Assembly (NCBI GenBank): GCA_046296715.1
Contig: JBKBIN010000001.1
Span: 1 to 64,000, forward strand
Reading direction: 5' to 3'
Source: Candidatus Ratteibacteria bacterium
GTDB taxonomy: Bacteria > Ratteibacteria > UBA8468 > B48-G9 > JAFGKM01
Length of the DNA: 64,000 bases
Each line of letters starts with the position of its first letter. The stretch's first letter is position 1. A model generated the notes under the pieces. It searched no databases and was not told the origin of the DNA. It worked only from the letters and a program-made list of their open reading frames with translations. The position numbers and the translations under genes are program-made. Positions 1-64,000 of this stretch are shown here, in pieces.

Positions 1-549
1 GGTTATGGGAGTAAGAGGTATATATTTAGTGCGATAGAGAAGAATACGAAATTTGGTTTTTCAAGGATGTATAAAAATAATAGTTCATATAGTGGTAGAG
101 ATTTTCTTTTAAGGTTATATTGGTTGGTTAATAAAGAGAAATTTTATATTCAAACAGATAATGGAAGTGAATTTGGTAAATTTTTTGACTATACATGTAA
201 GGAATTAGGGATAGAACATTATTATTCAAGAGAGAAGAATCCCAAAGATCACGCAGAGATAGAGAGATTTAATAAGACACTACAAGAGGAGTTTTTACAA
301 TTAGGCAATTATACAGAAGATGTAGATAGATTTAATTATTTGTTAACCGAGTGGTTAATAGAATATAATTTTCGTCGTCCACATCAATCCTTAGGTTATC
401 TTACACCTATTGAATTTTTATGTAAAAAAGAAAAATTTGACAAAAATAAAAATATGTGTATAAATAAAATTGATGGAAATGAAAAAATATGTAAAAATAT
501 ATTTAATAAGAAACTGTTACCTATGTACCCTATTTGTACATTCATTTGA
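1..549 (+). mobile_element. IS481-like DDE transposase (rve integrase core), 5'-truncated by the window edge; probable right end at ~515-540
   Basis: Frame open from base 1; motifs IQTDNGSEF, EIERFNKTLQEEF, YNFRRPHQSLGYLTP; IS481-type terminus TGTTACCTATGT...TGTACA at 515-540. Confidence 0.85.
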
Positions 550-575
550 CAATTGGAAGAGAAAAATTATAAAAT
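546..575 (+). promoter_or_regulatory. Putative sigma70 promoter for pal (TTGACA-18-TAAAAT)
   Basis: TTGACA 546-551, TAAAAT 570-575, ATG at 586. Confidence 0.5.
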
Positions 576-585
576 TATTTTTAGG

Positions 586-1269
586 ATGAGAATAAAATAT
601 TTTTTTACTTTTTTAGTTTTCATCTTTTTTGGATGTCAGCAAATAGAAAAAAAAGAAGAAAAAATTAAAGAACCATCATTGAAAGAAAAAATATTTGATT
701 TACTTTCAAAAGAAGAAAGGTCAAAAGAAGATATAAATTTTAAAACCAAAGAAATACCAAAGATTATTCCAATCCAAAAAGAAGAGAAATTTGAGGATTC
801 TGAATATCCAGAAAAAACTTCTAAAGATAAAATAGAATATATAGAAGAAAGTTTAACAGAACAATTGTACCAAATTCCAGAAAATATTAAGTTTGTTGCT
901 CCTAACGAAATAAGCAAAGAAGCTGAAGAAATTTTTAAAAACATTTATTTTGATTATGACAGTTATGAAATTAAAAAATCAGAACAAGAAACTTTGATTA
1001 AAATAGGTGAATATCTTCAAGAAAAAAAAGAGATTTTTGTTTTAATTGAAGGACATTGCGATGAAAGAGGAACAAGAGAATATAATCTTGTTCTTGGTGA
1101 ACAAAGAGCTTTAAGTGTAAGAAATTTCCTAATAAATCTTGGTGTCTCCCCAAAAAGATTATTTACAGTTAGTTATGGAGAAGATAAACCAGCTGTTTTA
1201 GGGAGTAATGAAACCGCATGGGCAAAAAACAGAAGATGTGAATTTAAAATAGGGATTGAAAAGAAATGA
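586..1269 (+). CDS. pal: Peptidoglycan-associated lipoprotein (OmpA-like C-terminal domain)
   Basis: Lipobox FFGC; IYFDYDS, IEGHCDERGTREYNLVLGEQRA, VSYGEDKP, AKNRRCEF; ATG 586 preferred over TTG 553. Confidence 0.9.
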   Translation: MRIKYFFTFLVFIFFGCQQIEKKEEKIKEPSLKEKIFDLLSKEERSKEDINFKTKEIPKIIPIQKEEKFEDSEYPEKTSKDKIEYIEESLTEQLYQIPENIKFVAPNEISKEAEEIFKNIYFDYDSYEIKKSEQETLIKIGEYLQEKKEIFVLIEGHCDERGTREYNLVLGEQRALSVRNFLINLGVSPKRLFTVSYGEDKPAVLGSNETAWAKNRRCEFKIGIEKK

Positions 1270-2630
1270 AAAAGAGATTTTTATTATTTTTAATTTTTAT
1301 TTTTTTGAATAGTTGTACGAATTTACCGCAAAAAGAACAAGTAGATAAAGAAAAGTTAAAGGATGTTGAAGATTCCATACTTTTTATCGTAGAAAACTTT
1401 GACAATAGAATAAAAAAATTAGAGAATAACCAATCTGAAATTGTAAGCATTATAAATAAAAATACTGAACAAATTAACGAAGCAATCAATTCATTGAACG
1501 AATATATCTCAAAAGAAAAAGGAATTTCCAATTTTATAAAAAAGGCAAATGAAGAAATCACAAACTTACAAAGAGATTTGAAGACACTAAATAAAAAAAT
1601 TTCTGAATTCGCATCTTTAAAAGAAGATATAAGATTACTTAACAACAAAATTTCTGAAATTAAAGGAAAAATTGACGAAGTTATTGTAAATACAGATGAA
1701 AAAAATAAAAAATTAGAAGACGAAATAAATAAAAAAATTACAAATATTGAAAAAGAAACGACAACAATAAAAAAGAATTATACAGATATACTTTCCCTTC
1801 CATTAACTTTACAAAAATCAATTAATGAATTTCAAACTTCTTTCGTAAAAACATTAAATGATTTTCAAAATAACCTGATAAGTTTAAAAGACGCACAGAT
1901 AAAATTGTCAAATATTGTTGAAGATAATTTAAAGCAATTAAATGCCTTAAAAGAAAAATTTGAAACGATTGAAAATACCGTTAAATTTCAAAATAAGACA
2001 TTAATTGACGAGTTAACAAGACATGAAAGTGAGATATTTTCTATTAAAAGAGAGGTTTTTTATATAAATAATGATATAAAAGAAATTTCAAAACAAGGGA
2101 TTAAAAGGAATGATGAAATACTTGGGAATATTGAAATCCTCAAAAAAACTTATAATGATCTAATTTCCTCCTCTTCAAATTTAATGAAATCTCTTTCTTT
2201 TTTCCAAGACGAAATCATTAATATAAAAAATTCAATGGCGAAAGTAGATGAGGAGATTAAGAATTTAAATAGAGATATATCAAACTTAAAAAAAGAAATT
2301 GAAATGGTAAAAAACACCGTTAACGAAAACAATAAAATTATTATTGAAGAATTTATGCGTCATGAAAAGGACATTTCAAAATTAAAAGAGATTATAACTT
2401 CTGAAACTGATATTTCAAGTAAAATAGATATTGAAAAAGTAAAATCATTTGAATTTGAAAAAGATAATAAAATATATATTGTTCAGAAAGGAGACTATCT
2501 CTCAAAAATTGCAGAAAAATTTAGAGTAAATGTTGATGAAATTAAAAAAGTTAATAATTTAAAGAGCGATATAATTTACCCTGGACAAAAACTAATAATT
2601 CCTACTAAAATAAAAACATTTGGAGAATAA
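1266..2630 (+). CDS. Long coiled-coil lipoprotein with C-terminal LysM domain
   Basis: Lipobox FLNSC; heptad-rich body; YIVQKGDYLSKIAEKF...IYPGQKLIIP LysM. Confidence 0.8.
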   Translation: MKKRFLLFLIFIFLNSCTNLPQKEQVDKEKLKDVEDSILFIVENFDNRIKKLENNQSEIVSIINKNTEQINEAINSLNEYISKEKGISNFIKKANEEITNLQRDLKTLNKKISEFASLKEDIRLLNNKISEIKGKIDEVIVNTDEKNKKLEDEINKKITNIEKETTTIKKNYTDILSLPLTLQKSINEFQTSFVKTLNDFQNNLISLKDAQIKLSNIVEDNLKQLNALKEKFETIENTVKFQNKTLIDELTRHESEIFSIKREVFYINNDIKEISKQGIKRNDEILGNIEILKKTYNDLISSSSNLMKSLSFFQDEIINIKNSMAKVDEEIKNLNRDISNLKKEIEMVKNTVNENNKIIIEEFMRHEKDISKLKEIITSETDISSKIDIEKVKSFEFEKDNKIYIVQKGDYLSKIAEKFRVNVDEIKKVNNLKSDIIYPGQKLIIPTKIKTFGE

Positions 2631-2653
2631 ATTGTGAAAAAGGAGGTGAAATT

Positions 2654-3124
2654 ATGAGGAATTTTATTTTATCTGTTTTTTTAATTTGTTTAGTTTCGTT
2701 TAATTTATCAACACAAGAAAAAAAGGCACCTGACTTCACATTAAAAGATATTAATGAAAAAATAATAAAACTCTCTGATTATAAAGGTAAAGTTGTAATT
2801 CTTAATTTCTGGGCTACATGGTGTCCACCTTGTCGTGCAGAAATTCCAGATTTTATAAAATTCTACAATTCATATAAGGATAAGGGCATTGTAATAATTG
2901 GAGTTGCTGTCTCTTCTAAATTAGATGATATAAAAAACATGGTTAAAGAAAAAAATATCACTTACCCAGTATGTCAAAGTGATGGAAAAATTGAATCTTT
3001 ATATGGTGGAATAAGGGCGGTTCCAACAACTTTTATCATAGACCGAAATGGAAATATCAGAGAGAAAAAAGTTGGTGCTTTAACTGAGAAAGAACTTATA
3101 GATATAACAAAAGACCTTTTATAA
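2654..3124 (+). CDS. TlpA/ResA-family thiol-disulfide oxidoreductase
   Basis: APDFTL, NFWATWCPPCRAEIP, VPTTFIIDRNG; signal peptide; RBS AGGAGG. Confidence 0.9.
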   Translation: MRNFILSVFLICLVSFNLSTQEKKAPDFTLKDINEKIIKLSDYKGKVVILNFWATWCPPCRAEIPDFIKFYNSYKDKGIVIIGVAVSSKLDDIKNMVKEKNITYPVCQSDGKIESLYGGIRAVPTTFIIDRNGNIREKKVGALTEKELIDITKDLL

Positions 3125-3139
3125 AAAGGAGTGTTTCAA

Positions 3140-3853
3140 ATGAAAAAAATATTTTTGATTTTAATCTTCTGTTTTTCTTTTTATTTATGGTCTGAAAGGC
3201 AAATTTATATAGCAGAGAAAGCGACTGGAAAAATTGTAATTGATGGAAATATAACAGAAGAAGAATGGGGAAAAAAAGCTACAATAAAAAGATTTTACAG
3301 ACCTTGTAATTTTGACAAAAAAGTGTATTCAAATACAATTGTGTGGATTAAATACGATGATAATTACCTTTATATTGCTGGAAGAATGGAAGATAAATGT
3401 CTTGTTGGATATGTTGAAAAACAAGATGGACCTGTTTGGAATGATGATGTTTTTGAAATTTTTATAAAACCAAAATTTAAATCTCCACATTACTATGAAA
3501 TAAATTCAAATATTTTAGGAACACTTTTTGACGCATTTTTTCATAGGAAAGGAGTTTACTATTTAAAAAATATTGAAAATTTTTCTTCAGAAGCAAAAGT
3601 AGCAACAAAAATTAAAGGAACTTTAAATAATGAAGATGTTGATGAAGGATGGGAAATAGAAATTGCAATACCTTTTTCTGCCTTTTTAAAGACAACAAAT
3701 CCACCTAAAAAAGGAGATGTGTGGTATTTTGCTATATGTAGATACGATTATTCTATATATATTCCATATGGTAGAGAACTTACAAGTTCTGCAAAATTAA
3801 GAAGACCTGATTTTCATTTATATTATGATTATGACAAACTTCTTTTTAAATAA
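3140..3853 (+). CDS. Secreted carbohydrate-binding family 9-like (DOMON-like) protein
   Basis: IVIDGNITEEEW, YDDNYLYIA, WNDDVFEIFI, WEIEIAIPF; signal peptide. Confidence 0.7.
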   Translation: MKKIFLILIFCFSFYLWSERQIYIAEKATGKIVIDGNITEEEWGKKATIKRFYRPCNFDKKVYSNTIVWIKYDDNYLYIAGRMEDKCLVGYVEKQDGPVWNDDVFEIFIKPKFKSPHYYEINSNILGTLFDAFFHRKGVYYLKNIENFSSEAKVATKIKGTLNNEDVDEGWEIEIAIPFSAFLKTTNPPKKGDVWYFAICRYDYSIYIPYGRELTSSAKLRRPDFHLYYDYDKLLFK

Positions 3854-3855
3854 AA

Positions 3856-6654
3856 TTATACAGTTGCTTTGATTGATTCTTTTTCAAAATACTTTTTTAA
3901 AAAATATCCAGTATACGACTTTGGATTTTTTGTTATCTCTTCAGGAGTTCCTGTCGCAACGATATATCCACCTTTATCTCCTCCCTCAGGACCAAGATCA
4001 ATTATCCAGTCAGCACATTTAATAACCTCAAGATTATGTTCAATTACTATAACTGTTGAACCTTTTTCAACAAGTCGTTTTAAAACATCTAAAAGTTTCG
4101 CTATATCTGCTAAATGAAGTCCAACTGTTGGTTCATCAAGTATATATATTGTTTTTTCATTTCCTTTTCTTGATAATTCTGCTGCAAGTTTAACTCTCTG
4201 TGCCTCTCCTCCTGATAAAGTGGTTGCTGGCTGCCCAAGCGCAAGATATCCAAGTCCTACATCATAAAGTGTCTTTAGTTTTTCTACAAGTTTAGGATGA
4301 ACTTTAAAGAAATCAAGTGCTTCTTCAATTTTCATTTCAAGGACTTCTGATATATCTTTTCCTTTATATTTTATTTCAAGAGTCTCTTTATTATATCTTT
4401 TCCCTTTACAAACATCGCAAGGAATATAAATATCGGGTAAAAAATGCATCTCAATCTTCATTATACCCTCACCCATACATGCTTCACATCTACCTCCTTT
4501 AACATTAAAACTAAATCTTCCAGGAGTATAACCTCTAATTTTTGCTTCAGTTGTATTTGCGAATATCTCTCTTATATATGTAAAAGCACCTGTATAAGTT
4601 GCTGGATTTGACCTTGGAGTTCTTCCTATTGGTGACTGATCTATAACAACTACCTTATTTATATATTCAACACCTAAAATTGCCTCATGTTTGCCTGGTT
4701 CTTCTTTTGAATCATAAAGAATTTTTTTTAATCCCTTATATAAAACATCTTCAATTAAACTACTTTTACCAGAACCTGAAACACCTGTTACGCATACAAA
4801 CAGTCCAAGAGGAATTTCAACATCAATATTTTTTAAATTATTATGACTTGCCTTTAAAATTTTGAGTTTTTTTTCGGTAGGTTTTCTTCTTTTTTCAGGG
4901 ATTTCAATTTTTAGTTTTCCGCTTAAATATTTCCCTGTGATTGAAGATTCGTTAGAAATAATATCTGAAATAGTCCCACAGGCAACAACTTCACCTCCAT
5001 GAATTCCAGCACCAGGTCCAAGATCAACAATATAATCAGCATTTCTTATTGTTTCTTCATCATGTTCAATAACAACAACTGTATTTCCTATATCCCTTAA
5101 ATGTTTTAATGTATTTATAAGTTTTAAATTATCCCTTTGATGAAGTCCTATAGTTGGTTCATCAAGAATATAAAGAACTCCAACAAGGCCTGAACCAATT
5201 TGAGTTGCAAGACGGATTCTTTCTGCTTCTCCACCAGATAAAGTATGTGTCATTCTGTCAAGAGTTAAATAATCAAGACCAACTTCTTGAAGAAATTCAA
5301 GTCGTGATAGAATTTCTTTTAAAATCTGCTTTGCTATTAATTTCTCTTTCTCATTGAGTTCTAAATTTTCAAAAAATTCTTTTGCTTTTACAACACTCAA
5401 TTTACATATATCCATAATTGATTTTCCACCAATTTTTACTGCAAGTGACTCTGGCTTTAATCTACCTCCATTGCATGAAGGACAAGTCACTTCTCTGATA
5501 TATTTTAAAATTTCCTCTCTCCTATATTCACTCTCTGTTTCTCTAAAAAGGCGTTCAAGATTTGGAATAACACCTTCAAAATTATATTCTTCACTACCAT
5601 AAAGAATTATATCAAGTTCTCTCTTGCTTAAATCACATACTCTATCATCAATATCTCTACCAAGTGAATCAAGTATATCATTCAAAAGAGATCTATAATA
5701 CCAAAAAAGTCCTCTACCTCCTACATCATGCCATGGTTTTATTGCTCCTTCCCTAAATGTTTTTGTTTTATCTGGGATAACTAAATCAGGATCAACTTTC
5801 ATCAAAAAACCAAGACCTTTACATTCAGGGCAGGCACCATAAGGACTATTAAAAGAAAACATTCTTGGAGATATTTCTTCAAAACTTATTCCACAAACTG
5901 GACAACTATAATTTTCATTAAAAATTATATCCTTACCATTTTCCTCAATTATTACAATTCCTTTACCAATTTTTAAAGCCATTTCAATACTTTCTGCAAT
6001 TCTTGTTTTATCTTCTTCTCCTACTTTATAGGTATCAATTAAAACCTCTATACTATGAATTTTATATCTATCAAGTTTTATTTCATCATCAACATCATAA
6101 TATTTTTTATCAACCCTTACTTTTAAAAATCCCATTTCTTTTACCTGCTGAAATATTTTCTTATATTCACCTTTTCTTCCTCTTATAATCGGAGCAAGAA
6201 CTTTTATTTCTGAACTACTATTAAAATCCATTACTCTTTCAATTATTTCACTTGATGATTGTCTTGATATAATTCTTCCACAATTTGGACAATGAGGGAT
6301 TCCAATTCTTGCGAAAAGAACTCTTAAATAATCATAAATTTCTGTTGTTGTTGCCACAGTTGATCTTGGATTTGCTGCTGCTTTTCTTTGTTCAATTGCT
6401 ATTGCTGGCGGAAGACCTGTTATTTGATCTACATCCGGCTTTTTCATCTGTTCAAGAAATTGTCTTGCATAGGTTGATAAGCTTTCAATATATCTTCTCT
6501 GCCCTTCTGCATAAAGAGTATCAAAGGCAAGGGATGACTTTCCAGAACCTGAAATTCCTGTTATTACTATAAGTTTATTTCTTGGCAAATCAAGGTCTAT
6601 ATTTTTTAGATTATGTTCTCTTGCACCTCTAATACTTATATTTTTTGGTTCCAT
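3856..6654 (-). CDS. uvrA: Excinuclease ABC subunit A
   Basis: [10 protein letters not shown], two Walker A motifs ([18 protein letters not shown]), LSGGEA signatures, Zn fingers. Confidence 0.98.
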
Positions 6655-6755
6655 AAATAAATATTTTACCCCTTTTTTGCTTTTTTATAAATAATAAGTT
6701 GAAGATAAAAAATCTATAGGTTAGAATATAAAAGTTTAGGAAACCAGGAGGAAAA

Positions 6756-7946
6756 ATGTTAAAAGATATAAAACAGTTGCTTTATACTGCGTGCTATTAT
6801 CCAGAGGAAATTGAAAGAGTTTTAAAAGGAAATTCGTTTTTAAAATTTGACCCTGAACTTGGTTATATACAGATTGATTATATTTTTAGAGATGGAATTT
6901 ATGATACCCTTTCCGAATATTCCTATGATAAAAAATACAATTACAGAAAAATGATAAATTATGCAGATAAACCTTGTAGAATTAATACTTATGGCAACAG
7001 TTATACTCAATGCGCACAAGTTTCAGATGGACAGACATGGCAGGAAATACTTGCAGCCCATTTTAGAGAACCAATAAGAAATTTTGGTGTTGGTGGTTAT
7101 GGTGTTTATCAGGCATATTTAAAAATGATGAGGATAGAAAAAACAGAAATATCAGCAGAATATATAATTTTAAACATATGGGATGACGACCATTTAAGAA
7201 ATATTGATTCTTCAAGATGGATAAGAGTTGCTTGGATACATAAAGATTTACCAAGAGGAGGTGAAGAAAATACTTATCCAGTTCATGGTTTTCCTTGGTC
7301 ACATTTAAGATTCGATCTTGATAAAAATTCATTTATAGAAATTCCTGGGAGATGTAAAAACGAAGATGATTTAAGGAAACTGACTGATAAAGAATATTAT
7401 TATAATTTTTTTAAAGATGACTATGTTGTTCATTTATTTGCTTTAACTCAAGGAGCAGATGCACCGATTGAATATCTTGAAAAACTTGGCGAAGTATTTG
7501 GTTTAAAAATTGATTTAAGAGATCCGAAGAAAAGGATAAAAGATGCGAAAAAACTACATATTACATACGGAATTAAATCAACAATTTATATACTTGAAAA
7601 ATTAAAAAAATGGGTTGAAGAAAACAAAAGAAAATTGATAATAATTTTAAGTTATGATGCTCCGACCTGTAAAAAATATATTAATGAAGGAGAAAGATTT
7701 GATGAAGAACTTTTAAAATATTTAAAAGAAAAAAAATTCTATTTCATTGATACCCTTAAAAAAACAAAAGAAGAATATAAATTGTATAAAATTACAGTTG
7801 ATGAGTTTTTATCCAGATTATATATTGCAAGGGCTGGTGCACAAGTTTTTGGACATTATTCACCTTATGGAAATTTCTGGTTTGCATATGCTATAAGAGA
7901 TGAAATTTTAAACATACTTGACCCAAAACCACCCGCCTATAGTTAG
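6756..7946 (+). CDS. Hypothetical protein, SGNH/GDSL-hydrolase-like
   Basis: GNSYT, NFGVGGYG, GHYSPYGN blocks; RBS AGGAGG. Confidence 0.5.
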   Translation: MLKDIKQLLYTACYYPEEIERVLKGNSFLKFDPELGYIQIDYIFRDGIYDTLSEYSYDKKYNYRKMINYADKPCRINTYGNSYTQCAQVSDGQTWQEILAAHFREPIRNFGVGGYGVYQAYLKMMRIEKTEISAEYIILNIWDDDHLRNIDSSRWIRVAWIHKDLPRGGEENTYPVHGFPWSHLRFDLDKNSFIEIPGRCKNEDDLRKLTDKEYYYNFFKDDYVVHLFALTQGADAPIEYLEKLGEVFGLKIDLRDPKKRIKDAKKLHITYGIKSTIYILEKLKKWVEENKRKLIIILSYDAPTCKKYINEGERFDEELLKYLKEKKFYFIDTLKKTKEEYKLYKITVDEFLSRLYIARAGAQVFGHYSPYGNFWFAYAIRDEILNILDPKPPAYS

Positions 7947-7998
7947 ACTTTCTCAAGATTACTAAAAATAAATATTTTCTGATTTATCCACCGACGTA

Positions 7999-8889
7999 GT
8001 TTAAATTCCTCTTTGGCAGATTGTGACTGACCCTTGAACTTTATCTATTAGATATCCAGCAGTGTTTAAATTCCTCTTTGGCAGATTGTGACGTGCCATC
8101 TTTATTTCTCACTTCCGCATCAGTAGGAATGTTTAAATTCCTCTTTGGCAGATTGTGACTATTTACAGAAAAACAACATATTTAAATTAAAACTCGTTTA
8201 AATTCCTCTTTGGCAGATTGTGACAAATAAAAGGAGTGTAAAATGAAAAAAATCACTGCAAAAGGTTTAAATTCCTCTTTGGCAGATTGTGACTGAGTAA
8301 AATGATAGAGAATTTGAAAAAAGAGTTGGCGTTTAAATTCCTCTTTGGCAGATTGTGACTAAATTATTGATACTGCAATTACCTCATCAAGATGGTGGTT
8401 TAAATTCCTCTTTGGCAGATTGTGACCTTGATGAAGTTTTTATTATAGAAAAAGCATTAACTGAGTTTAAATTCCTCTTTGGCAGATTGTGACTTTTATT
8501 TACTAAAAAACAAAAAAAAAGAGCGGGAGTGTTTAAATTCCTCTTTGGCAGATTGTGACTTTCTTTTTTCTTAAAATTTTTTCATTTAAATAAAAGTTTA
8601 AATTCCTCTTTGGCAGATTGTGACTCGGCCCTTGTGGGTGAACCCTCAATATAATCCTCGGTTTAAATTCCTCTTTGGCAGATTGTGACTCAAAGATTGA
8701 AAAAGTATTAAAAGAGGTTCAAATTTGTTTAAATTCCTCTTTGGCAGATTGTGACAAAAGACAGGTTTAAAATTTAAGGTATACAGTAGAGTAAGTTTAA
8801 ATTCCTCTTTGGCAGATTGTGACCTATGTCAGGAACATAAAATAACAATGTCAATTCTTCGTTTAAATTCCTCTTTGGCAGATTGTGAC
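7999..8889 (-). CRISPR. CRISPR array: 14 identical 29-bp repeats (crRNA sense GTCACAATCTGCCAAAGAGGAATTTAAAC), 13 spacers of 36-40 bp
   Basis: Repeats start on + at 7999, 8064, 8131, 8196, 8265, 8331, 8398, 8465, 8531, 8596, 8661, 8727, 8795, 8861; 3' handle ATTTAAAC and the leader next to cas2 give minus orientation. Confidence 0.98.
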
Positions 8890-9027
8890 CGCAAAAATTT
8901 TATAATAAAATAAAGGGTTTGTCAATTTTTTGTTTAATTTTTTTCGTCAAACCCCTAACTCTGTTATTTTTTTCTATCTGCCAAAGGACAACAAATTTTC
9001 AAAGAACAATACACACTTTTGATCATA
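8890..9027 (-). promoter_or_regulatory. CRISPR leader with sigma70 promoter TTGACA(8925-8920)-17-TAAAAT(8902-8897)
   Basis: AT-rich region between first repeat and cas2; near-consensus promoter 7 nt before the first repeat; inverted GGGTTTG/CAAACCC at 8915-8921/8948-8954. Confidence 0.8.
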
Positions 9028-9309
9028 TTATAACACATTTTTTGTTTTATCCGGTAAATTACTTAAAATTTTTCTCGTAACTTTTACTCCATCTGGCAAA
9101 ATATAAAAAATAACACTATCCCTTTCTTTATCAATAACTTTCATAACATCATTCTCCATCCTGTATATTTGACTTTCTGTTAACTCTCCTTCAAAAACCG
9201 ATTTTTGAATATGTGTAAGATATTTCCTTCCAATTTTTTTAATCTTATTTAATCTCTTCTGGTCTTTTTTCTCTTTTAATTCTATGTCATATATAAAAAT
9301 CACTTTCAT
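9028..9309 (-). CDS. cas2: CRISPR-associated endoribonuclease Cas2
   Basis: VIFIYDI, YLTHIQKSVFEGEL, DSVIFY. Confidence 0.95.
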   Translation of the reverse strand: MKVIFIYDIELKEKKDQKRLNKIKKIGRKYLTHIQKSVFEGELTESQIYRMENDVMKVIDKERDSVIFYILPDGVKVTRKILSNLPDKTKNVL

Positions 9310-9310
9310 T

Positions 9311-10282
9311 TTACCACCAAACCTTTAATGGTTGATATTCTTTTTCTTCAAGTAAGTGTTTAATTATTTTATAGAGTTCAAGTTTTATTAATGTTTTGTA
9401 TTTAACTTTTTTTCTTAATTTTCTGTGTAAAATAGTTGTCTCAAGTTGTTTATCAAACTCCTCAACAAAAATTTTTCTACCTTCTTCATTCAAATAAACA
9501 CCTTGCATCTCTTTTACGAAATTATCTTCGTTAATCATATTCAAATCAATCATTTTTATAATCAATTTATCAGACAAAATTGGTTTAAAGATTTCTGAAA
9601 CATCAAGTGCCAAAGAGTACCTTCTTTCTCCTGGTTCATGCAAAAAACTTATAAATGGACTTAATGGTGTAAGATAAATTTCTTTCAATATTATGCTGTA
9701 AACAAGAGAGTTTCCAAAAGAGATAAGAGCATTTAAAGGATTTTTTGGTGGTTGAACGCTTCTTTCTTCAAATGCCCATCCAGTTAATTTTTCAAAAGCA
9801 TCATAATATATTTTCCTCACATGTGCTTCTAATGACATAAGTTTTGAAATATTTTCTACATTTTTTATTTGATTTTCATATTCTGTTATCTTTTCCTCTT
9901 CACTTTTAAAGATATTCTTTTTTTGTAGATTTCTTTTTAAATTATGAATTGCTCCTTCAACAAATTTTTTTGAAATAAACAATCTTTTTTCATAATCTAA
10001 ATAATGTTTTACTTGTTCAACAATTAAAGTTCCTGAAATGTTTGTTTCTCTGGGATAGAAAGTTCCTGAATACCAACCATAATAATTGAATATATGTAAA
10101 CAAATGTTATTCTGAGCTATAAAATTTAAAAACTTATTATTAAAATCAACCTCGCCGAAAACAAATATTTGTTCAACATTTTCAACAGGTATAAACTTCT
10201 TCTCATTATTGGAAGTTTCAAAAACAATAGTATTTTCTTTTCTTTTTAGAACTCCATTTGAAAATATATAATATGTTTTCAT
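9311..10282 (-). CDS. cas1: Cas1, type I-B
   Basis: YIFSNGVLKRKENT, FNYYGWYSGTFYPRE, PPKNPLNALISFGN, SLALDVSEIFKP, C-terminal VWW; ATG overlaps cas4 stop. Confidence 0.97.
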   Translation of the reverse strand: MKTYYIFSNGVLKRKENTIVFETSNNEKKFIPVENVEQIFVFGEVDFNNKFLNFIAQNNICLHIFNYYGWYSGTFYPRETNISGTLIVEQVKHYLDYEKRLFISKKFVEGAIHNLKRNLQKKNIFKSEEEKITEYENQIKNVENISKLMSLEAHVRKIYYDAFEKLTGWAFEERSVQPPKNPLNALISFGNSLVYSIILKEIYLTPLSPFISFLHEPGERRYSLALDVSEIFKPILSDKLIIKMIDLNMINEDNFVKEMQGVYLNEEGRKIFVEEFDKQLETTILHRKLRKKVKYKTLIKLELYKIIKHLLEEKEYQPLKVWW

Positions 10283-10791
10283 ATATAACAAAGTTCAAAA
10301 TAAGAACATTTTCTACAATAAGGTTTATTTATAACTTCTGGCGGCTTTTCTTGATTTATAATTTCATTTATCTTAACTAATGCCTCTTCTATTTTCTTTT
10401 TGTCCTCCTCTGAATATTCAACATCAAGTTTTTTAAAGATTTTGGGATAATGAATTATACCACGAGAACAATTTAATCCCAAATTTTTTAACCTATAAAT
10501 ATAATACTTCACCTGCCAGATATGGCTTTCTTCAAGTTTTTTTGATTTTTTAACCTCATTTACTATAATTTCATTCCCAACTTTTATATAATCAATCTTT
10601 AAATTTCCAACCTCAATTTCTTTATATTTCTCCCTTTTAAAACTTTCTTCACTTATGATTTTTCCAATAAGAACATAATCAGAAAATTCCTCCATTTCTA
10701 TATTATGAGAAAAAAACCATAATTTCCTTTTACATACAATGTAATAAGCAACCTGAGTGCCTGTTATTGCTTCTTCAACTAAATCATTCAT
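10279..10791 (-). CDS. cas4: Cas4 exonuclease
   Basis: TGTQVAYYIVCKRKLW, EVKKS, C-terminal CRKCSYFELC. Confidence 0.95.
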   Translation of the reverse strand: MNDLVEEAITGTQVAYYIVCKRKLWFFSHNIEMEEFSDYVLIGKIISEESFKREKYKEIEVGNLKIDYIKVGNEIIVNEVKKSKKLEESHIWQVKYYIYRLKNLGLNCSRGIIHYPKIFKKLDVEYSEEDKKKIEEALVKINEIINQEKPPEVINKPYCRKCSYFELCYI

Positions 10792-10802
10792 TTTTAACTA
10801 CA

Positions 10803-13268
10803 TTAAAGTATATACTCGGATTTCTTTGGAATCCAAATTCCTTCACAATATCTATTTATTTTTTCTTTCAACTCTTTGGATAGGTCAAGCATTGTTAGTA
10901 ATTCCTTTGAAAGGGGTTCAAGTTGATGTTCTTTATATCTCCACATATTATCATTTATCACATACTCAGCGATTATATCTTTTTTAAACCAGAGCCATGT
11001 AATATCTTTATTTTGGTTTATTTCCTCTACAATTTTTTGTTTTATTTCGTTAACTTTCTCTTCATCTACTAAGGAAATTGTATAAATTTCTCTGAATAGT
11101 TTATGAGCTTCTTCTTTGTTTTCAGAACAATAACCTGAGTTAAGGATTCGGATGGTTTCATAAAATTTATTTATATACTTAGAATTTTCAGGATTACTAT
11201 AAACTTCTTCCACCAATTTCTGTTTTTCTTTTTCTTTTATTTCTGTTTTGTTTTTTAAAGCATCCAGCGTTTTAGAAAGTAATTCTTTTTCATACACTCT
11301 ACCTTTCCCTGACTCTATAATTGAATCTTTTTCTTGAGTATAATAAATATAAACATTCGGTTCTAAATTTGGATAGAATTTATCGTAATCAAATTCTTCA
11401 TCTATATTTTTAATTTTATTAGTAAGTATATCTACTCTTCGCATCACCCTTCCCATTCTCTGGATTAAAGAATCGATTGGGGCAATCTCTGTAAATAAAT
11501 AGTCTGCATCAATATCAAGGGAAGCTTCAACTACCTGGGTTGAAACGAGGATTTTGGGCTCTTTTTCTTCTTCTGGTTTTGGATTTTTAAATTTCTCTTC
11601 TATCTCTTTTTCTTTTTTTCTTCTTTCATTTAATGTGAATCGGGAATGAATTAAATCAAGAAATATATTGTCATTCTTAATATTTGATTTCTTTAATATT
11701 TCGTTATAGATCTCCTTTGCTTTATCAATAGTATTTAGAACAACCAACACTCTTTTGCCTTCATTTGCTTTATTTATAATTTCATCTACATCTTCAGCTA
11801 TATCCTTATTTTTAAGTTCAATTTTGTGCTTTGAACCTGTGTTTATTTTTATTCCAATTTTATTATCATCTTTATAACAATCTATTACTTCTTCATCTTT
11901 AACCACATTTTTTTCCTCCAAATAATCCTTTACAAATTTTGGCAAAGTAGCAGTCATAAGTAAAAATTTCCCACCAAGTGAAACAATATCTTCAATCATT
12001 CTAACAACAATTGCACATGCTTTCGGGTCATATGCCTGAACTTCATCAATTATAAGTTTTGAATATCCTAAAGTTGCATAAATTTTTTCATATTGAGGAT
12101 ATTTTAAGCCAGCAGGAAAAATCTGGTCTCCTGTGCAGATATTAACAGGTAAAGAAAAATATCTTGATAGGTCAAAAATTCTTGGAGTTTCACCTTCTTC
12201 TTCCTTTTTATAAATTTCTGATTTTTCAAGTAAATAAAGGTCAGCATCTGAATGTAAAAGTCCAATATTTTCATTTATAAATGGATCTTCTGAACTATCT
12301 TGGGTCTCATTGAAATAATCACATGCTCTCTCAAACATCTGATTTGTTGCAACTCTTATGGGGAGTGTATAGAAAAACTTTTCTCCTTCTGCCCATAAAA
12401 AAGCAAATTCTGTTTTACCTATACCTGTTGGAGCAATTAAAATAAGATTTTTATCTTTCAAATTGTTTGCTTCTTTTTGCCAGAAATTCTCACCAAATTT
12501 TTGTTTTAATATCTCATTTATCCTTTTTCCCGGAATATTTTTTTCAACTTCATATAAAGAGATTTTATTTTCTTTCTCTACAAAAGATATAAAATGGTCT
12601 ACTCGCATCAAAAAACCTGAAAGAAAAACCCAAAGGTTTAGATTAATTTTCATTTGCATTTCTAATCTTAATCTTTCTGGTAGAAAATAGAGTGTATATG
12701 GAGGAATGATGTTAGTACTTAATAAACTACCATCTTTTTCAAGATGCCTTGCAAGATGCTCGTCAAAGGAAATGAGGTCTTCTGCTTTATAGCCATCTAT
12801 GCAGAAATCCCCAAAATGCTCTTTTAAGATGGTGGCAAGCTTATCGCAATATCCTTCTTTTAATAATAATTCTGATGCCTTTTTCAAGTCCTCATTTATA
12901 TTTAAAAGATATTCCTTTTCATCTACTTTCCAGTGGTGAAATGCAATGGCAGAAAGAAAGGTTGTGTAAAGAGCTTCATCGTTGTTGCATATTTCTTTTA
13001 CTTTTTCCTTGTTAATAAAAAATAATGAGAAAATATTATGGCGTATATCAGGAAAATCATTTATTTTTGGCTCAAAACTTTCATTTCCCATTCTTTCCTG
13101 AAATTTAGGGGAAACTTTACCTAAATCATGGAAAAATACAGCAAAGGAAAGCAATGTTTTTAAATCAGGAATATTTAATTTTCCATAAGGCAATTTATCA
13201 ATTGCTTTTAATACATCTTCTGTATGTTCTCTTAAACTTAATTTATTAGATTTCGCATATATTTCCAT
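10803..13268 (-). CDS. cas3: Cas3 HD nuclease-helicase
   Basis: LREHT, FHDLGK, AFHH; APTGIGKT, IIDEVQ, MTAT, TQVVEASLDIDAD, QRMGRV. Confidence 0.97.
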   Translation of the reverse strand: MEIYAKSNKLSLREHTEDVLKAIDKLPYGKLNIPDLKTLLSFAVFFHDLGKVSPKFQERMGNESFEPKINDFPDIRHNIFSLFFINKEKVKEICNNDEALYTTFLSAIAFHHWKVDEKEYLLNINEDLKKASELLLKEGYCDKLATILKEHFGDFCIDGYKAEDLISFDEHLARHLEKDGSLLSTNIIPPYTLYFLPERLRLEMQMKINLNLWVFLSGFLMRVDHFISFVEKENKISLYEVEKNIPGKRINEILKQKFGENFWQKEANNLKDKNLILIAPTGIGKTEFAFLWAEGEKFFYTLPIRVATNQMFERACDYFNETQDSSEDPFINENIGLLHSDADLYLLEKSEIYKKEEEGETPRIFDLSRYFSLPVNICTGDQIFPAGLKYPQYEKIYATLGYSKLIIDEVQAYDPKACAIVVRMIEDIVSLGGKFLLMTATLPKFVKDYLEEKNVVKDEEVIDCYKDDNKIGIKINTGSKHKIELKNKDIAEDVDEIINKANEGKRVLVVLNTIDKAKEIYNEILKKSNIKNDNIFLDLIHSRFTLNERRKKEKEIEEKFKNPKPEEEKEPKILVSTQVVEASLDIDADYLFTEIAPIDSLIQRMGRVMRRVDILTNKIKNIDEEFDYDKFYPNLEPNVYIYYTQEKDSIIESGKGRVYEKELLSKTLDALKNKTEIKEKEKQKLVEEVYSNPENSKYINKFYETIRILNSGYCSENKEEAHKLFREIYTISLVDEEKVNEIKQKIVEEINQNKDITWLWFKKDIIAEYVINDNMWRYKEHQLEPLSKELLTMLDLSKELKEKINRYCEGIWIPKKSEYIL

Positions 13269-13269
13269 C

Positions 13270-14115
13270 TTATCCTCCTGGATAAATCATCTTGCAAAAG
13301 AAAAGAGGAATACTAAGTTCTTCATCAATTATAAAATTAAAAGGTTTATCAAAATAAAACGGAAAATCACCTTGTTCAAAAAGTTTTACTGGAACATATT
13401 CAAAATTTCTAAAACCATCTTTTATTTCGTAAAATGATGTGATTAAATGAGAACCCCCTTTTATTTTCTGAAAAATTTTTTCAAAATTTTCATCATAGAG
13501 TTTATTATCAATATAACTTTTTCCTCTTTCAGGGTCGGGAATCCATGTGTAATAATTAAATTTTCCATAAAAGGGTTGTTTGTTTTGTTCATTTATTTCT
13601 ATAATTTTTATTGATTCATCAGGATTTCCCTCAAAAACAATCCAATCTTCTGCTCTTCCAAGATGTAATGGATAAATTCTATTTTCTGGATTTTTAAAGG
13701 CATTTTCAATCTCTTTGAGGAAATTTTCATTGGTATGGTGAATATAAATTATTAGTTTAACATTTTCTAATACATCTATTCTTGTTGGCATCTGACCACC
13801 TGGATGTTCTGGCATCTGGTCAAATATTCTATTTTCCGGAGAACCAAATCTTGATTTATGAGAATCAATTTCCAAATTTCTAAACCACACATATTCTCTT
13901 ATCATTGATTCAAATTTGCCATAAATAGCAAGAGATAAACTTTCTTTTAGCTTTTTAAAATTTTCATCATTCTGATCCCTTATCCCCAAAACATTGCAGA
14001 TTAATCCGATTACTGTTGAATAAGGAGGAATAGGATATGTATGTCTTCTTGCAAATGTAAATGGGATTCTATAATGAGCATGCGGTTGATAAATTTTCAA
14101 TCTTAAAACTTTCAT
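13270..14115 (-). CDS. cas5: Cas5, type I-B (Cas5t-like)
   Basis: AHYRIPFT, TYPIPPYSTVIGLI, LHLGRAED. Confidence 0.92.
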   Translation of the reverse strand: MKVLRLKIYQPHAHYRIPFTFARRHTYPIPPYSTVIGLICNVLGIRDQNDENFKKLKESLSLAIYGKFESMIREYVWFRNLEIDSHKSRFGSPENRIFDQMPEHPGGQMPTRIDVLENVKLIIYIHHTNENFLKEIENAFKNPENRIYPLHLGRAEDWIVFEGNPDESIKIIEINEQNKQPFYGKFNYYTWIPDPERGKSYIDNKLYDENFEKIFQKIKGGSHLITSFYEIKDGFRNFEYVPVKLFEQGDFPFYFDKPFNFIIDEELSIPLFFCKMIYPGG

Positions 14116-14128
14116 TATTTATCTCCCT

Positions 14129-14722
14129 TTAAATTTTTGCAAATTCTTTTACAAAAAAATTTTTAATTTCCTTCCAGTTTATTTTTTTAAGCAAAGGGAT
14201 TTCTGGCTCTTTTTCTGCATCTTCAAAATAGGTAAGAGATTTTTTGATCACAAGTTCATCATAATTACCAAATTTTTTCTTGAAAAATTCTATCGCTTTA
14301 TCACCGCTTAATTTTAATTCTTTCATAATGAAATAAACATCCACAAAATCTTTTCTACTCCCCCTTGAGATTATTGCACTGATTTTCATAGCGAGGATAT
14401 CTTCTAAACTGGCAATCTTGATCAAATCTAAATTTTGTAATGGTTTTAACAATGGATATGGATAGTGAAAAAAAGAAAGATTTATTCCTTCTACTTTTGC
14501 GTGGATTGTATTCTCTGAGATCAATTTTATCTCCTGAGATAAAAAATTTGGCTGAAATTTTCTGAAATCAATATTTTTCTCTGTAAAAAAGTCAAGGTCA
14601 ATGGAGTATCTATGTGAAAGATAGTAATAAACAGCCGTTCCTCCTGCAAGATAAAAATTACCTTCTTCAAAAACTGGATAAATTTTTTCTATTACCTTTT
14701 TATGCTTTCTGATTAGTTTCAT
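14129..14722 (-). CDS. AbiEii/AbiGii-type nucleotidyltransferase (type IV TA toxin-like)
   Basis: FYLAGGTA, HRYSIDLDFF, MKISAI, RGSRKDFVDVY, KSLTYFEDAE; ATG 14722 preferred over 14782. Confidence 0.85.
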   Translation of the reverse strand: MKLIRKHKKVIEKIYPVFEEGNFYLAGGTAVYYYLSHRYSIDLDFFTEKNIDFRKFQPNFLSQEIKLISENTIHAKVEGINLSFFHYPYPLLKPLQNLDLIKIASLEDILAMKISAIISRGSRKDFVDVYFIMKELKLSGDKAIEFFKKKFGNYDELVIKKSLTYFEDAEKEPEIPLLKKINWKEIKNFFVKEFAKI

Positions 14723-15008
14723 CTTTAATTTCAAAGCAAAGTCTCCAGAAATTAAGAGATTGTGTTGAAAGAAGTTTCCCATATTTTTTTAAAAAATTTT
14801 TTATTTTCTCAGAACCTATAAGTGAAAGGAGCGTCTTTACCTGTTCTTTATTACCAATTTCAAGAACCCTTGCAATTACAAAGGGGGAATCTAAATTTCT
14901 TACCACTGATTCCCACTTGTAGTCCCAGAAAAGGTCTTTAAGGATTTTAATTGTGTTTTTGTTTTTAGGTTTCATTTCAGAATTAAAACAGCGATTATTT
15001 ACTTCCAT
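14700..15008 (-). CDS. Small DUF6922-like protein, putative antitoxin partner of the AbiEii gene (alternative start 14975)
   Basis: LFWDY...FVIARVLEIG...LNFW pattern; overlaps the downstream NTase gene. Confidence 0.7.
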   Translation of the reverse strand: MEVNNRCFNSEMKPKNKNTIKILKDLFWDYKWESVVRNLDSPFVIARVLEIGNKEQVKTLLSLIGSEKIKNFLKKYGKLLSTQSLNFWRLCFEIKDETNQKA

Positions 15009-16614
15009 CTTTTCTTTTATAGAATAGCCAATTATCTATGAATTCATTCCAATCGGTTATACTATTTTTAGCAATAAAATTTTGATCTATGGCTTGAGGT
15101 TCTCGTGATTCTATAAAAACAAGTGGTTTTCTTTCGCCTTCTTCCCTTTCGATCCATCCATTTTTAATTGCATTTTTTAGAAGGTCTTCTCTTATCTTAA
15201 ATCTCGGTCTATGGTTCTGCTTGTAAAATTCAATATCTACAAAAGAGTGGAAAACAGGCACAGGAAGTTTTGTGACCCCAGCTATAAGAAACAGAGGCAC
15301 AATTCCGGGAGATTCACCAGAGGAATGATAGTATAAACCATTATAAATTGCATTGAGTACTTCCCTTATTCTTTTTTCCTTTTCATTCTGATGTAAAATG
15401 AAAAATACTTTCTTACCTTCTATTTTAACGATGCCAGCTTCTTCATTAAGTACTATTTTCAATTTACCATTTAGGTATAAAGGATTTTCTTTAATTTCAC
15501 CTATTTCTTTATTTTGAATATAAACCTTACGTTTTTTATCTTTTTCATCTTCTTTCATTTCAATTATAAGAATATGTGTTCCTTCCACAGATTTATATTT
15601 TTTATCTTTCTCTATCTCATCCACATTTCTGAAAGTAAGCACTTTATTATATACTTTATATTCTTTATTTTCCTGAACTTCATCAACTTCCTCAATAGTT
15701 TGAGAAAGCCCTAATGCCAATATAAGTTTTTTTGTTTCTTTCTCTAATTTAGGCTCAATGTGAAGATATGGGAAAACATAGATTGTTTCTCCATTTTCTT
15801 CTATCCGTACAACGTTTGTAAATTCTTTTTTTTCTTTTCCACTTACTTTAATATTGTCACTTTTTATCTTAAGAATTCCTTCTTTTTCATTATATTCTTC
15901 TATGACTTTTTCTTTTAGAGGTTTAAAATATAGCATCCTTTCTTTTTCCCAAATTTCAAATTCCTCTTTCACAGACCACATTTTTCCTTTACCTTCTTCA
16001 TCTTTTTCTTCAATGTTTTCAATCGTAAATTTTTTGCCTTTTTTTATAAATAAAGTAAGGTTTTTGGATTTATCATCATGTCTAAACTCTTCAATGTCAA
16101 ATGAATCACTACCAATTTTATCTATGTCAAGGGTGAAACTAACTTTAAAAAATGATTTACCTTCTTCTCTATTCACAGGAATCGGAGTAGCACCAGATCT
16201 TTGAGCCAAATCATGATTCGCATTAAGCCCCATATCGCCTTCCCAATTTTCAAAAGCAATTGCTTTTGTTATACCTAACGGCGCTTTCCGAGTAAGACTT
16301 AATTGACCACCAACTGTAAACATATAGCCAAAAATATCCAATTCGGCAGAAGATATTATATTGGAACTGAGTAGATCGAATTGAACGATTTGCGTTTTAC
16401 CTTCTTTTAAAACTCGTAGAGGAGCTGGAACCCAGCCATAACCCCTTACAAGAGTTGTGAAAAGATAATGTCTAAGAGCGTATTTTGAAATATATGGATA
16501 TGTATTTTTCCACCCTCTTGTTAATTTTTTTATTGAGAGCACATTTCCTACTTTTTCATCTCTATTCAAAGCATCTGCCTCAAATAGAATCGTTATAGTA
16601 ATTGCGTTTTTCAT
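14995..16614 (-). CDS. cas7: Cas7 (Cst2/DevR family) with a ~235-aa insertion
   Basis: ALNRDE, SIKKL, ISKYALRHY, ELDIFGYMFT, TRKAPLGITKAIA, TLDIDKIG ... EKEKRIREVLNAI, PLFLIAG. Confidence 0.88.
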   Translation of the reverse strand: MKNAITITILFEADALNRDEKVGNVLSIKKLTRGWKNTYPYISKYALRHYLFTTLVRGYGWVPAPLRVLKEGKTQIVQFDLLSSNIISSAELDIFGYMFTVGGQLSLTRKAPLGITKAIAFENWEGDMGLNANHDLAQRSGATPIPVNREEGKSFFKVSFTLDIDKIGSDSFDIEEFRHDDKSKNLTLFIKKGKKFTIENIEEKDEEGKGKMWSVKEEFEIWEKERMLYFKPLKEKVIEEYNEKEGILKIKSDNIKVSGKEKKEFTNVVRIEENGETIYVFPYLHIEPKLEKETKKLILALGLSQTIEEVDEVQENKEYKVYNKVLTFRNVDEIEKDKKYKSVEGTHILIIEMKEDEKDKKRKVYIQNKEIGEIKENPLYLNGKLKIVLNEEAGIVKIEGKKVFFILHQNEKEKRIREVLNAIYNGLYYHSSGESPGIVPLFLIAGVTKLPVPVFHSFVDIEFYKQNHRPRFKIREDLLKNAIKNGWIEREEGERKPLVFIESREPQAIDQNFIAKNSITDWNEFIDNWLFYKRKDGSK

Positions 16615-16913
16615 AATTCACCTCCTTCAGTTTCTTTTTCACCCAGAATGGGTGTTAAAAATGAAAAGATTAAAGTTTTAAAATATTCATCATTTTCTGG
16701 TTTAAATGCCTCTACGAGTTCATCAGGGAACTTTTCTTCATTTGCTTTAAAACACCTTAAAAGCATATAAAAAACATTGTCTTTATTACCAAGCCTTACC
16801 TGTTCAAGAAGACGAAATCCAATATCATTTATGGATTTTGCCACATCTTTTGATACTCTGTGTCCTTCTTGTTTTAATTTCCATACCAGTGTGTCTATAT
16901 ATTTCTCACCCAT
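16611..16913 (-). CDS. Stand-alone small subunit (Cas11-like; resembles the C-terminal helical domain of Cas8a1/Cst1)
   Basis: Between cas8 and cas7; helical; IGFRLLEQVRLGNKDNVFYMLLR...FKTLIFSFL; own RBS GGAGG. Confidence 0.65.
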   Translation of the reverse strand: MGEKYIDTLVWKLKQEGHRVSKDVAKSINDIGFRLLEQVRLGNKDNVFYMLLRCFKANEEKFPDELVEAFKPENDEYFKTLIFSFLTPILGEKETEGGEL

Positions 16914-18003
16914 ATTTTACCTCCGTTTTTAAAATTTTTATAATTTTTGCATAAAGTTCTGGTAAAAGATTTGAAATTTTTAAAAGATGCGTTATGTCTA
17001 GATAATTGTTAACATAATTTGTAACAGGGTCATTTTCATTTAATTTCTCATTATTTTTCAATTTTAAAAATGCTCTCAAAACAAAATAATTTGCCTTTTC
17101 AAGTTCTGAAAACTTTCCATTCAAAACCAAATCAAAAATCTTTTCCTCTCCAATCCTGTTTATTAAATCTGCAATTTCCCAGTCAAGCAATATCTTTGTA
17201 ATATGATAAGGAAGATCAAAGTAGTCAATGATTGTTTCCGATTTATTAGGTGCTGTTCTCACACTCCTTTTTATTACTACTTCAATATTCATCATTGTCC
17301 ATGCACCAAGTAATGCTCTTCTTTTGATTGCCCACTGGAGAAGGGATGTTCCAAGAAGTTTTCTAAGTTGGTATTTTTTTTGCATTTGTAAAATTTGTTC
17401 AGCAAATTTATTTAAATCCCGGGTAATATTAAAATAAGGAGTATTTATGAATATTTCAATGCTATTTTTTTCTTCAAAAGTAATAAAAGGAATGTGGTGG
17501 CACATAAGTATAAATTGACACTTGGAACAAACAAATTCTCTCGATTCCATCATCCAATATGTATTAGGAAATGTCTTTTCCGAAGCTAAAAGGATGTTAC
17601 CAAAAGTCTGCTTTAATACTTTTATTTCGCTCTTCGAAGTTTCCTCTGCTTCTCCACAAAAATGACAATTAAGTGTAAAAGTTTTTCTTCTGCTTTGCTG
17701 TTTCTTTTGAAATCCAATAAAAGTTGAAATTTTATCTTTTATACTTTTTTCAGTTTGGTTAGAGTAATAATATTTCTGCGTGCCACCACCTTTTCCTTCA
17801 TAAGAAATTCTAAGATTCTTCTTAGTTATCTCATCCCATTTTTTAAAGATTTCTTCATCATCCAATCCATCTAATTTTATTTCAACAAACTCTTCACATT
17901 TGTATTTCTTATTTATTTCCTCCAAAACCCTTAAAAATCCTACGACACCTGCATTATAGAGCCAGTTGGATGGATAAAGAGTTATTTGATTTTCTCCATT
18001 CAT
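16906..18003 (-). CDS. cas8: Cas8 large subunit (Cas8a1/Cst1, CXXC-CXXC family), lacking the C-terminal domain
   Basis: LYPSNWLYNAGVVGFLRVL, CHFCG, FPNTYW, CSKC. Confidence 0.8.
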   Translation of the reverse strand: MNGENQITLYPSNWLYNAGVVGFLRVLEEINKKYKCEEFVEIKLDGLDDEEIFKKWDEITKKNLRISYEGKGGGTQKYYYSNQTEKSIKDKISTFIGFQKKQQSRRKTFTLNCHFCGEAEETSKSEIKVLKQTFGNILLASEKTFPNTYWMMESREFVCSKCQFILMCHHIPFITFEEKNSIEIFINTPYFNITRDLNKFAEQILQMQKKYQLRKLLGTSLLQWAIKRRALLGAWTMMNIEVVIKRSVRTAPNKSETIIDYFDLPYHITKILLDWEIADLINRIGEEKIFDLVLNGKFSELEKANYFVLRAFLKLKNNEKLNENDPVTNYVNNYLDITHLLKISNLLPELYAKIIKILKTEVKYG

Positions 18004-18028
18004 ATAAAACCCTTTTGTTTTAACAAAA

Positions 18029-20638
18029 TTATATAATTTTCTCTATCACAATTACAAAATTTGCAAAGTCATTTAATTTATCTTCATATTTTTTTAGCAT
18101 AGTTAGAAAGTTCTCTTCGTGCTTTTTTAATTCTTCTTTGGTAAACTTTTTCTCATCAAATTTCCTTTTAATGATTCTTTTTAATTCAACCTCAACTAAC
18201 TCAAATTTTTCTAATTTAGAAACTGCTTCTAAAAATTCATAACCAAAACCCTTAGAAATTTTACCATTTCTAAAAAGACAAATTAAATCATCAAAAAAAT
18301 CTTTATCTTCCCATTTTCCACCAAATCCTCTTTCTTCACCATTTCTTGCAAGAAATGTTATATAAAAAGCATCTCTACCATAATCACTTTTTGCCTTCTT
18401 TTTCGCTTCCCTTGCTTTATTTAAAGCTAAACTGAGTGGATACTTATGATGAACAATCACTATTCCAGCACTCATAGATGCCCTATCACTAAGCACTTCT
18501 TTAAAAGTTTTTTGTAAATTATAAGCACAGTCAAAAATTTTTTCTAATGGTAAAAAAGCAAGGACATCATCACCACCTGCATAAATTAGTTTTCCAAAAT
18601 ATTCACCTTCTACTATATCTCTTACTTTACTCAAAGCAAATTCAGTTAATCTCCTTGAAAAATTTTGATGGATTGACGCTGAAATTGGATGTTTTAAACA
18701 GAGGAGTTCTTGAAGTTCTTCTTTATCTTTCCCCTCAGAATATTTTAATAAAGCATCTTTTGTTTTTTGATGTAATAAATCTTCTATTTTTGGCATTTTT
18801 TCTCCACTTAACCACTTACCCATTTCATCTCCATCCATCATAAGAATCGCATAATAGGTAGGAGGCTTGGGGAACCTATTTTCATCACTTAATAGATCAA
18901 AAATTTCATTTATTTTCTTCTTTACTTCGTTATTTATATCGCTTATCCCGTATTCCTTTTTTAAATACTCCTCTCTATATGAACTTTCAAAAAACCATTG
19001 CCCATCTATTTCATAAAGGGGATGCCCTTTTAAAGCAGGAACACTTTTGGATTCAGGAATATTTTTGACTTTCTTTTTAAACGCTTCAAATTTATTTTTA
19101 AAATCATTTGCTAAATCTTTATTAAGATTATATTTCCACATTATAGTTGCCATCTCTGATGTAGAAGGGAATTTTACTTCTTCTATCTTTAACTCCTTAC
19201 TTATAATCAAAGGAAAAACTCTTTTTATAAAACAAACACCACAAAGCTTTTCTTTCTCTTTTACTATTCCTTTTTCTAAACTTTCCCAGTTGATTTCTAA
19301 AACATCATAGTTTCCACATAAATGACATTTTTCACCTTTCCGCTCTCCGATATCTTCAAATTTTCTATACATTTTTCTTGACGCTAAAAACTTTTCTGTT
19401 AATTCAAAAAGTAGGGAATAAGCACAGCCAACATTAGAAGTGATTTCGTTTTTATCCTTTTTAGACCTATAATATGGATGCTCACTTATAATTTTAACTG
19501 CTTTATAAATTTCATTTTCACCAACTAAATCTTTATATTCATCCAAAACTGTTTGAACATCTGTGTAATTTGAATTAAACCAGGGAAGATAGACATAATA
19601 TATTTGGAAGTAATTTTTTAAGTGCGATTTAATTGTGCTTTTTATTTTATCTTTAATTTCAACGCTTTTTAGTTCTTCAATTTCACTAAGTTTATCAACC
19701 CATTTATCGAGCTCTCTTATTATTCTATCTTTACATCCCTGAGCGATATCTTTTGCTTTTTCAAAAGGAACAATTGCAAAAAATCTATTTGGGAAATTGG
19801 CAATGGTCAGATATTCATCTAAACGAGCATTATCAACAAACTTTTTAAACCATTCTTCATGTTGAAATTTTTCTACAATCTGTGTATCTTTAATTTTTTC
19901 ATAAATCCATTTATCAACAAGGGGATTTCTCAAAAGGTTAGGATAAATAACATTATCGGGTCCGAGCTCTTCTAAGATAACTTCAATTGCCTTATAGGTT
20001 AAATAAGATAAAATATAGCTTCCAGCCCAAAGGTCGGATGTTTTTCTTGCTGTTGAGATAAACTCCTGGACAGGTCCAATTGTAAAAAGTAAGAAAGCCG
20101 GCTTTGGTAAGGTAGAGACAATTGCAGAAGTCTGCACGAGATGGTCATATATAGAATGATTTGGTGCTCTTGAATCTGCTGGATGTGTGTTTATCCAGGG
20201 AAAAATTTCTGGTAAAAAGCGCCAGAGTAAAAGGAAATATATTTTTGCGCTTTCATTCTCTTCTCTAAAGGTGCAATGAGCTATTTTATCAAAAAATTGG
20301 ATTACTTCAAATTCATCAGATGGCTTTTCATATTTTTCAGTTTTCAAAGAAAAGGGGTCAATGAATATAATTTCATCGGTCGCTGGTTTAGTTTCTTCGT
20401 CAAAATTCTTTTTTAACTTTTCATCTTCAAATTTTGGACTTACAATAATTCTACTTATTGTAGAAGCAAGATGGTCAGCAGTTTTAACATTATTCTCTTT
20501 AAGAGATTCATATGTATAAAATTGTTTAAAATACTCTTCTGCCACTTTTTCATAAGACTTCGTCAACTTCCACATTACATATTGCTTATCAATGGGGTCA
20601 TGAAGAAGAGCTTTTAGTTTTAGTTTGTAGTCTGGCAT
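18029..20638 (-). CDS. cmr2: Cas10/Cmr2, type III-B
   Basis: ALLHDP, PADSRAPNHSIYDHL, GPVQEFISTARKTSDLWAGS, CHLC/CGVC, MDGD, YAGGDD. Confidence 0.96.
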   Translation of the reverse strand: MPDYKLKLKALLHDPIDKQYVMWKLTKSYEKVAEEYFKQFYTYESLKENNVKTADHLASTISRIIVSPKFEDEKLKKNFDEETKPATDEIIFIDPFSLKTEKYEKPSDEFEVIQFFDKIAHCTFREENESAKIYFLLLWRFLPEIFPWINTHPADSRAPNHSIYDHLVQTSAIVSTLPKPAFLLFTIGPVQEFISTARKTSDLWAGSYILSYLTYKAIEVILEELGPDNVIYPNLLRNPLVDKWIYEKIKDTQIVEKFQHEEWFKKFVDNARLDEYLTIANFPNRFFAIVPFEKAKDIAQGCKDRIIRELDKWVDKLSEIEELKSVEIKDKIKSTIKSHLKNYFQIYYVYLPWFNSNYTDVQTVLDEYKDLVGENEIYKAVKIISEHPYYRSKKDKNEITSNVGCAYSLLFELTEKFLASRKMYRKFEDIGERKGEKCHLCGNYDVLEINWESLEKGIVKEKEKLCGVCFIKRVFPLIISKELKIEEVKFPSTSEMATIMWKYNLNKDLANDFKNKFEAFKKKVKNIPESKSVPALKGHPLYEIDGQWFFESSYREEYLKKEYGISDINNEVKKKINEIFDLLSDENRFPKPPTYYAILMMDGDEMGKWLSGEKMPKIEDLLHQKTKDALLKYSEGKDKEELQELLCLKHPISASIHQNFSRRLTEFALSKVRDIVEGEYFGKLIYAGGDDVLAFLPLEKIFDCAYNLQKTFKEVLSDRASMSAGIVIVHHKYPLSLALNKAREAKKKAKSDYGRDAFYITFLARNGEERGFGGKWEDKDFFDDLICLFRNGKISKGFGYEFLEAVSKLEKFELVEVELKRIIKRKFDEKKFTKEELKKHEENFLTMLKKYEDKLNDFANFVIVIEKII

Positions 20639-20652
20639 AATTTATCTCCTTT

Positions 20653-22011
20653 TTATATATTGTTCAATAGTGAATTTTTTATTTTTTCGAGGCTTTCTTG
20701 GGTATACTTGAAATAAAGTTTTTCATTACATTTTTTTACTTCAGTAACCATTCTCTCAAACCCAGCATGAGCAAAGAAATTTCTTGGGTTAAATTCACCA
20801 TCTTCACCATAAAGGAATTTATTTAATAATTCCCAATTCTCAGAAACTTTATCAGCTAATTTTTTAGATTCTTTATCTTTACCTTCTTCAAGATTACGTA
20901 TCTCATTACCAATAAAAGCGATGTTTAGGTTGAGTCCAAATATTTCATAGATACCCTTAAACTTTTCTATTTCCTCAAGATTTACACCGGAATCTCTATT
21001 TGGTTTAATACACTTATCTTTAAAAATTCTTATGATTCCTTCATAAAAACCTAACGAGAGCAATGTTTTCAAAAAGTCATCCTTGGGTAACTGCGGGCCT
21101 TTTTTCCAATTCTTACTTAATTTTTCCTTTGCCCTCCCTATTATCTCTTTAGAGAATTCTTCAATAGAATTGATTTCATCAAATTCAAAAGTATAATTTG
21201 CAAGTGGTGTAGCATTTTTAATTGCTGAGAAATGAATAGCAAAGTTGGTAAAATATTTTTGAAGTTTCCTCTTAAATTCTCTATTATCTTCTCCAAATAA
21301 AACATTAGTTATGTTTCTGGACAATTTATAATCATCAATGTCCTCTTTTTTTATAGGTGAAGAAAAGAAAGCTTTAAATTTTGTTTCTACTTGGTGGATT
21401 TTATAAGAACTGGCAGATGAAACTAATATAGGATCACTAAAAGCTTTATAAATTTTACATTTTGATTTATCATCCCAATTTTGTAATTGATTAAAAACTG
21501 AAAAATGTCTTGCTGCTTCCAGCAATGCAGATACATAAATGTTTAAACCACTTGAAATATCCACATAAAGTTCATCAAATTTATCTTCAAAGTATCGTTC
21601 TATCATATCAAATAAAATTTCAAGCACAATATCATCATAAGAGGCTTCAAATTTCACTCCCTCATATTCACCAATTGAATGAATTATGATAAAATCGTCG
21701 GCAAGTTTAGAGTGCGGATGATTATTGAAAAACTCTTGTGGGTTCTCTAAATATCTATTCCTTCCTTCTTCATTTTCCAAGATATTTTTAATTTTGCTCT
21801 TAAAATTATCATCTAATTGAGATTTATCACTAATTAAAGTTCTATTAAAAGACAAACTAACGGAATAAATCAAAACCACCTTTGCATCATTTCCAAAGTG
21901 TTCCTTTAAAACAAATGATGACAGTTCTTTTTCATATTCTCTATTTTTATAAATAAACTTCAAAGGTTTCATTTGAGCATCAAGTCTTCCAATTTGATAA
22001 ATCAATTTCAT
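20653..22011 (-). CDS. csx1: Csx1-family CARF-HEPN ribonuclease
   Basis: CARF DISSGLN (DxTHG variant); HEPN RNFFAHAG. Confidence 0.88.
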   Translation of the reverse strand: MKLIYQIGRLDAQMKPLKFIYKNREYEKELSSFVLKEHFGNDAKVVLIYSVSLSFNRTLISDKSQLDDNFKSKIKNILENEEGRNRYLENPQEFFNNHPHSKLADDFIIIHSIGEYEGVKFEASYDDIVLEILFDMIERYFEDKFDELYVDISSGLNIYVSALLEAARHFSVFNQLQNWDDKSKCKIYKAFSDPILVSSASSYKIHQVETKFKAFFSSPIKKEDIDDYKLSRNITNVLFGEDNREFKRKLQKYFTNFAIHFSAIKNATPLANYTFEFDEINSIEEFSKEIIGRAKEKLSKNWKKGPQLPKDDFLKTLLSLGFYEGIIRIFKDKCIKPNRDSGVNLEEIEKFKGIYEIFGLNLNIAFIGNEIRNLEEGKDKESKKLADKVSENWELLNKFLYGEDGEFNPRNFFAHAGFERMVTEVKKCNEKLYFKYTQESLEKIKNSLLNNI

Positions 22012-22334
22012 TCAAACTCCTCCCTTTTTATTAAATCTCCAACTTTAAAATCTTTTGTATGGCTTTCTATCACTACTGCACCGTTTAATCTTGGGTCAAA
22101 TATTGCAATAGCCTTTGTGGGATGATAAAAATGAATTAAATATCCATATAACCATATTGGACCTCTTCCTGATAGAATTATTATATCTGACGCAAAGCCA
22201 GCTTTCACATGGTCGGGTGGCTTTAGATTACTTAAATCAGAAGGTTCAAGGTCTTTTAAAAGTTCAAACTCAATCAATGTAAAATTGTTTTTATGTTTTA
22301 TGTTAAATTTAATTACATCATTCAAAGATTCCAT
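22008..22334 (-). CDS. csx3: Csx3 (Crn3) ring nuclease
   Basis: ILSGRGPIWLYGYLIHFYH, AIFDPRLNGAVVIESH. Confidence 0.92.
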   Translation of the reverse strand: MESLNDVIKFNIKHKNNFTLIEFELLKDLEPSDLSNLKPPDHVKAGFASDIIILSGRGPIWLYGYLIHFYHPTKAIAIFDPRLNGAVVIESHTKDFKVGDLIKREEFE

Positions 22335-23433
22335 AACCTAACCTCGTTTTTGCCCCAATTCCAAATTCTTTTAGGGCTTTTTCAAGAAGTGGCTTTATTT
22401 CATTTTGCAAGTTATTTAATTTATCTTTAAATTCCTTCAATATGTCTCTTACTGCTAATGGCATAGTTTTTTTTAAAGTTTCATCATCCATTTCCAAAAT
22501 TTTATTCGCCCTAAACTCATCAAATAAAATATTAAATTTAAATTCTACACCTTCTTTAACAGTTAAAAATACTATTGGCACAGGATTCTCCCAATCTCCC
22601 GGCGGATTTTTCTCAGGATCTTCACTATAATACTTTTGATAATGCACATTCATTATATCTAAATCAAAAATTTGGGTGTTTTCTTCAATCACTGGATAAG
22701 CATCAAGAAAGAGCAAGAGCCCTTTAAAGTTTTGAGCACCAAAGAGAAGTTGATATCTTAAAATATCTTTCTCATCAGGACACAAGTCGCCATAAAATTT
22801 ATTCTGAAGCTCATTCAGTTGTTTTTCATTGTTTAAAATATTTTTATTTTCAGCAATCTTCCAAAAAGCTGCCATTCTGCAAATACCTTTTAAAGCGCTT
22901 GCTGGAATGTAAGGAATTCCGTATATGTGATGTAAAGTTAAAGATGTTTCAAGCACATGATCTGAACCAAGTCCGATTATAAGACGAGATGAGGTATGTA
23001 GGGAAAGTGACTCAGGGAAAACATAAATATATTTTTGTTTTTTTAATGCTTCAATTTGAGAGTTAATCTTAGTTTTTAAATTCTCTGCATATTTAGTAAA
23101 ACTATTTTTGAACTTTTCAATTAACTGCTTTAAGAAATACTTTTTACTATCCCCACCAATGCAGGTTTCTTTGATACTGAACCAAACTTCTTCTTTATTA
23201 TATATGTTGTCTTTAATTTCGGCATCTATAATTGGAACATATTTATTCAGGAAAAGAGAAAAATTTTCTATTTCTTTGGGGGATTTTTCAGCGATAAATT
23301 TTTCTTTTGCTTTTTCCACGTTATTGTCTTTAACGGGTATATCGTTACTCCATCTAAAACCCCACCATATTTTACCTTTAATTTCAAATCTTTCATTATT
23401 AGATCTTGTAGAACTAAATTTTTTCCCTTTCAT
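22318..23433 (-). CDS. cmr6: Cmr6 RAMP
   Basis: RLIIGLG, ETSLTLHHIYGIPYIPASALKG, DIMNVHY, GIGAKTRLGYG. Confidence 0.95.
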   Translation of the reverse strand: MKGKKFSSTRSNNERFEIKGKIWWGFRWSNDIPVKDNNVEKAKEKFIAEKSPKEIENFSLFLNKYVPIIDAEIKDNIYNKEEVWFSIKETCIGGDSKKYFLKQLIEKFKNSFTKYAENLKTKINSQIEALKKQKYIYVFPESLSLHTSSRLIIGLGSDHVLETSLTLHHIYGIPYIPASALKGICRMAAFWKIAENKNILNNEKQLNELQNKFYGDLCPDEKDILRYQLLFGAQNFKGLLLFLDAYPVIEENTQIFDLDIMNVHYQKYYSEDPEKNPPGDWENPVPIVFLTVKEGVEFKFNILFDEFRANKILEMDDETLKKTMPLAVRDILKEFKDKLNNLQNEIKPLLEKALKEFGIGAKTRLGYGIFE

Positions 23434-23985
23434 TTACTCCTCCATAATTTTTTTAAATTTCTCAACAAGTTTTTCATTTAAAACCTTCTCAAATTCTGAA
23501 AGCCATTTTGTAATATATCTTGCGTCAATGTTTTTATTCTTCAGGATTATGTTTTTAACATCCTCCATATCTCTTTCTCTACCAGCAACTATTTTATGTA
23601 TAATTAAATCTTCGCAGGAAGCATAGCAAACTTCTGTATCATCAATTTTTATTCTATTTACCCTTTTAAGTGCCTCTTTTTCATATTCTGAAAAAGAAAA
23701 AATAAAATCTATTCTTATTCCGCTTTCTTCATCTATAACGGGCAAAACCATTGTTTTCTTTACAAAATCAAAAGGATTTTCAGGAATTATTTTTAAATTT
23801 AACTCCTTAACAATTCTTTCAATTATTTCATATTTATCAGTACTGACTCCAAGAGTTATATCAATATCCCTTGTTAATCTTGGCTCACCATAGATTAATA
23901 CTGCCTGTCCACCAATTATCATATATTCAATTTCTTTTTTATAAAGCGATTTTGCAACATTTTTAATCAGTTCTTTTAATTCCAT
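23434..23985 (-). CDS. Nucleotidyltransferase (DUF6036/AbiEii-like)
   Basis: IIGGQAV, GEPRLTRDIDI, EDLIIHKIVAGRERDMEDV. Confidence 0.8.
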   Translation of the reverse strand: MELKELIKNVAKSLYKKEIEYMIIGGQAVLIYGEPRLTRDIDITLGVSTDKYEIIERIVKELNLKIIPENPFDFVKKTMVLPVIDEESGIRIDFIFSFSEYEKEALKRVNRIKIDDTEVCYASCEDLIIHKIVAGRERDMEDVKNIILKNKNIDARYITKWLSEFEKVLNEKLVEKFKKIMEE

Positions 23986-24172
23986 TTATAGCCCTTGCAT
24001 ATTTTATATCAATCTCAATTCCTTCAAGTAAGTTTTTAGGCGGAAACTTTTTTAATTCCTTAGCAAATTTCAAAAGTTCTTCAAAGATTTGAATATTTTT
24101 GTTTATATCCACTTTTGAATTTTTAATAAATTCTCTTTCAAATTCCTCAAGCAATTTTTTATCTCTTATCAT
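23963..24172 (-). CDS. Small protein, putative antitoxin partner of the downstream NTase
   Basis: 69 aa; overlaps cmr5 stop and NTase start; FPPKNLLEGIEIDIKYARAIN. Confidence 0.6.
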   Translation of the reverse strand: MIRDKKLLEEFEREFIKNSKVDINKNIQIFEELLKFAKELKKFPPKNLLEGIEIDIKYARAINGIKRTD

Positions 24173-24531
24173 TCCTTTTCTCCTAATTCCACTTCTGCCA
24201 TTCTTTTTAACCAGTTTGCAAATTCCAATATTTCCATTGTCGCAAGACGAAGTCTTGAAACATCAGAATTTACTAATTCCTCAAGTGCATCTTGATTTAT
24301 AAATTTTTTCTTTTTTAACCATTCATTCAAAGTATTATATACTTCTTTTCTATCTCCTTTTGCTTTTAAGAAAGCAAGTGTTGGAATAAGACCATTTGAA
24401 ACTATAAGGGAAGATACCTTTAATGCGTAGGTTTTATATTTATCTTTATATTCTTTATTATTGACTTCTTTAACCTTTTCCAAAGCAAACTCTGCTCTTG
24501 TCTGAGTTAATGTTTTAATTTCATCATTCAT
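24169..24531 (-). CDS. cmr5: Cmr5 small subunit
   Basis: QTRAEFALEKV, LIVSNGLIPTLAFL, WLKRMAE. Confidence 0.92.
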   Translation of the reverse strand: MNDEIKTLTQTRAEFALEKVKEVNNKEYKDKYKTYALKVSSLIVSNGLIPTLAFLKAKGDRKEVYNTLNEWLKKKKFINQDALEELVNSDVSRLRLATMEILEFANWLKRMAEVELGEKE

Positions 24532-25421
24532 GTTTTTACCTCCTTTATTTCAAAGTTTAGAGATTTAATTTGTTTTACACATTCATCATGTTTATCCCAT
24601 TTATTACATATCAAGACAACTCCATAAAAGCCTTTACTTATCTTTTTTATTTGAATAATCAAGGGAGAAACTTTTCTTGGATTCCCAATTGCTATCGCTT
24701 CAACAGAAAGTTTTCTTTTTAATTCTCTGTAAAAATTATCTCTTAATTCATTCATAGCATCTTCCCAACTTCTCCAAAAGTTATTTTTGGGTGGTATGAG
24801 ATATATTGAAGTATTTGAAAGGTTCATAAAATCAAAATCCTGCTTGCTTTGATTAATTGGAAACTGCTTCAGTTTTTTCTTTAATTCTTCTGCAATTTCT
24901 TCTACTCTGTTTCCACTTATCTGAAAATTTTTATTATCCTTAATCATTATACTTCCAAATCCCCTTCTCCATCTTGCCCCTATTCCTCCAAAATTGGTTA
25001 AAAAGAAGAGGGTGTTATTCAGCTCATTTAAAGTTTTATCTAAATTAAATTGAGGTAAAATCCCAAAGTCTATTTCAAATTTGCCAGAGGTATAAGATTT
25101 TCTTTGTATTTTATCATAAGGTCTTACTGCCTCATTTTCACCTTTAGCCCTTCTGTCGTTCATACATAAATAGGCTTCTCCACTTACTAAATCTCTTTTC
25201 TTTATTAAAACTCTTATCCTTGAAGCCAACTCTTGCGAACCCCAAATTTCTCCTTCTTCTTTCTTTAATTCTTTCAACCCTAAACTTGCTCCTTTATAAA
25301 ATCTAAACCACCATCTTAATATTCCTTTTATTGATTGTTCCCTTAATTCAACTTGGTTTTTATCTACACCTGCCATTATGAGAGGTGTGACTATCTCAAA
25401 TTTAAAATTTATTTGTTGCAT
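24528..25421 (-). CDS. cmr1: Cmr1 RAMP
   Basis: IVTPLIMAG, ELREQSIKGILRWWFR, FGGIGARWRRGFGS. Confidence 0.92.
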   Translation of the reverse strand: MQQINFKFEIVTPLIMAGVDKNQVELREQSIKGILRWWFRFYKGASLGLKELKKEEGEIWGSQELASRIRVLIKKRDLVSGEAYLCMNDRRAKGENEAVRPYDKIQRKSYTSGKFEIDFGILPQFNLDKTLNELNNTLFFLTNFGGIGARWRRGFGSIMIKDNKNFQISGNRVEEIAEELKKKLKQFPINQSKQDFDFMNLSNTSIYLIPPKNNFWRSWEDAMNELRDNFYRELKRKLSVEAIAIGNPRKVSPLIIQIKKISKGFYGVVLICNKWDKHDECVKQIKSLNFEIKEVKT

Positions 25422-25444
25422 GCCTTCACCTCATTTTATTAAAA

Positions 25445-26329
25445 TTATGAAGCTTTCACCTTCATTAATCCCATTCCCAAAGTTTCATCGCCACCAAGTT
25501 GGATTATGTTGCCGTTCAATAAATTTTTCATCTCATTTTGAACTTTTTGGGCACATTTTATTTCCTGAATATCTTTAATATCTTTTTTATATGGATCCGT
25601 TATAAACAAAAATCCATAAAATACGCTTTCAGCAGGAACAAGCTCAATGGTAAATAAAGCGCCTTCTGAAACTGTTCCAGTTGTTTGATCAATTCTTATC
25701 CTTGTTCTTATTTCAACAGCATATTTTGTAAAATCCCTAAAGACATTGTCCGAAACAATGGCAAAATGTTTCTTAAAGAAATCACCTTTTATTTCATCTG
25801 GAAGGAATTCAGAAAGTTTATCCGCCAATCCATCAATATTTTGAGAATCAACATCAAAAACAAATTCTTCAAGAGCAACTTTATTGTTATTAATTTTTAA
25901 TTCCGGTTTTTCACAAACAAGAATTTTATTATCATCATTAATTTCAGGAATTTCTGGCAAATTATCTTTTTCAATACTTTTCAATTCATTTTTAAATCTT
26001 TTTAAAACATAAGGACAGGTTATATAGGCAAATACTCCTTTTACAGAACGAACTGGATAAAATAAAATTTTTGCATCGGTAAGAGATATACAAGAAGCAT
26101 ATTCTTCTGCTTCTTTTTCAGGCCCAAAAATAACATCCACTTTACCCTTATCACTCCAGACTCTTTCAGCAAGTGCTCTTATCACACCTTTAATTCCACT
26201 TCCTGCAAGAATTGGGAAATCTGTGTGTTTCTCCCTTTGAACTGGATTGTCAACATAAGAAACACTTGTTCCTGAACCCATATGAACCGGTGTTTGGGCA
26301 TAAAAAGTTAAAATTAATTTTTCTTTCAT
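25445..26329 (-). CDS. cmr4: Cmr4 RAMP (target RNase)
   Basis: TPVHMGSG, VDNPVQREKHTDFP, GSGIKG, QLGGDETLGMG. Confidence 0.95.
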   Translation of the reverse strand: MKEKLILTFYAQTPVHMGSGTSVSYVDNPVQREKHTDFPILAGSGIKGVIRALAERVWSDKGKVDVIFGPEKEAEEYASCISLTDAKILFYPVRSVKGVFAYITCPYVLKRFKNELKSIEKDNLPEIPEINDDNKILVCEKPELKINNNKVALEEFVFDVDSQNIDGLADKLSEFLPDEIKGDFFKKHFAIVSDNVFRDFTKYAVEIRTRIRIDQTTGTVSEGALFTIELVPAESVFYGFLFITDPYKKDIKDIQEIKCAQKVQNEMKNLLNGNIIQLGGDETLGMGLMKVKAS

Positions 26330-26340
26330 ATTGAACCTCC

Positions 26341-27438
26341 TTAAATTTTTGTATAAATTCTTAAATCACAACCTATAAACTCTCCATCCTTTGGATTAAG
26401 CCAAATTTCATTTAATTTATTCCCATCCTTTACTTTTGCATAAATCACACTTCCTGCTACAATTCCTCTTCTAAGTATCTTACCATTTCCACAGTTTTTT
26501 GACTTCATAACTAAATTTGTGCTTTTTATAACAACACTTAAAAATTCTAAAAAAGAAAAGTTTTCTTCTGAAATAAAGGGTGTTATACCGGGTGTTAAAT
26601 ATAAAATCTTTATTACATCATTATTTTTGATTTGTGGTTTTCTAATCTCTAAAATCTCCTCAATACTTTTCTCAACTCTTTCACATTCATAACGAATACT
26701 TCTCATCTCACCACCAAGTTTTAAAACCTTTATGGTATTATTAAATAAATCATAAATTTTATCTAAATCATCAAGTCCTGTATTTTTGAGTTCCTCATCA
26801 TCAAAATTAAATTCTACATAAAAGATTAAATTTATACCCTCTTTAAATCTCACAAAATCAATTCTATACAAAGCATCTTCTTCTTTTGTTACATTTCTTG
26901 AATTATCCATTTTAATTCCAATCCTTGGTTCAAACTCAAAAATATCTCCTTTAAAAACTAAATCCTCTTTTTTAATCTCTTGATTATTCAGCCATTTTTT
27001 AAGCCCATCTATTGTTATAAAAGATTCAAAAACTTCAAAATGTTTATTCCTTTTGTTTTCCCATAAAAGTGCTTTTAAGCCTTGGCAATCAGTATAAGCC
27101 GGATTAATCAACTTAAATTTATCTTTTAAATCTACTCCACATATTTCACCATCTTTTTTCTTTATCTCACAGAGAATATCAAGGGGTTTAGGCAATAAAA
27201 TCTTTCCTTCTTTTTCAAGAAATGGTCCATAAAATTTTCTTATGATTTTTGAGACATTAATTCCTTTTTCAAAATATATTTTGCTACATATAGCACTTGC
27301 AAGAGTATTAGGAAAAGGCGGGAAAATAGAGGATGCTTCTTGCACAGATAAATTAAAGGGTTTTCCTCCTCCAAAATATAAAACATCAAAAGGATTAAAT
27401 TTAAACTTTATCATACTATTTTTAGATTTATCACTCAT
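26341..27438 (-). CDS. cmr3: Cmr3
   Basis: PFDVLYFGGGKPF, FPPFPNTLASAI, EPRIGI, KLGGEMR, YLTP. Confidence 0.9.
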   Translation of the reverse strand: MSDKSKNSMIKFKFNPFDVLYFGGGKPFNLSVQEASSIFPPFPNTLASAICSKIYFEKGINVSKIIRKFYGPFLEKEGKILLPKPLDILCEIKKKDGEICGVDLKDKFKLINPAYTDCQGLKALLWENKRNKHFEVFESFITIDGLKKWLNNQEIKKEDLVFKGDIFEFEPRIGIKMDNSRNVTKEEDALYRIDFVRFKEGINLIFYVEFNFDDEELKNTGLDDLDKIYDLFNNTIKVLKLGGEMRSIRYECERVEKSIEEILEIRKPQIKNNDVIKILYLTPGITPFISEENFSFLEFLSVVIKSTNLVMKSKNCGNGKILRRGIVAGSVIYAKVKDGNKLNEIWLNPKDGEFIGCDLRIYTKI

Positions 27439-27508
27439 TATAATGTTCCAAAGTTTTTATAATAAACTCTAATATATCAAGCAAAAAATTTTTGTCAGTT
27501 CTATGCAT
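27431..27508 (-). pseudogene. 25-codon remnant of a HEPN/DUF86 (HepT-like) toxin gene
   Basis: MHRTDKNFLLDILEFIIKTLEHYNE*; overlaps the MNT stop as HepT genes typically do and resembles the DUF86 N-terminal helix; no RxxxxH. Confidence 0.6.
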
Positions 27509-27806
27509 ATATAATACTTTCTTTTATTTCTTTTTTGATTTCAGGTATCCTAATTGATTCAAGACCATCTTTTGTGATTAAGTCAATTTTTTTCCCAAAA
27601 CTATTTTCAAGAAACTCAATTAAAGAAAGATATTTGTCAAATGTAAGTGCTTCCATATCAAATACCACATATACATCAATATCGCTTATATCTTTTTCTT
27701 CACCTTTAGAATAAGAGCCAAATACCCCTATTTCTTTTATTGCAAATTTTTCTTTAAGAAAAGTTCTTTTCTCTTTAAGAAATTTAATAATTTCACCTAT
27801 TTTCAT
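27501..27806 (-). CDS. Minimal nucleotidyltransferase (MNT/MntA-like antitoxin)
   Basis: GVFGSYSKGEEKDISDIDVYV (GSx10DxD), KIDLIT. Confidence 0.9.
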   Translation of the reverse strand: MKIGEIIKFLKEKRTFLKEKFAIKEIGVFGSYSKGEEKDISDIDVYVVFDMEALTFDKYLSLIEFLENSFGKKIDLITKDGLESIRIPEIKKEIKESIIYA

Positions 27807-27818
27807 TTTTATTTACCT

Positions 27819-28568
27819 TTATTTTTCATAACCTTTCACTATTTCAAGGAGACCAAAACCCTGACCTGTTCTTACTCCAAATCCATAATCATATAAAAAT
27901 TGTAAAATCTCTGGCTCACCTTCTAAGATAAATTTTCCCCTAAAACCTCTTACATATCCGTTATAATGAGGTATAACTGTTTCAATTATTGAATTTTTAT
28001 CTAAGAAAGAAAATTTAAGGTTTATCCTTTTATTAATATTTTTCAAATATTTTAACCTTTCTTCTGTCCTTTTCCTTAGTACTTCATTAAATCTTTCAAT
28101 ATTTTCTTCTTCTGGAATTATATACCAGTTTTTAAAGTCATCTGCTCTTTCTTCAGGGTCTGTTAGAATAGAAATACCAATTGTTCTAAATATAACTTGA
28201 TTGTCTTTTATTTTTTTATTTGGTAATAATGAAACATTATCAAGTTGAAATCTATGTCCATTAATTGTTATAAAGTCGTTTCTATTTTCTTTTAAAGTTA
28301 GTAAACCGTTCCAGAAATATGAAATAACTGAAAAATCACCACTTGAAAAAATTATTGAAATAGTTTTTCCTATTTTTTTTTTTTCAAATTCTTCGCCAAA
28401 ATAAGGGGAAAAAACATATGGCTTTGTTTTTTTGAATTCAAAAAGTGAATTGTAAAATGGTCTGTTTGATGTTTCAAATGTTTTCTTGATAAATGAGATA
28501 ATAGAACTTCTTGTATTTTCTTTTAGGTCTGTTTCTGTTTGGCTGGTAAAGTTTAATAAAATTCTCAT
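27819..28568 (-). CDS. cas6: Cas6 crRNA-processing endoribonuclease
   Basis: KPYVFSPY, FSSGD, G-rich loop YGFGVRTGQGFG. Confidence 0.92.
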   Translation of the reverse strand: MRILLNFTSQTETDLKENTRSSIISFIKKTFETSNRPFYNSLFEFKKTKPYVFSPYFGEEFEKKKIGKTISIIFSSGDFSVISYFWNGLLTLKENRNDFITINGHRFQLDNVSLLPNKKIKDNQVIFRTIGISILTDPEERADDFKNWYIIPEEENIERFNEVLRKRTEERLKYLKNINKRINLKFSFLDKNSIIETVIPHYNGYVRGFRGKFILEGEPEILQFLYDYGFGVRTGQGFGLLEIVKGYEK

Positions 28569-28575
28569 TATATAT

Positions 28576-28604
28576 ATTATACCATAAATTCACAAAAAAA
28601 TCAA
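28576..28604 (-). promoter_or_regulatory. Putative cas-operon promoter TTGATT-17-(TGG)TATAAT, 7 nt before the cas6 ATG (leaderless)
   Basis: Minus strand TTGATT 28604-28599, TATAAT 28581-28576; no SD upstream of cas6. Confidence 0.65.
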
Positions 28605-28689
28605 ATTTTTTAACAAACAATTGGAAAGTTGAAAAGTAAAAAATAAGATTGAAAAGAGACAATTTTCTTGAACAATAACATTTTTACAT

Positions 28690-29712
28690 TTATTTGACTT
28701 CATAAGGATAAATTGGACCTATATATTTTTTTGCAACGACAATTTGGTCAAACCATACTTTGCTTATATGACCAAAAGGTGCTTTTGTTATATATAGAAG
28801 AACCCAAAGAAAATTTAATTTAAGATCTTCATTATTTCTCCATCTAAAACCTTCAAATGGTAATCCTTCTTTTGGAATTTCAAAATATTCAGGACCTTTT
28901 TTTTCATAGTTCCAACTAATAGATTTGCCTCCTTGTTCTGGTATAAATTTGTCATAAACCCATTTACCCTTTGGAAATCCTTTACCTATATGATTTACAA
29001 GTTTACCATCTATCCATAAAGCCATTTCTCCATTATATTCACTTACTGGCTTATTCATTTTAACCATTACTTCAACACATATCCATTTATTTTTTTCAAC
29101 TTTAAGTAGAGGATTATTTATAAAAGAATTTCCCCAAGTTTTTCCTTCAGGTGGGCTACCTTTCATATCCTGCCAGTAAACATAATAATCCCATCTCCAA
29201 GAATTTCCATATGGCTCAATCCCAATAGTAAATCTTTCATTTCCTTTTGGTCTTTCACCTGCTCCTCCTTGTGGCCAAGGAGTTGATGGGTTATATCCAC
29301 CTATATGAAAAAAATGATGAATAGGTGCGCATTCAGAATCAAATTTAACATAAAATCTTACAAAAATTATTTCATATCCAGGTAATAGACGTTTATATAA
29401 ATGTCCTCCAGTTCCTTTTCCACCGATATGACTCATCAATAAAGAGTATTTTCCATTACTATTAGGTGGAATATCTTCTGAAAAAGACATAATTTCTAAA
29501 TTTGAAATATTTTCCCATTTCTTTTTTAATTGTTCTAAAGAATTAGTTTCAAAATCTTCAAAGAAAATTACATCTACATCTTTTTCTATTCCTTTATCTT
29601 GTGGATATTTTAAAGAAATTCCAAAACCTTCTTGAAGTTTAAGTTCATCAGCATTTATATTAATGATGAAAAAACAAAATATCAGAAAGGATAAAAATAT
29701 TTTTTCAATCAC
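28690..29712 (-). CDS. Secreted beta-sandwich protein (polysaccharide-lyase/ConA-like), function unknown
   Basis: Signal peptide; [39 protein letters not shown]. Confidence 0.5.
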
Positions 29713-31267
29713 GGGACTTTAAAATTTTATATTCAAAACTATCAAGAAGTGCCTGCCAAGATGCTTCAATAATATTTTCTGAAACTCCTACTGTTCCCCA
29801 CATATCTTTGTCATCTTTTGATTCAATTATAACTCTTGTAACTGCTGCTGTTGCTTTTTCTGGCTTTAAAATTCTTACTTTATAATCAGTTAATTTCATA
29901 TTCTTTATTTCAGGGTAAAATTTTTCAATCGCTTTTCTTAAAGCATTGTCAAGAGCATTTACAGGACCATTTCCTTCACTTGCTGTATGTTCAATTTTAT
30001 TACCTACTTTTATCTTTACAGTTGCTTCAGAAACTACTTTTTTACCTTTTTTCTCAACTATAACTCTAAAACCTTCAACTTCAAAAAGCTTTTTATATTT
30101 ACCAATCGCTTTTCTTACCATTATCTCAAAAGAACCTTCTGCTGCTTCAAATTGATAGCCCTCATTCTCAAGTTGTCCTACCATATCAAGAAGTTTTTTT
30201 ATAACTTTTGGCTTTTCTTCTAATTTGTAATCTTTAAATTTCTGAAGAATTGTGCTTTTTCCTGATAGTTCAGATATTAAAATTCTTCTTTCATTTCCCA
30301 CAGATTTAGGTTCTATATGCTCATATGTTAAAGGATTTTTACTAATTGCATCAATATGGACTCCTCCTTTGTGTGCAAATGCACTTAATCCTACAAAGGG
30401 CTGATTGTTTGGTGGAACAATATTCGCAACTTCATAAACAAATCTTGATAGTTCAGTAAGATGAACAAGTTTATTTTCAGGGATACATCTATAACCCATT
30501 TTTATTTCTAAAATTGGAATGATTGCAGTTAAATCAGCATTTCCACATCTTTCCCCAAAACCATTAATTGTTCCTTGAATATGAATTACACCACTTTTAA
30601 CTGCAGTTATTGTATTAGCCACACCAAGTGAAGAATCATTATGAGCATGAATTCCAAGAGGTGTTTGTAGTTTTCCTTTAATTTTTTCAATTATTTCTTC
30701 AATTTCAAAAGGTAAACTTCCACCATTTGTATCACAAAGAACAAGTTTTTCAGCTCCTGAATTCTCTGCAACAATAAGTGTTTTTAATGCATATTCAGGA
30801 TTTCTTTTATATCCATCAAAAAAATGTTCAGCATCAAAAAAAACTTTCCTATCATGTTTTTTTAAAAATTCTACTGTTTCTTCAATTAGTCTTAAATTTT
30901 CATCAAGAGATATTTTTAAAACATCTTTAACATGTAAATCCCAGGACTTGCCAAAAATTGTTATATATTCAGTTTCACTTTCAAGTAATTTTTTTATAAA
31001 TGGATCTTTTTCAACTGGATAATTTTTTCTTCTTGTGGAACCAAATGCAACTATTTTACTATTTTTAAACTTTTTATTCTTTATCCTTTTAAAAAACTCA
31101 ATATCCTTAGGATTTGAACCAGGCCAACCACCTTCTATAAAATCAATACCAAATTCGTCAAGTTTTTCAGCAATTTTAATTTTGTCATTTAGGGTAAAGA
31201 AAATATTTTCACCCTGACTTCCATCTCTCAATGTCGTATCATAAACTTCAATTTTCATCTTATCCAT
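29705..31267 (-). CDS. cimA: Citramalate synthase (LeuA family)
   Basis: [47 protein letters not shown]-terminal regulatory domain. Confidence 0.92.
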
Positions 31268-31336
31268 TTTAGTTTTCTCTCAATAAATTTCAGGATATAA
31301 TGTATATTATACATCAAATTGAAACAAAATAAAACT

Positions 31337-31969
31337 ATGGAAAATAAAGTTCTAAAAATCTACATAATTTTAGTTTTAACTTTAATAATCCCAGTTTATC
31401 CCAAAAATCAGATAGAACTTGTGAATATAAAGAAAATAATTCCTGATATTGTTCTTGATATAAGATACGCAACAGAAAATAATTTCACAGGAAAAATTCT
31501 TTATCCAACTTCTGATTGTTTTGTTGCAAAAGAGGTAGCAATTGCTTTAAAAAAAGTAAACGAAGATTTAAAAAAACAAGGGTATAAACTTAAAATTTTT
31601 GACGGATATAGACCATTATCTGTTCAAAAAATTATGTGGGAAATTATACCTAACCCAAAATATATAGCAGATCCTGAAAAAGGTTCTGCTCATAATAGAG
31701 GTTATGCTGTTGATGTTAGTTTGGTTGATTTAAATGGTAATGATGTTTTGATGCCAACAGATTTTGATGAATTTTCAGAAAAAGCAAGGCCTGATTATAA
31801 TAATCTACCTACTCTTGCAATAAAACATAGAAGAATTCTTCACAATACAATGAAAAAATATGGTTTTATTCCCTCTAAAACAGAATGGTGGCATTTTTTC
31901 TATCCTGGATATAAAAACAAACCTAATCTTGATATACCATTTGAAGTACTTAAGAGAAAACAGAATTAG
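31337..31969 (+). CDS. ddpX: D-alanyl-D-alanine dipeptidase (M15D)
   Basis: RYATENNFTG, FDGYRP, SAHNRGYAVD, EWWHF. Confidence 0.88.
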   Translation: MENKVLKIYIILVLTLIIPVYPKNQIELVNIKKIIPDIVLDIRYATENNFTGKILYPTSDCFVAKEVAIALKKVNEDLKKQGYKLKIFDGYRPLSVQKIMWEIIPNPKYIADPEKGSAHNRGYAVDVSLVDLNGNDVLMPTDFDEFSEKARPDYNNLPTLAIKHRRILHNTMKKYGFIPSKTEWWHFFYPGYKNKPNLDIPFEVLKRKQN

Positions 31970-31981
31970 TTAAAATTTAGT

Positions 31982-32656
31982 TCAAATTTTTAATTTTTCT
32001 CTAAAAAGAGAGATTATTTTTTCTACAACTTGGTCAATTGTTAAGTTTGTTGTATCTATGTAAAAATAATCATCTCCTATAACAAGTGGAGCAATCTTTC
32101 TGTTTTTATCTTTTTCATCTCTTTGTTTTATTTCTTCTTTAATCTTTTCTAAATTCTCTTCAATCCCCATTTCTTTTAACTGTAAATACCTTCTTTTTGC
32201 TCTTTCTTCAACTGAGGCATCAAGATAAATTTTCAACTGTGCATCTGGAAAAACTTTACTTCCAATATCTCTTCCTTCCATAACTAAATTATTTTTTTCT
32301 CTTAATTTTCTTTGCATATCCCAAAGTATCTCTCTAATTTTTAATATTGAAGCAATATAAGAAGTGTTTTTACTAACCTGTTCATTTCTTATTTCATTTG
32401 TTACATCCTGACCATCAAGAAAAATTTTAAAATTATTATCATCATAAGAAAGAGTAATTTTTGTATTTTTTGCCATTTGAATAAGTTTTTCATCGTCAGA
32501 AAAAGGAATCCTTTCTTTCATTGCTTTCAAAGCCAATGCTCTATACATTGCTCCAGTATCTACATATAAAAAATTTAGTTTTTTAGCCACAATCTTTGCA
32601 ACAGTACTTTTTCCAGCTCCTGCCGGACCATCAATAGCTATTACAAAATTTTTCAT
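31982..32656 (-). CDS. cmk: Cytidylate kinase
   Basis: IDGPAGAGKST, DTGAMYRA, MEGRDIG. Confidence 0.96.
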   Translation of the reverse strand: MKNFVIAIDGPAGAGKSTVAKIVAKKLNFLYVDTGAMYRALALKAMKERIPFSDDEKLIQMAKNTKITLSYDDNNFKIFLDGQDVTNEIRNEQVSKNTSYIASILKIREILWDMQRKLREKNNLVMEGRDIGSKVFPDAQLKIYLDASVEERAKRRYLQLKEMGIEENLEKIKEEIKQRDEKDKNRKIAPLVIGDDYFYIDTTNLTIDQVVEKIISLFREKLKI

Positions 32657-33214
32657 TTAAACTTCCATTATTTCCTTTTCTTTTTCTTTAATTCTTTTAT
32701 CTATTTCTCCTATAAATTTATCAGTCAATTTTTGTATTTCTTCTATTCCTTTATGCATATCGTCTTCGGAAATTTGTTTTTCTTCTTTAGCTTTTTTTAG
32801 TTGTTCATTTGCCTTTCTTCTTAATTCTCTTATTTCAATTTTTGCCTCTTCCCCCATATTATGCAGAATTTTTACAAGTTCTTTCCTTCTTTCTTCGCTT
32901 AATGGTGGAATTGGAACTTTAATTACATTTCCATCTGAAATAGGGGTAAGACCAATATTATTTGACTGTATGGCTTTTAAAACATTTCCAAAGATATTTT
33001 TGTCCCATGGCTGAATGACGATCATCTGTGGTTGTGGTATTGTTATTGTAGCAACTTGATTTATTGGCATTTTGGAACCATAACATTCTACTAAAATTCC
33101 TTCAAGTAAAGATATAGAAGCTCTACCTGCTCTCATTTTTGCAATTTCTTTAGAAAAAAATTCAACTACACCTTTCATTTTTTGTTCTGTTTCTGCATAA
33201 ATTTTACTCCTCAT
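32657..33214 (-). CDS. frr: Ribosome recycling factor
   Basis: MRAGRAS, IQPWD, PPLSEERRKELVK. Confidence 0.96.
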   Translation of the reverse strand: MRSKIYAETEQKMKGVVEFFSKEIAKMRAGRASISLLEGILVECYGSKMPINQVATITIPQPQMIVIQPWDKNIFGNVLKAIQSNNIGLTPISDGNVIKVPIPPLSEERRKELVKILHNMGEEAKIEIRELRRKANEQLKKAKEEKQISEDDMHKGIEEIQKLTDKFIGEIDKRIKEKEKEIMEV

Positions 33215-33938
33215 CTAAACCTCCTTTTTCAGAAATAATTGTTTTAATTCCTTTTCCTAAAATAATTTTTTTTAGATTATTTTTTTTAAAAAGATTAAAA
33301 ACAATGATAGGTATTTTGTTTTCCATACACATAGAAATTGCTGCTGCATCCATTATTTTAAGCTGCTTTTGTATTATTTCTAAATAACTCAATTTGTCAT
33401 ATCTTTTCGCATCTGGATATTTAAATGGATCTGCTGAATATACTCCATCAACTTTTGTTGCTTTTAATACAACTTCTGCTTTTATCTCAACAGCTTTTAA
33501 TGCTGCTGCTGTATCAGTTGTGAAATAAGGATTACCTGTTCCTCCAACAAATATTACAATTCTCCCTTTTTCAAGATGCCTGATCGCCCTTCTTCTTATA
33601 TAAGGTTCGCAAAATTGACGCATTTCAAAAGCACTTTGAACCCGCGTATCAAGTCCAAGTTTTTCAAGGGAGTTTTGTAAAGCAAGTCCATTAATAACAG
33701 TTGCAAGCATTCCCATATAATCAGCAGTAACCGGTTCAATAACATCCTTATCTCTTTCACTGCCTCTGTAAATATTTCCTCCTCCAACAACTATACCAAC
33801 TTCACATCCAAGGTCCCAGATACTTTTAATTTCTTTTGAGATAGAGATTAATGCTTTAGAACTAATTCCACCTCTTTTATCTTCCTGTAATGCTTCTCCG
33901 GAAAGTTTTAGTAAAACTCTTTTAAAAACTGGTTTCAT
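33204..33938 (-). CDS. pyrH: UMP kinase
   Basis: LLKLSGEAL, VGGGNI, DYMGMLATVIN, GNPYFTTDT. Confidence 0.97.
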   Translation of the reverse strand: MKPVFKRVLLKLSGEALQEDKRGGISSKALISISKEIKSIWDLGCEVGIVVGGGNIYRGSERDKDVIEPVTADYMGMLATVINGLALQNSLEKLGLDTRVQSAFEMRQFCEPYIRRRAIRHLEKGRIVIFVGGTGNPYFTTDTAAALKAVEIKAEVVLKATKVDGVYSADPFKYPDAKRYDKLSYLEIIQKQLKIMDAAAISMCMENKIPIIVFNLFKKNNLKKIILGKGIKTIISEKGGLDEE

Positions 33939-35416
33939 TTTTTTCTATGAAATATGATTTCTCTTTTACCTATCTTAATTCTTCCAGAATACTTAATTTT
34001 AAAATTTTCTAATTTTTTAATTTCATCTATTTCTAAACCAAGCATATTAGTCATTTTTTCGCATGTTTGAGGTATAAAAGGATATAAAAAAATTAATAAA
34101 TTTCTAATACCATAAAAAACCGAAATAATCGTTTTTCCATTATCAGCACCTTCTCTCCATGGAGCCTTTTCATCAAGATATTTATTTAAAAATACAACAA
34201 GTCTCCAGATCTCCTCAATCGCTTCTGAAAAAGAAATCTCTTCCATTTTTTCACAAACTTTTTTGTAAACACTTTCTGAAATTTCTATAATTTGGTTGTC
34301 AAATTCGCCTTCTGGAACATAACTTTCAAATTTCTTTTCAATAAGATTTAAAGTTCTATTCAATAGGTTCCCAAAATCATTAACAAGGTCACTATTATAT
34401 CTTTTTTTAAAATTTTCTTCTGAAAATTCTCCATCTAAACCAAAGGGTATCTCTCTTAAAAGAAAAAATCTAAAAGCATCAGACCCATATTCGTTAATGA
34501 AATATTCAGGAGAAATAATATTCCCTTTTGACTTTGAAATCTTTTCTTTACCAGAAATCCACCATCCATGAGCAAATATTTTTTTTGGTAAAGGTAAATT
34601 CAAGGCTAACAATATTGAAGGCCAGATAATGTGATGAAATCGCATAATATCTTTTCCAATTAATTGAACATCAGGTGGCCAATATTTTTTAAATGTTTCT
34701 TCGTCATAAAGATATCCTATCCCACTTAAATAATTTAATAGAGCATCAAACCAAACATAAATAGTATATTTTTCATCTGTTGGAGATTCAATACCCCAGA
34801 TAACATTCTTCCTTGTAATGCTTATATCAGAAAGCCCAATTTTTATAAAGTTCAAAATTTCATTTTTTCTAAAATCTGGTTTAACAAGTTCAGTATTTTC
34901 TACTATATCTTCTAACGATTTTTGATATTTAGAAAGTTTGAAAAAATAAGATGTTTCTGAAATTTCAGACACCTCTCTTTTACAATCAGGACAAATTGGT
35001 TTCGTCTCATCCTCAACATTAACATAACTTTCACAATGTATACAGTAAAAACCTTTATATTCTCCCTTATAAAGTTCTCCTTTTTCTAAAAGATTTTTGA
35101 AGACCCTTTTTACAACATCTTCGTGTATCTTTTCTGTCGTTCTTATAAACCTATCGTATGAAATATCTATTTTTTTCCACATATTTTTAAATGTTTCTGA
35201 AACTTTATCTGCAAGTTCAATTGGTGTTAATCCTTGTTTTTTTGAAGCCTCATAGATTTTCTGTCCATGTTCGTCAGTTCCAGTTAAAAAAAATACATCA
35301 TATCCCTTCATTCTATAAAATCTTGCAAGACAATCTGCTGCCACTGTTGTATAAGTATGTCCTATATGTGGTTCTGCATTCACATAATATAAAGGTGTTG
35401 TTATATAAAATTTCAT
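33935..35416 (-). CDS. metG: Methionyl-tRNA synthetase (short form)
   Basis: YVNAEPHIGH, TGTDEHG, YVWFDAL, KISKS. Confidence 0.96.
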   Translation of the reverse strand: MKFYITTPLYYVNAEPHIGHTYTTVAADCLARFYRMKGYDVFFLTGTDEHGQKIYEASKKQGLTPIELADKVSETFKNMWKKIDISYDRFIRTTEKIHEDVVKRVFKNLLEKGELYKGEYKGFYCIHCESYVNVEDETKPICPDCKREVSEISETSYFFKLSKYQKSLEDIVENTELVKPDFRKNEILNFIKIGLSDISITRKNVIWGIESPTDEKYTIYVWFDALLNYLSGIGYLYDEETFKKYWPPDVQLIGKDIMRFHHIIWPSILLALNLPLPKKIFAHGWWISGKEKISKSKGNIISPEYFINEYGSDAFRFFLLREIPFGLDGEFSEENFKKRYNSDLVNDFGNLLNRTLNLIEKKFESYVPEGEFDNQIIEISESVYKKVCEKMEEISFSEAIEEIWRLVVFLNKYLDEKAPWREGADNGKTIISVFYGIRNLLIFLYPFIPQTCEKMTNMLGLEIDEIKKLENFKIKYSGRIKIGKREIIFHRKK

Positions 35417-36078
35417 TTTTTTTCTACAGTTTCTTTTCTGTAAAATTCGTCTTCATAATTTAAACAACAAAGTAATCTTCCGCATAAACCAGTTATTTTA
35501 TTCATATCAAGTGGTAATTTTTGATTTTTAACCATTCTCATAGTAATAGATTCAAACTCTTTTAAGAAAGTAATACAACATAATTCTCTGCCACAAATTC
35601 CATACCCTCCTTTAATTTTTGCTTCGTCTCTTAACCCAATTTGTCGCATTTCAATCCTACAATTGAAAATTTTAGCAAGGTCTCTTACAAGTTTTCTAAA
35701 GTCAATCCTTCCTTCTGCCCAGAAGTAAAAGGTAAGTTTTGTTTTATCATAAGAAAAATCTGCTTCAATAAGTCGTATTGGCAAGTTATAACTTTTTATT
35801 TTTTCAAGACAAATGTTGAATGCTTCCTTTTTTTTCTCATTATTTTCCTGAATTATAATAAAATCTTTCTCATTCAGTTTTCTTAAAACCTTACCTGAAA
35901 CTGTTGGAGAAAAAATTCCCTTTGGTTCAAAAATTTTATATACTTTTCCATAATCTACTGTTCCTTGAGTAAACTCTACAAGAACAAAATCTTTTGGTTT
36001 AACATCAATTTCGTTTGGTAATTTAAAGTAAAGATTTTTTTCAACCTTTCTAATTTCAATCAATGCGATTTTATCCAT
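35413..36078 (-). CDS. ricT: PSP1-domain protein (RicT/YaaT)
   Basis: RIDFRKLVRDLA, RIEMRQIGLRDEAK, GICGRELCC, GLCGRLLCCL. Confidence 0.9.
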   Translation of the reverse strand: MDKIALIEIRKVEKNLYFKLPNEIDVKPKDFVLVEFTQGTVDYGKVYKIFEPKGIFSPTVSGKVLRKLNEKDFIIIQENNEKKKEAFNICLEKIKSYNLPIRLIEADFSYDKTKLTFYFWAEGRIDFRKLVRDLAKIFNCRIEMRQIGLRDEAKIKGGYGICGRELCCITFLKEFESITMRMVKNQKLPLDMNKITGLCGRLLCCLNYEDEFYRKETVEKK

Positions 36079-37853
36079 TTTTCAATCTCTTCAGATAAAA
36101 TTTTCTCTTCTATTGTAATATCTTTTAACATTTTACTTTTATCATAATAAACTTTGAATTTCTCGTAATTTCCTATTTTTTTGTAAAACAAAGAAATTTC
36201 AAGATTATAAAGTTTTTTATTAGGATAGCACTCTAAAACTTTCATAAACATTTTTTCTGCTTGTTGGTAATTACCGACTACTTCATAAATATGTGCAAGA
36301 TGTCTATATCCTTTTGCAAGATAAGGATTTAGATAAACAGATTTTTTATAACTTGATATCGACTCTTGTAGAAATTCATCTTTTCCTGTTAACTGCCACA
36401 TATTTGTATATAATTTACCTTTCTCAAAATAAATTTCAAAGTTTTTATTATACATTCTTTCAGCACATTCAAGTAAATATAATTTCTCATCAATTGTTGA
36501 TGTTCTTTCACTTTTTTTTCTATATCTCTCCGAATTTTCAAATCTTATCAAATTTAAAAAACTAAATCCAGTTATAATTATGATAAGACATAATAGGAAT
36601 TTTGTCAATCCTTTTGATCTTATGTCATTTTTTGTTTCGTCTATGCCAAGTGCAGCAAAAATAAAGAATAAAACACCTACAGAGGGATCGTAAAAACCAA
36701 AATCAACTAAATTATGAAGAATAAAAGAAAGTAAAAGATAAATAATGCCAATATTCAGCAATTTTTCTTTTTTATCTGTTGAAATTCTAATAAAAATATT
36801 CCAGATAAATAAAGATAGTAAAACTAATCCCAATATACCGTTTTCAACTAAAGTTTCTATTAAAAAATTATGAGCATGCGCTGCTTCAAGACCTTCTGGT
36901 GTTTTAAATTTTAGAAAATAATATCTAAAATTTTCAGGACCAACACCTAAAAAGGGCTTTAATTGAATGATATTAAAACTGCTTTTCCAGTAAATTATTC
37001 TATCTATTAATGAGTGTATATGAGGTAGTATTTTAAACTTAAATCCAAAAAAAATTAATAAAATTTCAATTAACAATAGAAATGGCAAAGTTTTTTTAAA
37101 TATTTTTCTATCAAAAATGATTTGAAGAAGAATTAAATGGAAAATAAAAATGAATATTAAGAGACCACCAATGGATTCGGTTAAAATAAGATTCAAAAAT
37201 GATAAAAAGAAAAGAAAAAGAGAAGGAAATTTATAAAAATTTTTATTTTTTTCCAAAAAGATAAAAAACAAAAAAGGCATTATAGATATAAGAAAAGTTG
37301 CATATATATTGGGATAAATAAAGGTGGAAAAAATTCTATTACTTTCTGCTCTATCAAAAAAAGTAGGCGAAAAATATTTTAAAAATTCTGGATATTGATT
37401 AAAAAAATCCTTATTCTCTAAAATATACTTTCTTGTTGCTTCCAACCCCCAAAATCTTTGATATATTCCATATAGAGTTAAAATAAAAGTGCTTAGTAAA
37501 ATCGTTCTAATTAATACTTCTTTTTCTTTGTCTTTTATTAAATTTCTTACAAGAAAAAACAAAAGTAAACAAGTTGAAATATAAGCGTTATACCTAATCC
37601 CAGTTCCTTTAATTTCTGAAATTAAAGATGAAGTAATTGAGAAGATTAAGAAAAGAAAAAGGAGTGCCTCTGTATAGGTAATTTTTAATCCATTAAACTT
37701 AAAGACGACTAAAAATATAAATAATAAAAATAAAGTAATAGAAAAAAATAAATTGAAAATTGGATAGGTAATTCCATCAAAAAAAAATCTGAAAAGGACA
37801 AGAAAACAAATGAAATATGTCAATATTTTATTTATTACTGCGCTTTTTTTCAT
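36060..37853 (-). CDS. O-antigen ligase (Wzy_C) family membrane protein with C-terminal TPRs
   Basis: Multi-TM; STFIYPN, PFLGVGPENF, HAHNFLIETLVENGILG; TPR-like tail. Confidence 0.8.
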   Translation of the reverse strand: MKKSAVINKILTYFICFLVLFRFFFDGITYPIFNLFFSITLFLLFIFLVVFKFNGLKITYTEALLFLFLIFSITSSLISEIKGTGIRYNAYISTCLLLFFLVRNLIKDKEKEVLIRTILLSTFILTLYGIYQRFWGLEATRKYILENKDFFNQYPEFLKYFSPTFFDRAESNRIFSTFIYPNIYATFLISIMPFLFFIFLEKNKNFYKFPSLFLFFLSFLNLILTESIGGLLIFIFIFHLILLQIIFDRKIFKKTLPFLLLIEILLIFFGFKFKILPHIHSLIDRIIYWKSSFNIIQLKPFLGVGPENFRYYFLKFKTPEGLEAAHAHNFLIETLVENGILGLVLLSLFIWNIFIRISTDKKEKLLNIGIIYLLLSFILHNLVDFGFYDPSVGVLFFIFAALGIDETKNDIRSKGLTKFLLCLIIIITGFSFLNLIRFENSERYRKKSERTSTIDEKLYLLECAERMYNKNFEIYFEKGKLYTNMWQLTGKDEFLQESISSYKKSVYLNPYLAKGYRHLAHIYEVVGNYQQAEKMFMKVLECYPNKKLYNLEISLFYKKIGNYEKFKVYYDKSKMLKDITIEEKILSEEIEKWIKSH

Positions 37854-38748
37854 TTAATAGACCTATAATTTCTTTTAGATTTTTATTTTTTGTTTCATCT
37901 AAGAAGTTTAATAAACTTTCAAAAACTTCGTCAATTATCTTAGAATTTGTAAATAAACCACTTCCAATTCCAATTGCAGAAGCACCAACTAAAAAATATT
38001 CAACAGCATCAATACCTTTAACAATACCACCAATTCCAATAATAGGTATTCTCACAGTTTTATAAATATCATAAACTGCTTTAAGCCCAATAGGTTTTAT
38101 ACATCCACCTGAAAGTCCACCATCAACTATTTTCATTTTTTTAAAATCAACACTTAATCCCTTTACACTATTTATGACTGAAATTATATCAACTCCTGCT
38201 TCCTCAGCAGCACTTGCAATTTCTTTAATATCAGTAACATTTGGAGAAAGTTTTGCAATTAGAGGAATTGAAGTTTCATTTTTTAATTTTTTTATAATTT
38301 TGTAAGTCAATTCAGAACTTTGAGAAATCATTTTTTGTTTCTTTTCAAAATTTGGGCAGGAAAGATTTAATTCTAATGCATCTATTTTTTCTTTATTCAA
38401 AATTCTTACAAGATTAATAAATTCAACTTCTGTTCTTCCAGAAATACTAACAAAGATTTTGTCATACTTTTTTCTTATTTCTGGAAGGATATTTCTAATA
38501 AAATAAAAAACTCCAGGATTTTGAAGTCCTATTCTATTTATCATCCCTGAATATGTTTCAAAAATTCTTGGTTGTGGATTACCTTTCCATGGATCATATG
38601 TAATAGTTTTTGTTGTAATTGCACCAATCTTTTTATAATCAATAAAATCATATCTTTCTAACCCATATCCAAAAGTACCACTTGCCATTATTATTGGTGT
38701 TTCTAATTTAATTTTACCAAGTTCTATTTGAAGTTTTTTTATTCCCAT
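37828..38748 (-). CDS. pyrD: Dihydroorotate dehydrogenase 1B catalytic subunit
   Basis: ASGTFGYG, GNPQPR, NRIGLQNPG, ELNLSCPN, KLSPNV, GGLSG. Confidence 0.95.
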   Translation of the reverse strand: MGIKKLQIELGKIKLETPIIMASGTFGYGLERYDFIDYKKIGAITTKTITYDPWKGNPQPRIFETYSGMINRIGLQNPGVFYFIRNILPEIRKKYDKIFVSISGRTEVEFINLVRILNKEKIDALELNLSCPNFEKKQKMISQSSELTYKIIKKLKNETSIPLIAKLSPNVTDIKEIASAAEEAGVDIISVINSVKGLSVDFKKMKIVDGGLSGGCIKPIGLKAVYDIYKTVRIPIIGIGGIVKGIDAVEYFLVGASAIGIGSGLFTNSKIIDEVFESLLNFLDETKNKNLKEIIGLLNEKKRSNK

Positions 38749-39485
38749 ATTATTTTTTTGCCTTCAAAAATAGGACCATCTTTGCAAACTCTTTTATATG
38801 TCCAGTCATTTTCTTCTTTAATTTTTACGACACAACCATAACACATTCCCATTCCACAAGCCATATAATTTTCAAGAGATACATATATTGGTTTCCTTTT
38901 CCAATAAGAAATAAGTTTCTTACAAAGAGGCTCAGGTCCTGCAGTATACAAAATATCATAATCATTTTTGTATCTTTTAAATATCTCAAAGATATTCCCT
39001 TTTAAACCAAAACTTCCATCATCAGTAGAAAAGATGTAGTTTATTCCAAAGGGTAAAATATCAAAAAAAATCAATTTTTTATTTCTTGCTCCATAAAAAA
39101 AATAGATTTCATTCTTTCTCTTTTTTAATTCATTTGATAAAAAAATTAAAGGAGCAATTCCTGTTCCACCACCAATAAGTGCTACTTTTTTATTTTCATA
39201 GATTGGAAATGAATTACCACATGGACCTAAAATATCTAAAAAATCTCCCGCTTTTTTTTTGCTTAAAATTTCTGTTCCAAAACCAATTTTTTTATAAATT
39301 ATTCCTATATATTTTTTTGTGTAGAATGCCACTGAGAAAGGTCTTCTTAAAAAAGCACCCTCAATCTTTATATGAATAAAATTACCAGGTAAAAAAATTT
39401 CTTTGAACCTATTTTCAATTTGCATTAAATAAAAATCTTCTACAAGATTTTTATTTTCTAAAATTTTACATATTTCACTATTCAT
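38739..39485 (-). CDS. pyrK: Dihydroorotate dehydrogenase electron transfer subunit
   Basis: LRRPFS, GGGTGIAP, MACGMGMCYGC, VCKDGP. Confidence 0.93.
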   Translation of the reverse strand: MNSEICKILENKNLVEDFYLMQIENRFKEIFLPGNFIHIKIEGAFLRRPFSVAFYTKKYIGIIYKKIGFGTEILSKKKAGDFLDILGPCGNSFPIYENKKVALIGGGTGIAPLIFLSNELKKRKNEIYFFYGARNKKLIFFDILPFGINYIFSTDDGSFGLKGNIFEIFKRYKNDYDILYTAGPEPLCKKLISYWKRKPIYVSLENYMACGMGMCYGCVVKIKEENDWTYKRVCKDGPIFEGKKIIWE

Positions 39486-39534
39486 TTAATTTATGATAAC
39501 ATTTTCTAAAAAAAATTTAAAAAGGAGGATACAA

Positions 39535-40506
39535 ATGGAAATAAAAATTGCGTTTATTGGATGTGGTGGAATTGCACGTGCTCATATGATGCGACTTGCT
39601 AAAATTGAAGGTGTAAAGTTTGTAGGGATGTGTGATACAAATCAAGAAGCTGCCAAAGAATGCTCAAATATTTATGGAGGTAATGTTTACACTGACTTTA
39701 AAGAAATGTTTAATAATGAAAAAATAGATGCTTGTTATATATGTGTTCCTCCTTATGCTCATATTGGACAAGAAGAAGAATGTATTGAGAGGAATATACC
39801 ATTTTTTATTGAAAAACCAATAAATTTAAATTTGGAGAAAGCAGAAAAAATTGCTGAAAAAATAGAAAATAAAAATTTAATTACTTCAGTTGGCTATGTT
39901 TTAAGATACTTTGATATTATTGAAAAATTAAAAAAGATGATTGAGAAAGAAAAAATAGGTATTATAAGAGGCAGATATTATGGAGAAGTTCCTGGTGCTG
40001 GAAAAAAAATTTGGTTGATAAAAAAGAATATGTCAGGAGGTCAATTAATTGAACAGGCAACTCATATAGTAGATTTAATGAGATACTTTTTAGGTGATAT
40101 TATTGAAGTTTTTGCATATAAATTTGAAGGGATTAATAATAAAATTTATAAGGAGTATGATGTTGAAGATGGTTTAACAATGATTTTAAAATTTAAAAAT
40201 GGCATCATTGGAAATTTTACTTGTACATGGTTATGGAAGGGTTTTGAAAGTGATATTGAAATTGTAGGTAAAGATGTTATTTTTTACTATAAAGGTACTA
40301 CAATTGAAATAAATAGAGGAGTTAGAAACGAAAAATATATTTCATATATGGATCCAATGTATGAAGAAGATATTTCATTTATAAAAAGTATAATGGAGAA
40401 CAATCCAAAATATATAAAATCTGACTATAAAGATGCCCTTGAAACATTTAAAATAACTATCAAAGCCCATGAAAGCATAGAAAAAAAAGAACCAATTGAA
40501 CTTTAG
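39535..40506 (+). CDS. Gfo/Idh/MocA oxidoreductase
   Basis: IGCGGIA, IEKP, SGGQLIEQATH; RBS AGGAGG. Confidence 0.88.
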   Translation: MEIKIAFIGCGGIARAHMMRLAKIEGVKFVGMCDTNQEAAKECSNIYGGNVYTDFKEMFNNEKIDACYICVPPYAHIGQEEECIERNIPFFIEKPINLNLEKAEKIAEKIENKNLITSVGYVLRYFDIIEKLKKMIEKEKIGIIRGRYYGEVPGAGKKIWLIKKNMSGGQLIEQATHIVDLMRYFLGDIIEVFAYKFEGINNKIYKEYDVEDGLTMILKFKNGIIGNFTCTWLWKGFESDIEIVGKDVIFYYKGTTIEINRGVRNEKYISYMDPMYEEDISFIKSIMENNPKYIKSDYKDALETFKITIKAHESIEKKEPIEL

Positions 40507-40590
40507 TTTGTTTATCTTTAACAAAATTTGATAAAAAATTTTTCAATTTGAAATTGACTAATTTTGTAAAGATGTTTTAAAATAAGATTA

Positions 40591-41208
40591 ATGAAATTTA
40601 TATTTTTTGTAATTGTCGGTTACATTGTTGGAAGTATATCTTTTGCTTATCTTTTTACTTATTTTCTTACCGGAAAAGATATAAGAACTATTGGCACTGG
40701 AAATCCTGGCGCTGCAAATGTTGCAAGAAGTGTTGGAAAAAAATGGGGAATTATTGTATGGATTGCTGATACTACAAAAGGAATTTTTCCAATAACTCTT
40801 GCTCATTATTATGGCATTACAAACTTCATAATTCTAACTTTAATTGGTTCATCTGCTATAATAGGCCATTGTTATTCAATTTTTTTAAAATTCAAAGGAG
40901 GAAAAGGTGCTGCAACTACAGGAGGTGTTATTTTATATTTAATGCCCAAACTTTTTCCTCTTGTAATAATCTTATGGTTTTTTGCTCAGAAAACAAATCC
41001 AAGATCTCCAAAAATTTTAATTACCTGTATTTTAATATATTTTATTTTTCTTGCCTTCCTTTATAAACCTTTCTTCCTACAACTTTCACTTTCAACTTTA
41101 ATTCTAATTTTTATAGGTTTTATTGTTAACAAAGATGTAATTCAAGAAATAAAAAACTACTATAAGAAGGGATTAAAAAATGGTAATATGGAAAAGAAAA
41201 ATTTATAG
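40591..41208 (+). CDS. plsY: Glycerol-3-phosphate acyltransferase PlsY
   Basis: GYIVGSI, DIRTIGTGNPGAAN, GHCYS, FKGGKG. Confidence 0.88.
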   Translation: MKFIFFVIVGYIVGSISFAYLFTYFLTGKDIRTIGTGNPGAANVARSVGKKWGIIVWIADTTKGIFPITLAHYYGITNFIILTLIGSSAIIGHCYSIFLKFKGGKGAATTGGVILYLMPKLFPLVIILWFFAQKTNPRSPKILITCILIYFIFLAFLYKPFFLQLSLSTLILIFIGFIVNKDVIQEIKNYYKKGLKNGNMEKKNL

Positions 41209-41761
41209 GATTTTGATGGGTTCAATAGCACCCTTACTATATCTACTAACAAATTCTTTATTTTTCCCTCTTATTATTTCAACTTTTTTTTTAACTCTTC
41301 TCCTTGCTCTTGAGTATGAAAGATGGAAAAATCCAAATGTATGGGATTATATATTAAAAAAATATGGGAGGATTTTCAAAACTCCTCCAGGTAGACTAAC
41401 TGGAGATACATATTTTATACTTGCTACCTTTATTGTACTAATTTTTTTTACAAAAGAAATTGCAGTTCCTTCTTTATTTTTTTTAGTTTTTGGTGATGCT
41501 GGTAGTGGAATTATTGGTAGTAAATATGGAAAAACAAAAATTCTATCTGGAAAATCTTTAGAAGGTTTTATAGGAGGAATTTTTTTTAATCTTGTAATTA
41601 CTTTTCTAATTTACAAATTTATTGATTTACCTTTTTATATCTTACTTTTTGGTATTTTAATTTCTTCAATCGTTGAAATATTACCTTTAAAAATTGACGA
41701 CAATCTAACAGTAGGTCTCATAACACCACTTTTTATGGCGATATTAAAAAATGTTGTTTGA
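41180..41761 (+). CDS. SEC59/DGK1/VTE5-like CTP-dependent lipid kinase
   Basis: GDAGSGIIG, KSLEG, IDDNL; multi-TM. Confidence 0.75.
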   Translation: MVIWKRKIYRILMGSIAPLLYLLTNSLFFPLIISTFFLTLLLALEYERWKNPNVWDYILKKYGRIFKTPPGRLTGDTYFILATFIVLIFFTKEIAVPSLFFLVFGDAGSGIIGSKYGKTKILSGKSLEGFIGGIFFNLVITFLIYKFIDLPFYILLFGILISSIVEILPLKIDDNLTVGLITPLFMAILKNVV

Positions 41762-41773
41762 AGTTTGGAAATT

Positions 41774-42706
41774 ATGAAAAAAGGGATTGCTTTATCAGGA
41801 GGAGGTGCAAGAAGTTTCTGCCAGATTGGGGTTTTGAAAGTTCTTGAAAAAGAAGGTATTCATTTTGATGTTATTACAGGAACAAGTATGGGTGCTATAA
41901 TTGGGACTATTTATTCGTTCACACAAAGTGCTGAAAAGCTTGAAGAGATTATTTTAAAAATATTTTCAACTAATGAACTTAAAAAAATAGAAAAATTTTT
42001 TTCAAGAAAAAGAGAAAAAAGTTACTTAAATAGATTTTTAGATGGTGTAAAAGATTTTTCTATTCTTCTTTTTGATAGTTTCAAAACAGGGATTTTTAAA
42101 TCTGAAATTATAAAAGAAAAAATTTATAAATATATTGGGAAAGAAATCTATTTTGAAGAACAAAAAAATATTCTTGGTATAGTTGCAACTGATTACTTTT
42201 CAGGGGAAACTGTAATATTTAATAAAGGCAAAATTATTCCTTCCTTAATTGCTTCATGTGCAATCCCAGGGCTTATAACACCTGTAAAAATAGACGGTAA
42301 ATATTATATTGATGGTGGTGTGACAAGTAATTTACCAGTTATAGCAAATCATATTCTTGGAGGAGAAATAATAATCGGAGTAGAAAATAATTCCCAATTA
42401 GAAAAAAATAGACCATTTAATGCCTTTGAAGTTTTCCTCCAAATAGAAAAGATAAAAAATAATTACTATAACATTTTTGAAGGTTCACTAGCTGACTTTC
42501 TTTTAAAAATAGAATTACCTTATGTAGAATGGTACAATTTTTCAAAATTAAAGCAATGTATAACAATTGGTAAAGATTATGCATTAAAAAATTTAAAGTT
42601 AATAGAAAGAACTATTATTAATAATCAAAAAAAATTAGAACTAAGGAATGAAGTTATTGAAAATTTAAAAGATTTTTTTTCAATCAGGGAAACGTCCAGG
42701 ATTTAA
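41774..42706 (+). CDS. Patatin-like phospholipase
   Basis: ALSGGGAR, GTSMG, IDGG. Confidence 0.9.
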   Translation: MKKGIALSGGGARSFCQIGVLKVLEKEGIHFDVITGTSMGAIIGTIYSFTQSAEKLEEIILKIFSTNELKKIEKFFSRKREKSYLNRFLDGVKDFSILLFDSFKTGIFKSEIIKEKIYKYIGKEIYFEEQKNILGIVATDYFSGETVIFNKGKIIPSLIASCAIPGLITPVKIDGKYYIDGGVTSNLPVIANHILGGEIIIGVENNSQLEKNRPFNAFEVFLQIEKIKNNYYNIFEGSLADFLLKIELPYVEWYNFSKLKQCITIGKDYALKNLKLIERTIINNQKKLELRNEVIENLKDFFSIRETSRI

Positions 42707-43591
42707 CCAAGAAGACCATTGTTCAGGATATTTTTCAACCCATTCTTGAATTTTTTTAATAAAAAAAGCAGTATTTTCTTTTATGTCTTGTGAAATATTT
42801 TCCGTTTGTCTAATTTTATATGGTCCTTCAATAATTATTTTGTGTTTCATAAGTCCAGTTCTAATTGTATATAACCCAATTACTTTTGTTTTATATTTTC
42901 TCGCAAATACAGCAGCACCTGAAGGTACAAAAACCTTTCTTCCAAAAAACTCACATTCAATACCATTAGGAGCATGTTGATCTAAATATATGCATAAAAT
43001 CCCTCCATTTTTTAACCATCTCTGTGATTCCCAAAGTACTTTCTTTAAATCTCCTCTTGAAATTGAAGGCACATTATATTTCTCTCTTAACTTTCGTAAA
43101 TCTCGTTCAGTGTAATTATTAACAGACCTTGCTACAATTGTATTTACAGGATATCCTTTTTTATTAAGTACTAAAAGAGCAATTGGAAAGCTACCAAAAT
43201 GACCACTTATTGCAACAACTCCCTTTTTTTCTTTTAAAAGTTCTTTTAATATTTCCTCGCCTTCTATTTCAACCATTTCCATTAACTTTTCATCTTTAAA
43301 TTTATATAATTGAAAAAATTCTAAGAAACTCATACTTTCTTGAAAAACTCGTTTACACATGTTAATCTTTTCTTGTTTGGTATATTTATCTCCAAATGCA
43401 ATATCCATATTTTTCAAAACTAATCTTCTGTGTCCATTCATTACAAAAAAAGCAAAATTTCCCAAAAATTTGATCGTGCTTTCCAATAAGAAAAGAGGTA
43501 TAATTTTTATGAAAAAGATTATAATTCTTAAGACTATATAGATAATAATTCCGTTTTCAAATGGTTGCAAAAGTTTTTTAAATCTCATCAA
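42680..43591 (-). CDS. Lipid A lauroyl/lysophospholipid acyltransferase (LpxL/HtrB family)
   Basis: SGHFGS, YLDQH, EFFG, YPEQW. Confidence 0.8.
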   Translation of the reverse strand: MMRFKKLLQPFENGIIIYIVLRIIIFFIKIIPLFLLESTIKFLGNFAFFVMNGHRRLVLKNMDIAFGDKYTKQEKINMCKRVFQESMSFLEFFQLYKFKDEKLMEMVEIEGEEILKELLKEKKGVVAISGHFGSFPIALLVLNKKGYPVNTIVARSVNNYTERDLRKLREKYNVPSISRGDLKKVLWESQRWLKNGGILCIYLDQHAPNGIECEFFGRKVFVPSGAAVFARKYKTKVIGLYTIRTGLMKHKIIIEGPYKIRQTENISQDIKENTAFFIKKIQEWVEKYPEQWSSWLNPGRFPD

Positions 43592-43644
43592 AACTCTCCA
43601 ATCTTTCTTTGATCAATTATTTTAGGTATAATATATCATCAAAA

Positions 43645-46299
43645 ATGAAAAAAATTTTTCTATTACCATTGAATTTAAAAAACAAAACAAACTTTTTACT
43701 TTCACGAATAAAAGAATTCAATTTTGACACAAACTATATATATGTTACTTCAAATTTCTGTAAAATTCAAGATTTCAAACTGAATTTCTACAATTATTTT
43801 AAAGACTCTCCCCTTCCACTAACCTTTACACTTAAATCTTTGGCTTTAAAAATTATTGAAGAAAAAAGTAAGAAAAAAGTAATTACTGATATAGAAAGAT
43901 TACTTATAATTCTTGAAATTATAAAAAAAGAAGAAACAAAAATACCTTCATATACACACGAAGGAATATCTAAAATAATTCTGAACTTTATAAAAGAAAT
44001 TAAAATTAACTCTACAACATATCCAAAACTTGGCGAAATCAAAAATGAAGTTTTAAAGTTCCCCTGGAAATATGAAGTCAATAGAAAAAATGTAGAATTT
44101 GCATTAGAAATTTTTGAAAAATACCAAGAATATTTAGATAAAAAAAATTTAATAGATCTTGAAGATATTTATGAAGAAGCAACAAAATTAGAGAAGAACT
44201 TTAAAACCATTATATTTGAGAATATAGTAGAAATCCCAAAATATCAAAGAAATTTTATGGTTAATCTTATTAATTCTGCTGAAACAGTTATTTTTTCATA
44301 TTATAAACCAAATTTTTTTTCAATAGATACACAACAATATATAATAAATGAAACAATTAATTTTCTGAAAGGTATAACCAATTGGGAAATAGAAGAAATT
44401 GACGGAGACAGATACCAACCAGAAATTGAATGTTTCAATTTTTCAACAAAGGAAGAAGAGATAAAAGGTATTATTGATTTAATAAAAATTGAAATTGTAA
44501 ATAGAAAAATAAATTTAGATGATTTTTTAATAACCTGTCCAGATATGTTAAATTATAGAAATTATATAAAAAGAATTTTTTCAAGGTTCAATTTACCTGT
44601 TGAATTAATACCTGGGTATTCTTTTGTTCTTGAACCATCAATTTCTCCAATTTTTGAATTTCTTACTTTTTCAGATACTTACAGGTGGAATATTTTAATG
44701 AATATTTTGACTTCTCCTTATTTTTTAAAAATAGATAAAAAAGAAGTTGAAAAATTTTCAGAATCTACAAGAGAAAACTACGAAAGAATTGGTTTCTATA
44801 AAGATGATTTTGAAAATTTAACCGGTAAAAATATTGAAATAATTAAAGAATGTCTAAATTTAATAAAAGAAAAAAAGACTCTTTCTGAATGGGGACAAGT
44901 GTTGAAAAACATTTTAGAAATTACTGGGTGGTATCCTTCAGAAATAGAAATTGAAATTGAATTTAAAAGATTATTGGAAAAACTTGTTGGTTGGTATTCT
45001 TTAAGTAAAGAAGAATTTATAAATTTACTTATAAAACTATTAGAGATGATAGAAGTTGAAGAAGGAAAAGGAGAAGGAATTAGGGTAAGCGGTGTAATAG
45101 AAAGTTTGGGTATTGAAAAAAAGGTCTGTTTTTTTTGTGGAGCAACGGAAGCAAACTTTCCCAATGCACCTAAAACAGAAGAATTATTGCTCCCAGATAA
45201 GTTAAAAAGAGATTTAGGATTGGACTTTTTTGAAAAAAAGATTGCAAGAGATAGATGTGATTTCTATAGAATTAAAAATGAACATGAAAAAATAATTTTT
45301 ACATTTCCATCAAAAATTGATGATCAACTTCAAATGCAGTCAATTTTTATTTTTGATATACAGACTAAAAAAGAACTGACAAAGGAATTTTCTATTACTT
45401 CTAAAGAGTTATTTAAAATTGAAATAGATTATGAGAAATTTGAAAAGAAATACAAAAAGAAAGACAAACTTAAAATTGAAGTGACAGAATTAGAATTATT
45501 GTTAAGTTGCCCTTATAGATTTTATTTAGAAAATGTAGAAAATATAAAGCCATATAGAATACCAGAAATACAAGAAGCACCTGATATATTTGGGAAAATA
45601 GTTCATGAAACTTTTAAAGAGACATTTGAAGACGAAAAAGGGAAAGTTATAGATTCGCAAAAATTAAATGAGTATAAAAATAAATTTGAAGTTTTAATGA
45701 ACACAAAAATTAATCAATATCTTGAAAAAAAGAAAATTTCAAATATTTACAAAAATGTTATTAGAATAAGACAAGACGAAATTTTAAATAAGTTTGAAAA
45801 AATTGTAAATAATTTTAGTGGGACAACCTTATTGGACTTTGAAATGAATATTAATTTTGAAGATGAAAAAATAATTAAAAATTTAATTTTAAAAGGTAGA
45901 ATAGATGTACTTGCAAAAATAGAAGACAAAATTACAATAGTTGATATAAAAACAGGCACTTCCTGGTATTGTTCATATACAGAGAACGATTTTTTTGAAA
46001 AAGGTAATATTCAGATTCCTTTATATGTTTGGATATATTCAAAACAGAATAAAATTTCTTATAAAGATCTGCAGGCAATTGTCTGGAATTTTAGTTTTGT
46101 AAACGATGCTGAGGAAAATAAAATAGCTTTTAATTATGATTTTTCAAAACCTAAGTTCAATTATATGGAAAAAATAGAAGAATATTTGCAAGATTTAACC
46201 GAAAAATTAATTAAGAAAAAATTCATTTTTTTACCAAAAGAGGATAAATCTGAATGTTTTTTATGTGATTATAAGGAGTTGTGTGTATATGGAGAATAA
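43645..46299 (+). CDS. addB: AddB-like subunit with C-terminal PD-(D/E)XK nuclease
   Basis: CPYRFY, GKIVHE, GRIDVL..IVDIKTG, QIPLY, CFLCDYKELC (Fe-S cysteines). Confidence 0.75.
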   Translation: MKKIFLLPLNLKNKTNFLLSRIKEFNFDTNYIYVTSNFCKIQDFKLNFYNYFKDSPLPLTFTLKSLALKIIEEKSKKKVITDIERLLIILEIIKKEETKIPSYTHEGISKIILNFIKEIKINSTTYPKLGEIKNEVLKFPWKYEVNRKNVEFALEIFEKYQEYLDKKNLIDLEDIYEEATKLEKNFKTIIFENIVEIPKYQRNFMVNLINSAETVIFSYYKPNFFSIDTQQYIINETINFLKGITNWEIEEIDGDRYQPEIECFNFSTKEEEIKGIIDLIKIEIVNRKINLDDFLITCPDMLNYRNYIKRIFSRFNLPVELIPGYSFVLEPSISPIFEFLTFSDTYRWNILMNILTSPYFLKIDKKEVEKFSESTRENYERIGFYKDDFENLTGKNIEIIKECLNLIKEKKTLSEWGQVLKNILEITGWYPSEIEIEIEFKRLLEKLVGWYSLSKEEFINLLIKLLEMIEVEEGKGEGIRVSGVIESLGIEKKVCFFCGATEANFPNAPKTEELLLPDKLKRDLGLDFFEKKIARDRCDFYRIKNEHEKIIFTFPSKIDDQLQMQSIFIFDIQTKKELTKEFSITSKELFKIEIDYEKFEKKYKKKDKLKIEVTELELLLSCPYRFYLENVENIKPYRIPEIQEAPDIFGKIVHETFKETFEDEKGKVIDSQKLNEYKNKFEVLMNTKINQYLEKKKISNIYKNVIRIRQDEILNKFEKIVNNFSGTTLLDFEMNINFEDEKIIKNLILKGRIDVLAKIEDKITIVDIKTGTSWYCSYTENDFFEKGNIQIPLYVWIYSKQNKISYKDLQAIVWNFSFVNDAEENKIAFNYDFSKPKFNYMEKIEEYLQDLTEKLIKKKFIFLPKEDKSECFLCDYKELCVYGE

Positions 46300-48880
46300 A
46301 ATACCTTTTGAGGCAGTTATTAAAGAAGCATCAGCTGGAACAGGGAAAACATATTCAATCATAGAAAAGATTTTTGATTTAAAAAAAGAATATGGTTCTT
46401 TTGAAATTTTAAGTAAAATATTGGGTATCACTTTTTCTGAAAATGCAGCAATAGAATTAAAAAAAAGACTTATTGATGAAATTTTAAATAAAGAATATGG
46501 AAAACTTTCAGATACAGAAAAAATTAACTTACAGAATATTCTTTTAAGAATAAATTTTTCAACAATACATTCTTTTGCAAAAAAAATCCTAAAAAGATTT
46601 GCATTTATGCTCCAAATAGACCCATTTTTCAAAATCATTAATGAAAGAGAAAGTGATATACTTTTTTCTGAATCTTTAAGTAAAACATTCATAAATTCAG
46701 AAAAAACCAAAATTTTTTATGAGATATTAAAAAAAATAAAATTAAATCAATTTACAAAAATTATTTTTGGAATGAAAAAATTACATCCATATGTGTTCTT
46801 GGGTTATCCTTATTCATCTTCTCTTCTTACCAAATCAATATCAAAATTTTATAAAACTATTGATAATGAGTATTTTCTTTTAAAAAAAGAATTGGGTTAT
46901 TTAGATTTTGATGATCTTGAAAAACTTTCATATTCAATACTTAACGAAAACCCCGAATCACTTTTAATTCTTGAAGATTTTGACGAAAAGATTAACTTTA
47001 TTTTTGTTGATGAATTTCAAGATACAAACTTATTACAATGGAAAATAATTCAAAAATTAATAGAAGAATGGCTTTCTGGATGGGGTGCAAAAGCTGAAAA
47101 AGGAGAAAAATATGGAATTTATATTGTTGGAGATAAAAAACAATCAATTTATAAATTTAGAGGTGCTGAAAGTAGTTTGTTTGAGGAGGCAAAAAAAGTT
47201 CTAAGCAATTATAGTAAACTTGAGAAACTGAAAATAAATTATAGAAGTTCCGACGAAATTATTAAATTTGTAAATAAAGTTTTTGAAGATGAAGAAGCAT
47301 GGAAAGGAGAAGAGATTGTTCCCAACGAGAAAATGATGGGAATCCCTTCAAAAATTGAAATTGTTTCTTTTAATGAAAAAGAAAAAGAATATGATTGGAT
47401 TTGCAATAAAATTTGTTCACTTTTAAAGAAAGAAAACATTTTGATTTTTGATAGAACAGAAGAAAATTATAGAAAAATTGAACTTAGAGATATTATGATT
47501 TTAATAAGGAAAAGGAATAAAAATTTTAGACTTCTTGAAGAGAAATTAAAAACCTACAATATACCTTATGTTGTTATTGGTGGAATAGGTTTCTATCAAG
47601 AATTAGAAATAAAATTTCTTCTTTCGTTGGTTTATGGCCTTATTGACCCTACCGACTATTATTCTTTATGGAACCTTAAAAATTCAATTTTTAAAATTGA
47701 TGAGAATAAAATTTATAAATGGCGTAAAAAAATGAATGAATATGAAATTTCATTTTTAATAGAAAAAATACTTAATGAGATTAATTTCTGGAATAATTTA
47801 AATACTCAGCAAATAGCAAATGTGGAAAAGTTTTTATCAATTTTACAAGACCAATCACATCTACCTCACTATCAAATCCTAAAAAATCTTAAAGAACTTT
47901 CTAAAAATACTCTTGAACCAAAAGCAGATGTATTTTCAGTACATCAAAATGCAGTCAAAATAATGACAATACACAAAGCAAAAGGACTTGAATCTCCTGT
48001 TGTTTTTCTAATAAATATAGAAGACCTTACATACGATACAAGAAATGACTTGTTTTTTTATAAAAAGTCAAAAGATGAATACATATATACATACAAAAAT
48101 GAAAGCGAAGAACAATTCAAAGAGGAGTTTAAATGTCAAATGTTAGAAGAAGAAAATAGAATACTTTATGTTGCTTTAACAAGAGCAAAACAATTTCTTT
48201 ATATCACAGGCAATATTGAGAAAAACTCCTCTATTCTTAATAAAATCAAAAAAAATAGTGAATCTTATCCACCAGAAAAAGAGGAACAATTAGAACCTTT
48301 AAAGTTTGAGGAGATTAAAGAAGAAAAGAAAGTTGGTGTGCCTATTGTTTTTAAATCTTTGTTATCATTTACAAAAGAAAAAAGAGAAAAAGGAATTTCT
48401 TATCTGGAAACAATTATTGGGTCAATAGTTCACAAAATTATTCAAGAAATAAGTAATGGTCTTTTAGAATATAGCGATGAGAAGATAAAAAGCAGAATTA
48501 GGTTTTACTTACAAAAAGAAATTGCAAAAGAAAAAATGGATGAATATGAACGAAAAATTTTTGAAATTTTTGAAAATTTACAAAAAAATAAAGAAATTGT
48601 TGAAATTATAAAAGAAAAGGTCTCTGAAAATGTAAAAAGTGAATATCCTTTTATCTGTGAAATAAATGGAAAAATTTATGAAGGAGTAATAGATAAAATT
48701 TTTATAGAAAAAGATAAAATAAAAATTTATGAATTTAAAACATTTCTCTCTTCTTCAAAAAATTATAGAGAACAACTTGAAATTTATAAAACAGCTGTAA
48801 AAAAGATTTTTAAAATAGATGATGTTGAATGTTTTATAATTGACTTTAAAGAAGCAAAAATGATAAAATTTAACATTTAA
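46289..48880 (+). CDS. addA: AddA-like UvrD helicase-nuclease (compact)
   Basis: ASAGTGKT, VDEFQDT, VGDKKQSIYKFRGA, NYRS, MTIHKAKGLE, YVALTRAK, GVIDK..YEFKT. Confidence 0.82.
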   Translation: MENKIPFEAVIKEASAGTGKTYSIIEKIFDLKKEYGSFEILSKILGITFSENAAIELKKRLIDEILNKEYGKLSDTEKINLQNILLRINFSTIHSFAKKILKRFAFMLQIDPFFKIINERESDILFSESLSKTFINSEKTKIFYEILKKIKLNQFTKIIFGMKKLHPYVFLGYPYSSSLLTKSISKFYKTIDNEYFLLKKELGYLDFDDLEKLSYSILNENPESLLILEDFDEKINFIFVDEFQDTNLLQWKIIQKLIEEWLSGWGAKAEKGEKYGIYIVGDKKQSIYKFRGAESSLFEEAKKVLSNYSKLEKLKINYRSSDEIIKFVNKVFEDEEAWKGEEIVPNEKMMGIPSKIEIVSFNEKEKEYDWICNKICSLLKKENILIFDRTEENYRKIELRDIMILIRKRNKNFRLLEEKLKTYNIPYVVIGGIGFYQELEIKFLLSLVYGLIDPTDYYSLWNLKNSIFKIDENKIYKWRKKMNEYEISFLIEKILNEINFWNNLNTQQIANVEKFLSILQDQSHLPHYQILKNLKELSKNTLEPKADVFSVHQNAVKIMTIHKAKGLESPVVFLINIEDLTYDTRNDLFFYKKSKDEYIYTYKNESEEQFKEEFKCQMLEEENRILYVALTRAKQFLYITGNIEKNSSILNKIKKNSESYPPEKEEQLEPLKFEEIKEEKKVGVPIVFKSLLSFTKEKREKGISYLETIIGSIVHKIIQEISNGLLEYSDEKIKSRIRFYLQKEIAKEKMDEYERKIFEIFENLQKNKEIVEIIKEKVSENVKSEYPFICEINGKIYEGVIDKIFIEKDKIKIYEFKTFLSSSKNYREQLEIYKTAVKKIFKIDDVECFIIDFKEAKMIKFNI

Positions 48881-48904
48881 GTAAAATAACAAAAGGGAGA
48901 ATCT

Positions 48905-50215
48905 GTGGAAAAAATAGAAAATCTAATAAAAAGAATTGAAAAAAAAGAAATAAAAGTTGGTGTGATTGGATTAGGATATGTGGGTTTACCACTTGTAATT
49001 AGATTCGTTGAAAGTGGATTTAAAGTAATTGGATTTGATATAGATACTGAAAAAATAGAAAAACTAAAAAAAAGCATCTCTTATATTAATTACATACCAG
49101 ACGATAAAATAAAAGAGTTAAGTAAAAATTTTGAACCAACCTCTGATATGAAACGATTGAAAGAAGCTGACGCAATTTTAATATGTGTTCCAACTCCACT
49201 TAATCCTTACAGAGAACCTGACTTAACTTATTTATACAAAACTGCCGATGATATATATGAAAACTTAAGAGATGGACATATAATCTCTCTTGAATCAACA
49301 ACATATCCTGGAACTACAAGAGAAATCTATCTTTCAAAACTTGAAAAGAAAGGATTAAAAGTTGGTGAAGATTTCTTTTTGATATATTCTCCAGAAAGAG
49401 AAGATCCAGGGAACCCAAAATATACAACAAAAGATATCCCAAAGGTTGTTGGTGGAATTACTGAAAATTGTAAAAAAATTGGAACAATTTTATATTCACA
49501 AATAGTTTATAAAGTAGTCCCTGTCTCCTCTACAGAAGTTGCAGAAGCAACAAAACTTCTTGAAAACATATATAGGGCTGTAAATATAGCACTTGTAAAT
49601 GAACTTAAAATGCTTTTTGATAGAATGGGTATTGATATATGGGAAGTAATTGAAGCATCAAAGACAAAACCTTTTGGTTTTCAGGCATTTTATCCAGGAC
49701 CAGGGCTTGGAGGTCATTGTATACCAATTGATCCATTTTATTTAACTTGGGTAGCAAAAAGATATGATTTTACTACAAGTTTTATTGAATTAGCAGGAGA
49801 AATAAATACTATGATGCCTTATTATGTTGTTGAGAAATGTATAGAGGGTTTGAATATGCAAGGTAAATCAATAAAAGGAAGCAAAATTTTAATTGTTGGT
49901 ATCGCTTATAAAAAAGATGTTGATGATATTAGAGAATCTCCTGCCTTTAAAATTATAAAAATTCTTGAGAAAAAAAATGTGGATAGAATTGACTATTATG
50001 ACCCTTATGTGAAAGAAGTTAAAAAGACAAGACAATATCCAAAACCTATTTCTTCTATAGAATTTTCACCAGAAAAATTAAAAATTTATGACCTTGCAAT
50101 TATAGTAACTGACCACTCAAATATTGATTATCAAACCCTCTATGAAAATCTGCCTCTTATTGTTGATACAAGAAATGTATATAAAGAAAAACTTCCAAAG
50201 GTTATAAAAGCATAA
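48905..50215 (+). CDS. UDP-N-acetylhexosamine 6-dehydrogenase (WbpA/WecC family)
   Basis: GLGYVGLP, CVPTP, ESTTYPGTT, SPERE, GPGLGGHCIPIDP, DIRESP. Confidence 0.9.
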   Translation: MEKIENLIKRIEKKEIKVGVIGLGYVGLPLVIRFVESGFKVIGFDIDTEKIEKLKKSISYINYIPDDKIKELSKNFEPTSDMKRLKEADAILICVPTPLNPYREPDLTYLYKTADDIYENLRDGHIISLESTTYPGTTREIYLSKLEKKGLKVGEDFFLIYSPEREDPGNPKYTTKDIPKVVGGITENCKKIGTILYSQIVYKVVPVSSTEVAEATKLLENIYRAVNIALVNELKMLFDRMGIDIWEVIEASKTKPFGFQAFYPGPGLGGHCIPIDPFYLTWVAKRYDFTTSFIELAGEINTMMPYYVVEKCIEGLNMQGKSIKGSKILIVGIAYKKDVDDIRESPAFKIIKILEKKNVDRIDYYDPYVKEVKKTRQYPKPISSIEFSPEKLKIYDLAIIVTDHSNIDYQTLYENLPLIVDTRNVYKEKLPKVIKA

Positions 50216-50267
50216 AAATTTTTAAAAATTGACTAAAAAAAGAAAAAGAGTATAATTAATTTAATTT

Positions 50268-50834
50268 ATGGGAAAAAAAGAGAAAGTTGTAATATATTTT
50301 CTAATTTCGGTTTTTATTTTGCTTATTATTATTTTAGGACTGTGGGAATTCAAAGAAAAATACATAAGAGAAACAAGTATATATATCTTTTTAACGCGAC
50401 AAGAAGATAATAAAATAATTGTTGAACCTGTTAGGCGAAAAATAAAATTTAATAATAAGATTGAAAACAAAATAGAAAATACAATGAAAGAACTAATAAA
50501 AGGACCAACAGAACAAGAAAAGGAAAAAGGATTTTCTACCTGTTTAAATGAAAATACAAAGATTTTAAATGTATATATAGAAGGTGATATTTTAAATTTA
50601 GATTTTTCAAAAGAAGTAGAAGAAGGAGGTGGAACTTTGTTAATGCAAGCAAGAATTGCTCAGATTGTCTGCACTGGAACACAGTTCCCAGAGATAAAAA
50701 AAATAAGATTTTTAATTGAAGGAAATCCTATAAAATATTTTAGTGGAGAAGGTATAACAATTGTAGAAGAACCTGTTAGTAGAGATGCTTTAAAAGAGTT
50801 TGAAATAGAAATAAGAGAGGAGGAAAAGATATGA
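50268..50834 (+). CDS. GerMN-domain protein
   Basis: N-terminal [35 protein letters not shown]. Confidence 0.8.
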
Positions 50835-51025
50835 AAAAAGGAATACATCCTGAGTATAAAGAAGCAACGATAGTATGTGCATGTGGAAATATTGTAAAGA
50901 CGAGATCAACAAAGTCAGAAATCAAAGTTGAAATTTGCAATAAATGTCATCCTTATTTTACGGGAAAACAAAAATTTGTTGATACTACAGGAAGAGTAGA
51001 AAAGTTTAAGAAAAAATATGGTTGA
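50831..51025 (+). CDS. rpmE: 50S ribosomal protein L31 (Zn-binding type)
   Basis: [23 protein letters not shown]. Confidence 0.97.
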
Positions 51026-52079
51026 TGATAAACTTAAAGAAATAGAAGAAGATTATAAAAATTGTCTTGAATATATAACACAAGATAAAAAAGATCCTCA
51101 AAAATTAAAAGAAATTCTGAAAAAAATTGGTATTTATGAAGAAATCTTAAAACTTAAAAAAGAATACGTGAAGATTTTGGAAAAAATAAAAGAAGATGAA
51201 TTTATTATAAAAGAAGAGACAGAAAAAGAATTAAGAGAAATAGCAAAAGAAGAACTTGATTTTCTAATTAATGAGAAAATTAAAATAGAAAAAAAAATTG
51301 AAAATCTTCTAACTCCTAAGGATGATAGAGACAATAGAAATGCAATAGTTGAAATAAGAGCGGGAATTGGAGGAGAAGAAGCATGTTTATTTGTTGCTGA
51401 TCTTTTTCGTATGTACTCAAAATATTGCGAAAAAAACAATTATGAAATAGAAATTTTAAATTCTCATCCATCTGATCTTGGTGGCTTTAAAGAAATAATC
51501 TTCTATGTAAAAGGCAATAATGCTTATGGTAATTTAAAATATGAAGGTGGAGTCCATAGAGTTCAAAGAATCCCAAAGACAGAAAGTTATGGAAGAATTC
51601 ATACATCAGCAGCAACAGTAGTGGTTCTTCCTGAGATAGAAGACCAAGAAATCAAAATTAATCCAGATGACTTAAAAATAGAAACTTTTAGAGCAAGTGG
51701 TCATGGTGGTCAACATGTGAATAAAACATCTTCAGCAGTCAGGATTACTCATATTCCAACAGGAATTTCTGTAAGTTGTCAGGATGACAGGTCTCAAATA
51801 AAAAATAGAGAAAAAGCAATGAAAATTTTAAGGGCAAGATTACAAAATATTTATGAAAAAGAAAAAAAAGAAAAAATAGATACACAAAGAAGAAAACTAA
51901 TAAAAACAGGGGATAGAAGCGAAAAAATAAGAACATATAACTTTCCTCAAAATAGATTAACTGACCATAGAATTAATTTTACAAGTTATAATCTTGATAA
52001 AATAATGGATGGCGAAATAGATGATTTAATTGAACGATTGAAAGAAAGATTAAAAAATGAGTTTGACGAAGTTTATTGA
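51018..52079 (+). CDS. prfA: Peptide chain release factor 1
   Basis: [14 protein letters not shown] (PxT), [13 protein letters not shown]. Confidence 0.96.
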
Positions 52080-52126
52080 CATTAGTTTCAATTTCAAGGT
52101 AATATTAAATCAAATGGAGGGGAAAA

Positions 52127-53959
52127 ATGAGAAATAAAATTTTAATAATTTTTACAATATCAGTTCTTTTAATATTTGGGAAAGAATCTAATGAAAATGA
52201 ATTAATTAATAAAGGAATAATATATCTAAAAACAGGAGAATATACAAAAGCAATAGATATTTTTGAAAGACTTAGTAAAATTTCTTTAGAAAATCCTGAT
52301 GTTTACTATTATCTTGGAGAGGCATATTTCAGAAAAGGAAAAACAGATGAAGCAATTTCTAATTTACAAAAAGCAATAAACATTAATTCTCAAAATGCTT
52401 CTTATTATTACACCCTTGCTTTGGTTTACTTATCTCAAAATAGAAAAAATGAAGCAATTGATATATTAAATAAAATTATAAGTATTTCACCTTTATCTTT
52501 TTATGGAAAAAACGCTCAAAAGCTAAAAGATGAAATTGAAAAATCTGAAAAAGAAATTCAAATTGCAAAAAAATGGGAACAATTAGAAATAGAAGAAAAA
52601 AAGAGAAAAGAAGAAGAAAAGAAACAAAAAGAAGAAAAAACAACTCCGGAAGGTATGCTTATAGAAGGTCAAATACCTTTACCTCCTGGAATTCCGCAAG
52701 CTGATGAAACATCTGTGTTAAAAAAGGAATTAATTCCAATAAGCACAATTATAAAAAGAATTAAATTTGGAACTGAAGAAGTAAGAAAAAATGCGTCAAA
52801 AAAAATAATCTTATATCCAGCGTCAGAGATAGAAAAGGTTATAGATGAAATTCTTTCTATTATTGAGAATACCGACCAACCTGAAATAAAAAGGAATTTA
52901 ATAACTGCTGCTGGAAAAGTTCATAAAGAGGATGTAATAGATATGCTTTTGAAAATTATTAAAGATGAAAAAGAATTATTTGAAATAAGAATTGTTGCTC
53001 TTGATATTATTAGTAATATAAAATCAGAAAAAGTAGTTGAAGAATTAAGAAATGCACTTACAGGGATGGTCAATAAAAGAGAGAAAGAAAGAGATGAAGC
53101 AAGAAAAAATATACAGGATATAAATCAAAAATTAGATGACTTAACTGCAAGAAAAATTGTTTTAAATAGTGAAATACAAAATTTAAATAATAGGATTTCT
53201 CAGATTGATAATCAACTTAATGTTTTCCCTGAAGAATTTCAATTCCCGCAAGGTGCTCCTGGCACTGTTTCTGGTAGTAGAAAACCATTAACTGACAAAG
53301 AAATAAAAAAATTAATTGATGAAAAAAGAACAATAGAAGAAAAAATTAAGACAAACAATGAAGAAATTGCTAAAATTGACAAGGAACTTGTAGATTTAAC
53401 GGAACAAAAAAGAAAATATGAAGAATTACTTGAACTAAGGAAAAGGAAAATAGATATTTCAGGAATTGGGGCTTCGGCAATAGTTATACAGGAAGAACAA
53501 CCTGGTATACCTGGAGAATTTAGATTTCCCTTTTCTGAATTTTCATATTCTCAAAGAGAAACAGATGAACAAAAAAATGAAATTATTTTTGCAGTCAAAC
53601 TGATGAATGCTCTCGCAAATTTAAGAGACACAAATTCTTTATCATTAATAAAGAAAGCATGGAGAGAATTTGGAGTCGCTGGATTAAGACCATACTATTA
53701 TATTGCTCTTGGAAAACTTGGAGAATATAGAAGCATAGATTTTATGGTTTCAAGATTAAAAGAGAACTATCCTCAAGGTAATAGAGAAGAAGAAATTTAT
53801 ATAAGAGCAAATATTATTGAAGTTCTTGGTGAATATTTAAAGCAAAATTCTGATTCAGAAATAAGAGGACTTATAGAATATCTTGCTGAGGAAGGAGAAT
53901 ATCCCCTAATCAAAAATACTGCTAAAAAAGTCATATCTTCTCTCTCAAAGAAAATATAG
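52127..53959 (+). CDS. Exported TPR + HEAT-repeat + coiled-coil protein
   Basis: Signal peptide; TPRs (YYYLGEAYFRKG); HEAT-like helices; long coiled coil; RBS GGAGG. Confidence 0.65.
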   Translation: MRNKILIIFTISVLLIFGKESNENELINKGIIYLKTGEYTKAIDIFERLSKISLENPDVYYYLGEAYFRKGKTDEAISNLQKAININSQNASYYYTLALVYLSQNRKNEAIDILNKIISISPLSFYGKNAQKLKDEIEKSEKEIQIAKKWEQLEIEEKKRKEEEKKQKEEKTTPEGMLIEGQIPLPPGIPQADETSVLKKELIPISTIIKRIKFGTEEVRKNASKKIILYPASEIEKVIDEILSIIENTDQPEIKRNLITAAGKVHKEDVIDMLLKIIKDEKELFEIRIVALDIISNIKSEKVVEELRNALTGMVNKREKERDEARKNIQDINQKLDDLTARKIVLNSEIQNLNNRISQIDNQLNVFPEEFQFPQGAPGTVSGSRKPLTDKEIKKLIDEKRTIEEKIKTNNEEIAKIDKELVDLTEQKRKYEELLELRKRKIDISGIGASAIVIQEEQPGIPGEFRFPFSEFSYSQRETDEQKNEIIFAVKLMNALANLRDTNSLSLIKKAWREFGVAGLRPYYYIALGKLGEYRSIDFMVSRLKENYPQGNREEEIYIRANIIEVLGEYLKQNSDSEIRGLIEYLAEEGEYPLIKNTAKKVISSLSKKI

Positions 53960-53972
53960 TGAACCAATAAAA

Positions 53973-54815
53973 GTGAATCTAAAAGACCTTTTAAATTCAA
54001 TAAAAGATGAATTTCAAAAATGTAATATAGATTCACCTTATTTAGAAGCAGAAATAATTATCTCTGAAGTTTTTGAAATAGAAAGATATAAAATTTATAC
54101 AGAGGATATAAAGGTTTCAGAAAGTGAATATAAAAAAATAAAAGAATTAGTTGAAAAAAGAAAAAAAAGAATTCCTTTACCATATATTATAAAAAAAGTT
54201 CATTTTTACGATTGTGAATTTAAAATTAAGAAAGGAATTTTTATTCCAAGACCTGAAACAGAATTACTTGTTGAAAAGACCATTAACATCTACAACCAAT
54301 ATTTTTATCCTAAAAAAGTTAAAATTCTTGATATAGGAATAGGGTGTGGAAATATTTCTATTGCACTTGCAAAAAATATTGAAAACTGTAAAGTTATAGG
54401 AGTTGATATTTCTAAAAAAAGTTTGAAAGTTGCCTGTGAAAATGCAGTTTTAAATAAAGTTGAAAAAAAAGTAAAATTTTTATTTTCAGATTTATTTGAA
54501 AATGTAAATGATAAATTTGAATTAATTGTTAGCAATCCTCCATATATAAGGGAAGATGAATATGAAAAACTTACAGAAGAGATAAAAAAAGAACCCAAAA
54601 AATCACTTATCGGTGGAAAAGATGGTTTAAAAATTATAAAAAAAATTCTGAAAGAAGCAAATTACTATCTAAAGAAAAATGGATTTTTAATAATTGAAAT
54701 CGGATATGCTCAAACAAAAGAAATTAAAAAAATCATCCCTCAAGAATTAATACTTTTTGAAGTAAAAAAGGATTTTTCATCTTTTGATAGGATAATGGTC
54801 TTTAAAAAAATTTAA
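53973..54815 (+). CDS. prmC: Release factor glutamine methyltransferase
   Basis: FIPRPETE, LDIGIGCG, VSNPPY. Confidence 0.94.
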   Translation: MNLKDLLNSIKDEFQKCNIDSPYLEAEIIISEVFEIERYKIYTEDIKVSESEYKKIKELVEKRKKRIPLPYIIKKVHFYDCEFKIKKGIFIPRPETELLVEKTINIYNQYFYPKKVKILDIGIGCGNISIALAKNIENCKVIGVDISKKSLKVACENAVLNKVEKKVKFLFSDLFENVNDKFELIVSNPPYIREDEYEKLTEEIKKEPKKSLIGGKDGLKIIKKILKEANYYLKKNGFLIIEIGYAQTKEIKKIIPQELILFEVKKDFSSFDRIMVFKKI

Positions 54816-54850
54816 TATAATGTAAAATAATATGGAAAAAAAGGAGAAAA

Positions 54851-56116
54851 ATGGAAAAATTTATTATAGAAGGTGGGCATAAACTTGAAGGAGAAATAGA
54901 AATATCCGGTTCTAAAAATGCTTCTCTTCCTATAATTGCTGCAAGTATAATGTGTGAAGGTAAAACAGTTTTATATAATGTTCCAGATTTAAAAGATGTT
55001 CAAACAATGATAAAAATCTTGAATTATATGGGAGTAAAGACAAAATTTGAAAATAATACGCTTGAGATTGATCCCTCTGGAATATATCAATTTACCGCTC
55101 CATACGAATTTGTAAGTACTATGAGAGGGTCAATCTGTCTATTAGGTCCCTTGCTTGCAAAATATAAAAAAGCAAGATTTTCAATGCCTGGAGGATGTGT
55201 AATAGGACCAAGACCAATAGATTTACATATTAAAGGTTTAAAAAAGCTTGGAGTTCAAATAGAAAATGAAGAAGGATATATAGTTGGTAAAGCTGATATT
55301 CTTAAAGGAAATGATATTTTCCTTGGAGGAAGTTTTGGTTCAAGTGTTCTTGCTACAGCAAATGTTATGTGCGCAGCAGTTTTAGCAGAAGGAAAAACAA
55401 CTATTGAATATGCTGCCTGTGAACCAGAAATAGTAGACCTTGCAAAATTTTTAAAGAAAGCAGGAGCAAAAATTTATGGTGAAGGTTCTCATTTTATAAA
55501 AATTGAAGGTGTTAAAAAATTAAAAGGAATTGAATATGAAATTATTCCAGACAGAATTGAAGGGGGAACATACATATTAGCAGGATATATCACAAAAAGC
55601 AAGATAAGAATTAATGGTGTTATTCCTCAACATCTTTTTGCTCTTTTTGATAAAATTGAAGAGTGTGGACTCCAAATTCTCTATGGTGAAAATTTTGTTG
55701 AGACAATTCCAAGTGATAAATGGAAGGCTGTTGAAATTACAACCTTACCATATCCAGGTTTTCCAACCGACTTACAGGCACAAATGATGAGTTTTCTGAC
55801 GCTTGCAGATGGTATAAGTTTAATAACAGAAAAAGTTTTTCCGGAAAGATTTATACATGTTGGCGAATTGAACCGTCTTGGTGCTGATATTACTCTTGAT
55901 GGCTCAAAGGCAATAATAAAGGGTGTTAAATCACTAAAGGGTGCAAAAGTAATGGCTTCTGACTTAAGAGCAAGTGCTGCATTAGTTCTTGCAGCCCTAA
56001 CTGCTGAGGGGACTACAGAAATTTCAAGAATATATCACCTTGACAGAGGTTATGAAAAATTTGAAAAAAAATTAAGTCAACTTGGAGCAAAAATTAAAAG
56101 AGTAAGGGAGGAATAA
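54851..56116 (+). CDS. murA: UDP-GlcNAc 1-carboxyvinyltransferase
   Basis: GSKNA, PGGCVIGPRPIDLH, PGFPTDLQAQ, DLRA, HLDRGY. Confidence 0.97.
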   Translation: MEKFIIEGGHKLEGEIEISGSKNASLPIIAASIMCEGKTVLYNVPDLKDVQTMIKILNYMGVKTKFENNTLEIDPSGIYQFTAPYEFVSTMRGSICLLGPLLAKYKKARFSMPGGCVIGPRPIDLHIKGLKKLGVQIENEEGYIVGKADILKGNDIFLGGSFGSSVLATANVMCAAVLAEGKTTIEYAACEPEIVDLAKFLKKAGAKIYGEGSHFIKIEGVKKLKGIEYEIIPDRIEGGTYILAGYITKSKIRINGVIPQHLFALFDKIEECGLQILYGENFVETIPSDKWKAVEITTLPYPGFPTDLQAQMMSFLTLADGISLITEKVFPERFIHVGELNRLGADITLDGSKAIIKGVKSLKGAKVMASDLRASAALVLAALTAEGTTEISRIYHLDRGYEKFEKKLSQLGAKIKRVREE

Positions 56117-56117
56117 A

Positions 56118-56915
56118 ATGGAAAAAATCAATCTTATTGTCTGTGGTGCTTGTGGAAGAATGGGTAGTTTAATAACTGAACTTGCTTTGAAAGACAATGA
56201 TTTTTTTATAAAAGGAGGTATAGAAGTTAAAGGACATCCTCTAATTGGAAAAGAGATAAAAAAAGGAATTAAAGTTTTTGATAATCTTGAAAAATTAATT
56301 GAAAAAAATGATATGATAATTGATTTTACAGTTCCAGAAGCTACTATGTCTTTTTTAGAGATAATTAAAGAAAAAAAGGGCAAAATAGTCATTGGAACCA
56401 CAGGTTTTAAAGAAGAACAGGTATTAAAAATAAAAGAAATTGCCAAATCTGTTCCAATTTTTTTATCTCCTAATATGAGTATTGGAGTTAATCTTTTTTT
56501 TGAAATTATAAGATATGCGACTAAAATTTTAAAAAATTATGAGATTGAAATTGAAGAAATACATCATCATTTTAAAAAAGATGCACCAAGTGGAACAGCA
56601 AAAAAAATTGCAGAGATAATTTGTAAAGAAAGAAATTTAGAAATGAAAGAAGTTTTAACATATGGAAGAAAAGGTATAACAGGTGAAAGAAAATTTAATG
56701 AAATAGGTATTCATTCTTTAAGAATTGGAGATATAGTGGGTGAGCATACTGTTTTTTATGGAGGAATTGGAGAAATTATAGAAATATCTCATAAATGTTA
56801 TAACAGAGAAGTATTTGCTTCTGGAGCGTTAAAAGTAGCAAAATTTCTGCATAAAAAAGATGAAGGATTCTATAGTATGGAAAACTTTATAAAAGAGGAG
56901 GTTTTAAATGTTTGA
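56118..56915 (+). CDS. dapB: 4-hydroxy-tetrahydrodipicolinate reductase
   Basis: GACGRMG, IGTTG, EIHHHFKKDAPSGTA. Confidence 0.96.
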   Translation: MEKINLIVCGACGRMGSLITELALKDNDFFIKGGIEVKGHPLIGKEIKKGIKVFDNLEKLIEKNDMIIDFTVPEATMSFLEIIKEKKGKIVIGTTGFKEEQVLKIKEIAKSVPIFLSPNMSIGVNLFFEIIRYATKILKNYEIEIEEIHHHFKKDAPSGTAKKIAEIICKERNLEMKEVLTYGRKGITGERKFNEIGIHSLRIGDIVGEHTVFYGGIGEIIEISHKCYNREVFASGALKVAKFLHKKDEGFYSMENFIKEEVLNV

Positions 56916-58065
56916 AGTAAGTGAAAGACTTAAAAAAATTCCACCCTATCTTTTTGTAGAAATTGATAAAAAGAAAAAAAGTTTAATAGCAAAAGGAGAA
57001 GAAGTAATTGATTTTGGGGTTGGAGACCCTGATTTACCCACTCCTTCTAATATTATAGAAGCAATGAAAAAGGCAGTTGAAAATCCAAAATTTCACAGAT
57101 ATCCTTTTGGGAAAGGAACTAAAGAATTTAGAAAAGCAATAGCTGATTACTACAAAAAAAATTATGATGTTGATATTGATTATGAAAATGAAATATGTGT
57201 TTTAATTGGTTCTAAAGAAGGGATCGCTCATTTTCCTTTATGCTTTTTAAATCACGGAGATATATCATTAGTCCCGGAACCAGGATATCCTGTATATCAT
57301 ATAGGAAGTTTAATAGCAGGAGGTCAAAGTTATTTTTTGCCCCTAAAAGAAGAAAATAATTTTTTACCTCAACTTGAAAAAATACCTAATGAAATATTAA
57401 AAAAAGCAAAAATTTTATATCTGAACTATCCTAATAATCCTACAGGGACCTTTGCTGATTTTGACTTTTTAAAGGAAGTAGTAAATTTCTGTAAAAAATA
57501 TAGGATAATTCTTGTTTATGATGCTGCATATTCAGAAATATATTTTGAAAAAAGACCTGTAAATATATTTTCAATAGATGGGGCTAAGGATGTTGTTATA
57601 GAATTTAATTCATTATCTAAAACATATAATATGACTGGCTGGAGAATTGGTTGGGCATGCGGAAATTCTTTTCTAATTTCTGCTCTTGCTAAAATAAAAG
57701 AAAATATTGATTCAGGTACATTTGAGGCAATTCAGTATGCTGGAGTAGAAGCACTTACAGGTTCTCAAGAATCAGTTATAAAAATTAGAGAAATATATAA
57801 AAAAAGGAGAGACATTTTTGCTTCTGGATTAAAAGAATTAGGATTTAATTTTAATTTACCCGATGGAACCTTTTATTTCTGGGTTAAAATTAATAATAGT
57901 TCAATTAATTTTGTTGACTTTTTACTTGAAAATGGTAAAATAGTAGCAACTCCAGGAGTCGGTTTTGGTCCTTCAGGTGAAGGTTATGTGCGTTTTTCAT
58001 TAACAATAAGTGAAGAAAAAATAAAAGAGGCAATTAAAAGAATGAGAAAAATATGGGGAAAGTAA
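56908..58065 (+). CDS. dapL: LL-diaminopimelate aminotransferase (class I PLP)
   Basis: PPYLF, GVGDPD, NYPNNPTG, SLSKTYNMTGWRIG; next to dapB. Confidence 0.85.
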   Translation: MFEVSERLKKIPPYLFVEIDKKKKSLIAKGEEVIDFGVGDPDLPTPSNIIEAMKKAVENPKFHRYPFGKGTKEFRKAIADYYKKNYDVDIDYENEICVLIGSKEGIAHFPLCFLNHGDISLVPEPGYPVYHIGSLIAGGQSYFLPLKEENNFLPQLEKIPNEILKKAKILYLNYPNNPTGTFADFDFLKEVVNFCKKYRIILVYDAAYSEIYFEKRPVNIFSIDGAKDVVIEFNSLSKTYNMTGWRIGWACGNSFLISALAKIKENIDSGTFEAIQYAGVEALTGSQESVIKIREIYKKRRDIFASGLKELGFNFNLPDGTFYFWVKINNSSINFVDFLLENGKIVATPGVGFGPSGEGYVRFSLTISEEKIKEAIKRMRKIWGK

Positions 58066-58505
58066 TTATTATAATAGATAACGAGAAGGATACAGAAACA
58101 ATAGAAGAAGGGATAAAAATTTTAGAAGAATTGAAAATCCCTTTTGATGTTAGAATAATTTCAGGAATGGATAATTTAAAATTGATTGATGAATTGATTG
58201 ATTTTAGTGAAAGAAAGGAAATTGATGTAATAATAGTTTTTAATAGGATTTCAACACATTTACCCGGTATTATTGCTTCTAAAACTATTATACCTGTTAT
58301 TGGAGTTTTACTTCCAAATAAGAATACACAAACTGCTGATTCTTTATTTTCTCTTGTCCAGATGCCTGAAGGAGTTCCAGTTGCCTGTGTGTCTTGTGGA
58401 AAAGCTGGAATTAAAAATGCTTCTTTTTTTGCTGCAGAAATTATCTCCAGAAAAGAACCAAATTTAAGAGAAAAGTTAAGAAGAATTAAAAGTAATTTTA
58501 ATTAA
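58053..58505 (+). CDS. purE: PurE-fold protein with degenerate active-site loops
   Basis: HLPGIIAS, PVIGV, DSLFSLVQMPEGVPVA, NASFFAAEI conserved; GSxSD and SAHR motifs absent. Confidence 0.6.
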   Translation: MGKVIIIIDNEKDTETIEEGIKILEELKIPFDVRIISGMDNLKLIDELIDFSERKEIDVIIVFNRISTHLPGIIASKTIIPVIGVLLPNKNTQTADSLFSLVQMPEGVPVACVSCGKAGIKNASFFAAEIISRKEPNLREKLRRIKSNFN

Positions 58506-58520
58506 AAAAGGAGGGAGAGA

Positions 58521-59591
58521 ATGGTTTATGCAAGATATAAGGATGGTTTAGAAGTAAGTGAAAATATTTTTAAAGTATTAGCAAAGTTTGCTCCTGATGG
58601 TGTTATGGATGTTTTTGCGTCCGACCAACATAGTTCATATATTAAACTTACAAACAGCTTTTTAAAACACATTGGAGAAAATAGAGAAGCAAATGATGAA
58701 GATGTGAAGGAAGTTTGCAAAAGATTTGCTAAACATTTAAGAGGAGAAGTTACAGCTGCATTATTTAATCATCTTGCTATTTTAACACCAGGATTTAAAG
58801 AAGCTCTTGGATCAGAGATTCTTTTAATTGGACGTCTTGAACATACAAAACCAATTGAAATTGACGGTGGACTTGGAAAAGTTGCTCGTCTTGCGATAGA
58901 ACCAGAAGAAATAGCTGATAAAGTAGATGCTTTCAAAACACTTGTTTATTTAAATCCTGATCATAAAGAAAGTTGGGAAAAGAATAAAGAATGGCTTGCC
59001 GAGGTTTTTGAAAAATGCAAAAAACTTGAAAAACCACTTTATAATGAAACACTACTTGCTGATTTACCAGGTGAAACAAAACTACAAAAGGCAAAAAAAT
59101 TACCAGATGCATTAATAAAAATGGCAAAGGATTTTTCACAATTTGGTCATTTTTACAAAACTCAAGTTCCTGTTTTATGGGTTGAAGAAGACGGAAAAGT
59201 TATTAATGTATGCTCTCCACAAGTTGTAAGAGATGTGGCTTTTGAAATGGAAAAAATATCTCCAAGACCTTTATTACTATTAAGTGCTGCTGTTGATTTT
59301 GAACAATATGCAATTCAGTATAGTTCAGTATGTGATCTTGTTGCAGGTCCAATGTGTGGAAGAGCATATTTTAAAGAAGCATTTACAGATCCTGAAACAA
59401 AGGACTGGGATACACTTGAAAATTCCTTTGTAAAAATAGCAATACCAAGGATAAGACAAATAAGAACAATTACAAAAATTATGTCAAAACCCTGGTGGTA
59501 TAAATTTGAGTGGATGCATGACGAAGCAAAATCACTAATTAAAGAATCAAGAGAAATTAAACCAGGGCTCAAAGCAGATTTTGGATATTGA
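58521..59591 (+). CDS. LacD/YihT-like class I aldolase (tagatose-1,6-bisphosphate aldolase family)
   Basis: FASDQH, KTLVY, FYKTQVP (probable Schiff-base Lys), LLSAAVD, MCGRAYF. Confidence 0.7.
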   Translation: MVYARYKDGLEVSENIFKVLAKFAPDGVMDVFASDQHSSYIKLTNSFLKHIGENREANDEDVKEVCKRFAKHLRGEVTAALFNHLAILTPGFKEALGSEILLIGRLEHTKPIEIDGGLGKVARLAIEPEEIADKVDAFKTLVYLNPDHKESWEKNKEWLAEVFEKCKKLEKPLYNETLLADLPGETKLQKAKKLPDALIKMAKDFSQFGHFYKTQVPVLWVEEDGKVINVCSPQVVRDVAFEMEKISPRPLLLLSAAVDFEQYAIQYSSVCDLVAGPMCGRAYFKEAFTDPETKDWDTLENSFVKIAIPRIRQIRTITKIMSKPWWYKFEWMHDEAKSLIKESREIKPGLKADFGY

Positions 59592-59592
59592 T

Positions 59593-60558
59593 ATGAAAAA
59601 AATAGGAGTTATAACAACAGGTGGAGATGCTCCTGGAATGAATGCCACTATAAGAAGTGTTGTTAGAACTGCAATTTATAATAATGTTGAAGTGATAGGA
59701 ATTTATGAAGGATTCAAAGGACTATATGAGAAAAAAATTGAAAAATTAACTTCAAGAAATGTAAGTGGAATAATAAATCAAGGTGGAACAATATTAAAAA
59801 CAAAAAGATTTTATGAGTTTAAAAATAAAGAAGTAAGGGAGATTTGTTATAAAAATCTTAAAGAAGAAATGATTGAAGGACTTATTGTGATTGGAGGAGA
59901 TGGTTCTGCAAAAGGTGCGTATTTACTTTATTCTGAATTTAATTTTCCAGTTGTTCATATTCCTGCTTCAATTGATAACGATATTTATGGAACTGATTAT
60001 ACAATTGGTTTTGATACAGCAGTAAATACAGCAATAGATGCAATAGATAAAATTAGAGATACTGCAACAAGCCATGAAAGAACATTTATTATAGAAGTAA
60101 TGGGCAGAGAATCTGGAAATCTTGCACTCGAAATAGGAATAGTTTGTGGAGCAGAAATTGTTATACTTCCTGAGATTGAATTAAATATTGAAGATATCGT
60201 TCAAGAAATCAAAGAAGAAGAAAAAAAAGGTAAAAAAAGTTGTATAATAGTTCTTGCTGAAGGTGCTGGAAAAGCTGAAAATTTAGCAAAAATTTTGTCT
60301 GAAAAATTACCTGAAAGAGAGATAAAATATACTGTTTTAGGATATATTCAAAGAGGAGGAAGACCTACATATTTAACAAGGAAACTTGCAACAATTTTAG
60401 GAAATAAAGCTGTAGAACTACTACTTAATAATAAATATGGGTATATGGTCGGAATAAAAGGTAACGAAATTGTTGAGGTTCCTCTTATTGATGTTGTTAC
60501 AAAAAAGAAAGAACCAAATTTTGACTATCTAAATGTTATAAAAAAGATGGCGATTTAA
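59593..60558 (+). CDS. pfkA: ATP-dependent 6-phosphofructokinase
   Basis: TGGDAPGMNA, IGGDGS, SIDND, EVMGR, LGYIQRGG. Confidence 0.95.
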   Translation: MKKIGVITTGGDAPGMNATIRSVVRTAIYNNVEVIGIYEGFKGLYEKKIEKLTSRNVSGIINQGGTILKTKRFYEFKNKEVREICYKNLKEEMIEGLIVIGGDGSAKGAYLLYSEFNFPVVHIPASIDNDIYGTDYTIGFDTAVNTAIDAIDKIRDTATSHERTFIIEVMGRESGNLALEIGIVCGAEIVILPEIELNIEDIVQEIKEEEKKGKKSCIIVLAEGAGKAENLAKILSEKLPEREIKYTVLGYIQRGGRPTYLTRKLATILGNKAVELLLNNKYGYMVGIKGNEIVEVPLIDVVTKKKEPNFDYLNVIKKMAI

Positions 60559-60575
60559 GGTATAATTAATATAAT

Positions 60576-60647
60576 GGCCTGGTAGCCAAGCGGGAAGGCA
60601 GCGGTCTGCAAAACCGCTATTCGCCGGTTCAAATCCGGCCCAGGCCT
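60576..60647 (+). tRNA. tRNA-Cys(GCA), CCA not encoded
   Basis: Acceptor stem GGCCTGG/CCAGGCC, anticodon arm GCGGT-CTGCAAA-ACCGC, T-loop GGTTCAAATCC, discriminator U. Confidence 0.95.
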
Positions 60648-60648
60648 A

Positions 60649-62241
60649 TTATAATTCAATAAAATTCCATTTGAAAGGCGGAGTTAAGTATCCTAAATAT
60701 TTATCAACAGAAATTTTTCCTTGTTCAAGAGTTTCATTCCAAGTTTCAAATCTAAAAAACTCTTTCCAGTTTTCAAATTTATTTCCTTTTTTCCAGACAT
60801 TATAAATTATACTTGCCAAGTCCTCATCTCCCCTTCCAAGTAAACATTCTATGAAACTGGCTTCATATGATTGAAAGTTAAATTTTACATAATTATTTTT
60901 TTTAAGTTTTTCAGTTATATAGTTTCTTTTCTCTTCATATTCTTCTTTTTTAATAAATCTTTCAGATTGAAAAAAAGTATGTGGTTTTGGGACAAATGTA
61001 TTGAAAGAAATATTAAGATTTATTATTTTTGAAATTTCTTTTATAAGTTTAACAATGTCTTCTATATCTTTTTGCGTTTCCTGAGGTAGACCAATCATAA
61101 AATATAATTTTATGTGTCTGTAATTGTTTGTTTTTGCTTGATTTGCAAGTTTCAAAATTTCTTCATCTTTTATATTTTTACCAATTTTTATTCTCAAATT
61201 CTCACTTGTCTCAGGAGCAAAAGTTAAATTTGTCTTTTTTATTTCTTTTATTTTTTGTGCAAGTTGAAAAGAAAAAGTATCTATTCTTAGTGAAGGAAAA
61301 GAAATAGAAACATTTTTCCTTTTAAATTCTTCTACTAATTTTGTTATAATTTTTTCTATTTGAGGATGGTCACCTGCAGAAAATGATAAAAGAGAGATTT
61401 CTTCATATCCTGTATTTTTGTATGTCTGTTTTGCAATTTCTAAAATCTTATCCCAATTTCTAATTCTCACAGGTTTCCAGCAACTACCTGCTTGACAAAA
61501 TTTACATCCTTGAATACAGCCTCTCATTATCTCTATTGAAATTTTGTCATGAATAATTTTAGTTAAAGGGACTATATACCTCACAGGAAAAAATGCCTCA
61601 TTTAAATCTTTAACAAATGCTTTTTTAACTTTTTTCTTGTTAAATAAAGGAACAAAAATTGATTCTATTTTATTTAAATTTTCAAGAATTTTAAATCTGT
61701 TTCCCTTATACTCTTTTATTATATCAATTACTATATTCCAAAGTTCTTCTGCTTCACCAATAAAAAATGCATCAACAAAAGGAGTAAGTGGAAGTGGATT
61801 AAAAGTTGAATTTCCTCCAACCATTATTATAGGATCTTGATTTTTTCTATCTTTTGAAAAAATTGGTATATCTGAAAGAAAAAGAATATTTAAAAAATTG
61901 GTGAAATTAAGTTCAGATGATAAACTTATTCCGATTAAGTCAAATAAAAAAAGAGGGGATTTTGTTTCAAGAGTAAAGAGAGGAATTTTCTTCTTTCTTA
62001 ATAAATTTTCCATATCAATCCAGGGAAGAAAAAATCTTTCACAAATACAGTCGTCTCTTTCATTGGAAAGTCCATATAAAATCCTCAGACCCAGAGACGA
62101 CATCCCAACTTCATAAATATCAGGATAACCAAGAGCAATTCTTACTTTACCTTGCTTTTTTATATATATATTTATCTCTTTTCCTAAATATCTTGCTGGA
62201 TTTTCAACTAAAGAAAGCAATTTTTCAATTTCATGAGACAT
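60649..62241 (-). CDS. TIGR03960-family B12-binding radical SAM protein
   Basis: PARYLGKE, YPDIYEVGMS, EIMRGCIQGCKFCQAG, TFAPE, YFMIGLP. Confidence 0.88.
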   Translation of the reverse strand: MSHEIEKLLSLVENPARYLGKEINIYIKKQGKVRIALGYPDIYEVGMSSLGLRILYGLSNERDDCICERFFLPWIDMENLLRKKKIPLFTLETKSPLFLFDLIGISLSSELNFTNFLNILFLSDIPIFSKDRKNQDPIIMVGGNSTFNPLPLTPFVDAFFIGEAEELWNIVIDIIKEYKGNRFKILENLNKIESIFVPLFNKKKVKKAFVKDLNEAFFPVRYIVPLTKIIHDKISIEIMRGCIQGCKFCQAGSCWKPVRIRNWDKILEIAKQTYKNTGYEEISLLSFSAGDHPQIEKIITKLVEEFKRKNVSISFPSLRIDTFSFQLAQKIKEIKKTNLTFAPETSENLRIKIGKNIKDEEILKLANQAKTNNYRHIKLYFMIGLPQETQKDIEDIVKLIKEISKIINLNISFNTFVPKPHTFFQSERFIKKEEYEEKRNYITEKLKKNNYVKFNFQSYEASFIECLLGRGDEDLASIIYNVWKKGNKFENWKEFFRFETWNETLEQGKISVDKYLGYLTPPFKWNFIEL

Positions 62242-62243
62242 TT

Positions 62244-63335
62244 CTAAAATAGTGTTGAATGTTTTTCAATGCTTGATAGAAGTATAACCGATAAAATAGA
62301 AACTATCAAGCAAGAACCACCATAACTTACAAAAGGAAGAGGGATCCCAACAATCGGAAAAATTCCAAGTGTCATGCCAAGATTTATTATAAAATGTGCT
62401 GAAAACATAACAAAAATTCCGGTTGAAATAAGTTTTCCAAACATATTTTTGGATAGACAGATAATTTCATAAATTTTAATAAGAAAGTAATAATAAATTA
62501 AAACAAAAATTATCACACCTATAAAACCAAATTCCTCTGCAAGAACACAAAAAATAAAATCAGTGTGATATTCTGGAAGAAAAGCAAGTTTCGTCTGAGT
62601 ACCTTTCATAAAACCTTTACCAATAAGACCACCTGACCCTATTGTAATTTTCGATTGAAGTAAATTATACCCTTTCCCAAGTGGGTCTCTCATAGGGTTT
62701 ATAAAAGTTAAAATTCTTTCTCTCTGATAGTCCTTCATTATTGCCCATATTAAAGGAGAGGAGAAAATTGTAATTAGTAAAATTGTAAGTAATTGTTTTC
62801 TTGTTATTCCAGCAATGTATGTTATTCCAATAAAAATAAACATAAAGACGATAGCAGTTCCAAGATTTGGTTGTTTAAAAACAAGAAAAAATGGAATTGC
62901 AACAATAAGGAAAGATACAAATAGAACATAAAAGTTCTTAATGTCTCTTTTAGATAAATAAGATGATAAAGTTAATATTATGACCAATTTAGCAAATTCA
63001 GAAGGTTGAAAATAAAACCAACCAAGTCCTATCCATCTTGATGCTCTCCCCTCCCCTTTTATTAAAACTATAGAAAGCAAAATAATTGTTAGAAAATAAA
63101 AAAAATATGAAATTTTTTCTAAATTTCTATAATCGCTATTTTTAAACACTTTAACAAAAATAGTTCCTAATATTACCCACATGATCTGCTTTATAAAAAA
63201 ACCCTCTCTTGTAAGAATAACTCCTTTTGATGCACTGAAAAGAATAATAAGTCCTATAAAAATCAAGATATAACTTAGAAAAATTATGTCTTTTGAAATT
63301 ATACTATTCTTCAAATATTTCAGTTTCTGTTTCAT
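62244..63335 (-). CDS. rodA: Rod shape-determining protein RodA
   Basis: FQPSEFAK, QPNLGT, YQRERI, GSGG, LPEYHTDFIF, LPFVSYGGS; follows PBP2. Confidence 0.93.
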   Translation of the reverse strand: MKQKLKYLKNSIISKDIIFLSYILIFIGLIILFSASKGVILTREGFFIKQIMWVILGTIFVKVFKNSDYRNLEKISYFFYFLTIILLSIVLIKGEGRASRWIGLGWFYFQPSEFAKLVIILTLSSYLSKRDIKNFYVLFVSFLIVAIPFFLVFKQPNLGTAIVFMFIFIGITYIAGITRKQLLTILLITIFSSPLIWAIMKDYQRERILTFINPMRDPLGKGYNLLQSKITIGSGGLIGKGFMKGTQTKLAFLPEYHTDFIFCVLAEEFGFIGVIIFVLIYYYFLIKIYEIICLSKNMFGKLISTGIFVMFSAHFIINLGMTLGIFPIVGIPLPFVSYGGSCLIVSILSVILLSSIEKHSTLF

Positions 63336-64000
63336 TTTCTTCCTCTATTTTTTCTGGTAAAAATATTCTTTTCAATATTTTCCCAGCAATTTGTGCTGCT
63401 TGAGAAGAAGAACCATAATCAAGAAATACAACAACAGCGATTTTTGGATTATCAAAAGGTGCATAACAAACAAAAGCACCATGGGTTGGCAATTCAGCTT
63501 CAGATGCAGCCCTCTGAGCAGTCCCAGTTTTACCTGCAATTTCAAGCCCTTCAACTTGCGCTCGTGTCCCAGTCCCAAAAATAACAACATTTCTCAATCC
63601 TTTTCTCAATATATCAAGGACCTCTGAATCTATATATACAGTTTTTTTCACAATTGGTATAGATTCTTTTAAAATATCACCTTTAGATGTAATTATTTTT
63701 TTAACTATAAATGGTTGCCAGATATTTCCACCATTTGCAATAGTTGCTATAAGGGATAAAAGTTGAATTGGTGTAGTTGTAATTGGTCCCTGTCCAATAG
63801 AAAGATTTAAAGGATCTGTTTCTTTAGGAGACGGAATATAACCACTTGCCTCCCCAGGTAAATCAATGCCTGTTTTTTTACCAAGTTCAAATTTTTTCGC
63901 ATACTCAATAATCTGTGCGACTCCAACTTTCATGCCGATAGTTCCAAAAAAAACATTACATGAAAAAGGTAATGCAAGATTTATATCAACCCAACCATGT
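63304..64000 (-). CDS. mrdA: Penicillin-binding protein 2, C-terminal part (runs off the window)
   Basis: TGIDLPGE, SIGQG, AGKTGTAQ; upstream of rodA. Confidence 0.88.
   Translation of the reverse strand, partial: HGWVDINLALPFSCNVFFGTIGMKVGVAQIIEYAKKFELGKKTGIDLPGEASGYIPSPKETDPLNLSIGQGPITTTPIQLLSLIATIANGGNIWQPFIVKKIITSKGDILKESIPIVKKTVYIDSEVLDILRKGLRNVVIFGTGTRAQVEGLEIAGKTGTAQRAASEAELPTHGAFVCYAPFDNPKIAVVVFLDYGSSSQAAQIAGKILKRIFLPEKIEEENETETEIFEE

Follow-up and report, generated by a model that had tools for sequence, protein, structure and literature searches.

A type I-B locus with an enlarged Cas7

The window analysed here, a stretch of 64,000 nucleotides from a Candidatus Ratteibacteria bacterium, carries on its minus strand a type I-B locus with the order cas8b, a 100-aa ORF, cas7, a DUF6922/AbiEii-like pair, cas5b, cas3 and a CRISPR array (Table 1). 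The three ORFs after cas3 were recognised by eye as cas4, cas1 and cas2. The genes expected of a type I-B operon are all present (cas8b, cas5b, cas3 and cas6b, together with the array). The cas7 product, P0001, scored 148 bits against TIGR02585 (cut-off 72.75) and 147.5 against PF01905 (cut-off 23.8), and it keeps 80 of the 96 highly conserved core columns (columns with at least 85% conservation across 108 cores). The DevR models align to it in two stretches, in agreement with the original prediction of a 539-aa type I-B Cas7. The protein is a member of the Cas7/Cst2/DevR family, and shares with the known type I-B systems (T. maritima I-B1, CAST 8fcj) the family scores, the RRM core, the cas8b-cas7-cas5-cas3 order and spacers of 36-40 nt.

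Table 1. Features of the type I-B locus and of the Cas7 insert, in positions of the window
Feature	Position	Strand	Evidence
CRISPR array, 14 repeats (29 nt) and 13 spacers (36-40 nt)	7999..8889	-	
cas3 HD-helicase, frame intact	10803..13268	-	family profile matches
cas5b (Cas5t)	13270..14115	-	TIGR01895 above cut-off
cas7/cst2/devR, type I-B, 539 aa (P0001)	14995..16614	-	DevR PF01905, TIGR02585; core fold vs 8fcj_C
Whole insert, residues 169-410, predicted all-beta	15385..16110	-	
Predicted D0, C-terminal strands, 392-410, back into the Cas7 core	15385..15441	-	
Predicted D2, second nested domain, about residues 322-391	15442..15651	-	ranges 163-217/232 of insert model
Predicted return hairpin (about 286-301), with the middle of D0 (about 302-321)	15652..15759	-	
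Predicted D1, distal nested domain, about residues 202-284	15763..16011	-	ranges 43/49-123/125 of insert model
Predicted D0, N-terminal part, about residues 169-195, boundary approximate	16030..16110	-	
Cas11b, standalone small subunit, 100 aa	16611..16913	-	PADLOC PDLC01190, E 3.8e-34
Cas8b without C-terminal Cas11 domain, 365 aa	16906..18003	-	PADLOC PDLC01204, E 4.6e-94; Pfam Cas_CXXC_CXXC
cas6b	27819..28568	-	upstream of intervening III-B cmr genes

A type III-B set located between cas6 and cas8b (18029-27438) encodes Cmr2/Cas10, RAMPs, Cmr5, Csx1 and Csx3, with no HD match listed for its Cmr2/Cas10. Since a single array was found in the genome, the I-B and III-B systems likely share it. 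The cmr operon is interrupted at 23434-24172 by another nucleotidyltransferase (DUF6036/DUF2204), accompanied by a partner of 69 aa. The DUF6922 and AbiEii-type nucleotidyltransferase pair between cas7 and cas5 (14129-15008) is likely a toxin-antitoxin and may stabilise the cas operon; similar ORF starts were seen 3' of cas7 in the related loci L002, L003, L019, L022-L026, L058, L072 and L090.

The orientation of the array was taken from the leader side and the AAAC end of the repeats. Spacer 11 (8690-8726) matches a 646-bp contig binned in the same genome (C91:238-273, flank CCA), where 36 nt align with a single internal mismatch and another lies at the PAM-proximal end, and spacer 3 has an 86% match in contig C83; both contigs may be fragments of mobile elements. 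Two scans of the spacers against viral contigs gave no matches. The flank was readable for three protospacers (TTA, CCA and GAA); two of the three fit the YYD PAM given in the accessible text on T. maritima I-B1, and three are too few to define a PAM. Spacer lengths and protospacer flanks are a weak indication that the system is in working order. Short contigs of run X1 covering 7900-9030 contain other spacers between identical repeats, pointing to array diversity in the sample.

The Cas7 insert and its predicted architecture

Characterised I-B Cas7 proteins of ~300 aa have a short loop between beta3 and alpha2 (the accessible descriptions give 34 kDa for T. maritima Cas7 and 35 kDa for Synechocystis Cas7b), whereas P0001 has 242 residues there. 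The limits of this insert were set by separate N-core and C-core profiles against relatives without it, which have a 12-aa loop at the same place. The original prediction had set the insert at residues 171-405; the extra region is present, and its true extent is slightly wider, 169-410. All eight quoted motifs were found, including TLDIDKIGSD (161-170) and EKEKRIREVLNAI (411-423), and the two repeat units 21 aa apart sit at 305-320 and 326-341. The insert is K/E-rich, as had been noted, with 36.6% K+E compared with 15.1% in the Cas7 core and 19.6% in the long ORFs of the genome, a level reached by 9 of 3698 overlapping windows of those ORFs. Its net charge is -3 to -4.

The insert is real; it is not a misassembly, and an intein is extremely improbable. 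In a hot-spring run that may be the source sample itself, a Logan contig spans 14361-18200 with no differences, which rules out misassembly, and the architecture is common to P0002 and P0060 (53% insert identity) and to the partial L098. No RNA run was listed among those containing the sequence. Inteins end in His-Asn, followed by Cys, Ser or Thr. The insert does start with Ser and end in HQN, but the next residue is Glu, and the inserts of P0002 and P0060 end otherwise, without the His/Asn end. A HINT domain was listed neither by Pfam for this Cas7 nor among the fold-search rows for the insert. No known domain was found in the insert at useful scores in Pfam, NCBIfam, PADLOC and PHROGs, nor among PDB sequences; profile, fold and end-motif results gave no sign of the known domain or intein that would have refuted the original prediction. 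With an identical second assembly, homologous long inserts in 27 protein clusters and conserved core columns that speak against a pseudogene, it is extremely improbable that the long form is an artefact and is not produced at that length.

Cas7 was modelled with AlphaFold2 on a 28-row alignment, with a mean pLDDT of 73.9 in the core. The predicted core has the RRM fold and aligned with the I-B Cas7 8fcj_C over 241 residues (Z 16.8, rmsd 4.2). In the model, the insert sits between RRM beta3 (152-163) and alpha2 (409-425); Cas7 anatomy is treated in PMC3727216. The shared Cas7 insertion sites named in the accessible part of PMC4615900 are beta1-alpha1, beta2-beta3, alpha1-beta2 and the end of the last strand; the beta3-alpha2 site is absent from that list, and thus differs from the shared insertions. 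Folded alone, the insert is predicted to be all-beta (pLDDT 87.9, pTM 0.65). Weak structural matches fell in three ranges (both ends together, ~202-284 and ~322-391), which were read as a proximal domain, D0, and two nested ones, D1 and D2, so that three nested beta domains with approximate boundaries are predicted. The original prediction of a beta-rich, repetitive insertion is supported as regards a folded extra region, while the build is predicted to be nested and not a simple row of repeats. D0 is based on structural rows spanning residues 5-252 of the model with just 43-62 residues aligned; D1 is common to the ~190-aa class of inserts, and D2, which opens with the repeat at 326-341, was seen only in P0001, P0002/P0033 and P0060.

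Fold searches, which covered D0 within the whole-insert model, gave no match of use. The best VIA match in 48,161 chains had Z 4.6 and belonged to generic curved sheets (kinase N-lobes, for example), and Foldseek rows from PDB and viral sets had TM below 0.2 and rmsd of 11-33 A, the top PDB rows being beta-rich neurotoxin binding domains that were judged non-specific. ESM Atlas returned nothing at or above 0.9 for the insert.

By analogy, the insert resembles in kind the INS domain of types III-D/E, the wrist loops of I-F2 Cas7fv and the HABAS domains of the RNA polymerase beta-prime subunit; homology is claimed with none of them. As far as the accessible texts go, INS too is large and variable and interrupts a Cas7 RRM; DiCas7-11 can do without it and SbCas7-11 requires it (bioRxiv 2024.08.01.606276, PMC13294483, PMC11127173), but it is present in one copy, on the terminal Cas7.4 of a type III effector, and contacts the guide-target duplex. 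The P0001 insert, unlike INS, belongs to a DNA-targeting I-B Cascade and would be on every backbone subunit. Chains of III-D/E matched the Cas7 core and were not among the rows for the insert model, INS being only partly resolved in the structures, according to the sources available. The Cas7fv wrists, in the accessible descriptions, are likewise extensions of Cas7, assembling along the filament; however, they are loops replacing the missing Cas8/Cas11, whereas here Cas8 and Cas11 are present and the insert is predicted to consist of nested domains. A sequence or fold match between wrist and insert was not shown. [quoted passage not shown] In the open literature, which largely leaves out subscription journals and with them the main papers on CRISPR classification, no description of a type I Cas7 with such inserts was found.

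Size, duplication and exchange of the insert within the clade

A profile built from four inserts retrieved 27 protein clusters with homologous long inserts, all of them DevR proteins of 466-539 aa. A GTDB scan with core patterns yielded 92 relatives, 80 of which were kept by the scan; six were dropped (two duplicates of known relatives, three truncated and one with a broken frame), leaving 74 that could be measured. Their inserts have 25 aa or less in 2 cases, 26-110 in 53, 111-230 in 18 and more in 1; the 26-110 class consists mostly of one ~65-aa module and the 111-230 class mostly of a duplicated module. Since long-insert proteins served as seeds for the scan, these figures describe this Cas7 clade, not all of I-B. 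Inserts at the site are the norm of the clade (72 of the 74 loci) and that of P0001 is not a one-off; in these comparisons its 242 aa appear as the large end of a clade-wide size series. In the phylum to which the window belongs, a TIGR02585 match was obtained for 11 of 65 genomes, in open frames of 300-540 aa. Many named hosts of the relatives are thermophile or hot-spring lineages. One relative, L065, with an insert of 192 aa, is the cultured Rosettibacter primus.

Other sequences occur at the same site. The Cas7 loop of L034 (5905-7674) has a separate 246-aa expansion, a different insert of 75-89 aa is found in L057, L088, L093 and L096, and a low-complexity E/K tract replaces D1 in L067 (1132-2613). 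In L044, a Caldisericota MAG, cas7 (5998-7060) is divided between two frames of 197 and 120 aa, being either broken or affected by a sequence error. A single-module profile that included flanking core residues matched 28 proteins of at least 201 aa among 7,997 candidates scored, all of them DevR, and the insert used alone as query had one matching representative, a Cas7. With these queries, the module was not found outside Cas7, including phage records and IMG/VR for the clade.

The profile of 41 single modules matches ~190-aa inserts twice, at both ends, above 500 of 500 shuffles in all three cases, and hhalign gave 95% and 98% for the copies against the single module and 70% for copy against copy. 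The insert of L023 corresponds to the two ends of the L002 insert, which meet in it at a repeated LTIK stretch, and looks like a clean loss of the nested part of a long insert. Duplication of the module is thus well supported for the family, and clear only at that level. In the window's protein, the match of the insert to the single-module profile is weak (its score was reached by 10 of 500 shuffles), and the 87.6% obtained by hhalign for a hand-joined D0 is partly circular because the joins were chosen by hand. Of 300 residue shuffles, 2 did as well as the 16-residue repeat pair at 305/326; for DNA, 50 of 300 codon shuffles did as well as the best internal repeat, which is not significant. 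The duplicated build proposed in the original prediction therefore applies to the family, in its ~190-aa class, while repetition within P0001 is just modestly above chance; for D2 of this protein, an origin by duplication is suggested. The possibility that D1 and D2 are circularly permuted copies of the module was not supported (profile comparison probability of at most 10%). Judging from the profiles, the ~190-aa class would stem from a ~65-aa module that was copied into itself, and D2 would be an addition of this lineage.

Inserts of different size are found between near-identical cores: L029 (72 aa) and P0030 (194 aa) are 89/100% identical in their N/C cores, and L055 (79 aa) and P0018 (188 aa) 91/79%, indicating that the module has been gained, lost or swapped. 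Between L028 and L062, dS is 2.7 in the insert compared with 0.44 and 0.15 in the flanks. L101, which has no insert, is 80% identical to the window's proteins in Cas11, 72% in Cas5 and 81% in the C-core (411-480), with just 51-53% identity to the window's Cas7 over residues 41-168, a pattern consistent with exchange of the central segment. On a quick core-only tree of 108 rows, the window's Cas7 groups with P0005, which lacks the insert (SH-aLRT 99), and the size class changes at least 23 times, compared with 36-47 in 100 shuffles; since the changes are fewer than in the shuffles and the classes are clustered, exchange seems to be occasional and not constant. Monophyly of the long inserts was rejected (p-AU 1e-59, core-only, LG+G4) with 40 of the 108 rows, a subset picked after viewing the tree.

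The insert is under relaxed purifying selection. Its dN/dS (0.16-0.79) was below 1 and above the N-core value in all 16 measurable pairs, which are few, overlapping, non-independent and partly saturated; values above 1, as for positive selection, were found in none of the 16. In the single-module class, the median identity is 29% for the insert and 65/50% for the cores, and the conserved columns of the alignment are just D, W and F, with D and W fixed by the selection of sequences. D1 is well conserved throughout the ~190-aa class.

The 100-aa Cas11b has 75% identity with the C-terminal domain that L022 carries on its fused Cas8. Among the 79 loci with upstream sequence, window included, Cas8/Cas11 is split in 55 (19 with long, 34 with medium and 2 with short inserts) and fused in 16 (1 long, 11 medium and 4 short), with 8 that could not be assigned. 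The split is the norm of the clade and does not depend on the insert. The suggestion that the split Cas8 and the insert together define an undescribed I-B variant was not sustained, since Cas11b is already in PADLOC and the split is found with long, medium and absent inserts; coupling between the two was rejected on the same grounds. The dedicated PADLOC models for I-B systems with standalone Cas11b ('small subunit of some I-B systems') match both ORFs, and no difference from those systems was found. In the accessible texts of PMC13199841, PMC11899642 and bioRxiv 2020.04.18.045682, the Cas11 of I-B is translated internally from cas8b; a separate cas11b gene is modelled in PADLOC and little studied in the literature available. 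Standalone Cas11b proteins come in two sizes, ~100 aa and ~155-220 aa with an N-terminal extension (L019, L028, L098 and others).

Possible roles of the insert

The accessible text of PMC11096372 gives seven Cas7 for the Synechocystis I-B complex, each covering 6 nt; taken with spacers of 36-40 nt, this stoichiometry suggests about seven copies here, which supports the earlier claim that each Cascade would display several copies of the extra domain. Because it is folded, selected, optional, exchangeable, uncharged and, by RRM topology, opposite the thumb, the insert is preferably, if tentatively, read as an optional, variable outer coat on these Cas7 subunits, hindering anti-CRISPRs that bind the backbone. 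Going by RRM topology only, the site would lie at the end of the RRM sheet opposite the thumb and away from the crRNA; the insert would project outward from each backbone subunit, and the coat would keep phage anti-CRISPR proteins off Cas7. The Cas7-AcrIE10 structure, with a known anti-CRISPR acting on Cas7, was among the core fold matches, and an Acr strips Cas7 from I-F Cascade, according to the available text of PMC11899642. Counting against a coat, no anti-CRISPR against this Cas7 clade was identified, and the conservation of D1 across the ~190-aa class fits a structural or a binding role equally.

A doubtful but serious competitor is a structural or near-neutral appendage that braces neighbouring Cas7 subunits or aids solubility at high temperature, its size shifts being tolerated accidents at a permissive loop. 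The many thermophile and hot-spring hosts and the hot-spring origin of the sample run agree with this, as do a surface that is K/E-rich yet neutral, selection that is purifying only, the L023 insert, which resembles a clean collapse across the LTIK repeat, and the INS domain of III-E, whose deletion left DiCas7-11 active in the accessible accounts. However, a brace sits poorly with the complete absence of the insert in close relatives and with the 34 kDa reported for T. maritima Cas7 in the text available, unrelated inserts occupy the same site (L034 and the L057 group), and the swaps between near-identical cores suggest selection for difference. Exposed, multi-copy beta domains could also serve as a docking platform for a host partner, whether Cas11b/Cas8b, Cas3, the nucleotidyltransferase pair or the III-B complex, and the DUF6922/AbiEii-like pair does lie directly 3' of cas7 here and, by ORF starts, in several relatives. 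Docking is nevertheless improbable, given that the split or fused state of Cas8/Cas11 does not follow insert class, that cas5 is directly 3' of cas7 in many insert-bearing loci and that the single module is poorly conserved.

Least favoured among the roles for a protein made at full length, and quite improbable, is a nucleic-acid-binding arm that would steer the displaced strand or flanking DNA, in the manner of the wrist helix of Cas7fv or the INS domain of III-D/E. Such arms have precedents in other Cas7 proteins, as far as the accessible sources describe them, and a Cas7fv-like cluster was among the Atlas feature neighbours (0.78-0.81, at lead level only). The neutral-to-acidic charge argues against nucleic-acid binding, and the earlier proposal of such binding is disfavoured: besides the charge of P0001 itself, the medians are -4 for 45 long and -2 for 51 medium inserts, with none above +5, and both Cas8b and Cas11b, whose place is taken by the wrist in I-F2, are kept here.

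To return to the coat, in its most far-reaching form, itself doubtful, it would be a counter-counter-defence: a widespread, thermophile-rich I-B clade would protect its Cascade from backbone-binding anti-CRISPRs by means of a self-nesting, exchangeable beta domain, so far with no structural match, which every Cas7 would display and recombination would enlarge or replace, so that a core Cas protein would carry a variable surface of its own. The Cascade of this clade is likely thermostable, and the site offers a clear case of domain growth through nested duplication. Whatever the role of the insert, the Cas7 site tolerates from 12 to 246 residues, which makes it a candidate position for multi-copy fusions. 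The shield idea can be tested directly on natural pairs whose cores are near-identical and whose inserts differ; if it is true, Cascade would evade anti-CRISPRs through variation of its surface while its active parts remain unchanged.
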